From an uncultured virus (IMG/VR IMGVR_UViG_2049941000_000079) (lineage: Duplodnaviria > Heunggongvirae > Uroviricota > Caudoviricetes), in IMG/VR virus record IMGVR_UViG_2049941000_000079: DNA of 33,203 nucleotides; one strand, 5' to 3'. Every line of letters begins with the position of its first letter. The stretch's first letter is position 1. Positions 1 through 33,203 of this stretch are shown here, one piece after another. The translations under genes and the position numbers were made by a program. The notes beneath the pieces were generated by a model. That model did no database searches. It was not told where the DNA came from and saw only the letters and a program-made list of their open reading frames with translations.

Positions 1-90
1 ATAGTAACACATGAGGCGGTTAAAAAATCACTATCATTTGAGGACTTAAAACGGATCGCAAACAACATGGACAATCCCGAAAAGCCTTGA
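1..90 (+). CDS. 3' end of the 405-937 gene (misplaced contig)
   Basis: Nt 1-50 are identical to 888-937. The frame continues IVTHEAVKKSLSFEDLKRIANNMDNPEKP to TGA at 88-90. Confidence 0.85.
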   Translation: MVTHEAVKKSLSFEDLKRIANNMDNPEKP

Positions 91-301
91 TTTTACGGGG
101 TTCGCGCGTGTTTTGTCACATTGTGCAAGTGTTCGTCAAAGATGACTTTCGCGCACAGTTGACACATTTGGCTACTTATGGCGGTATGTCCTGATGATCC
201 CCGGGGGGTTTATGCAATCGGGGCAGGGGGCGGCAACTNNNNNNNNNNTGCGATGTTGACAGAATAGAAACAGCATAACAATTATATAAGGGTATAGCAA
301 G

Positions 302-331
302 AAGGGCGGCAGAATATAACCGCTCTTTTTT
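302..331 (+). terminator. Intrinsic terminator-like hairpin upstream of the putative terS
   Basis: aagggcgg/ccgctctt stem followed by a T run; TTGACA at 256-261 upstream. Confidence 0.55.
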
Positions 332-404
332 GTTGTCTTCATTTAGGGGTTGCAATATAAACGGCTTTTTGATATGGGACGCAAGGAAGGAAGGACGGCA
401 GGAC

Positions 405-937
405 ATGAGCAATAATACAGACGTTGGGAACGTGATTGAATATATAGATAGCGATTATTACATACAACAAATAAACATCATAATACGCGGATGCTGTCTT
501 GAGATGCAAGTTGACAAGCCGGATTCGAATCAGATAAACGGCTTTTTGCGTGTAGCTTTTAACAATTTATTCCGAGCGGAAGCGGAAGCAAAGAAGATAG
601 GCGAACGTATAAGCAAGATCGCACTTAATGAGGACAATATAACAGCAATGATCGAAATATATATCGCTGTATGTGAGACATGGAACGCGCTTCCGAGTCA
701 ATACGGGTTCGAACGGTTAACCGGGATAAAAATTGATACAGCTTGTCAATATGTAACGGCGGCGCGTGAGTTACTCCAAAATGCGCGTAAAACTTACGTT
801 CAGAATAGATTGAATAACAGCCCGCTTGGAATACTCACACTTGCAAACAATGACATCGAAACGGGGCTATTATACACCCGGCAAAACATAGTAACACATG
901 AGGCGGTTAAAAAATCACTATCATTTGAGGACTTAAA
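405..937 (+). CDS. Putative terminase small subunit (about 190 aa once joined to 51-90)
   Basis: ATG 405 after a purine-rich SD; helical protein upstream of the large terminase and followed by a G/C-run pac-like region. Function is from position only. Confidence 0.45.
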
Positions 938-1045
938 NNNNNNNNNNNNNNNNNNNNNNNNNNNNNNNNNNNNNNNNNNNNNNNNNNNNNNNNNNNNNNN
1001 NNNNNNNNNNNNNNNNNNNCCCTCAAATTCCGAAAAAACAAAAAG

Positions 1046-1367
1046 GGTGTTAACAGCGGTAAATAAGGGCGATTACGGAAAACAAGAGCCTAAAAACGTA
1101 GGAAATAAAGGTGTTAACAGTATGGCAGAGACGAAAATACTAGGAATTAGGCTAAAAGCAGAGGATAAAGAGAGGTTATCAAGGTATCTGACGCGGGAGA
1201 GTGCGGAGAGTCTACTACGGCAGATAGAGGATGGGGAGATAGAATTAACATCGAAAGGTGCAGTATTTAAAGGTGTCAACACCACATCGGAAGGTGTTAA
1301 CAGTACCATAGAGCGGATTTCGGGGAACAAAGAAACAGGGAACCCCGTAATAGAAGGTGTTAACACC
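1046..1367. repeat. Five copies of palindromic GGTGTYAACA
   Basis: Copies at 1046, 1110, 1272, 1293 and 1356; the last is the perfect palindrome GGTGTTAACACC. Confidence 0.85.
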
Positions 1368-1493
1368 GATTGTGAGAATTGTCCGTACATGAATGACTTA
1401 AATATGAGTGCGTTTGATGAGGTATGCGAGTTCAAAGGCATAGATCGGCAGAAAGCACTCGATAAGTGTGTGCAGATGTTGTGGAGAGGCTAA
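1122..1493 (+). CDS. Hypothetical protein, possible ribbon-helix-helix-like N-terminus
   Basis: MAETKILGIRLKAEDKERLSRY resembles an RHH strand-helix pattern. The ORF track fused it to the upstream gene through Ns. Confidence 0.6.
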   Translation: MAETKILGIRLKAEDKERLSRYLTRESAESLLRQIEDGEIELTSKGAVFKGVNTTSEGVNSTIERISGNKETGNPVIEGVNTDCENCPYMNDLNMSAFDEVCEFKGIDRQKALDKCVQMLWRG

Positions 1494-1538
1494 AATTCCA
1501 AAAAAATTTTCGCTTACGCGAAGGGGAGGAAAAGATTT

Positions 1539-1640
1539 ATGGGTGATATAGGGTACATAGTCGGATACGCGCTGATATTTGCATTTCTGGTTGGTGCGAT
1601 TGTCGGATATATTGCAGGGCATAGAAAGGAAGATGAATGA
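1539..1640 (+). CDS. 33-aa single-pass membrane protein (not in ORF track)
   Basis: SD GGGGAGG; MGDIGYIVGYALIFAFLVGAIVGYIAGHRKEDE; ATGA overlap with the next gene. Confidence 0.7.
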   Translation: MGDIGYIVGYALIFAFLVGAIVGYIAGHRKEDE

Positions 1641-1915
1641 AAGTAAAGATATGCGGAGTACCCCATGAGGTAGTAGAGGTAAAGGACGAGTTTGATTCAG
1701 ATTGCCATTTTGGGCAGATAGAGTATTCGAAGTGTCTGATAAAGGTCAATAAGGATATGCCGGAAGAGATGAAGGTATCAACGGTAGTGCATGAGATGAT
1801 GCATGGGATTTTGAACCACTTGGGATATGAGGACTTGGCGAACGATGAGAAGTTTGTCAGAGTTTTGGGCAATGCGATTAACGAGAGCTTCAAGGTAAAG
1901 GTATGCAACGAATAG
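1637..1915 (+). CDS. Small HEXXH metallopeptidase-like protein (ImmA/IrrE-like fold)
   Basis: VHEMMHGIL motif, preceded by a G-x-I-x-Y...I-x-V strand pattern. Confidence 0.7.
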   Translation: MKVKICGVPHEVVEVKDEFDSDCHFGQIEYSKCLIKVNKDMPEEMKVSTVVHEMMHGILNHLGYEDLANDEKFVRVLGNAINESFKVKVCNE

Positions 1916-2079
1916 GGTATTTGATATTAGCGGAAGAAATGTTAAAGAGGTCGGGTGCAAAAGCGGTGTCCGTTAGGTTTTGGGATGATCGGAACGAGTA
2001 TGAGTGTATTTTGAAGAAGGAAAGGAGAAGGAATGATAATCAAAGGGATAACAATTTTCGGTCAGGTAGTAGATGTTGA
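1903..2079 (+). CDS. Hypothetical 58-aa protein (not in ORF track)
   Basis: MQRIGYLILAEEMLKRSGAKAVSVRFWDD...; fills the space between neighbouring genes with short overlaps. Confidence 0.5.
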   Translation: MQRIGYLILAEEMLKRSGAKAVSVRFWDDRNEYECILKKERRRNDNQRDNNFRSGSRC

Positions 2080-2398
2080 GTGTAACATTGCTGACTTTTT
2101 GGAGTTGGTGGATGTTTTAGAGAAAGCGGAGAAGTTTACGAGTGAGCCGGACTTTGATGATGTAGTGATTGAAGCACCGAAGGAAGTGTTGGATGTCAAG
2201 GTTAATGATCCGAAGAAGGAAGATACGATAAAGGCAATCAAAGAAGCGGTAGCGCAGAAGAAAAAGGAAAAAAAGTACACCGATCTTGATATAGTGCGGA
2301 TGCACGATGATGAAGGTATGGAAATGAAAGAGATCGCGAAGATTACGGGTATTCCGTATTCTTCATGTTGGCAGAGATATCACAAGGTAGTGAAATGA
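2033..2398 (+). CDS. Hypothetical protein with C-terminal HTH
   Basis: EGMEMKEIAKITGIPYSSCWQRY HTH pattern; SD AAGGAG. Confidence 0.7.
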   Translation: MIIKGITIFGQVVDVECNIADFLELVDVLEKAEKFTSEPDFDDVVIEAPKEVLDVKVNDPKKEDTIKAIKEAVAQKKKEKKYTDLDIVRMHDDEGMEMKEIAKITGIPYSSCWQRYHKVVK

Positions 2399-2601
2399 GA
2401 GAGTGGATAAAGAACGGAAGATGTCACCGGGAGTGTTTTGCAAACTGTGAAGGTATGTGCAGGGCATTAGCGGAGATACCCAAGGATGGGGAGTGTCCAT
2501 TTAGGCGAACTGATATAAATATGCAGGATCAGTATGCGGATATGGCATTACACAATTCGCAAAAGAGTTTGAAAGACTATGATGTGGGGATAGATGGCTG
2601 A
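2395..2601 (+). CDS. Small Cys-rich hypothetical protein
   Basis: ATGA overlap with the previous gene; CFANCEGMCRAL...ECPFRR. Confidence 0.65.
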   Translation: MREWIKNGRCHRECFANCEGMCRALAEIPKDGECPFRRTDINMQDQYADMALHNSQKSLKDYDVGIDG

Positions 2602-4374
2602 ATTAGACGATCTAAAAGGTTTAGTGGCACAACTCGATAAGAAACCCGTGGTAAATGAAGCGGAGCTTGAAGCGTATGTTAATTATTCGACATACGCTAT
2701 CTTCACGTTGAAGGAGTACAGATACGGGCGAGATTTGGCTTTGCAAGCGGCGAAAAAAGTGACTAACACGGTCAAGGCGGCAGGATTTACGGATATATGG
2801 GATATGGAGCGCAAAACAAAGGAATACGGCGGCACATACCTTCTTGATGGGTTCTACAATCTTTGTCTGCTTCGGTCATTTTGGGATTTAGAAGCCTATA
2901 TGTTCTTCATGGAGCAAGACAGACCGCAAGACAAGAGGTTTTACCTTCCGAGAATGAACCCGTTGCAGGTGGTTGCACATGACATAGAGGATTTGGCAAA
3001 TAGGGTTATCAAGTTCTTGGGTATATCANNNNNNNNNNTACGATAGCCATATTTGGTTTAACGTGGTTGGCTATGAAGCGTCCGAATAGTCATTCAGCTA
3101 TGGGCGGCCATTCAGGTGTACTGACAAAGGGGTTTTATAGGGAATTATTGAACCTGATAGATACATCGGAGTACCGATTCGGTCAAATATATAAGTTTTG
3201 GCATGAGAACGCGCGGAAAGTCATACGAGATAAGAGTGCCGAAGACTTTACGATCAATCTTGACAAGCCGGATAGGTTTTCAACACTTTCTTGCCGTTCA
3301 ATAGACGCTACATGGACGGGTGCGATAGATGTTTCATGGGATGGTTGGCTTTATGTAGATGATTTGGTGCGAGATCGTGAACATTCGTTATCCCCTACGA
3401 GAATGGAGAACACCTATCAGGAATACCTTAACAAGATGGTAGACCGAAAATCGGGATTTGACCCTGATCCAAGAGATATTGATTTAGGGTTTGACATTGA
3501 CATTGAGTTTCTGTTCCCCGGTGCGTGTGAATTGATGATTGGTACGTTGTGGAACGTCTATGACCCACTTTATCGTATGGAAATGCTACACGGGGATGAT
3601 CCTTTATACCGATTTAGGAAAATCCCGGCACTCAACGAGAAGGACGAGTCAAACTTTAACTATCCTATCAACGGATTCACTACGGAATACTACCGAGAAA
3701 TGCGTGAGCGTCTTGATGAACCTGAATGGATGGCGAAGTATCAACAAGCCCCGTTTGTCCGTGAAGGAATCTTGATAAACCGCAACGAGCTTAACTACTT
3801 CAACGGGGAGATTGCCGAACCCATTGAGAAGATCATAGGTGTCCTTGATCCTGCTGTGGGCGGTGGCGATTATCTTTCGATGGTTATTGTAGCCGAAGCC
3901 AAAGGGCGCAAGAGAAAGCCTATCATTGATTGGGTTTACACCAAAGAGACAAAGGGTAAGTCTATTCCAATGCTTGTAGCAAAGATTATGGCACATAACA
4001 TCAGCGAAGTGCAGTATGAGCGAAACGGCATAGGTCGAGTANNNNNNNNNNTGACACAAGCTCTGCATAACGCAGGATATTACCGATGCAAAATGACTTC
4101 TTTTACCGCGCCGGAAGGAATGAGCAAGGAAGAAAAAATCATCGGGTATTCGGATTGGATAAAGGGAAATCTTGAATTTATAGACGAAAGCGTGAAGAAC
4201 GCGACCTATACGCGGTCGAATCAGTATCAATTAGCCTTAAACCACGTCTTTATCTGGACTACGGAAGGTAAGAACAAGACGGATGATGCGATTGATAACC
4301 TTGCACAGACCGCTAGGGTGTACGAGCGGCAAAGAAACGGCATAGTTGACGTAATAATGAATCCTTTTAGGTGA
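2594..4374 (+). CDS. terL: Terminase large subunit (split by N gaps)
   Basis: FLGIS precedes the Walker A region, which falls in the gap at 3029-3038. Walker B LYVDDLV, IGTLW coupling motif, KYQQAP, RNase H-like LDPAVGGGDY and C-terminal DDAIDNL. Confidence 0.9.
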
Positions 4375-4680
4375 GGTGGAGTATGTCATATCCAATTTTT
4401 AAAATAGATGATAAGGAGTTAAACCGAGTGTTTAGTTTCCAACCTTTACTGAAAAGACATCAGTTTTTAATTGAGTTTACTTCAGATGCCGTTATCCCTT
4501 CATNNNNNNNNNNAAAGGTGAGCATATTCTATCTGCAAGAATGAATGATAAAAATGTGGATGTTATAAAACATTCGGTTAGAAATATCCGCAAACAAGAT
4601 AAGGCACTCATTATGGATATGACAGAAGAAACAAGGGAAGCATACAGATTCGCAGAGGAATTAAACAATGAGGACTTTGA

Positions 4681-4911
4681 ATGAAGTGTAAGAATTGCGG
4701 AGCAGAACTAAATAACGGCAGATGTGAGTATTGCGGGTCGGTTTTTCCTGAAGAAATGCGAATGTTTACGCTAAAAGCACCCAAAATAGACCCAGAGATT
4801 ATCAAACAAGCACTATACGGAAGCCATGTAATAAATGACAGCCGGATGTATAAGGAGAGGATAGAAGTCACTTGTTTAGGCGATAGTGAGCCGCATTACA
4901 TAGAGGTGTGA
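4681..4911 (+). CDS. Zinc-ribbon protein
   Basis: CKNCGA...CEYCGS; SD GAGG. Confidence 0.75.
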   Translation: MKCKNCGAELNNGRCEYCGSVFPEEMRMFTLKAPKIDPEIIKQALYGSHVINDSRMYKERIEVTCLGDSEPHYIEV

Positions 4912-5168
4912 GTATGAATGAATTTTTAAGATTTTTCGATGAAAAAGCAGAAGACTTCCCAATGCACTTGGATATCCACTATTCAAAGATCACGGATTGG
5001 GCGATTTACGTCTACAAAAAAGGATGCGCGACAGATTACCCTAATAGTCCTCATGTTGGGAATGACGCAATCATTGTGTCGGAGAATGATACCGATATGG
5101 AACTTGTGTTTGCAAAAGCCTATGTCGCATTAAAGGAGTGGCTTTCGGAGTACGAAGGGGGTTACTGA
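4908..5168 (+). CDS. Hypothetical phage protein
   Basis: SD GAGGTG; coupled to neighbouring genes by overlaps. Confidence 0.7.
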   Translation: MSMNEFLRFFDEKAEDFPMHLDIHYSKITDWAIYVYKKGCATDYPNSPHVGNDAIIVSENDTDMELVFAKAYVALKEWLSEYEGGY

Positions 5169-5590
5169 TGTACGAAGAATTGAAGGAACTTAACGAGATA
5201 ATCAGACGTAAGCAGGAGAGGATAGACGAATTACGGGCGGCGGCGGTATCTTTGAGTGTGCCGTTGGATCAGCGTGTTCAAAATTCGTCCGAGGACAGAC
5301 TTGCGAACCTCATGTGCAAGATCATCATTGCTGAAAACGAACTTGACGGCCTTATTGATGATTTTGCGGATAAAAAGATGAAAGCAAAGACGGAAATCTT
5401 CACATTACCCATTGAGGATTGGCAGGACATAGTTTATATGCACTATATTGAGTTTAAGAGTATGGATGAGGTAGCACAAATCCTATCGAAGAAGAAAAAA
5501 CGTCATATATCGAAAGATGCGGTGTATATGAAGAACAACCGGGCGATAAAATATCTGAAAAAAACGATATTGTCAGAAAACAGAGCGTAA
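5168..5590 (+). CDS. ArpU/RinA-like late transcription regulator (sigma70 region 4-like C-terminus)
   Basis: Coiled-coil N-terminus, then IVYMHYIEFKSMDEVAQIL...ISKDAVYMKNNRAIKYL; directly upstream of the portal. Start at TGATG 5166-5170. Confidence 0.75.
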   Translation: MYEELKELNEIIRRKQERIDELRAAAVSLSVPLDQRVQNSSEDRLANLMCKIIIAENELDGLIDDFADKKMKAKTEIFTLPIEDWQDIVYMHYIEFKSMDEVAQILSKKKKRHISKDAVYMKNNRAIKYLKKTILSENRA

Positions 5591-5657
5591 ATGTCAGAAA
5601 ATTATACGATATTGTTGAAATTATACTTGACGTTAGTTGAATTGTTTGATATATAGT
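5564..5657 (+). promoter_or_regulatory. Late promoter region with direct repeats
   Basis: TGTCAGAAAA at 5571 and 5592; ACGATATTGT at 5564 and 5606; TTGACGTTAGTTGAATT at 5627-5643, repeated at 24325; TATA-like box at about 5650-5657. Confidence 0.7.
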
Positions 5658-5674
5658 AAAATTGTAGAAGTATC

Positions 5675-5699
5675 AAGGGCGGGTTATCCGTCCTTTTTT
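5675..5699 (+). terminator. Terminator-like hairpin between the late promoter and portal
   Basis: agggcggg-tta-tccgtcct followed by a T run. Confidence 0.65.
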
Positions 5700-5712
5700 C
5701 GTTGGAGAAAAC

Positions 5713-7149
5713 ATGAAGGATATTCGTAAAAACAGCAGACCTTTTAATCAGGTATGTTACAATTCGTTTGGTCGGAAGGTTATTTATACAAACGCATTAA
5801 AGATCACTTCCAACAACATTGTTAAGGAACTTTCCAAAGCGATGAATCCGTTTAATCAGAACGCCGAGGAAATTGACTATCTGTATAATTACTATCTCGG
5901 CAATCAGCCTGTTTTATACCGAAAAAAAACAACAAGACCCGAAATAAACAACAAAGTCGTGCAGAACACGGCTTTTTTTATTGTCGAAACAAAGACCGCA
6001 GATATAGCAAGTGAGCCTATACAGTATGTATTAAGGGGAACGGACGAAACAAAATCAAAGGAAATAGCAGACCTTAACTCAATAATGGAGAATGAGGATA
6101 AGGCGTATTCTGATATTTGCTTGGCCCGTTGGCGTAGCATTTGCGGCACGTCCTATCGTCTGATTGCTAATGATGATGGACGTTCAAGCCTTTTGGATGA
6201 AACAGAGTTCCGTATAGATGTTCTTGATCCGAGAACTACGGCAGTTGTTTATTATTCAAACAATATTCCTGCTTTCTCATTCCAGAAGATAAAGGACGAG
6301 AATAACAAGACGCTTTACTTTGTTTATACAAGGGAAGCATGGTACAAGATCAGCGGAACAAAAATAGTCGAAAGTGGTACAAACGGCTTTTTGGCTATCC
6401 CGGTTATCGAATATCCGAACAATGAAAACCGTATATCGGACATTGAGATTACAATTTCCTTGTCAGATGCCATAAATGAGCAGACTTCTGACCGTGCAGA
6501 CGGCATAGCACAGTTTGTGCAGTCATTCATTAAGTTTGTTAACTGCGAAATGGATGCCGAGAAGTTCAAGGAACTTCGACAGATGGGCGCATTTATCGTT
6601 AAGTCAAATAACGGTGAGAACAAAGCCGATGTTGACATAATGAGTTCGGAACTTAACCAAAGTCAGGCGCAAGTAGCAATGGATGATCTCTTTAATAAGA
6701 TTTTGGTCATTCAGGGCATTGCGAACCGCGAAGGTAACACCGGGGGCGATACGCAGGGTGCGGTATCACTCCGAAATGGTTATCTTGATAGTGAAAAGAG
6801 AGCGGAACTGTCCGAACCTTCTTTCAAAAAGGCCGAGAAACAGTTTTTACGCATTTTGTTATACAAACTTTCCGTTGATAAGCAGACAACCCTGAAAGTA
6901 TCGGATATCGAAATCAAGATAAGTCGTTCAAAGATGGATAATATGCTTACAAAGGCAGAAACAATGAAGATTCTGCTTGATAGTGGTATTTATCCTGAAA
7001 GAGCAATCAAATCCGTAGGATTCTTTGCTGATCCTGAACAAGTGGCTATTGAGTCACAAAAGAGAATGGATATTCTTTATCCGCAGGAAATTAACGAAAG
7101 TGAGGAAAAACAACCGAATGAGGTTATAGAGGTTTCGGATGAAGTTTGA
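5713..7149 (+). CDS. Portal protein (SPP1 gp6-like)
   Basis: YLYNYYLGNQ, INNKVVQN..FIVE, IPVIEYPNN...SDIE..ISL.DAIN; 478 aa; position. Confidence 0.92.
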   Translation: MKDIRKNSRPFNQVCYNSFGRKVIYTNALKITSNNIVKELSKAMNPFNQNAEEIDYLYNYYLGNQPVLYRKKTTRPEINNKVVQNTAFFIVETKTADIASEPIQYVLRGTDETKSKEIADLNSIMENEDKAYSDICLARWRSICGTSYRLIANDDGRSSLLDETEFRIDVLDPRTTAVVYYSNNIPAFSFQKIKDENNKTLYFVYTREAWYKISGTKIVESGTNGFLAIPVIEYPNNENRISDIEITISLSDAINEQTSDRADGIAQFVQSFIKFVNCEMDAEKFKELRQMGAFIVKSNNGENKADVDIMSSELNQSQAQVAMDDLFNKILVIQGIANREGNTGGDTQGAVSLRNGYLDSEKRAELSEPSFKKAEKQFLRILLYKLSVDKQTTLKVSDIEIKISRSKMDNMLTKAETMKILLDSGIYPERAIKSVGFFADPEQVAIESQKRMDILYPQEINESEEKQPNEVIEVSDEV

Positions 7150-7741
7150 TGAACTGAATCAGTTAAAGCGGTTCTTTTCAACAATGGAACTGTCCGAAGA
7201 TGAAAAACAAAAGCGGTGTGACTTTGCGATTTTATTATACGAAGCAATATACTATACGTTTTCCTTTATCAAGGTTGATAAGGAAGTTGCGAAACGTAAC
7301 TCTACCGAAAAGACTGATATTGCGGATTCGTATAAAGAAACCCTTGAAAATCGTCTTGAAGACGCATTTAAGGACATACCGCATGAGCCGGATTACATAC
7401 CGAGGTTAGTTGACGATATCATTGAGACTACTAACCGACATCCTGATGAAGAGTATTACTTATCACGGGATAGAGCATTATTGATAGCGCAAAATGAGAG
7501 CAATACAGCTTATAACTATGTTGACTATGATAATGCGGTAAAGAACGGCAAACAATACAAAGTCTGGATAACTGAAAACGATGATCGTGTAAGAATGGAT
7601 CACGCAGAGGTTGACGGACAAAAGATACCTATTGATGAAATGTTCACAGTAGGCAATGACAAAATGAGATATCCACATGATTACGTCAACGGATCGGCAG
7701 ACAATCTTATAAATTGCCGATGCGTATGTGTTTATGAATAG
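7139..7741 (+). CDS. Minor head protein (Mu gpF / SPP1 gp7-like)
   Basis: KVWITENDDRVRMDHAEVDGQKIPIDEMF...RYPHD...INCRC signature. Confidence 0.9.
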   Translation: MKFDELNQLKRFFSTMELSEDEKQKRCDFAILLYEAIYYTFSFIKVDKEVAKRNSTEKTDIADSYKETLENRLEDAFKDIPHEPDYIPRLVDDIIETTNRHPDEEYYLSRDRALLIAQNESNTAYNYVDYDNAVKNGKQYKVWITENDDRVRMDHAEVDGQKIPIDEMFTVGNDKMRYPHDYVNGSADNLINCRCVCVYE

Positions 7742-7816
7742 TGGTTTTCTTTTCATTATAAACTTCCTTATCAAGCGGTGTGTCCTGCCATGTGGCACAC
7801 CGTACTTTCAGAAATT

Positions 7817-7838
7817 ACGTCCTTCGGGGCGTTTTTTT
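7817..7838 (+). terminator. Intrinsic terminator
   Basis: acgtcc-TTCG-gggcgt followed by a T run. Confidence 0.75.
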
Positions 7839-7851
7839 AATACAAGTGCAT

Positions 7852-7939
7852 AACGGGGATAGTGATTGCAACACGAAAGCGGAAAGCCTTATCCGTTTCC
7901 CCGTTTTGAACAAATAAGGCATTACCGAAAGGCGGGTAA
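7852..7939 (+). ncRNA. Candidate structured leader RNA (three-way junction, pseudoknot, RBS hairpin)
   Basis: Pairings read directly from the sequence (see findings); no family assigned. Confidence 0.5.
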
Positions 7940-7941
7940 GT

Positions 7942-8477
7942 ATGGAGAATAACAATAAGCATATCGGCAGACCACGCAAATACAATGATTACCAGATAAT
8001 TGGAAATTGCGCGTATGTTACTTTAGGTCTAACGAATAATGTAATGATATGTGATGCGGACGATTGGTTGAATTGGAAAGATTATTATTGGTTTGAACAA
8101 AAAGACAGAGGATATGTTCAAGCAACCATAAACGGTAAACACGTTTCGTATCATAGTCATTTATTGAAAGAAATTGACGGTTATGTAAGAGATCATATTA
8201 ACAGGAATAAGTTAGANNNNNNNNNNATATGCAAGTTATCAGGCAAATAGCATAAACACAAAAATATCAAAAGCAAATACAAGCGGTGCAAAAGGCGTTA
8301 TTTATGATAAAACACGTCAAAAATGGCGCGCCGAGATAACGATAAGGGGAAAAAAGAAAAATCTCGGAAGGTTTGATAATTACGAAGATGCTATAAAAGC
8401 AAGAAAACAANNNNNNNNNNAACCCTATTTTTGAAAAAGAAACTTTCCACTCGGAGAGTTTTTTTAATACGCACTAA
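7942..8477 (+). CDS. HNH-AP2 homing endonuclease (free-standing; gaps, 3' end uncertain)
   Basis: GYV...H...DHINRNKL HNH motif before the gap. After it, NTSGAKGVIYDKTRQKWRAEITIRGKKKNLGRFDNYEDAIKARK is an AP2 domain. Confidence 0.85.
8440..8465 (+). terminator. Intrinsic terminator
   Basis: aaactttcc-actc-ggagagttt followed by a T run. Confidence 0.6.
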
Positions 8478-8547
8478 TGCGACAAATTAGATCATCCATC
8501 GTAGAGCAAGGCTACGTTAAAAAGTGTAGATGAGAAAGGGAAAGAAA

Positions 8548-9132
8548 ATGTTAAAACGCGAAGAAGTTAAACAGAAACTCGTTGAATGGGGTATAGAGAA
8601 TCCCACTGATGAACAGATTAGTGATTATCTTGCCACAATCAGCAAAGAAACCAAATCTGCTGAAGATCGTGCAAACCGTTATAAAGGCGATGCTGACAAG
8701 GTAAAAGACCTTGAAAGGCAGATTGAGGAACTTAACAGCGCAAACTTGACCGACATCGAGAAAGCGAACAAGGCCACTGAAGACGCAATGAATAAAGTTG
8801 CCGATCTTGAAAAAACCGTCAAACAGATGAAGCAACTTAAAGCATTGGCAGACGTTGGAATTGTTGGTGAAGATGCAGAAGGTCTGTTTGGTGAGGACGG
8901 AAACCTGAACATCGAGAAGTTAGGACAGATTATCGGTGCGAGAGAAAAAGCGGCGGTAGATGTCTATAAGAAAGAAGCACTTGATGGCACTCCTGCCCCT
9001 GATGGGAAGAAGGGATCAGAAGGTGAGGACGATGATAAGGGCGATCCACTCACGAAAGATATAGTTGATCGTGCAGTCGCTTCGAAGAAAGCAGAAACCG
9101 AAGCGGTTAGCATTATTGATTCATACAAATAG
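8548..9132 (+). CDS. Capsid scaffolding protein
   Basis: Charged coiled coil with LTDIEKA motif and C-terminal TP..G; upstream of the capsid genes. SD GAAAGGGA favours ATG 8548. Confidence 0.8.
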   Translation: MLKREEVKQKLVEWGIENPTDEQISDYLATISKETKSAEDRANRYKGDADKVKDLERQIEELNSANLTDIEKANKATEDAMNKVADLEKTVKQMKQLKALADVGIVGEDAEGLFGEDGNLNIEKLGQIIGAREKAAVDVYKKEALDGTPAPDGKKGSEGEDDDKGDPLTKDIVDRAVASKKAETEAVSIIDSYK

Positions 9133-9146
9133 AAGGGAGAAAAGAT

Positions 9147-9391
9147 ATGAAGTATTCANNNNNNNNNNNNNNNNNNNNNNNNNNNNNNNNNNNNNNNNNN
9201 NNNNNNNNNNNNNAAAGGCCGGAAAGAAGTCAACAGGAAACGGATCAGATGTTTACGGCATCACTCTTAACGATTGTTACGAGGATAACCCGAACACATC
9301 CGTTATCGTTGCATTTGCAGTTATCAACGGTGCAAACACCACAGCAACATCATCAGACAGGGCGGCACTTCCCAACCTGTATTTTGAGTAA
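9147..9391 (+). CDS. Head decoration / capsid stabilising protein (gap)
   Basis: KAGKK...VYGITLND...NPN.SVIV pattern between scaffold and major capsid; SD AAGGGAG. Confidence 0.6.
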
Positions 9392-9408
9392 GAAAGGGGG
9401 TTCACACA

Positions 9409-10456
9409 ATGGGTAAATTTACAGACGTTTTCGGATCATCCGTAATTGCGGCTATCTACAATGAAGCCGCTTCAAACAGAATCCCTTATCTTGGCGAGGG
9501 ATTTTTCCCGGCAAAGCAGAAGAGCGGTCTTACGCTCAAATGGATTAAGACCTCAAAGGGTCTTCCTGTTTCACTTGCACCTTCTGCATTTGATGTAGTC
9601 GCTCCTATCAGATCACGTCAGGGTCTTGAAGTGATTGACACGGAAATGGCTTACTTCAAGGAAGCTATGCTCGTTAAAGAGCAGGATATTCAGGACTACG
9701 AGACAGCAGTTGAAGGATCACCTCTTGCAAAAGAGATTCTTGATCGTATNNNNNNNNNNTGCGCGTGTCGTTCCCGAAAGAATGAGAATGTCACTTCTTG
9801 CAAACGCAAACGGACATCCTTCAATCACGATCTCGGTTAGTGGCGGTGCTAACTACACCTACAACTACGACCCGAACGACTCATACAGTACAAACAACTT
9901 TGATACTGTTGATACGTATTGGACAGACCTTGATGATTCTACACCGCTTGATGACATTTCAGCGGCACAGGATGCAGTAGAAGCATCAACGGGTGTTAGA
10001 CCTTCGATCCTTCTCATGAGCAAGGCTACAATGAACCTTCTCAAGCAGAACGATTCAATTAAGAGCGCAATCCTTGCACAGAACATAACCGCAAACATCT
10101 TCATGACAGATGCAAGGGTTAAGGAACTGTTTGCAAACGAACTTGGCCTTTCAATCATCGTTTACACGAAGATGTATAAGGACGAGAGCGGAAATGCCAA
10201 GAAGTTCTATCCCGATGGAATGGTTACACTTCTTCCTGAAGGTGCGCTTGGTAACACATGGTTTGGTGTTACACCCGAAGAACATAGAGCAGACAAGCTC
10301 GATGTTACAATCGTTGATTCAGGTATTGCGGTATCTGTTGACACGAAGTTTGACCCGGTACAGACAACCACAAAGGCTTCAGAGATCGTGCTTCCTTCAT
10401 TCGAGAGAATGGATGAGACATATATGCTCAAAGTTGCCGCAAACGTAGTGTACTGA
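9409..10456 (+). CDS. Major capsid protein (phage capsid E family; split by gap at 9750-9759)
   Basis: PYLGEGFFP.K...LPVSLAPSAFD..A.IRSR; ERMRM.LL; LGNTWFGVTPEE; EIVLPSFERMD. Confidence 0.9.
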
Positions 10457-10472
10457 TAAAGGGGGTAGACCT

Positions 10473-10781
10473 ATGATTTTTCCATTTGAAGTGAAAAAGA
10501 ATGGTGTCTACTATCCGGCAGGAACGGAAGTTCCGACAGGCAGTAAGAAGGGGGCTAAAAAGCCCCTTTCTTCACAGCCGGGGAAAGTAGATGCGAAGCC
10601 TGAAAAGGCAGAACCCGCAGTTGAAGATTCGGTAAATGAATCTGAAAAAGAGCGGAAATATTCAGAAGAAGAATTGAACTTGCCTTACATGAAGCTTAAA
10701 TCACTTGCAATAAGTGAAGGTTTCAAGGTCGATAAGTCGGCAAAGGCAGATGAAATAAAGGATATGTTGAGGACATTATGA
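10473..10781 (+). CDS. Capsid-adjacent protein with small C-terminal helical (HeH/Rho-N-like) domain
   Basis: VKKNGVYYPAGTEVP N-terminus, low-complexity linker, YMKLKSLA..EG......ADEIKDML. Confidence 0.65.
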   Translation: MIFPFEVKKNGVYYPAGTEVPTGSKKGAKKPLSSQPGKVDAKPEKAEPAVEDSVNESEKERKYSEEELNLPYMKLKSLAISEGFKVDKSAKADEIKDMLRTL

Positions 10782-11122
10782 CACTTAACGATCTTACATC
10801 AAAAGTACAAGCAAGAGCATTGACATATTTGAATGAAACAGAAGAAACAGTAGAAACATTCCCGTTATCTATTGTGGATTTTGTTATTGAGTATTCAATC
10901 AATGAGAGTCATTTCCCTATGGACTATACGGAAGATAAGATAGCGGCAAGACTTGACCGTTGTGTAAACGCAATGGCAATGGCTTGTATCGAGGTATATT
11001 CCAGAGCCGGAGCAGAAGGAGAAAAGGCGCATAGCGAAAACGCTATATCTCGAACATATGACGGCGCATGGATAAGTACACGGTTACATGATGTATTGCC
11101 GAACTTTGTAGGAGTGCTTTGA
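10778..11122 (+). CDS. Head-tail adaptor (SPP1 gp15-like)
   Basis: YSRAGAEGEKAHSENAISRTY motif. Confidence 0.85.
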   Translation: MTLNDLTSKVQARALTYLNETEETVETFPLSIVDFVIEYSINESHFPMDYTEDKIAARLDRCVNAMAMACIEVYSRAGAEGEKAHSENAISRTYDGAWISTRLHDVLPNFVGVL

Positions 11123-11123
11123 T

Positions 11124-11573
11124 ATGATGCGGTGTCTCAAAAGAAATAAGCAGACAATCTACTACGCATTGCTTATTGATACCGTACCCGTCTATAAACT
11201 CGACAGCAATGGCAACAAGATTGTTGACTACGTTGACGAGGAAACGGGCGAAACATACTACGTTGAAACGGGTGTGAAAATGCCGTTGTATAGTCCTGCT
11301 GTCATGTTCAAGGGCAATATAGCGTTTGCAGGAGCAGACCTATTACGTCAGGAGTTTGGCATTAGTGACGAACGATACGAAGCGGTATTAGTGTTAAACA
11401 AAGGACAAATACCCATAACCGAGACATCCCTTATATGGTTTGAAACAGACCCGAAGACAAAGATAGTTGACGGGGTTGTATATGCGGATGATGCAACGGC
11501 AGATTATAGGGTGTTAAGATCAGTACCTTCGCTTAATAATGATCGTTACATCTTGGCAAAGGTAGTTAAATGA
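11124..11573 (+). CDS. Head closure / stopper protein
   Basis: Synteny; MRCLKRNKQ.IYYA...ADYRV....PSLN. Confidence 0.7.
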   Translation: MMRCLKRNKQTIYYALLIDTVPVYKLDSNGNKIVDYVDEETGETYYVETGVKMPLYSPAVMFKGNIAFAGADLLRQEFGISDERYEAVLVLNKGQIPITETSLIWFETDPKTKIVDGVVYADDATADYRVLRSVPSLNNDRYILAKVVK

Positions 11574-12145
11574 AATACAACGTGAGACTTGATAGCAAGG
11601 AATTATTCAAACTATCATCAGACCTTCTAAAGTATGCTGATGATTTTGAAAACAAGGTAAGAATATTCCTTGAAAAGTTGGCACAAGTAGGGATAAGCGT
11701 CGCGGTGGCAAACAGCGGCGTTTTTTCACGTTATATTGTCTATTCAATAAAGCAGGAAAATAATACCACGGTCAAGCTTGTAGCGAGTTCTGAACCCATT
11801 GAAAGCGCGTGGTATGTAAGTTCCAAAAGTGAAGAGCAACGAACAGAAGTGATCTCCCCTATCTTAATGGCTGAATTTGGTAGCGGCCATTATGCAATAC
11901 AAGGTACGGGAGAAGCGGCAGGATTAGGCGGTCAAGGCACTTTGAATGTGTATGGACACGCCTTTGATGCTAATGGATGGTATTGGTGGTCGGAAGAAGC
12001 AAGTCAGGACGGAGTATTGAAGAAGTCCAAGAATGGACGTTTTCTGTACCAATCCGATGGACTGCCCCCGGCACAACCTTTACATAAGGCGGTAATGGCT
12101 TGCATAGAGCGAGTCGAGGAAATAGCGCGAGAGGTATTCGGATGA
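11570..12145 (+). CDS. Neck / tail completion protein (HK97 gp10-like)
   Basis: MAEFGSG...G.PPAQPLHKA..IAREVFG; synteny. Confidence 0.7.
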   Translation: MKYNVRLDSKELFKLSSDLLKYADDFENKVRIFLEKLAQVGISVAVANSGVFSRYIVYSIKQENNTTVKLVASSEPIESAWYVSSKSEEQRTEVISPILMAEFGSGHYAIQGTGEAAGLGGQGTLNVYGHAFDANGWYWWSEEASQDGVLKKSKNGRFLYQSDGLPPAQPLHKAVMACIERVEEIAREVFG

Positions 12146-12552
12146 GTTCTATATGGATTGAGGACAGGATAGACAAGGTTTATTCGCGTGTCAAAAACAA
12201 GACAGTCAAAGCACTTAAATCAAAATATCCCGACATCAACTTCACACAGGATGATTCAGAAAACGATATTGCGAAATTTCCTACCGTTTATATGTTTTTT
12301 GATACCGCAGAACGAATGTCTACCCTTGACGGTGGGGCGATAAACGGGGTCTATATGACAATTCGTACAAAGGTGAGCGTTACCAAAACAGACGGCAACG
12401 ATGCCGCCCGTGAGGTAAACGCAAAAGTCCGTGATGAACTCGTCAATCTCGGTTTTATGGCTTCGGGTAGTCCTATACCTACGGTGTCGGGAGACATCAA
12501 AGCAATAAACGCAAACTATCAGAGGATGGTTGGTTACAACGATCCAATATAA
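12142..12552 (+). CDS. Tail terminator protein
   Basis: ATGA overlap; AKFPTVY motif; directly before the tail tube gene. Confidence 0.7.
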   Translation: MSSIWIEDRIDKVYSRVKNKTVKALKSKYPDINFTQDDSENDIAKFPTVYMFFDTAERMSTLDGGAINGVYMTIRTKVSVTKTDGNDAAREVNAKVRDELVNLGFMASGSPIPTVSGDIKAINANYQRMVGYNDPI

Positions 12553-12570
12553 TGAAGGGAGAAAAAAGAT

Positions 12571-13326
12571 ATGGCAGTAAATGAAATGGGTCTTTCGACT
12601 CTCGGTATCGAGTTTGGTTATGCCGTAGGGTCAACAAAGCCTTCGTCATTCACAAAACTTGACAGAATCGTGTCAATCGGTGAAGCCGCTATCACAAACG
12701 AGACTATTGATGTTTCTTGTCTTGAAGACCTTACATCAAAGTTCGTTCGTGGACGTGGAACTGTAACAGATTCTATCCCGGTTGTGGTGAATTGGACAGA
12801 CGAGGTAGAGCAGGAATGGGATGCCGTTCTTTCGGCTTACAATAGCCGCACAACGGGTCAGACGATGTGGTGGATGATTAAAGTTCCCGGAAAGTCAAAA
12901 TGCGCTTTCTTCAAGGCACAGCCGCCCACAGCACTTCCTATACCTTCACTCGATCAGAACGCAAGCTTACAGAACACGATGAATCTTGTTATGGAAGAGC
13001 TTGTAGGTTGGGACACCGCGGTGTCTTTTCTTGAGCCGAACCTTGATGCGCTGACTCTTGGTTCGGAAACCTTAACACCGACATTCGATGAGGATGTAAC
13101 GGAGTATACAGCGAACATCACGGACGCTTCAACAAGTCTTACTGTTACGGCAGAGAATACGGGCGATACCGTTGAAATCTTCCTTAATGGTACTTCAAAG
13201 GGAAGCGGAACAACAACATTGACAAAATCTCTTACTTGGACGGCCGGTACGGACGAGGTAGAGGTTAAAGTAACTCATGTAGCATCTGTTAAGACCTACA
13301 AGATCACAGTTACGCACACAGTATAG
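12571..13326 (+). CDS. Major tail tube protein with C-terminal cadherin-like/Ig beta-sandwich
   Basis: ETIDVSCLED...GRG tube motif; C-terminal LDALTLGSETLTPTFDEDVTEYTAN...KTYKITVT. Confidence 0.85.
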   Translation: MAVNEMGLSTLGIEFGYAVGSTKPSSFTKLDRIVSIGEAAITNETIDVSCLEDLTSKFVRGRGTVTDSIPVVVNWTDEVEQEWDAVLSAYNSRTTGQTMWWMIKVPGKSKCAFFKAQPPTALPIPSLDQNASLQNTMNLVMEELVGWDTAVSFLEPNLDALTLGSETLTPTFDEDVTEYTANITDASTSLTVTAENTGDTVEIFLNGTSKGSGTTTLTKSLTWTAGTDEVEVKVTHVASVKTYKITVTHTV

Positions 13327-13330
13327 CGCG

Positions 13331-13394
13331 AAGAGGGCGGGGGAAACCCCGTCCTTTCCCTATACTTTTTATTGCCGCAAGGCAGGGAAAGGAC
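13331..13394 (+). promoter_or_regulatory. Alternative-structure RNA element upstream of the tail chaperone
   Basis: A GAAA-capped GC hairpin overlaps an 11-nt perfect anti-RBS sequence. Confidence 0.55.
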
Positions 13395-13399
13395 AAAAT

Positions 13400-13741
13400 A
13401 TGACAAAACTATTCATCGTTAATGGAAAGACATACCACGCAAAGGAGTTTGACTTCAATTTCTTATGTGACCTTGAAGATCAGAACCTTTCGTTAGAGGA
13501 CATAGATAAGAAGCCTATGTCACTTATCAGATCGTATCTTGCATTTTCAGCAAACATCACAAAGGAACAGGCCGGGGTAGAGATTGAAAAACATCTTGAG
13601 AATGGCGGCAAGTTTAATGACATCGTAGAGATCATGGGTCAGCAGATGCAGGATTCGGGTTTTTTTCGGTCACTCAACAAGGGAACGGAAGAGGAAAGCG
13701 GCGAGACTTCAACGAAGAGTGCAAAGAGCAAAAAAGCATAA
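13400..13741 (+). CDS. Tail assembly chaperone (gpG-like)
   Basis: Between tail tube and tape measure; contains a slippery heptamer. Confidence 0.85.
   Translation: MTKLFIVNGKTYHAKEFDFNFLCDLEDQNLSLEDIDKKPMSLIRSYLAFSANITKEQAGVEIEKHLENGGKFNDIVEIMGQQMQDSGFFRSLNKGTEEESGETSTKSAKSKKA
13657..13666 (+). other. Programmed -1 ribosomal frameshift site G GGT TTT TTT
   Basis: In-frame X XXY YYZ heptamer; the -1 frame is open to 14172. Confidence 0.85.
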
Positions 13742-14172
13742 GTGATTACCCTTGTTTGAGAGATTACTTTGAACATGAGTGGATGGTAAAGACTATACCA
13801 CTCGGAACTACTTATGATGATTTTTGGCGGTTGAATCCTAGAAAAATCCTTGTCATGGTAGACGCATACAATGAAGCCAAGAAAAACGATGTACGGCAAC
13901 AGAATATGCTTTATCACCTTGAAGGTATGTATTTCATGGATGCCCTTGTTGCTGTTATAGGCAATATGTTTAAGGGAAAAGGACAAAGGCCGTATGAATA
14001 TCCTAAAGAGCCGTATACACTCGACCTTGAGTATGAAGAAGGTCTTGATATGTCAGACGATGCGGAAAAGGATATAGCATTAAAGCGCAGGAACTTTGTT
14101 ACACAACTTAACAATTTGTTCCGAGATATAGAGCCTATTGTAGAAAGAAAGAAGAAAAATGCCGAACATTGA
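13660..14172 (+). CDS. gpT-like frameshift extension of the tail assembly chaperone
   Basis: The -1 frame runs without stops into ORF 13756-14172 (FWRLNPR motif), which lacks its own good SD/ATG. Confidence 0.8.
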   Translation, partial: FFSVTQQGNGRGKRRDFNEECKEQKSISDYPCLRDYFEHEWMVKTIPLGTTYDDFWRLNPRKILVMVDAYNEAKKNDVRQQNMLYHLEGMYFMDALVAVIGNMFKGKGQRPYEYPKEPYTLDLEYEEGLDMSDDAEKDIALKRRNFVTQLNNLFRDIEPIVERKKKNAEH

Positions 14173-17100
14173 TACCTTATCAATACAATTTAACGCAAAT
14201 GGAACAGACAAGGCCGTAAATAACATCAAGGCAATGGGATATGCGGTGCGTAACCTTGCACAAAGCGTTAAGTCCATTGACTCATCAAAACTTGGTGCGT
14301 TTACGTCTTCCATGGAAACCCTTAAAAAGAGTATTCCGACAGAAGCACAGACAAAAAGAATGTCAGCCTTTAGCAATGCGATTAAAGAGTTGTCAGGTGT
14401 GATAGGTACGGCAAACATTTCAGGCTTTTCACGGGATATGTCTACACTTGGGGATGCGGTCAACACGTTCAAAAGGTCAAGTGTCAACTCGATCACGAAC
14501 GCAGTAACAGCAATGCAGAATCTTCAATCTCAAACACAGGCTACGGCAAAAACTATTTCCAATGCCGTACCTAAATCATCCGTGCCTATTGAAAGAGGTA
14601 ATAGGACAAATGAATCATTAAGTCAGGCAAAAGAACTTATTGCCACGCTTGATAAAGTTCAAATCAAGGCAACGGGTATTCAGGGTGTATTTCAGAAGAT
14701 GGGACTTGTTGTACCCACAAAGAGATTCAAAGACCTTGAAAATAGTGCTGAAAAGGTACGTCAGAAGTATGAAGAAGTACGTTCGGCTTTACAAAAAGGT
14801 CTTAACGAAGGATCACTTGAATCCGGCGGTACTGAATACAAGAAGAAGATGGCAGAACTTGATGCCCTTCGGAATAAGTACAATGAACTTATCCAGAAGC
14901 AGAGAGAACTTGCAAAAGAAGGGGGTGGGTTTACTCTTGCCCCCGGTCTTAAACAAGCGGCATCAAGCGCAAAGGCAATAGATTCAAGTTTTCGCTCTTT
15001 ATCAGGAGCATTAGGCACAGTCAGTAAAAAATTCAGTTCAATCATAAGCAAAGTGCGCTCATTTGGCTCTCACGCAAAGAGTACAAAGCGCGACACATCA
15101 TCTTTAGCAGACGCGGCAAAGAAGTTATCAAATGAGTTCTTCCGCGTATCTAAAATGCTTAAACTGATGATTACCCGTATGGCTTTAAGGGCTGTAATTA
15201 AAGAATTGGGTAATGGGTTTAAGTCATTAGCTTTACATTCCGAAGAGTTCAACAATAGCGTATCGGGAATGATGAACGCATCAAAGCAGTTAGGTTATTC
15301 TATTTCTGCTATGGTAAGTCCTCTTATCAATGCGTTTGCCCCGGCGATCATATATGTTATCAACTTACTTATTAAGTTGGCAAATGTCATACAACAAGTG
15401 TTTGGTGCGCTTACGGGTGCTACCACTTGGAATAAGGCAAAAGACTTTACGGAGTCATGGGCTGATAACATCAAGGCGGCAAATAAAGGTGCAAAGGAAC
15501 TTAAAAAGACCGTTCTTGGCTTTGATGAATTAAATCAGTTACAAGAGAAAACATCCGGCGGTGGCGGTAATGACATAGTCGATATGTTTGATACACAGCA
15601 AATCGACTCAAAATGGAAGAGCCTTGCCGATACTATAAAGAAATATGCGAACAAACTCTTTGATCCCATAAAGAAAGCATGGGAGAAAGTAGGTAACTTT
15701 GTTAAGAAGTCATGGAAGTATGCAATGGACGAGGTTCTTAAACTCGGATCATCCGTTGCGCGTGACTTCTGGAAGATGTGGGAGCAAAAAGCCACACAGC
15801 AGATATTTGAGAATATCCTTAAAATTGTTGGATATATCGGACAGACAGTAGGCAACCTTGCCCGTCAATTCCGTATTGCATGGGATGAAAACAATACCGG
15901 GTATAAGATACTTTGCAATATTCGTGACGTAGTTCTCACAATCACGGAACACTTAAAGAATATGGCAAAAGCCACGGCAGATTGGGCTGACACGCTTGAT
16001 TTTTCCCCTATTCTGACAAAGTTTAATGAATGGCTTGAAAGCATTAAACCCGTTGTAGATAACCTCATGGGAATAGTAGAGGACTTCTACACAACGGTTA
16101 TCCTGCCGCTTGGCAAATGGGCGGTAGAAGTGGGCGGCCCTAAATTACTGCAAGTATTCATTGATTTTAATGAAAAGGTAGATTGGGAAGGTTTACGTCA
16201 AAAACTTCAAACACTTTGGGAACATCTTGAACCGTTCATGGAAACCGTAGGGGAAGGTCTGATTATCTTTATAGACCGTGTAGCACAAGCACTTGCAGAC
16301 TTTATCAATAGTCCAGAGTTTGAGCAATTCCTCAAGGATGTTGAAGATTGGATGGATTCAGTTACACCACAAGACGTAGCTGATGGATTAGAAGCGATCG
16401 CGAAAGCAATAATTGCGTTTGCCATAGGTAAAACGGTTATAGATGGATTGATAGCAATATCATCTTTCTTAAAGCTAGTTTCTAGTCTTGCGCCGTTACT
16501 CAAATTAGCGTTAGTCATAAGCGTTGCGTACACGGGCTTTAAATTAGGTTCGTGGATTGGTAAGAAGATAACGGGCGATGATGAAACCTACGATAACTTT
16601 ACATGGTCGGCATTTATAGATGTAACTGTTCGCGGTGTAGAGACTTGGGAAGATTTTGCAGAGAGATTAACTGAATTAGCGGATGCATGGATGACAATGC
16701 GTAAAGAGGCTGATTGGTTTATACAATCAATAATGAGAATTGTTGAAGGCCCTGTTGCTTCATTTGTCCTAGATTTATTCGGAATCACAGAAGCAACAAA
16801 AAAGGCATCCGAAGAATCTGTTGGCTATAAGGAAAAACTCGAAGAATTAACGGAAAAAACAAAGAATCTTAAAGCCGAAAATGAAAACTCAAGTAAATCT
16901 TTCAGCGAAACGGTAGAAGGACTTAAAAAGGCAAGTGGCGAAGCATCAACCGCTACAACATCATTCTCAAAAGCGGCAGAGAATATTAAGAACGTAGGCA
17001 CGGAATCAAATAATGCGGCTTCATCCTTCATTAAAGTACATGAAGGAATAAAAGACGTTAATACAAGTGCGGAAGATTTATCAAAGGGTTATAACAATCT

Positions 17101-17863
17101 GAAAACAAATACGGATTCGCTTAAAACTGCCTTGAATGATGCAAATACTGCATATAAGAACGTCAAGGGTGCAATGGAACAGACCGTAAGTTACACCCCT
17201 GTTATGACAGATTCACAGAAGAAGATCGTGGATTCATTGTCGGGATTAAAGAAAGAAACCGAGGAAGTGCAACTTGCAACCGCAAATGCCGGACTTGATA
17301 TGCAGGGAACATGGACGGAGCTTTCAAAATCAACCAATACAAATATGGGCGATATCAAAAAGTCTGTTGATGAATCCATGAAGGACGTAAATAAGAGCCT
17401 TGATACCGTCAAAGATGCTATGTCTGAAAAGGAATGGACATTTGATGGTGTCGGAAGCGGTCTGACAAAAACCTTTGAAAAAGCCAAAGAAGGTATCAAG
17501 GGTGTATGGAATAGCATTGCCGAAAAACTGAATGGAGAACATTCTCTTGGCGAAGGAAAATTCAAGATCAACCTTCCGAAGTTTGCAACGGGTGGATTCC
17601 CGGAAGACGGTTTATTTATGGCTAATCACAATGAGTTAGTCGGTCACTTCTCGAACGGCAAGACCGCAGTAGCAAACAATCAGCAGATCATAGCCGGAAT
17701 AGAAACGGGTGTATATGCCGCAGTATCAAAGGCACTTTCACAGAATAACGGCGGTAGTCAGTATATCGCAAATGAGATCATTGTTGACGGCGATGTGATA
17801 GCAAGGTCTGTATCAAAGGCGCAGGAAAGACAAGGACGGAGATATAGTCCGTCTATGGCATGA
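14159..17863 (+). CDS. Tape measure protein
   Basis: 1234 aa, helical; GFDELNQL, W-spaced repeats, C-terminal FATGGFP..GLFMANHNELVG...TAVANNQQI. Confidence 0.93.
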   Translation: MPNIDTLSIQFNANGTDKAVNNIKAMGYAVRNLAQSVKSIDSSKLGAFTSSMETLKKSIPTEAQTKRMSAFSNAIKELSGVIGTANISGFSRDMSTLGDAVNTFKRSSVNSITNAVTAMQNLQSQTQATAKTISNAVPKSSVPIERGNRTNESLSQAKELIATLDKVQIKATGIQGVFQKMGLVVPTKRFKDLENSAEKVRQKYEEVRSALQKGLNEGSLESGGTEYKKKMAELDALRNKYNELIQKQRELAKEGGGFTLAPGLKQAASSAKAIDSSFRSLSGALGTVSKKFSSIISKVRSFGSHAKSTKRDTSSLADAAKKLSNEFFRVSKMLKLMITRMALRAVIKELGNGFKSLALHSEEFNNSVSGMMNASKQLGYSISAMVSPLINAFAPAIIYVINLLIKLANVIQQVFGALTGATTWNKAKDFTESWADNIKAANKGAKELKKTVLGFDELNQLQEKTSGGGGNDIVDMFDTQQIDSKWKSLADTIKKYANKLFDPIKKAWEKVGNFVKKSWKYAMDEVLKLGSSVARDFWKMWEQKATQQIFENILKIVGYIGQTVGNLARQFRIAWDENNTGYKILCNIRDVVLTITEHLKNMAKATADWADTLDFSPILTKFNEWLESIKPVVDNLMGIVEDFYTTVILPLGKWAVEVGGPKLLQVFIDFNEKVDWEGLRQKLQTLWEHLEPFMETVGEGLIIFIDRVAQALADFINSPEFEQFLKDVEDWMDSVTPQDVADGLEAIAKAIIAFAIGKTVIDGLIAISSFLKLVSSLAPLLKLALVISVAYTGFKLGSWIGKKITGDDETYDNFTWSAFIDVTVRGVETWEDFAERLTELADAWMTMRKEADWFIQSIMRIVEGPVASFVLDLFGITEATKKASEESVGYKEKLEELTEKTKNLKAENENSSKSFSETVEGLKKASGEASTATTSFSKAAENIKNVGTESNNAASSFIKVHEGIKDVNTSAEDLSKGYNNLKTNTDSLKTALNDANTAYKNVKGAMEQTVSYTPVMTDSQKKIVDSLSGLKKETEEVQLATANAGLDMQGTWTELSKSTNTNMGDIKKSVDESMKDVNKSLDTVKDAMSEKEWTFDGVGSGLTKTFEKAKEGIKGVWNSIAEKLNGEHSLGEGKFKINLPKFATGGFPEDGLFMANHNELVGHFSNGKTAVANNQQIIAGIETGVYAAVSKALSQNNGGSQYIANEIIVDGDVIARSVSKAQERQGRRYSPSMA

Positions 17864-17871
17864 GGTAAGTT

Positions 17872-18243
17872 ATGGCAAGAACAAAATATCCATTTAAGGT
17901 AAACGGAAATGATATGCCGTGTCCGAGTAAGTGCGACATAGGATATCAGGATATAAGTGCGCCGGATTCAGGACGTACACTTGATGGCTTAATGTGGAAA
18001 AACAAAATCGGTCAAAAGGTCAAACTCGATCTTGAATGGCTTGGGATATCGGATGAAGATGCGGCAACCATTTTACAAGCTTTTGATCCTGAATACATCA
18101 ACATTACATACCGGGATGCAAAACAGAACGCGGTTGTCACAAAAACCTTTTATACGGGCGATAGGAAAGCATCAACGTATTGGTGGAGTGATGATGATGA
18201 TATGACGTTTGCAAACATCGTATTTAACGTAATCGAAAGGTAA
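17872..18243 (+). CDS. Distal tail (Dit-like) protein
   Basis: Follows the tape measure gene; DSGRTLDGLM...FYTGDR motif. Confidence 0.75.
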   Translation: MARTKYPFKVNGNDMPCPSKCDIGYQDISAPDSGRTLDGLMWKNKIGQKVKLDLEWLGISDEDAATILQAFDPEYINITYRDAKQNAVVTKTFYTGDRKASTYWWSDDDDMTFANIVFNVIER

Positions 18244-18245
18244 GT

Positions 18246-20429
18246 ATGAAAGCGACTACACAGAAGTTCAAGCAAATAATGGCAAGTGGTAACTCAAGGG
18301 ATTATGTTGTTAAAGTTGACATAATCCTTGCAAATACCACGGTCTTACACTTGACCGAAGCCGATATGTGGGATGATTCGTTCAAGGTTGAAACGGCATC
18401 AAGTAGTACATCGTCATTCGACATTGGAACAGCCGTAATAGGACAGTGTAAGTTTTCACTTAACAACTTTGATGAGCGGTTCAATCAGTATGACTTCTTT
18501 AATGCCACGGCGGTAGTATATGTAGGTTTAAAGGGCGATGAAATAAACGGAGCGCAACAGTACGTTCGTTTTGGATTCTTCACAGTTGACGAACCGACAT
18601 TTGCCGGAGCATTGATTCAGCTTGTCCTGCTTGACAATATGTGGAAGTTTGACCGTCCACTCAATAACGTAAGCCTAACCTTCCCTATAAGCGCACAGAG
18701 CGCGGTTGTTGCAATCTGTCAGTATTGTGGAGTTACCTTACAGACACAGCAATTCCACGGGTACAATTTCTCAATCGCAGAAGCACCTAAAGATATGGAT
18801 AAGATGAATTGCCGTGAGTTCTTACAGTATGTGGCAATGATAGGGTGTAACTTCTGTATCATCAATGAGTACGGAGATTTAGTAATAAAATGGTATGATA
18901 CCGCACATATTCCGACCGAGAGTGATTTAGACGGCGGTACGTTCAATACGAACACAACCCCGTATTCAGACGGAGATTCGGCAGACGGCGGCAACTTTAC
19001 CAATTATTCAAGTGGAGATTCGGTAGATGGTGGTTCATTTAACAATAACCCGAATGTAGATTACTTCACGCGTAATTTCAATCTCACACTTGGTACAGAC
19101 GTTATTACAATCACGGGTGTCAAGTTTGTCATTGATGAAACAGCCTACACGATAGGTACGGAAGGGTACAGACTTGAACTTGAAAACCCCCTTGTCAATG
19201 CCGATAACGTCAATTCGGTGCTTAACCTTATATGGGATGTTTTAGAAGGTTTTTCATTAAGAACATTCAATTTGACGTGTGCATCAGACCTTGCGGTAGA
19301 AGTAGGCGATTGTTGTGCGATCAAGGATTACAAGGGCAACTACATCTATTCATGGGTTACAAATAATATTTTTGCCTTTTCAAAACATCAGGTACAATGC
19401 AATGCCATACCGCCCACAAGAACATTGACAAAACAATACTCAAAAGTGGTAAAAGCGGCGGTTGAACAAGCACGTAGGCAAACAGACGAACAAATCAGTA
19501 ACTACGATTTAGCCGTTCAAAGAATGAATCAGTTGGCGGCAAATGCATCAGGTTTGTATTGGATAGATGTACCGCAATCAGACGGCACTATCATTTACTA
19601 TGAGTCTGATAAACCGCTTTCGATTGATTCAAACGGCAATGTAGTATTTACTTATCATTCTCATGTTTGGAAAAAAACGGGTAGCGGGTTTTTCTCGACA
19701 GCCGATTCTGGTACATCCGAAGCAACAACTATATGGACGGGCGGCATAGACGCTAATAACAATGCCGTAATGAACACCATTTCAACAATCGGTATATCAT
19801 TTGATTGGGCGCATGGTGGTATTCTTACTCTTGGCGGTGATAATAACGTCAACGGTACATTGATTGTAAAAGATAGATACAACACCGAAATAGGCAGATG
19901 GAATAAAGACGGTATAAGTATATTAAAAGGTACTATATCCGGCCCAACTATATCGGGTGGTACTATTACAGGAACAAGCATATATGGTACGGAAATATCG
20001 GGCGGTAGTGTATCGGGTACTAATATAAGCGGTGGAACAATAAGAGGTACTGAAATATATGGTGGAGAGATATCAGGTGCAAGTATCACGGGTGGTACTA
20101 TCAACGGTACTACGATAACCTCACAGCATTCTAGTTATTATGATTGCTTTTACGAATTATCAGCAAATCAAATAGTCGGGTACAATCATGGGGCGCAAGT
20201 CGGATATCTCGATTGGGGCGGTTATGCAAACGGTCACGATTGCTTGGGTATTGCAGGACAAGGTATAAACATTTGGTGCGATCATATTTACTTTAATGCG
20301 CAGGAAGGTGTTTCACAACAAATAAGAGTAATGCACGATCTTGATATATATTTCGATAGTAAAAATTATACTATTGATGATATGTATATAACCTTCTACA
20401 AAGGTTTATGTACCGATGTTTATGTGTAA
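18246..20429 (+). CDS. Tail tip / baseplate hub (Tal-like) protein
   Basis: Follows Dit; hub-like N-terminus, DGGxF repeats, coiled coil, and ISGGT-type pentapeptide repeats near 19930-20120. Confidence 0.75.
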   Translation: MKATTQKFKQIMASGNSRDYVVKVDIILANTTVLHLTEADMWDDSFKVETASSSTSSFDIGTAVIGQCKFSLNNFDERFNQYDFFNATAVVYVGLKGDEINGAQQYVRFGFFTVDEPTFAGALIQLVLLDNMWKFDRPLNNVSLTFPISAQSAVVAICQYCGVTLQTQQFHGYNFSIAEAPKDMDKMNCREFLQYVAMIGCNFCIINEYGDLVIKWYDTAHIPTESDLDGGTFNTNTTPYSDGDSADGGNFTNYSSGDSVDGGSFNNNPNVDYFTRNFNLTLGTDVITITGVKFVIDETAYTIGTEGYRLELENPLVNADNVNSVLNLIWDVLEGFSLRTFNLTCASDLAVEVGDCCAIKDYKGNYIYSWVTNNIFAFSKHQVQCNAIPPTRTLTKQYSKVVKAAVEQARRQTDEQISNYDLAVQRMNQLAANASGLYWIDVPQSDGTIIYYESDKPLSIDSNGNVVFTYHSHVWKKTGSGFFSTADSGTSEATTIWTGGIDANNNAVMNTISTIGISFDWAHGGILTLGGDNNVNGTLIVKDRYNTEIGRWNKDGISILKGTISGPTISGGTITGTSIYGTEISGGSVSGTNISGGTIRGTEIYGGEISGASITGGTINGTTITSQHSSYYDCFYELSANQIVGYNHGAQVGYLDWGGYANGHDCLGIAGQGINIWCDHIYFNAQEGVSQQIRVMHDLDIYFDSKNYTIDDMYITFYKGLCTDVYV

Positions 20430-20440
20430 AGGAGAAAAAA

Positions 20441-20668
20441 ATGAATCAGTACGAAGAAATGCTTTTAGCAAAAAACGAAATCTCAAATCACATGACAGCA
20501 ATTATGGGATCAATGAAACTGTCTGAAATGCAAATGATGTTTGTCATGGATTCTGTTTTGAGTGACTTGCGGTGTAGGTGTCTTATCAGAAACAGTTACG
20601 ATAAGGCAAATAATGAAGTCTTAAAAAAGGAAAGTGAGGAAAAAAAAAAGAATGAAAAGACCGCCTAA
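20441..20668 (+). CDS. Hypothetical protein
   Basis: SD AAGGAG before ATG 20441. Confidence 0.65.
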   Translation: MNQYEEMLLAKNEISNHMTAIMGSMKLSEMQMMFVMDSVLSDLRCRCLIRNSYDKANNEVLKKESEEKKKNEKTA

Positions 20669-20900
20669 AGGTGAAGATTATCCTTACTTTGAACTGAAAA
20701 ATAAAGCTATAAACCACAATCACGAAGTAGATTCTGTCAAAGAGTATAAGGGGATTTACTTATTCTATGACAGCAGAAACCCGGATGATGAAGGGCAAGT
20801 AGTGCTTGATAAAAAGACGGGTTTTAGACGTATGCTTTCAGAGTACACCGGAAATGATGATCCCGTTGAACTTGATTTTGAAACAGGAGAGGTAAAGTGA
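20652..20900 (+). CDS. Hypothetical protein
   Basis: SD GAGG before ATG 20652; overlaps the previous gene. Confidence 0.6.
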   Translation: MKRPPKGEDYPYFELKNKAINHNHEVDSVKEYKGIYLFYDSRNPDDEGQVVLDKKTGFRRMLSEYTGNDDPVELDFETGEVK

Positions 20901-20901
20901 T

Positions 20902-21123
20902 ATGGCAATACGAATGAGAAGGGGCAATGAGGCTGATCTTGATAAAACAAAGCTCGTATCAGGAGAAATAGCCGTAAGCATGGATGCGGATAAGGTAAGG
21001 GTTTCAAAGGGCAACGGAGAAACCATTGACCTTGCTACGCAAGAAGATTTACAGAACATCATTATCTATGATGGTGCTATTTCCGTAGTCGGAGAAACAC
21101 TCACATTTTCACCGAGAGAGTAA
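20902..21123 (+). CDS. Short fibre-anchor protein (Mtd/hyaluronidase N-terminal-like)
   Basis: MAIRMRRG......KL.SGEIAV..D motif; C-terminal VVGETLTF. Confidence 0.7.
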   Translation: MAIRMRRGNEADLDKTKLVSGEIAVSMDADKVRVSKGNGETIDLATQEDLQNIIIYDGAISVVGETLTFSPRE

Positions 21124-21134
21124 GGAGTTAAAAA

Positions 21135-22313
21135 ATGGCAGACATAAGCAAAGTCAGTATTGATGGTGGTACAACCGAATTAAATATTAAAGACGCAACA
21201 GCGAGACAAAACATAACAGAGATAAACAATAAAGTTGGAGCAAACAACGGTATTGCAAGTCTTAACGAATCAGGCAAAGTCCCGTCAAGTCAGTTACCTT
21301 CATATGTTGATGATGTTGTAGAAGGTTATCTTTATGAAGGAGATTTCTACAAAGACGCACTGCATCAAAATTTGATAACCCCAGAGACGGACAAGATATA
21401 CGTTGATTTGACCGAAGATAAAACGTATCGTTGGAGCGGATCAGTATATATATGTATAGGCGGCGGCCTTGAACTTGGAGAAACACAAGGTACGGCATAT
21501 GAAGGTAGTAAAGGAAAAGCAAACGCTGATGCTATAGAAGACATCAAAGATGTAATACCTTCTGGTGCTTCAAGTTCGAATAAACTCTTATCACATCAGG
21601 ATATAATTGATAATCTGACTTCTTATTCTTCTACGAAAGCCCTATCAGCTAAACAAGGTTATGAACTTAACAGTAAAATTCAACAATCTAATCTTGGAAA
21701 AGAAGATACGGAAAAACTTCTGAAAGATACGATAGGGTGGACTAGCAAGAATAGACTTCCGCTTACTCTTGCATCACTAAAGGCTATCAACACAGCCGGA
21801 ACATGGAATGATAATGCTTATACTATTGACGGTGTAACTTTTACTGTTAGCACTAATTCTGAAGGATATGTCACAAAAATCAATGTTGACGGTACGGCTT
21901 CATCAGGTATTGGTTTCAATCTCTTGAACGGCACATACGAAGGAGCGGAATATGAAACTTTGTTCCCGCTTGGATCATATTATTGGGTTACGGGTTGCGC
22001 TTCGGATGCTACAAGTTCTACATACTATTACAGATTCAGATTAGGTAGTATGTATGTCAGCGATCAAATAATTACGGGTGACGATCATATCAGTATTGAT
22101 AGTAGTGTGATAGAGCATAATCGAACTCTTATATTTGATATAAAGGTTAATTCAGGCGTATCTGTTTCAAATATAGAATTTTACCCACAATGGATGTATG
22201 GTCATTTGGAAGATAAATCATTTGAGCCTTACAATCAGACGGTCAAAGATAAATTGACATATACATATTCAAACGAAAGATTGACTTTTAATGGAATAGG
22301 AGCATCAACATGA
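21135..22313 (+). CDS. Tail fibre protein 1
   Basis: NIKDATAR N-terminus; GIASLNESGKVPSSQLPSYVDDV; DNLTS.S..KALSAKQG fibre repeat; C-terminal beta-rich domain. Confidence 0.75.
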   Translation: MADISKVSIDGGTTELNIKDATARQNITEINNKVGANNGIASLNESGKVPSSQLPSYVDDVVEGYLYEGDFYKDALHQNLITPETDKIYVDLTEDKTYRWSGSVYICIGGGLELGETQGTAYEGSKGKANADAIEDIKDVIPSGASSSNKLLSHQDIIDNLTSYSSTKALSAKQGYELNSKIQQSNLGKEDTEKLLKDTIGWTSKNRLPLTLASLKAINTAGTWNDNAYTIDGVTFTVSTNSEGYVTKINVDGTASSGIGFNLLNGTYEGAEYETLFPLGSYYWVTGCASDATSSTYYYRFRLGSMYVSDQIITGDDHISIDSSVIEHNRTLIFDIKVNSGVSVSNIEFYPQWMYGHLEDKSFEPYNQTVKDKLTYTYSNERLTFNGIGAST

Positions 22314-22642
22314 AACAACCAATAACACGGTTATTCCGATACATAAAAAAAACAAAAGCAAAACGAAATAAAAAAGTGAGAGCCTTTTATTTTAAGGCTC
22401 TTTTACTTTGCATAGAAATATATGGAATGGCGGCACTTGGGATGTCATACTACTTGGCCTATTTGGGAAGGGATATAGTTCTCGAAGAACTTTCAAAAAC
22501 CATTGTTAAAGTCCTGATATATCCTTTTGTGGCATACACAATCAATCGGACGATTGAAAATTATGCGGAACACAACATCACACAGTTTCACAAGCCATTA
22601 AGTGAAACACCTATTGAAGAAAGCGAGGAAGCAGACGGATGA
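22310..22642 (+). CDS. Two-TM membrane protein (holin/antiholin-like)
   Basis: Basic N-terminus and two hydrophobic segments; directly upstream of the holin. Confidence 0.6.
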   Translation: MKQPITRLFRYIKKTKAKRNKKVRAFYFKALLLCIEIYGMAALGMSYYLAYLGRDIVLEELSKTIVKVLIYPFVAYTINRTIENYAEHNITQFHKPLSETPIEESEEADG

Positions 22643-22944
22643 ACACAGAGTTAATCACAAAGTTAGTTGAAGCGGTTGTAACGGTAGTAATTGTCTTAAT
22701 ATCGGCTTATGTTATCCCGTGGTTAAAAGGCAAAATCGGGGATGACAAGTACGCAACGATAGTAGAGTTTGCCGAGATCGTTGTTCGGTCTGCCGAGAAA
22801 ATCTATACCATAGAAGAATGGGCGCAAAAGAAAAGATATGCCGTTGAAATGGTACAGAAAAAAGCAGAAGAAATCGGCATAACCATAACACCTGATGAAA
22901 TCAATGCGATTATCGAAGGTGCGGTACAGGCGGTAAAGGGGTAA
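22639..22944 (+). CDS. Holin, LL-H family
   Basis: One N-terminal TM (AYVIPWLK), V.SAEKIY...KK.YA...IEGAV. Confidence 0.8.
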   Translation: MNTELITKLVEAVVTVVIVLISAYVIPWLKGKIGDDKYATIVEFAEIVVRSAEKIYTIEEWAQKKRYAVEMVQKKAEEIGITITPDEINAIIEGAVQAVKG

Positions 22945-23022
22945 TTANNNNNNNNNNNNNNNNNNNNNNNNNNNNNNNNNNNNNNNNNNNNNNNNNNNNN
23001 NNNNNNNNNNNNNNNNNNNNNN

Positions 23023-24324
23023 AAACAAGAGTTTATCGAAGCAATAGCAAAATCGGTTATCAAGTATGCGCCGCAGTTTAACATTAAATGTTATAGTGCG
23101 GTAATAGGTCAGGCTTGTTGTGAAAGTGGTTATGGTACGTCACCCAAAGGGCAGAGGAACAACTTTTTTGGCTTAAAGTATCGTGAAGGACGTGTGACTT
23201 GCCACAACGGTACGTTTATTGACGGATCAAAAGAGCAAAGGTCAGACGGACACTATGATGATATAGTTGATTCATGGTATACGTTCGAAACCCTTGATAA
23301 AGGTGTGCTTGGGTATTTTCAATTTATCAATACTGTCAATTACGCATCAGTCAAGGGAGTTACAGACCCCAAACAGTATCTTACAAACCTTCGTGCGGCA
23401 GGGTATGCTTCAAGCCTTGACTATGTTGAGACAGTAATGAAGTATATTGCCGACAATGGTTTAACCAAGTATGACGATGTAAGCACTCCGTTAAAGTCCT
23501 TTTTCAAGGTAGCGGTGGATGCCGGACACGGAAGTAACACGGGCGGCAAGAGAACACCCGATGGCTACCGCGAGCATTGGATAAACGTATCGTGTGCATC
23601 ATATTGTGAGCAAGCATTAAGACGTTGCGGCATAGACGTTTTAAGGGTTGCTTGGGATGATAACAACGCCAAAGATGATGAGGACGTGGCACTTTCTACA
23701 CGGCAGAAACTTATCAAGGCAAACAAATGCGATGCGTCAGTATCATTCCATGCAAATGCGGCAGGAGTTGGCGGTTGGAGTGATGCAAGTGGGGTAGAAA
23801 CCCTGATAAGCGACAAATACCCGGCAGACTCTCGTAACCTTGCAAACATGGTACAAAAACATCTTGTCGAAGGAACACCGCAGAAGAATAGGGGTGTAAA
23901 GACACAATCCCTTGCTATGTGTAACTGTAATGCGCTCGGAACAAAGGCGGCAATCCTTTGCGAGATAGGATTTATGACAAACAAGGCAGAAGCCGACCTG
24001 ATGAAAACGGATAAGTTCTGCAAGGAACAAGCAGAAGATGTCACAAAGGGAATATGTGAATACTTGGGTGTGAAATACATTCCTATCAACGAAGAGTCGG
24101 TTATAACCGAAGTAGTTACGCAATCCCAAAACACACCGATAGGCTATCTTGTGAAGATCAACACGGACATACTGAATGTGAGAGCAGGGGCAGGAACGTC
24201 ATACCCGGTTGTCACACAAGTGCGGAGAGGACAGATTTATACAATCGTGGATGAAGTAAAAGGTTGGGGAAAACTCAAAAGCGGTGCAGGGTGGATTAAA
24301 CTATCCTATACCACAAAAATATAG
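23023..24324 (+). CDS. Endolysin: GH73 glucosaminidase + Amidase_3 + SH3b (start lies in gap 22948-23022)
   Basis: Frame open from 23023: QACCESGYG...NNFFGLK...GYASSLDY; VDAGHG...E...SFHANA...AILCEIGFMTN; LNVRAGAGT...GWGKLKSGAGWI. Confidence 0.92.
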   Translation, partial: KQEFIEAIAKSVIKYAPQFNIKCYSAVIGQACCESGYGTSPKGQRNNFFGLKYREGRVTCHNGTFIDGSKEQRSDGHYDDIVDSWYTFETLDKGVLGYFQFINTVNYASVKGVTDPKQYLTNLRAAGYASSLDYVETVMKYIADNGLTKYDDVSTPLKSFFKVAVDAGHGSNTGGKRTPDGYREHWINVSCASYCEQALRRCGIDVLRVAWDDNNAKDDEDVALSTRQKLIKANKCDASVSFHANAAGVGGWSDASGVETLISDKYPADSRNLANMVQKHLVEGTPQKNRGVKTQSLAMCNCNALGTKAAILCEIGFMTNKAEADLMKTDKFCKEQAEDVTKGICEYLGVKYIPINEESVITEVVTQSQNTPIGYLVKINTDILNVRAGAGTSYPVVTQVRRGQIYTIVDEVKGWGKLKSGAGWIKLSYTTKI

Positions 24325-24349
24325 TTGACGTTAGTTGAATTTATTGATA
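24325..24349 (+). promoter_or_regulatory. Second copy of the late promoter motif
   Basis: TTGACGTTAGTTGAATTnnTTGATA, matching 5627-5651 at 23 of 25 positions. Confidence 0.75.
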
Positions 24350-24370
24350 GTATCAAGGTATACAAGTGAC

Positions 24371-24398
24371 GGACACGGGGTTTCCCGTGTCCTTTTTT
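24371..24398 (+). terminator. Intrinsic terminator
   Basis: ggacacggg-gttt-cccgtgtcc followed by T6. Confidence 0.8.
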
Positions 24399-24409
24399 GA
24401 GGACAAAAA

Positions 24410-24730
24410 ATGATTATTCGGGGAACAACACCTTCTATATCGTTTCATATAAACACCGAGTTAGACCTTACTGAAATAGCGGAAGTGTGGATCACTTTCA
24501 AGGCTAAATTCGGTACAGAGATCAATGAAAAGACATTCACCATTGAGGATGTAACCATTGATGCAGAGCATAACAACATCAATCTCTTTATGTCGCAGGA
24601 AGATACGTTATCACTTTCAGACAACCCGTACTATGTCCAAATAAGGTTACGCATGAATGACGATATGGCTTATGCTTCGGGAATCCTTGAAGAGCCAATA
24701 GGCAAGATATTAAAGGACGGGGTTATATGA
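24410..24730 (+). CDS. BppU N-terminal-like baseplate/fibre attachment protein
   Basis: MIIRGTTP...SQEDTL.L...VQIR...ILKDGVI pattern. Confidence 0.65.
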   Translation: MIIRGTTPSISFHINTELDLTEIAEVWITFKAKFGTEINEKTFTIEDVTIDAEHNNINLFMSQEDTLSLSDNPYYVQIRLRMNDDMAYASGILEEPIGKILKDGVI

Positions 24731-25008
24731 ATGGTGTATTACGACTTGATGTATCTATTCAGACAGAAAACTACATAGACGTTGATGTAAAGTCCGGCAC
24801 AAAAGTGTTGGACTTTTCTATTGAAGGAAACAAAGATGCTAGGTTGCCGTATTACAACGGAGAATACGGAGTAGAGCCTAGAAAAGTAGGGCAGACACTT
24901 GAAACCGCAAACAAGAGTATGAGCGAAAACGTAGTGATAAACCCTATTTATTATGCGGAAACAACAAATGTAGGCGGTGGCTACACGGCGATAATTGGAA
25001 AGGAGTAA
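24727..25008 (+). CDS. Small fibre-associated structural protein
   Basis: YNGEY.VEP...QTL.T.NK.M.ENV.I.PI; C-terminal GGYTAIIG. Confidence 0.7.
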   Translation: MNGVLRLDVSIQTENYIDVDVKSGTKVLDFSIEGNKDARLPYYNGEYGVEPRKVGQTLETANKSMSENVVINPIYYAETTNVGGGYTAIIGKE

Positions 25009-25014
25009 CACACA

Positions 25015-25620
25015 ATGGCAAGTAACCCTTATGTAAACAAAGTTATTTTCGGAAATGACGTTCTTATTGATCTGACAAGTGATACAGTTACGGCGGCAGA
25101 TATCTTATCAGGCAAGACCGCACATGATAAATCCGGCGCGGCAATCACGGGTGAATGTACCTTTGATTCCGATACAACGGATGCGGATGCGAGTGCAAGT
25201 GAGATACTTTACGGACAGAGTGCCTATGTCAACAAGAACAAACTTGTAGGAACAATGCCAAACCGGGGCGGTGTTACGGGTTCTATTTCAACAGTAGCCG
25301 GGGAGTACACCATTCAGGAAGGTTATCACGATGGTTCAGGTAAGGTTGCCATTGATTCAACCGAACAGGCAAAGATCATCCCTTCAAACATCCTTCAGGG
25401 TGTAACAATTCTCGGTGTTCAGGGTAGTGTTGAACCTTCTTCTGATGTTCATATCGAGCCTACAAAATCAGCAACACCTTATACAACTTCACAGACAATA
25501 CTTCCTTCGAGCGGATATGACGCAATCGCAGAAGTTACCATAGCGGCTATAACAAAGACCGAGACAGATAACGCATCTGGCGGTAAAACTGTGCAGATTG
25601 GCGATTTAGCACCTTCGTAA
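25015..25620 (+). CDS. Fibre-associated repeat protein
   Basis: NKV.FG...LIDLTSDTVT; IL.G..A repeats; GTMPNRG; GYHDGSG; NIL.GVTILGV.G. Confidence 0.75.
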   Translation: MASNPYVNKVIFGNDVLIDLTSDTVTAADILSGKTAHDKSGAAITGECTFDSDTTDADASASEILYGQSAYVNKNKLVGTMPNRGGVTGSISTVAGEYTIQEGYHDGSGKVAIDSTEQAKIIPSNILQGVTILGVQGSVEPSSDVHIEPTKSATPYTTSQTILPSSGYDAIAEVTIAAITKTETDNASGGKTVQIGDLAPS

Positions 25621-25632
25621 AGGGGTGGTCTT

Positions 25633-25836
25633 ATGGCAAGCAACCCTTACGTTAACAAGGTTCAATTTGGCGATGAAACGCTGATTGACCTTACAAGCGA
25701 TACAGTAACACCCGATAAAGTGCTTAATGGTGTGACGTTCCATGATAAAAGTGGAGCGTTACAAACAGGCACTTTAACACCTATGTCGAGCAAGTTTACA
25801 TACGCAAACAATAGACTTACATTGAATGTTCCTTAA
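25633..25836 (+). CDS. Short paralog of the 25015 N-terminus (putative adaptor)
   Basis: MASNPYVNKVQFG..LIDLTSDTVT...HDKSGA shared with 25015; different C-terminus. Confidence 0.75.
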   Translation: MASNPYVNKVQFGDETLIDLTSDTVTPDKVLNGVTFHDKSGALQTGTLTPMSSKFTYANNRLTLNVP

Positions 25837-25848
25837 AGGAGAATAAAA

Positions 25849-27210
25849 ATGCCTAACTATATGACAGAATTAAGTCCTGATAATAATACTCATGTATACC
25901 AGATAAAGGATAAGGAAGCATCCCCTATTGACCTACTCAAAGACACAGTAGGGTGGGTTGGGAAGAATAAATTACCTTTGGGTACAATATGGCATCTAAA
26001 TAATATGTCTGATTTTAATGGACTTAATACAGATGGTGAAACTACAAGGGCAAGAACAACACCTGCGTTTGAATTTCCGTTCCCGAGTCAGACATTCATT
26101 ATAAGTGGCTTGCCCTCAAAAGTAACCGAATTGAATGCAAATAATGGTGTTAGATGTTTTGATGCGAATAAAAATGATTTAGGCAAAGCCGATATCAATG
26201 GATTTCAATTCACAACAAAGGCAAATACCGCATACATATACATTATGGTAAATGGCGCGAATTTTACTGTTGCCGATTTTACGTCAGCAAACGTAATGAT
26301 CCGTCCTGCATCCATCATAGATGATACCTACGAGCCTTACCATAAGAGCGTAGAAGAAGTAGTAGAGCAGGTGTATGCGGATAATGGGGTATTAGGTGCG
26401 AAGAATTTACTTCGTTATCCTTATTGGAATACCACAAAAACCGAGAGTGGTATTACATTTACAGACAATAATGATGGTACAGTAACGGCAAACGGAACGG
26501 CAACCGCAGACGCATATTTCAGATTTGCATCTTCTGCATCAAATGCACCTGCATATACCTTGCCGAGTGGCGATTATATCTTATCGGGTAAGGGTCTTGT
26601 ATCGGGTGCGTCTATCGTTTGTGAAGCCTACAACGGCACAACCTACGTTAAGTCATTGTTAACGCTTACAAGTGGTACACCATCGGGTACATTGACCATT
26701 GATAATATCGGTTATGATCGACTTGCAATCTTCCTTAAAGTAAGCAATGCAAGCACGATATCAAACGCTAATGTTAAACCCATGCTCCGTCTTGCAAGTG
26801 ATCCCGATGATACCTATGTTCCCTATGCTATGACTAATAGGGAATTGACGGAGTTGGCTACAGCACAGGAGAGTGCAATTACTGATATTATAAGTGGGGC
26901 AACAGTTGATACAGGGGCAAGCGGAAACAAACTTGTCAAAATAGGCAAAATTGTCTTTTTGAGATTATCTCTTAAAACTGTCACAGCAACAGCATATTCC
27001 GATAATTTGGGTGTAATACCAAGTGGATACAGACCAACAAGCAATCTATTTATCAATGCGTTTGGTACAAATGTAAAAATAGGCTCAAATGGAAATATTC
27101 AATCTGCGATAGCAAAGCCATTAAGTNNNNNNNNNNNNNNNNNNNNNNNNNNNNNNNNNNNNNNNNNNNNNNNNNNNNNNNNNNNNNNNNNNNNNNNNNN
27201 NNNGTTGTAG
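25849..27210 (+). CDS. Tail fibre / receptor-binding protein 2 (3' end uncertain, gap)
   Basis: Two tandem KN.L...DDTY.PY domains, related to fibre 1, plus a KIGKIVFL...IPSGYRP RBP-head-like motif. Confidence 0.7.
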   Translation: MPNYMTELSPDNNTHVYQIKDKEASPIDLLKDTVGWVGKNKLPLGTIWHLNNMSDFNGLNTDGETTRARTTPAFEFPFPSQTFIISGLPSKVTELNANNGVRCFDANKNDLGKADINGFQFTTKANTAYIYIMVNGANFTVADFTSANVMIRPASIIDDTYEPYHKSVEEVVEQVYADNGVLGAKNLLRYPYWNTTKTESGITFTDNNDGTVTANGTATADAYFRFASSASNAPAYTLPSGDYILSGKGLVSGASIVCEAYNGTTYVKSLLTLTSGTPSGTLTIDNIGYDRLAIFLKVSNASTISNANVKPMLRLASDPDDTYVPYAMTNRELTELATAQESAITDIISGATVDTGASGNKLVKIGKIVFLRLSLKTVTATAYSDNLGVIPSGYRPTSNLFINAFGTNVKIGSNGNIQSAIAKPLSXXXXXXXXXXXXXXXXXXXXXXXXXXL

Positions 27211-27270
27211 CGTGTTGCCCGATAGGTCAGTTCGTGATTTTGGGTATGGTGAAACGAAAGCGAGTAATAT

Positions 27271-27456
27271 ATGACAAAAGAAGAACGTCTAAAACAGATA
27301 ATGGAGATAGAGGAATTTGCTTTTCTTAAAGAGATTCCATCTGACAAGTTGTGGAAATTGATGTTTGCCTTGTGCTTTATTATGGGTACTGAAACGGAGA
27401 GAGTACATGAAGATAAAAGTAATGCCGTTAGATACGCAGACATTCACAACCTATGA
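27271..27456 (+). CDS. Hypothetical protein
   Basis: ORF with a plausible start; no recognisable motif. Confidence 0.5.
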   Translation: MTKEERLKQIMEIEEFAFLKEIPSDKLWKLMFALCFIMGTETERVHEDKSNAVRYADIHNL

Positions 27457-27583
27457 GTGCGATGATTTTGAGTTTCGGTCGAACAATGCCTGTAATTGGG
27501 TAAGCATAATGAAAGACGGCAAGGAAATTGCATTTATTGAACGTGTCGGAGTGATTAAGACTATGTCGCATACTGAAACGTAA
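27407..27583 (+). CDS. Hypothetical protein
   Basis: SD GGAGAG before ATG 27407. Confidence 0.55.
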   Translation: MKIKVMPLDTQTFTTYECDDFEFRSNNACNWVSIMKDGKEIAFIERVGVIKTMSHTET

Positions 27584-27621
27584 GCAAAACAGACTTGCCC
27601 GTTGAAAACACGGGGAGCAAG

Positions 27622-27644
27622 GCACTCTTTCGGGAGTGCTTTTT
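27622..27644 (+). terminator. Intrinsic terminator
   Basis: gcactct-TTCG-ggagtgc followed by T5. Confidence 0.8.
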
Positions 27645-27679
27645 ATTGAAAAGTAAGTAAGATGTAGGTGGGCAAATAA

Positions 27680-27934
27680 ATGACAGAAATCGCAGTATCA
27701 ATCATAACCGGGGTTTTAACCCTTATAGGGGTAATCATTACAAACAGCGAGAGCAATCGGAAGATCGAGCATAAACTTGAAGTGAGTCAAGCGATCACAG
27801 ATACAAAGCTCGAAAATCTGACACAGGAAGTTCGCAGACAGACTGATTTTGCACTTAAAATCCCGGTACTTGAACAGAAGATCATTAACTGTGAGTCAGA
27901 CATTAAGGAATTGAAAGAGGCAAGGAATGGATAA
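27680..27934 (+). CDS. TM + coiled-coil protein (holin/XhlA-like)
   Basis: N-terminal TM IITGVLTLIGVIIT, then a coiled coil. Confidence 0.65.
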   Translation: MTEIAVSIITGVLTLIGVIITNSESNRKIEHKLEVSQAITDTKLENLTQEVRRQTDFALKIPVLEQKIINCESDIKELKEARNG

Positions 27935-28175
27935 GGTGGTTGATTATCTCGTATACGAGCAAAGTCAGGTAAGATCAGACAGGACGAACCGTAGGCTATG
28001 GATTCTGTGTATCATTCTGATAGTTTCTCTTTTGGGAACTAACGCAGGGTGGTTATATTACGAGAATCAGTTTACGGATATAAGCACTACTATACAGGCG
28101 GAACAGGATGGTGCAGGAACAAATATTATAAGCGGGGGTGATTATTATGGGACAGAGAGTGAAGATAACAACTAA
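27927..28175 (+). CDS. Single-pass membrane protein
   Basis: RTNRRLWILCIILIVSLLGTNAGWLYYE. Confidence 0.75.
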   Translation: MDKVVDYLVYEQSQVRSDRTNRRLWILCIILIVSLLGTNAGWLYYENQFTDISTTIQAEQDGAGTNIISGGDYYGTESEDNN

Positions 28176-28275
28176 AATGAGAGTCAATAAGATGCACGTT
28201 GGGATGCACCCGTGTCCTGAATGTCATGGTAGTGGAATGAAGAAAAATGTAGGACGTGGAGCAAAGAAGGGTTAA
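28147..28275 (+). CDS. 42-aa basic protein with a CxxCxGxG motif (not in ORF track)
   Basis: SD GGGGGTG; MGQRVKITTKMRVNKMHVGMHPCPECHGSGMKKNVGRGAKKG. Confidence 0.65.
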   Translation: MGQRVKITTKMRVNKMHVGMHPCPECHGSGMKKNVGRGAKKG

Positions 28276-28300
28276 GCAATCTCAATGAGGTTGCTTTTTT
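28274..28300 (+). terminator. Intrinsic terminator-like hairpin
   Basis: aagcaatctc-aat-gaggttgctt followed by a T run. Confidence 0.65.
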
Positions 28301-28305
28301 ATGCT

Positions 28306-28503
28306 ATGAAAGAATATACCAACACGGACATATCCAGAGTGATTGACGAGTACATTCACAATGAACGTGACAGACAAATTCTTAAAAGACGTTATATAGA
28401 CGGACGATACTATGAGCCGTTAGCAGAAGAATTTGATATGTCTGTATCGCAGATAAAGCGGATCATTTATCGAAACGAAAATAAGATATTCAAACACTTG
28501 TGA
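28306..28503 (+). CDS. Stand-alone sigma70 region 4-like HTH protein
   Basis: ERDRQILKRRYIDG..YE.LAEEFDMSVSQIKRII. Confidence 0.8.
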   Translation: MKEYTNTDISRVIDEYIHNERDRQILKRRYIDGRYYEPLAEEFDMSVSQIKRIIYRNENKIFKHL

Positions 28504-28567
28504 ACCAAAAGTGAACCGAAAGAAGTATGCAGAAGACCTCGCAAAAGCGGGGTCTTTTTTTTATGCT
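28500..28567 (+). promoter_or_regulatory. Tandem GTGAACCRAAA repeats, terminator-like hairpin and TATGCT
   Basis: Repeats at 28500 and 28511; stem aagacctcgc/gcggggtctt at 28533-28556; T run. Confidence 0.6.
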
Positions 28568-28582
28568 TAAAAGCAAGGGAGA

Positions 28583-28653
28583 GTGATAAAAATGGATTTG
28601 AAAAAGTTATGCGAAAAAGTATTAGAGAATGAGGAAGTAAAAGATATTCCTCT
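28583..28653 (+). CDS. 5' part of a small hypothetical gene (rest in gap; probably ends at 30556-30576)
   Basis: SD AAGGGAG; MDLKKLCEKVLENEEVKDIP. Confidence 0.5.
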
Positions 28654-29485
28654 NNNNNNNNNNNNNNNNNNNNNNNNNNNNNNNNNNNNNNNNNNNNNNN
28701 NNNNNNNNNNNNNNNNNNNNNNNNNNNNNNNNNNNNNNNNNNNNNNNNNNNNNNNNNNNNNNNNNNNNNNNNNNNNNNNNNNNNNNNNNNNNNNNNNNNN
28801 NNNNNNNNNNNNNNNNNNNNNNNNNNNNNNNNNNNNNNNNNNNNNNNNNNNNNNNNNNNNNNNNNNNNNNNNNNNNNNNNNNNNNNNNNNNNNNNNNNNN
28901 NNNNNNNNNNNNNNNNNNNNNNNNNNNNNNNNNNNNNNNNNNNNNNNNNNNNNNNNNNNNNNNNNNNNNNNNNNNNNNNNNNNNNNNNNNNNNNNNNNNN
29001 NNNNNNNNNNNNNNNNNNNNNNNNNNNNNNNNNNNNNNNNNNNNNNNNNNNNNNNNNNNNNNNNNNNNNNNNNNNNNNNNNNNNNNNNNNNNNNNNNNNN
29101 NNNNNNNNNNNNNNNNNNNNNNNNNNNNNNNNNNNNNNNNNNNNNNNNNNNNNNNNNNNNNNNNNNNNNNNNNNNNNNNNNNNNNNNNNNNNNNNNNNNN
29201 NNNNNNNNNNNNNNNNNNNNNNNNNNNNNNNNNNNNNNNNNNNNNNNNNNNNNNNNNNNNNNNNNNNNNNNNNNNNNNNNNNNNNNNNNNNNNNNNNNNN
29301 NNNNNNNNNNNNNNNNNNNNNNNNNNNNNNNNNNNNNNNNNNNNNNNNNNNNNNNNNNNNNNNNNNNNNNNNNNNNNNNNNNNNNNNNNNNNNNNNNNNN
29401 NNNNNNNNNNNNNNNNNNNNNNNNNNNNNNNNNNNNNNNNNNNNNNNNNNNNNNNNNNNNNNNNNNNNNNNNNNNNNNNNNNNNC

Positions 29486-29668
29486 CCCAACAAGGCGCAG
29501 TTCTTCTCGCAGAAGTTCAACGTAGCATTACCGCAGAACATAAACACCGGGTACGATGCCGTACAGTTTATGCTTAACAAAGGTATGCTCACGCAGGATC
29601 AGGTGAACAATGCTATGAAAATGAGCAATCATCCGTTGTTTCAAAGGTTTATAAATAGGGGGAAATAA
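29486..29668 (+). CDS. 3' part of a small Q/N/M-rich helical protein (5' part probably 31458-31510)
   Basis: PNKAQFFSQKFNVALPQNIN..YDAVQFMLNKGMLTQDQVNNA. Confidence 0.65.
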   Translation, partial: PNKAQFFSQKFNVALPQNINTGYDAVQFMLNKGMLTQDQVNNAMKMSNHPLFQRFINRGK

Positions 29669-29699
29669 CCCTTATTAAACAAAAACCGCTTTAATTTTG

Positions 29700-29767
29700 C
29701 TTAACTCAATCATTTTATCTCATATTTAACTCGGTTTAACTTAATTGTTGAGTTAAGAATGAGTTAA
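29700..29767. repeat. Cluster of TTAACTC/GAGTTAA direct and inverted repeats
   Basis: Copies at 29701, 29726, 29736 (variant), 29750 and 29761; 10-bp perfect inverted pair 29700-29709 / 29748-29757. Confidence 0.65.
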
Positions 29768-29865
29768 TTCAAGTTATTAAGGCAAGTGCGCATAGCCTTG
29801 ATATACGGACGGCACATAACGTGAGTGCCGCCCCTGACCTTATAAAAGTTGAAAGGAGAAAAGAA

Positions 29866-30244
29866 ATGGCTTTAGACAATGGAACAATGTATATGCCTGT
29901 TGCTCCTGCCTACAATGGCGGTGGTTTTGGCGGCATGGGAACTGATGGATGGTGGGTATTACTTCTGCTTCTTTTCGCAGGTGGCGGTTGGGGCATGAAT
30001 GGCTTCGGCGGCGGTATGTGGGGTATGGACGGACTCTACCCGTGGATGAATAACTCACAGAACATCAACAACGGCTTCCGCGATCAGATGCTTAATGACA
30101 ATATCACGTCTATTCGTGATGGAGTACAGGGCATTTCAACACAGCTTTGCAACGGCTTCGCTTCAATAGAGCAGGGCGCAAATGCAAGACAGATGGCAGA
30201 TATGCAACAGATGTTCTCGTTACAGAGCGCATTACAGCAGTGCT
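29866..30244 (+). CDS. Exon 1 of a Gly-rich membrane/coiled-coil protein interrupted by a group I intron
   Basis: SD GAAAGGAG; MALDNG...GWWVLLLLLFAGGGWG...LQQC. Sequence character changes abruptly at the predicted splice site. Confidence 0.8.
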
Positions 30245-30367
30245 TGAAGAAAATCTCTAATAGAGCCAAAGAGATTTTCGGCTTCATAAATTTTGAAACA
30301 GTAGGCACTTTAGCGGCGTAATCCGCTATGGCAATCGGGTGAATTGCTGGAAAACCTACGTCTACGC

Positions 30368-30420
30368 TTTACTTTCGCATTAAAATAATGTATAATTAGA
30401 TAAGAATATGCGGAGGTAAA
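30368..30420 (+). promoter_or_regulatory. Intron-internal promoter inside an RBS-sequestering hairpin
   Basis: TTTACT-17 bp-TATAAT (30368 and 30391); 13-bp stem 30368-30380 / 30408-30420 covers SD GGAGGT. Confidence 0.75.
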
Positions 30421-30424
30421 ATAT

Positions 30425-30545
30425 ATGTACTATGTTTATGAATGGTTTATTATTGAAACGGGAGAGATTATTTATGTAGGCAAGGGAACAAACCTTCGAT
30501 ATAAAGTCAGAAAGCATAATAAATTCTTTAATGAGATGATAAACC
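30425..30545 (+). CDS. GIY-YIG-type homing endonuclease, N-terminal part (not in ORF track)
   Basis: MYYVYEWFIIETGEIIYVGKGTNLRY (YVY...YVG.G...R). Confidence 0.85.
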
Positions 30546-30575
30546 NNNNNNNNNNATAACAGCGGAGTATGACTA

Positions 30576-30962
30576 ATGTTTAGTGAGTTGAATATTAACC
30601 CAGAAAAACGATTAGTGGGCGATTGTGTAATACGCGCAATCGGTGTAGTGACAGACAAGGATTGGGATGATGTGTACCTTGACCTTGCTTTACAGAAGGG
30701 ATTTGTAATGAAGCAAATGCCGTCTGAAAACAACGTATGGGGTTCATACTTACACGATCTTGGATTCAAACGTCACGTCATAGAGGACACTTGCCCTGAT
30801 TGTTATACAGTTAGGGATTTTGTGAGGGATCATCCGCAGGGAAGATATGTTTTAGGTACGGGAACACACGCAATCGGTGTTGTCGATGGTACATACTTTG
30901 ACACTACCGATACGGGTGATGAAGTACCGCAATACTACTTTGAAAAGGAGAACAAGCAATGA
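30576..30962 (+). CDS. Papain-like (C39-like) cysteine peptidase candidate
   Basis: GDCVIRAI (Cys), THAIGVVDG (His), YFDT.D (Asp). Confidence 0.65.
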   Translation: MFSELNINPEKRLVGDCVIRAIGVVTDKDWDDVYLDLALQKGFVMKQMPSENNVWGSYLHDLGFKRHVIEDTCPDCYTVRDFVRDHPQGRYVLGTGTHAIGVVDGTYFDTTDTGDEVPQYYFEKENKQ

Positions 30963-31456
30963 TTACACCTTATCCCATGTATCAGGGTTATCCGCAGTAC
31001 CCGGTACAGATGCCAACACAAAACAACGCATATCCAACGCAAATGAACGTTGCGCCAACACAACAAAACGTTAACGCGAACGTTGGAACACCGCAGATTC
31101 AGGACGGCGGCTTTGTCATTATACCTGATGAAAAGGATGTACTGACATATCCCGTACAGCCGGGGCATTGTGTGAGGTTTAAGGTTGTTGGAAAACCTAT
31201 CTACTTTGAGAAGACTGCAAGTTACTCACAGTTTGAAGACCCGAAGATTGATAGGTACAGACTCGTCAAGGAAGAAGACGAGAACGAACAGCCGAAACCG
31301 GGGATCACAAAAGAAGATTTTGACTCTGTAATGGATGAATTGGATTCTTTAAGATCGGACTTTGACGAGATAAGGGGTGATATCAATGCCCTTAAAGAAA
31401 CAAAGGATCAGTCCGTCAAGAAGACGGCAAGAAGACATACGGATGGAGATGATTGA
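30959..31456 (+). CDS. Hypothetical protein with Y/P/Q-rich N-terminus and C-terminal coiled coil
   Basis: SD AAGGAG; ATGA overlap. Confidence 0.75.
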   Translation: MITPYPMYQGYPQYPVQMPTQNNAYPTQMNVAPTQQNVNANVGTPQIQDGGFVIIPDEKDVLTYPVQPGHCVRFKVVGKPIYFEKTASYSQFEDPKIDRYRLVKEEDENEQPKPGITKEDFDSVMDELDSLRSDFDEIRGDINALKETKDQSVKKTARRHTDGDD

Positions 31457-31457
31457 T

Positions 31458-31510
31458 ATGGCAGGAAACATGAACGATTTTATGAACCTTTGTGATGAAA
31501 TGCTGAAAGC
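31458..31510 (+). CDS. 5' part of a small gene (probably joins 29486-29668)
   Basis: SD GGAG; MAGNMNDFMNLCDEMLK. Confidence 0.6.
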
Positions 31511-31521
31511 NNNNNNNNNNT

Positions 31522-31770
31522 GAGAATGAAGAGGACGCTTTTGCTTATGAGTATGATCGGGTCAAAGAGTTAAAAGAGCAAGGACAATGTGTCTGCAATA
31601 TTTATAATGGTGGTTCTGGTGGTACAACAGAATGGTGGACGAAAGATTTACGAAAGAGTTATTCAGAACACAATGTTATGAAGTCTGAAAAACAACGTCA
31701 AAGGATGTCTGCCAATAACCCCATGAAGGACAAAAACGTTTCCCGAAAAGTAGGGGAAAAGAAAAGTAGA
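31522..31770 (+). CDS. GIY-YIG endonuclease, continuation (not in ORF track)
   Basis: ENEEDAFAYEYDRVKELKEQGQCVCNIYNGGSGG (catalytic E helix and N...GG), then NUMOD-like RMSANNPMKD. Confidence 0.8.
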
Positions 31771-31803
31771 GNNNNNNNNNNTATATCATGCGTTATTTGA
31801 ACA

Positions 31804-31827
31804 CTATTAGAGCCATTACTAGAGCCA
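31804..31827. repeat. Candidate integrase arm-type sites (attP arm)
   Basis: ctattagagcca/ttactagagcca 12-bp tandem, immediately downstream of the int stop. Confidence 0.5.
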
Positions 31828-31829
31828 AA

Positions 31830-32810
31830 TCATATCTTGTTCAGGGCAATTTTTTTATCCTCAATGGTTATTTTGGTATAGACTTTAGACGTGACATCCG
31901 TACCTTTGTGTCCGACAATAGCCTTAATAATCCTATCATCGACCCCTGCTGAAACCAAAAGGCTTACAGTGGTGTATCTGGTACAATGCAAAGTGTGGTT
32001 GAATCCGTTCTTTTTTCTCCACATGGTAAAATAGTATTTCATGTTGGAATAATCATCGAAATGGGGTAATGGAAGAAGCGACTTTGCCTTATCAGACAAT
32101 GGTACTTCTCTTATCCCGGCTTTAGTCTTTGACTTTCTTACTGTCAAAACCATATTTTCACTTATATCTTCTTCACCGAGATTGCAAAATTCACCTGCAC
32201 GTAACCCGGTATATATCAAAAATAAGACAATTTTAGACATATTATCGCCTAATTGCCATATCTTTTCTATTTCTTCATCTGAAAACCTATCCCTATCAAG
32301 TTTCTTGACCTCAATATTACTTGAAAGATCAATATAATCAAGAATGGCTATACGTTCCGGCTGAACAATGTCGTATCGAATTGCGTGTCCGTATATCTGT
32401 TTCAATGCAGACTTCACCTTCTGTTTTACTTGTGAGGACACTTTAAGTTCATCAAAGTATAGTTGCAAGTCCTTCCTGCTTAATTCTGCAATAGGCTTGT
32501 CGTGTATCGGTGTGAGATGATCCCATGCTATTTCAAGATTGTGTATTGTTTTTGGCTGATGATTCTCAATATAATGTTCCTTAAACTTCAAATAGACCGA
32601 TTCAAGACTATCACGTTCAAGAGAATACGGGGATTTGTTATAGTCCATTAAGGCTGTCATAGCTTCTGCTTTTGTGCGGTAGTAACCGATATAGCGGTAG
32701 ATAGGATAACCGCGCAAGTCAAAACCTACGGTTTTACGTGCAACCCAAGGATGACGGCGGTTGCCTTGCTTCTTATATACGCTACCTTCTCCGTTACCCA
32801 GACGGCTCAT
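31830..32810 (-). CDS. int: Tyrosine integrase
   Basis: NGEGSVYK arm-binding N-terminus; YTGLRAGE (R), KSKT (K), HCTR (HxxR), IVGH, VY (Tyr). Confidence 0.93.
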   Translation of the reverse strand: MSRLGNGEGSVYKKQGNRRHPWVARKTVGFDLRGYPIYRYIGYYRTKAEAMTALMDYNKSPYSLERDSLESVYLKFKEHYIENHQPKTIHNLEIAWDHLTPIHDKPIAELSRKDLQLYFDELKVSSQVKQKVKSALKQIYGHAIRYDIVQPERIAILDYIDLSSNIEVKKLDRDRFSDEEIEKIWQLGDNMSKIVLFLIYTGLRAGEFCNLGEEDISENMVLTVRKSKTKAGIREVPLSDKAKSLLPLPHFDDYSNMKYYFTMWRKKNGFNHTLHCTRYTTVSLLVSAGVDDRIIKAIVGHKGTDVTSKVYTKITIEDKKIALNKI

Positions 32811-32811
32811 T

Positions 32812-33192
32812 TTATCCCACCCCTAATGACTTTGAATCGGTATTTGCCCTTTTTATACCGAGAATTGCGCAAACAGCGTTTTGAGTATCAAGTGAAGAAG
32901 TACGGTAAGCTTTTAGTAAATCCTTCTCAAAAGCCGTCAATCCACGCTCGTTGATTTTGGTAGTCATAGGAACATCAATACCCATTAACCATGTAGGTGA
33001 AACGTCAAGTGCGTTTGCAAGTAAACATAATTTATCTGTTTTAGGTTCTGAATATCCCGACATATATTGACTTATCGTGCTATCTTTTAACCCGGTCTTT
33101 TTACACAAGTCAACGGGTCGCATTTCCATAGCCGCCATAGCAATTTTCAATCTGTCCTTAAAATCCTGAATTTTCCTAATCAATATCAACAC
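32812..33192 (-). CDS. XRE/CI-like HTH repressor
   Basis: DLCKKTGLKDSTISQYMSGYSEPK...LANALDVSPTWLMG; adjacent to int. Confidence 0.88.
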   Translation of the reverse strand: MLILIRKIQDFKDRLKIAMAAMEMRPVDLCKKTGLKDSTISQYMSGYSEPKTDKLCLLANALDVSPTWLMGIDVPMTTKINERGLTAFEKDLLKAYRTSSLDTQNAVCAILGIKRANTDSKSLGVG

Positions 33193-33203
33193 CCCCTTCG
33201 TTT

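Follow-up and report, generated by a model that had tools for sequence, protein, structure and literature searches.

Genes of the module and their terminal domains

The window, by which we mean the whole stretch of 33,203 nucleotides analysed, holds a complete siphophage structural module, as judged by Pfam and PHROG searches, and a fibre module which sits after the endolysin gene and a terminator-like hairpin. All the genes and motifs of the window described below lie on the plus strand. The first gene of the fibre module, 24410 (24410..24730), encodes a 106-residue Ig-like beta-sandwich and shares an ATGA overlap with the following gene, 24727. The protein matches phrog_15594 (E 4e-18), and a conserved C-terminal ILKDGVI is found in many of its relatives. 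The top VIA matches of its AF2 model (pLDDT 93, pTM 0.81) include the N-terminal region of TP901-1 BppU (4v96_AA, Z 9.1, rmsd 2.9, 100 residues aligned); further matches are the Sf14 neck (9c39_I, Z 9.1) and the 80alpha baseplate (6v8i_BJ, Z 9.0). BppU 3uh8_A scores Z 7.5, neck proteins Z 8.6-9.1 and antibody V domains Z 7.4-8.4, and the best Foldseek E is 2.8e-3. At Pfam E<=0.1 24410 yields two stray weak matches and nothing else, and 44 relatives searched at Pfam E<=0.01 yield three single stray matches, a baseplate family being hit in 0/44. By sequence, the identification of 24410 as BppU was discarded, as the protein ends after the sandwich and is devoid of the helical linker and of the RBP-holding C-terminal domain. 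Judging from the model, 24410 would be an Ig-like domain of the type that forms rings in BppU and FibU, and we infer that it is the anchor.

The base protein 24727 (24727..25008) is 93 residues long. Its N-terminal half is variable, and its C-terminal 48 residues form a domain, called unit c or D1, in which the motif ETTNVGGGYTAIIG spans 24958..24999 (residues 78-91). The protein ends in AETTNVGGGYTAIIGKE. The same domain closes the next protein, 25015, which ends in TETDNASGGKTVQIGDLAPS and carries the motif ETDNASGGKTVQIG at 25561..25602 (residues 183-196). The preliminary description had placed a common C-terminal motif on these two proteins, and rightly so: when the last 48 residues of 24727 (46-93) were compared with residues 149-197 of 25015 by hhalign, the two profiles matched with a probability of 96.7% and E 4.4e-10, far beyond chance. 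The shared domain, about 48 residues long, has the signature ExxNxxGGxTxxIG; N81, G85 and T87 of 24727 are invariant across a family alignment of 53 sequences. 24727 matches phrog_31538 (E 3e-12) and has the ~50-residue C-terminal pattern of the base family, Y.G.Y.VTP..Q.L.T..K.M..DV.V..IPY.E..N..GG.T..IG. D1 is found behind many unrelated N-terminal domains. In the longer proteins carrying it the phrog_31538 match is confined to the C-terminus in 12 cases out of 12, and one such protein is at the same time a head-tail connector (Phage_connect_2, E 8.7e-42; one clade). A motif-HMM scan of 86 sources located D1 at most 12 residues from the stop in all 132 matches having a stop.

The shaft protein 25015 (25015..25620; 201 residues) is made of the A1 hairpin, unit a, one unit b of ~85 residues, and unit c/D1. 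Its A1 head (25015..25155, residues 1-47) consists of MASNPYVNKVIFGNDVLIDLTSDTVT plus unit a, and is shared with the next protein, 25633, which begins MASNPYVNKVQFGDETLIDLTSDTVT; the signature common to the two 47-residue heads is NKVxYG..LIDLTxDT. 25015 matches phrog_13589 over its full length (positions 734-938 of 1042, E 2.8e-47) and has the conserved A1 head and D1 end of the shaft family; the start of 25015 and 25633 align to identical positions of this profile, 734-780. Thus, as had been described, both proteins have the same type of N-terminus, and 25015 bears the two halves of the connector. Near-length homologues of 25015 fall into at least 7,999 clusters, and in 44 sequences the invariant residues are N8, K9, D19 and D23 in A1, and N186, G190, T192 and I195 in D1. 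In the same scan of 86 sources A1 lies at most 30 residues from the start of the open frame in 163 of 168 matches. Among longer proteins it is internal in 8 of 48 matches; A1 is thus no free N-terminal plug but a domain. The view of connector type 1 as a pair of bare peptides has to be abandoned, though the motifs are where they had been placed: the donor is a domain of ~48 residues, the acceptor a head of ~47.

The AF2 monomer of 25015 is extended (pLDDT 78, pTM 0.37), with strands at 9-12 and 15-19 in A1 and a D1 hairpin at 181-185 and 191-195. Residues 1-60 score only 54-70; that the most conserved part of the protein, the A1 head, has the lowest pLDDT is expected for a segment folding on a partner. 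No PDB match was obtained with Foldseek (best E 1.5), and no chain at Z>=2 among 48,161 in a wide VIA search, but these blanks say little about the fold, because the model is extended. A sequence-profile search of the PDB returned a left-handed beta-helix acyltransferase as the sole weak match (E 0.005), Pfam and PDB searches assigned no domain and no solved structure to the shaft module family, and BFVD relatives of 25015 carry the label 'Tail protein'. Self-polymerisation of 25015, suggested earlier, is not borne out by 160 loci, in each of which exactly one shaft gene was seen; longer shafts are built by repeats inside one polypeptide.

The adaptor 25633 (25633..25836) is a 67-residue protein composed of the A1 head (residues 1-47) and of a second kind of tail, D2, with the motif FTYANNRLTL at 25795..25824 (residues 55-64); it ends in FTYANNRLTLNVP. 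Its role as adaptor, proposed from the window, is in line with its membership in a family of head-plus-tail proteins: the head is common to 99 homologues (36-118 residues) with at least 8 tail classes, and the small A1-headed adaptors, 60-117 residues long, combine one head with at least 8 tail types. FTYANNRLTL is kept in five of them (P0241-P0245) and resembles the tails of 21135 and P0379. The 80 loci retrieved from viral contigs matched the head only (residues 1-56 or 4-63 at most), so the link of this exact tail to the next gene rests on the window and on related D2 pairs. The latter gene, 25849 (25849..27210), encodes a 453-residue tip protein, and is N-masked at the 3' end. The A2 motif VYQIKDKEA occupies nt 25894-25920 (residues 16-24), and is followed by a neck, LLKDTVGWVGKNKLPL, and by head domains with relatives in the C-terminal half of 21135 (BLASTP, neck E 8e-6; head E 9e-5, with 27% identity over 154 residues). 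The tips found behind A1 measure 54 to 1,195 residues, which, with the many tails set on one adaptor head, bears out the notion of interchangeable tips.

D2 and A2 also occur in the canonical fibre set of the window. 20902 (20902..21123) is a 73-residue adaptor: residues 1-50 form an Mtd_N-like head, the D2 tail, ISVVGETLTF, lies at nt 21079-21108, and the protein ends in ISVVGETLTFSPRE. Residues 3-39 match Mtd_N (PF18454) with E 2.1e-5 and 24.8 bits, under the gathering cut-off of 26.3 bits; the likeness is genuine, though below the curated threshold. The fibre protein 21135 (21135..22313, 392 residues) starts with the A2 head MADISKVSIDGGTTELNIKDATAR (nt 21135-21206), which contains ELNIKDATAR (residues 15-24). 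Residues 157-185 are a Phage_fiber_rpt (PF22337; 29.6 bits, over the 27-bit cut-off), and the D2-like YTYSNERLTF (nt 22260-22289) lies in the C-terminus, YTYSNERLTFNGIGAST. 25633 and 21135 match by BLASTP at E 0.003. The motifs of this second connector had been correctly located on 20902, 21135, 25633 and 25849. Being only 10 and 6 residues long, they are weak evidence on their own, and are backed by outside loci. 20902 has 91 relatives, the small ones with D2-like tails, and such tails are borne by two head types, in the 20902 family (P0340-45, P0379) and on A1-headed adaptors. An N-terminal A2 regex run on 3,856 ORFs gave five matches, all adjoining a preceding gene, the stop of which is -29 to +12 nt away; in other loci proteins of the type MADISK..Y.IKDA.AR come after proteins ending in ..DETL(V/I)L... 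The A2 head type of 21135 was also found in L010 and L032; in a viral-contig search with 21135 two loci were retrieved, with matches limited to the head domain.

Gene order, natural fusions and rival readings

The order variable anchor-D1, A1-shaft-D1, A1-variable tip is conserved in most of ~240 related phage and prophage loci from gut and rumen Clostridia. A1 occurs within 90 nt after D1 in 115 of the 133 terminal D1 matches of the motif-HMM scan. Among 52 dereplicated loci, a D1 end was found on the gene before the shaft in 40 by HMM and in 2 more by regex, and an A1 start on the gene after it in 43. The complete x-D1, A1-D1, A1-x arrangement is present in 47/80 viral loci, which had been picked by the A1 head, and in 52/80 species-level genome loci (counted by hand from the table) spanning Lachnospiraceae, Oscillospiraceae, Ruminococcaceae, Erysipelotrichaceae, Negativicutes and others. 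Terminal motifs linking consecutive genes are therefore recurrent in many unrelated phages. One clade has no adjacent base gene; in both of the 2 genomes examined from it D1 is found 25 kb upstream in the same prophage, beside the terminase.

In the window 24727, 25015, 25633 and 25849 share one frame, and are separated by single TAA codons and gaps of 6-12 nt, as might be seen in one long fibre gene expressed by stop readthrough, or in a pseudogene broken by stops. Each gene has, however, its own Shine-Dalgarno-like sequence and ATG, frames differ in L001-L003, and the split form recurs in hundreds of loci, the at least 7,999 homologue clusters mentioned above being stand-alone proteins of ~200 residues. 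We rejected this reading, which is hardly credible. The position of the genes after a holin or endolysin gene, near the integrase end, in the window, in L005 and in a Hungatella-type clade, and the terminator-like hairpin which precedes 24410, may also recall a moron, that is, a prophage-encoded surface or accessory system expressed from the lysogen and acting outside the virion. This is very improbable: in many loci (L001, L009, L011, L017) these genes are found between the tail genes and the lysis cassette, one clade has D1 as part of a head-tail connector protein, 24410 has a fold like that of ring-forming virion domains, and signal peptides and cell-wall anchors were not noticed on reading the sequences. 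In the Oscillospiraceae phage NatCom_27610 the same four genes are located between a 'tail protein' gene and the holin.

Natural fusions, for which the preliminary description had proposed to look, were found for both junctions. In P0123 and P0141 D1 is followed in frame by unit a. In P0387 and P0389 the 20902 head (65% identity, E 7e-15) is joined via 8 residues to the 21135 body (72% identity, E 4e-40), and the D2 tail and the A2 head are both missing; residues 34-119 of 21135 and 59-144 of P0387 are 72% identical. In L216 the Ig-like anchor is itself fused with unit c/D1.

Co-variation of D1 with the following A1, shaft versus tip, is weak (Mantel r 0.15); within one protein D1 and A1 give a higher value (r 0.34), which reflects shared descent. 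The A1 heads of shaft and tip have a mean identity of 0.51 within a genome and 0.44 between genomes, and since they are almost alike within a genome the order of the parts is not obviously fixed. Similar heads and the lack of specific D1-A1 co-variation speak for a branched assembly, in which shaft, adaptor and tip bind one hub (base, ring or connector) in parallel through A1, and D1 is a unit c cap. Orphan A1 tips located far from any D1 gene (L010 6891, L023 8237, L068 7043) and L226, in which the base is directly followed by the tip with no shaft, point in the same direction, and branched systems as a rule carry conserved N-terminal anchors on more than one receptor-binding protein, according to the available text of PMC13579863. 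Yet D1, which would then be useless, is kept on every shaft and is as conserved as A1, the fused proteins put unit a straight after D1, and D1 and A1 are equal in number in the commonest architecture. We regard branching as unlikely.

The similarity of shaft and tip heads within a genome is concerted, 0/2,000 permutations reaching the observed value, and favours another reading. The motifs might be folding or oligomerisation caps, and conserved stretches guiding recombination between fibre cassettes, rather than contact surfaces, neighbours sharing them because cassettes are swapped at such borders. Tips diverge abruptly past the conserved 47-residue head, and D2-like tails end complete fibres with no A2 partner gene behind (21135, P0387, P0389, P0405). 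Moreover, in L260, L266 and L313 the adaptor tail recurs at the C-terminus of the next protein, which a C-terminal cap for folding or trimerisation would explain no less well than a socket. This reading is rather improbable, as proteins of 60-75 residues consisting of head and tail alone have a structural role only if both ends are bound, and P0387 and P0389 have dropped D2 and A2 exactly where a covalent link replaces them. Furthermore, the tail class and the type of N-terminus encoded by the following gene go together: in two loci each, ISVxGxxMTI is followed by M.xxxKINGVTY, ..A(E/T)(V/E)xAYLG.. by MDVKDKLVT, D..GY(I/L)CQT by ..RI(L/I)TD(E/A)T.Q.I, and D2-like tails by Y.IKD..AR. The D2 and GY(L/I)CQ tails of A1-headed adaptors recur on Mtd_N-headed small proteins; adaptors with a GSG.PS..LG..GD.YL tail are followed by at least three unrelated N-termini.

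Proposed assembly and attachment

Module homology, terminal placement, conserved order, shuffling and fusions provide comparative genomic support for docking, and the end motifs probably let fibre parts snap together and be swapped. With a slight leaning in its favour, we read the 24410-27210 region as encoding a single virion appendage of a temperate siphophage, the hosts being gut Clostridia; it would consist of five separately translated polypeptides held together by D1-A1 and D2-A2 docking. The Ig-like, ring-forming 24410 would act as anchor. The base protein 24727 would offer its portable docking domain, D1, to the matching A1 head of the shaft 25015, which would present D1 again at its end; the A1 head of 25633 would bind there, and this converter would expose D2, to which the A2 head of the receptor-binding tip 25849 would attach. 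The contacts would probably be made by extending beta-sheets from one oligomeric assembly, most likely a trimer, to the next. 20902 and 21135 would use the same D2/A2 joint with a different, Mtd_N-like head.

The appendage could be mounted on the baseplate or on the neck. The earlier description of 24410 as a BppU-like anchor stands at the level of the Ig-like fold. The site may be the neck rather than the baseplate, the Sf14 neck being matched as well as BppU, and D1 being fused in one clade with a head-tail connector protein. More tentatively, and as a possibility that we would not yet favour, phages of gut and rumen Clostridia may share a kit of portable 'universal joints' (D1/A1, D2/A2, GY(L/I)CQ with RI(L/I)TD.T.Q, and others), from which fibres would be assembled combinatorially, with plug/socket converters of 60-75 residues, anchors resting on a ring domain or a head-tail connector, and cassettes mountable at baseplate or neck.

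To our knowledge, almost nothing has been characterised of the way in which phages of the dominant gut Firmicutes recognise their hosts. The module family is very large, as the shaft homologue clusters indicate, and extends to many families of Clostridia and beyond. If the joints are true, they would explain how receptor-binding tips are exchanged without disturbing the rest of the tail, would mark protein-to-protein boundaries for structure prediction, and would be natural plug-in points for host-range studies in laboratory strains. The fused P0387 and the split 20902 and 21135 offer a clean natural experiment on how non-covalent joining may take the place of a covalent link.

Relation to known fibre systems

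The module family and its motif strings are not mentioned in the literature searched. A term search of the available text of the Heliusvirales paper (PMC11283538) gave no mention of tail fibres, and searches for the Oscillospiraceae phage and NatCom returned only unrelated soil papers. In chaperone-usher pili a subunit has its sheet completed or extended by a terminal beta element of its neighbour, an incomplete Ig fold being filled by the N-terminal extension of the following subunit with the help of a dedicated chaperone and usher. The resemblance of the fibre to donor-strand complementation, noted by the preliminary description, is one of analogy: D1 and A1 are each predicted to be complete beta-hairpins in the AF2 monomer, which shows no missing strand, and Pfam and PHROG searches of the window revealed no chaperone or usher homologue. 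The long tail fibre of T4 (gp34-gp35-gp36-gp37) is made of separate polypeptides joined end to end. The likeness would lie in one fibre being built from separate polypeptides; Pfam, PHROG and PDB searches detected no homology to the window proteins. We know of no reuse of T4 joints as portable modules on many unrelated proteins, nor of converters of 60-75 residues in T4.

In the podophages GP4, VP1 and A1002 small fibre subunits dock by an augmented beta-sheet with the dock domain of another protein, as described in the available text of PMC13730344. The contact is of the kind that D1 and A1 hairpins may establish, but there, in a different phage type and host, the dimers are lined up next to one another along a lengthy 'rope' protein, and not head to tail. 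The branched receptor-binding systems of Klebsiella and related phages, as far as the available part of PMC13579863 goes, combine conserved N-terminal anchors with exchangeable C-terminal parts in a plug-and-play manner. They rely on tailspike anchors and branching domains, whereas here the head is matched by the C-terminal domain of the preceding protein, and tiny converters occur. In TP901-1 BppU-BppL, the neck passage structure (NPS) and 80alpha FibU/FibL, Ig-like N-terminal domains arranged in a ring hold the fibres, and the receptor-binding protein is a separate one that docks on the holder's C-terminal part (PMC10747895, in the portion available). BppU and the 80alpha baseplate are among the best fold matches of the 24410 model, and the gene comes after the tail-tip genes, as in those systems. 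Pfam searches found no sequence relation of BppU, BppL or NPS to the window proteins, and a counterpart of D1, A1, D2 or A2 in the structures of these systems was not found in the searches made. The putative ring domain is here a free-standing protein of 106 residues, unlike in those systems, and up to four more polypeptides would share the part of the holder. The novelty surmised for phage fibres must accordingly be narrowed: fibres made of several polypeptides are already known, from T4 and from TP901-1, and it is the proposed use of portable joints, with converters between them, that stands as a variant.

The probable fibre genes and their modules

The window corresponds to the part of a siphophage or prophage that encodes structure and lysis. 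A terminase large subunit (3067-4374), an SPP1-type portal (5713-7149) and a Mu-F-like protein are followed by the major capsid protein Phage_cap_E (9409-10456), a major tail protein with a cadherin-like domain (12571-13326), the tape measure (14159-17863), a DUF6711 protein (17872-18243) and a 727-residue tail protein (18246-20429). The Phage_cap_E coding sequence is divided between ORFs 9409-9840 and 9635-10456, which overlap in different frames; a frameshift, a programmed shift or an error in sequencing could account for this. A first fibre set, formed by genes 20902 and 21135 (73 and 392 residues; genes are named by their start coordinates), precedes the holin (22639-22944) and the amidase/SH3 endolysin (23194-24324). 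A second module of five plus-strand genes, 24410 (106 residues), 24727 (93), 25015 (201), 25633 (67) and 25849 (453), lies 3' of the endolysin and of a hairpin resembling an intrinsic terminator (24370-24398, before 24410; an inverted repeat rich in G+C with a T run behind it), so it may be a transcription unit of its own. Runs of masked N occur at 22945-23080, 27130-27210 and 28650-29500; one deprives 25849 of its last ~27 codons, and another covers most of a gene at about 28.6-29.6 kb. The five genes quite probably encode parts of one virion appendage, with 24410 as anchor, 24727 as base, 25015 as shaft, 25633 as adaptor and 25849 as tip.

Genes 24727, 25015, 25633 and 25849 share one frame, with a single TAA stop and 6-12 nt between one gene and the next, an arrangement expected by chance about once in 27 and not kept in three related loci (L001-L003). 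Readthrough or a broken gene was rejected: each gene has its own ribosome-binding site and ATG, related loci differ in frame, and the split form is the rule.

The preliminary description viewed matched terminal motifs as docking pairs chaining separate polypeptides into one fibre, and all the motifs that it quoted are present in the window sequence at their assigned places. In the type 1 connector a C-terminal module ending in ExxNxxGGxTxxIG (D1; 24727, 25015) would pair with an N-terminal head, NKVxYG..LIDL (A1; 25015, 25633). In type 2 a short C-terminal tail of the FTYANNRLTL kind (D2) would pair with N-terminal IKDxxA (A2; 25849, 21135). The type 1 likeness extends well past the 14 residues first noted. 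By hhalign with a 53-sequence profile of the 24727 family, the last 48 residues of 24727 align with residues 149-197 of the 25015 family (probability 96.7%, E 4.4e-10), and the two proteins thus end in one homologous domain, unit c/D1. The N-terminus common to 25015 and 25633 spans ~47 residues, the NKVxYG..LIDL hairpin and a DTVTxxxLxGxTAHDxSGxxxTG unit, and matches identical positions of phrog_13589 in both.

The 25015 family counts at least 7,999 near-length clusters in a homology search; no Pfam domain was found in it, and its gut-virome relatives in BFVD are labelled 'Tail protein'. Longer relatives, 247 in number, are built of repeat units: the A1 hairpin, unit a (~30 residues), unit b (~85 residues, '..DATA.A..IL.GKTAY..G.K.TGTM.N.G....Y.IP.GYH.GSGKV.I...E.AK.I..NI..GV.ILGV.G') and unit c, which ends in D1. 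25015 is the minimal form, A1-a-b-c-D1. From the mean pLDDT of 78 and the pTM of 0.37 of its AF2 model (44 sequences), 25015 is predicted to be an extended chain of small beta units, where A1 (strands 9-12 and 15-19) and D1 (strands 181-185 and 191-195) are both hairpins. Residues 1-60 are the most conserved, yet have the lowest pLDDT (54-70). Structure and PDB sequence-profile searches found no solved structure resembling the model.

Order of the modules across related loci

The same four genes have been identified in Oscillospiraceae phage NatCom_27610, between a 'tail protein' and the holin, and in two human-faecal phage contigs. In NatCom_27610 (L001, 9687-10988) a gene annotated as 'DNA invertase' lies ~3 kb downstream of the fibre genes. 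Motif HMMs made from the 25015 alignment were used for a six-frame scan of 86 sources. All D1 matches having a stop (132/132) have it no more than 12 residues away, 163 of 168 A1 matches lie at most 30 residues from the beginning of their open frame, and A1 follows terminal D1 by at most 90 nt in 115 of 133 cases. When shaft genes were dereplicated to 52, the gene on the 5' side ended in D1 in 40 by HMM and in 2 more by regex (5 lacked D1, 5 were at an edge), and the gene on the 3' side started with A1 in 43 (8 lacked it, 1 was at an edge); visible divergence of the motif or faulty ORF calling explains several of these misses (L005, L010, L048, L050). Among 80 viral loci picked solely by the A1 head, the order [x-D1][A1-D1][A1-x] is found in 47, the two-gene order [A1-D1][A1-x] in 24 and partial or other arrangements in 9; a manual count of loci from species-level genomes gave the three-part order in 52 of 80. 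In line with the expected co-occurrence of donors and acceptors, a D1-ending gene usually precedes one that starts with A1 in these loci. Hosts include Lachnospiraceae, Oscillospiraceae, Ruminococcaceae, Hungatella hathewayi, Clostridium leptum, Erysipelotrichaceae and Phascolarctobacterium; binning errors probably underlie some MAG labels, for instance Bacteroides or E. coli. Among the prophages with the module are those of Clostridium leptum DSM 753 and of the Lachnospiraceae isolate AM48-27BH. Tips appear interchangeable, as had been proposed: those headed by A1 are 54-1,195 residues long and mutually unrelated, some carrying BspA-type leucine-rich repeats. In one locus (L226, 2700-3860) a D1 base is directly followed by a 277-residue A1 protein lacking D1, with no shaft gene between.

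A1 heads of shaft and tip are more similar within than between genomes (0.506 versus 0.436; 0 of 2,000 permutations reach the observed value), and D1 of base and shaft barely so (0.444 versus 0.428; 29/2,000 permutations). Co-variation of shaft D1 with tip A1 is weak (Mantel r 0.15, versus 0.34 for D1 and A1 of the same protein). Given this and the similar heads, the joints look generic, and do not in any evident way fix the order of the parts. A parallel, branched arrangement is equally allowed by joints of this kind.

Short adaptors, their tails and fused genes

The notion that 25633 is a head-plus-tail adaptor holds across its 99 homologues (36-118 residues), which have a common 47-residue head and at least eight classes of short tail: 'FTYANNRLTLNVP', the class of the window, '..SGDFDDL.NRPTFTVSNETLIFG', 'GIDGDNLGYG..VGSAIVG', 'SVSGTNLSLV', 'YYTGSS.P.SSLG..GDIYL', 'LTTEHLNALRAIIQG', 'ITYDGSVITVS' and 'GVQIPVP.SGTNSF..'. 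One homologue of 94 residues (P0302) reads A1-a-c-D1. The 20902 family (91 matches) has an Mtd_N-like head, located at the N-terminus of long fibres or on proteins of 67-94 residues with short tails. Tails of the small proteins may be D2-like ('TVVNETLVF', 'RVENGTLIF' and, in P0379, 'LSYSYSNGRLIFNN', which is close to the C-terminal end of 21135). The 'GY(L/I)C(Q/F)' class is found both on small 20902-family proteins and on A1-headed adaptors; the two types of head thus draw on common types of tail.

Tail class and the start of the next protein go together in several cases: 'ISV.G..MTI' precedes 'M.xxxKINGVTY' (L003, L244), a helical '..AYLG..' precedes 'MDVKDKLVT' (L177, L189), 'D..GY(I/L)CQT' precedes '..RI(L/I)TD(E/A)T.Q.I' (L070, L086), and D2-like tails precede 'Y.IKD..A(R)' twice in the window and in L200. 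In L010 and L032, proteins of 179 and 130 residues that end in 'LTEDETLVLTTN' and 'ELEDETLILNRN' precede ones starting with the 21135 head, 'MADISKITLPSG.TY.IKDA.ARQ'. A regex for A2 has 14 distinct matches in 3,856 ORFs, 5 of which lie inside the first 35 residues, all 5 preceded by a gene ending -29 to +12 nt upstream. As a counter-example, however, adaptors with 'GD.YL' tails precede at least three unrelated N-termini. L032 (1047-4319) and L010 (969-3697) encode two consecutive long fibre proteins, both with a 'M A (D/N) I S .. (L/I) P (S/N) G. T Y. I K D' head; as the A1/D1 module is present in these phages too, the two connector systems can coexist in one phage on separate fibre sets, which is also the case in the window.

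Natural fusions, whose existence had been put forward as a check, have been found for both types. In P0387 and P0389 the 20902 head (residues 1-50, 65% identity, E 7e-15) is N-terminal and, 8 residues further on, gives way to the 21135 body (residues 59-144 versus 34-119, 72% identity, E 4e-40). Missing from both are the 23 C-terminal residues of 20902, with D2, and residues 1-33 of 21135, with A2; thus both motifs appear exactly where a gene border replaces the covalent link. These fusions are the strongest indirect sign that D2 and A2 may hold 20902 and 21135 together. In type 1 fusions (P0123, P0141) '..GSVR..(A/I)DL.NDT(V/I)T..' and unit a come in frame after D1.

A different role for the tails is allowed by three loci (L260, 2501-3359; L266; L313) in which the next protein ends in a nearly exact copy of the short tail of an Mtd_N-headed adaptor (such as 'ATDKGSGVVELTIS' and 'ATDKGSGIVEISATV'), a pattern also shown by the window pair 20902/21135; folding or trimerisation at the C-terminus could therefore be what the tail serves for. 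Complete fibres (21135, P0387, P0389, P0405) end in a D2-like tail with no A2 gene behind, and A1 is internal in 8 of 48 matches among longer proteins. The docking interpretation is partly supported, by modules, gene order and fusions, and is weakened by the poor D1-A1 co-variation and the exceptions to pairing. On balance we lean slightly towards the terminal motifs being physical joints of a serial fibre.

Proposed anchors and relation to known fibres

The AF2 model of 24410 is an Ig-like sandwich (pLDDT 93, pTM 0.81). In a VIA wide search its best matches were the N-terminal region of TP901-1 BppU (4v96_AA; Z 9.1, rmsd 2.9, 100 residues aligned), a neck protein from phage Sf14 (Z 9.1), a chain of the 80alpha baseplate (Z 9.0) and a portal-adaptor-associated chain of phage R4C (Z 8.6), with antibody domains ranking within one Z unit of these; the best Foldseek E was 2.8e-3. 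The label 'BppU-like' holds for the Ig-like fold, but membership of the family cannot be claimed. According to an AF2 study of TP901-1, N-terminal domains of BppU, FibU/FibL and the neck passage structure form rings round tail or neck (PMC10747895). The modelled 24410 fits this ring-forming kind of domain, baseplate and neck being both possible locations. Many 24410-family proteins have a conserved end, '..(R/E)(I/V)LK(D/E)GVI', and an ATGA overlap with the next gene, and in L216 (5196-6002) one protein joins a 24410-type Ig-like domain to unit c/D1. The conserved end and this fusion may point to a third joint, anchor to base, missing from the preliminary description.

In an exception clade (~24 viral loci and several genomes) the shaft comes directly after a holin-like gene, and the base protein is absent. 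In both genomes checked for a distant D1 (Hungatella hathewayi DSM 13479 and Lachnospiraceae AM48-27BH) the base-family profile matches at a second place as well, 25 kb upstream of the shaft and beside the terminase (L249, 1141-1725, Hungatella hathewayi; L248, 1483-2067). The 194-residue product is Phage_connect_2 in residues 22-128 (E 8.7e-42) and unit c/D1 at the C-terminus, and also matches phrog_4247, 'virion structural protein'; this clade thus has D1 as well, as a graft on a head-tail connector protein, from which a neck position of the appendage would be predicted. In these loci an integrase adjoins the shaft and tip genes. Further longer D1 proteins bear other unrelated N-terminal domains, and the 12 tested (12/12) match phrog_31538 at the C-terminus only; the L216 fusion is one such longer D1 protein. 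D1 thus behaves as a portable C-terminal module.

The long tail fibre of T4 is assembled from several polypeptides. The same is established for BppU-BppL (PMC10747895), for the beta-sheet-augmented chain-like fibres of podophages (PMC13730344) and for the branched systems of Klebsiella phages (PMC13579863). Multi-polypeptide fibres as such are therefore already known. In a search of main texts, largely from outside the subscription journals, neither a description of the terminal modules reported here nor any occurrence of six motif strings was found. What seems to be new is a set of portable terminal modules that is very widespread and unannotated, the existence of tiny proteins made up of head and tail alone, and the mounting of the same modules on both ring-type and connector-type anchors.

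Follow-up and report, generated by a model that had tools for sequence, protein, structure and literature searches.

The window analysed here (33,203 nucleotides; all its features given below lie on the + strand) holds the 5' part of what appears to be a mobile group I intron of subgroup IA architecture, with a GIY-YIG endonuclease in P5, at the second codon of a Cys-Cys-Cys (CCC) cluster in a phage gene. Judging from sequence comparison, we consider it practically certain that the intron is real. Its 5' end is very probably constrained as protein as well: the unspliced product would carry an intron-coded C-terminal tail of 25 residues (30244-30321, ...FETVGTLAA and stop). We lean, with some confidence, towards a dual-coding 5' end, by which splicing or retention would pick either a full-length fibre-like protein or a membrane-targeted, protease-tagged short form, as an intron-encoded degron or an isoform switch.

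The intron and its host gene

Exon 1 (29866-30244, PHROG 16490) codes for a Gly-rich N-terminus, a hydrophobic helix, a Q/N-rich helix and the first Cys of CCC. A sequence-only reading had proposed a group I intron behind it from the motifs AGTGCT, GGCACT, ACAGT, TAGCGG/CCGCTA and TCGGGTGAATTGCTGGAAA, all of which were found where it had placed them. Exonic AGTGCT (30239-30244; motif, fold, relatives, covariation) forms the 5' strand of P1 and GGCACT (30304-30309; motif, relatives) its 3' strand, with the 5' splice site after U30244, which pairs with G30304; the same U.G pair is present in all 49 complete relatives described below, and P1 has two-sided changes. The P1 loop of 59 nt (30245-30303) forms an RNA hairpin at 30249-30279 (stem 30249-30258/30270-30279) and also codes for the amphipathic helix LKKISNRAKEIFGF. 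ACAGT (30298-30302; motif, relatives, covariation) is the P10 part of the internal guide sequence. The P2 hairpin TAGCGG/CCGCTA (30311-30328) provides the terminal LAA of the tail from its 5' arm and the in-frame stop TAA (30319-30321) from its loop, and the P3 5' strand with the P element / P4 5' strand follows at 30335-30353 (relatives, covariation), TCGGGTGAATTGCTGGAAA starting at 30335. For 30239-30332 the predicted fold comprises P1, the loop hairpin and P2 (z = -2.7), and the extra hairpin that had been seen in the P1 loop reached z = -2.1 alone. The proposed intron, with its 5' splice site, P1, P2, P3, P4 and P10, was borne out by this fold, by the 49 relatives and by covariation.

Motif scans yielded 6, 34 and 50 viral, 14 metagenome and 12 genome loci (the sets overlap). 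From 116 loci and the window we parsed 115 loci, after dropping two (L141 and L142) with the 5' part missing; these represent 50 distinct 5' ends and 49 distinct complete introns at one common codon position. All 49 have a terminal G and splice in silico to Cys-Cys-Cys, the joint that had been predicted, and in 48 of them exon 2 has an open frame of 52-155 codons. The exception, L069, has a stop two codons inside exon 2 and a broken endonuclease, and is a probable pseudogene. In L141, intron sequence is present from P8 onwards only and follows unrelated coding sequence, this being a rearranged or truncated copy. The genome loci with the intron are mostly gut Bacillota bins. Another unannotated gene has a tandem pair of related group I introns (L177 1845-2627; RF00028 32 and 77 bits).

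The core P3-P4-P6-P7-P8 with its P, Q, R and S elements was found in the relatives. The Rfam group I model RF00028 matched all eight ORF-less copies at 68-102 bits (cut-off 50) and gave 36-43 bits on ORF-bearing copies. The group I model scan that had been suggested for the window succeeded in these relatives but returned no match in the window itself, because the 3' core is absent from its assembly: only P3 5' and P are present, and neither exon 2 nor Q, R or S was found elsewhere in the window. The Q/R/S core, terminal G and exon 2 of the window allele are presumed here on the pattern of its relatives. In a P1-P10 model of 10 ORF-less copies, which was built from one member and hence leans toward that member, 97.5% of cells were paired and 30 of 63 pairs had changed two-sidedly; none of 500 shuffles reached this covariation, and slid partners gave at most 8 pairs. 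A covarying stem (helix 9) lies between P7 and P3' of the relatives, P7.1, whose nested shape presumably resembles that of subgroup IA1.

The variable P10 pair among the 49 introns is A-T (22), G-C (17), G-T (7), A-C (2) or C-C (1). The guide of the window has A, whose partner is T in 22 of the 24 introns with A at this place, and exon 2 is therefore predicted to start with GCTGT, with a chance of about 22 in 24. Covariation in the relatives supports this part of the earlier prediction, while the window's own exon 2 is missing.

A gene without any intron was also weighed, that is, a gene with a frameshift or truncation and a free-standing endonuclease behind it, or else an assembly chimera. 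The 15 gaps of the window and the absent Rfam intron match would fit such a view, which is refuted by the complete copies, the contig joins (below), covariation and the RF00028 scores. Also against it stand the isolated phage CPQ4 (MZ401006; L173 2110-3140), which has the same intron, 1,030 bases long and unannotated, with exon 2 uncalled, and phage XP41-N3 (L176 3830-4465), which has a near-identical gene without the intron, the twin of the CPQ4 allele. We regard this explanation as extremely improbable. The RNA run X16 held intron-less relatives only, with no spliced joint seen, and is uninformative either way.

In the 56 viral loci that encode the host protein, its gene is uninterrupted in 54 and split by the intron in 2. 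CCC is present in 51 of the 54, as had been expected for intron-less homologues, and residues C126-C128 are conserved in at least 90% of 96 sequences, in agreement with the proposed conservation of the Cys cluster. The protein is about 250-290 residues long, and all 8,000 scored candidates of the host family matched. It had been placed outside the usual classes of phage intron hosts, and so it was found: it belongs to PHROG 16490, searches of Pfam, NCBIfam and PDB gave no match, and Atlas returned hypothetical viral clusters only. The description as a Gly-rich membrane protein stood for the Gly-rich N-terminus; the membrane part is suggested by a single hydrophobic helix of 10 residues, which precedes long helices containing CCC in AlphaFold models of low confidence (pLDDT 52 and 54). 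The gene lies in a conserved cluster, and the next gene (L007 6081-6545) is BclA_C/C1q/needle-knob-like (Atlas 0.88-0.91, a lead only); one distant homologue is labelled 'Outer capsid/viral fiber', an automatic lead only. The products of this cluster of uncharacterised genes may form a structure like a fibre or a spore coat, and a fibre-like oligomer is our guess for the host protein.

Gene order and the intron endonuclease

The scaffold carries tailed-phage genes (portal, capsid, tail, amidase, integrase), its N gaps number 15 in the window, and the runs with window contigs are bovine gut metagenomes. Over 28300-32100, contigs join 28653 to 30556 (X3) and 31510 back to 29485 (X1 and X3; X5 to within 5 bases). 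Contigs of X1, X3 and X5 link 30545 to 31521 through a further 34 bases. This 34-base join is also present in the independent contig L108, which is 98% identical to the window over the intron. The pieces of the scaffold stand in the wrong order: 30545 leads on to 31521, and therefore the intron continues at 31521-31771. The misplaced contig 30556-31510, which carries two genes and the beginning of another, lies outside the intron and has its true place upstream of 29485, according to contig joins and to synteny in L007 and L033; the 831-N gap at 28654-29484 is where it belongs. Other 10-N gaps of the window may be misordered as well. A record of X3 (1,347 bases) goes 702 bases further, about full-intron length, complete ORF-bearing relatives being 910-1,296 bases long. 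Elsewhere in the window, the Rfam int-alpA RNA matched at 7852-7919 with 37.1 bits (gathering score 35.8).

Codons 1-40 of a GIY-YIG homing endonuclease inserted in the P5 extension (30425-30545) are continued, 34 nt after 30545, by 83 codons displaced by the scaffold (31521-31771). These two pieces are 74% and 65% identical to the ORF of L007, and the endonuclease of L007 and L033 matched PHROG 314 at E 5e-20 and NUMOD1 above cut-off. On the 40-residue window piece the Pfam GIY-YIG model gave only 19.3 bits against 22.6. In viral contigs, the endonuclease DNA of the window had 0 exact matches; L108 stops before the intron core. The ORF is placed between P and Q, and its end is usually inside P7/P7.1. 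At the same site in L172, the GIY-YIG gene is replaced by a different ORF, which we take from its motif to be LAGLIDADG-like, and the P6 region is altered; we read this as a second endonuclease invasion.

In front of the ORF (30368-30420), a sigma-70-type promoter-like site, TTTACT-17-TATAAT (30368-30396), lies within a 13-bp hairpin (30368-30380/30408-30420) over the SD GGAGGT (30412-30417). The promoter motif occurs in 24 of 44 copies, TTTACT-17-TATAAT alone being at chance level, and the SD is paired by the hairpin in 30 of 44. The endonuclease would be silent on the long transcript and translatable from the internal promoter, whose transcript, without the SD-blocking arm, would be translated; by cutting intron-less alleles the enzyme would then spread the intron. 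The endonuclease, the promoter-like site, the SD hairpin and the misorder had no place in the sequence-only reading.

The intron-coded tail

By the statistics of the distinct copies, the tail is read in the frame of the exon and constrained as protein, with a cationic amphipathic helix, which is optional, and a non-polar C-terminal end. P1 loops are 11, 26, 42, 50, 53, 56, 59, 68 or 71 nt long, and the length is 2 mod 3 in 49 of the 50 distinct 5' ends, spread over 8 lengths, so that exon 1 reads through the guide to the stop in P2. Loop length has changed at least 8 times, and 19 times by parsimony on a tree of 46 3' cores (L172 left out), a count that recombination between 5' and 3' parts could inflate. 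In non-coding segments of the same introns, lengths differ by single bases and every length class is present. Long loops are free of stops in 41 of 41 cases, each with an expected chance of 0.21-0.26, and fold as RNA hairpins (z -2.3 on average, with 24 of 41 below -2). Across about 15 divergent loop lineages they code for hydrophobic residues at 1, 4, 5, 8, 11 and 12 with Lys/Arg between. The helix moment is 0.68, compared with 0.44 in other frames and 0.38 in hairpin-preserving shuffles (41 of 41 above this null), and the periodicity spectrum of the loop-coded peptide peaks at 100 degrees. In 22 copies of the 59-base class, whose pairs are not independent, pN/pS was 0.49-0.55, compared with 0.87-1.03 and 0.59-0.70 in the other frames; the latter range weakens the frame contrast. 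The helix is absent in 7 of 50 copies, where the tail has 8-9 residues. Because the copies share ancestry, p-values overstate independence.

A constraint on RNA and ribosome only could leave the frame and the K/F pattern as by-products of a rule that translation must stop before the core, combined with a hairpin of A-rich and U-rich arms. It is a general rule that such introns have an in-frame stop in P1 or P2 (PMC2504315, PMC3984707), the loop is indeed a genuine hairpin by the mean z given above, and the other shifted frame would enter the core in 43 of 50 copies. However, a loop-internal stop or the +1 frame, which would stop before P3 in 49 of 50 too, would satisfy the rule, yet no long loop has a stop and 0 of 50 copies use +1. 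Moreover, the moment exceeds the hairpin-preserving null in every long loop, and the stops in print are mostly within 27 nt, whereas here the stop is 75 nt in. This explanation is rather unlikely. The residues after LQQC had been taken for intron read-through; read-through they are, but not junk, given the protein-level constraint.

The last residue of the tail in the 50 distinct copies is A in 44, G in 5 and V in 1, mostly as -AA, and the 16 different sense codons that occur in the P2 arm are non-polar without exception. We searched proteins with exon 1 only, the tail being omitted from the query and size limited to 59-189 residues. By pattern, the tail is present in 93 of the best 120 (of 1,150) short homologues, 92 of them in frame with the guide motif; 60 of the 70 distinct tails in these best 120 end in A, the exceptions being LVE, YAQ and G ends; a tail ending in CTA also departs from the usual pattern. 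Homologues ending in LKKISNRAKE-like sequence had been expected to speak against an intron. Such ends were found in those 93, because they carry the same intron, and this argument would have misled. The frame-breaking copies L165 and CPQ4 both end in LVA. For comparison, Ala is the last residue of 18% of 429 background ORFs, a figure that includes spurious frames and is indicative only. The ending is partly RNA-driven, since the GNRA-type loop of P2 fixes the stop after an NNG codon and its GC-rich stem favours Ala. Ala-ended read-through as a general trait of group I introns was unsupported: related introns in other genes have it at only 3 of 12 sites (JCL1032 left out), two of these being VA. 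Related introns in a tape-measure gene (L186 206-883) and in thyX (L192 1069-1518) have read-through ends -LVA and -FVA.

The tmRNA tags of five intron-bearing genomes all end in AA (YAA, LAA, MAA, LAA, VAA). Like the tmRNA (SsrA) tag, which ends in LAA with LVA as a used variant (PMC9382460), the coded tail is short, non-polar and C-terminal on an incomplete protein, and ends in LAA/AA or LVA. Unlike that tag, it is coded in cis by the intron, with no trans-translation, and its body is basic, often after an amphipathic helix, whereas the SsrA body is acidic; degradation of the tailed product is putative.

By established group I chemistry, GTP-initiated splicing would restore a protein of about 260 residues. 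Unspliced message would yield its N-terminal half, which could act as a poison when the full-length coiled-coil protein assembles. The terminal residues -LAA/-CAA/-YA/-LVA may mimic the tmRNA tag (for ClpXP, FtsH or a tail-specific protease), and the helix, as a later addition, would keep this end at the membrane beside the hydrophobic N-terminal segment. We give slightly better than an even chance to the retained tail being a built-in disposal signal on the short product. Against this it can be said that a degron needs no amphipathic helix. In a two-isoform switch, retention would instead give a stable functional short form held on the membrane by the helix and splicing the long fibre-like form with CCC, the intron being a partly domesticated regulator. 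In favour of such a switch, the 1-4-5-8-11-12 pattern is kept over the 15 divergent lineages and the tail in copies that lost the endonuclease, and the intron is common, to judge from the tail in 93 of the best 120 short homologues. On the other hand, 54 of 56 loci lack the intron and hence the short form, 7 of 50 copies have a tail of only 8-9 residues, and the non-polar AA end suggests instability. We hold the switch to be a tentative possibility.

Relation to known introns and meaning

The element is of a known kind, at a new site. Like T4 td with I-TevI (PMC3073962), it has a predicted self-splicing core, an in-frame stop before the core and a hairpin over the ribosome-binding site of the endonuclease, and the 3' end of its GIY-YIG ORF overlaps the core, there P6a/P7. 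Unlike in td, the ORF is in an extension of P5 and not in P6, also spans Q/P4'/P6, and has a putative sigma-70-type internal promoter. According to PMC8565351, td stops at the first intron codon, whereas the intron studied here adds 8-29 conserved residues. The nearest nucleotide matches are IA-type introns of Firmicutes phages and prophages (tape measure, terminase, tail tube, DNA polymerase, nrdEF; PMC2504315 and PMC11878797): an ORF-less copy best matched a Clostridium tape-measure intron (77% over 45% of the query) and an S. thermophilus terminase. Among annotated nucleotide records, none covers 80% of the ORF-less query. With these introns it probably shares the extra stem between P7 and P3'; unlike them, it sits in PHROG 16490, a host gene of no Pfam or NCBIfam family, the phage hosts named in PMC11878797 including DNA polymerase, terminase, thymidylate synthase and ribonucleotide reductase. 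In the literature covered, which included few subscription papers, we found no report of the site, nor any of a coded tail that is conserved or of a degron or helix encoded by an intron, and no dual-coding 5' end; the supplementary table of known phage introns of PMC11878797 may bear on the novelty of the site.

The site is a widespread, unannotated one in a very large gene family of gut phages, whose split alleles are called as short hypothetical proteins. It bears on the means by which self-splicing introns keep their burden small in protein genes with coupled transcription and translation; here, what becomes of the truncated product seems itself to be under selection. If true, this would be a natural counterpart to engineered intron/degron switches, of which the reverse design is proposed in PMC8565351.
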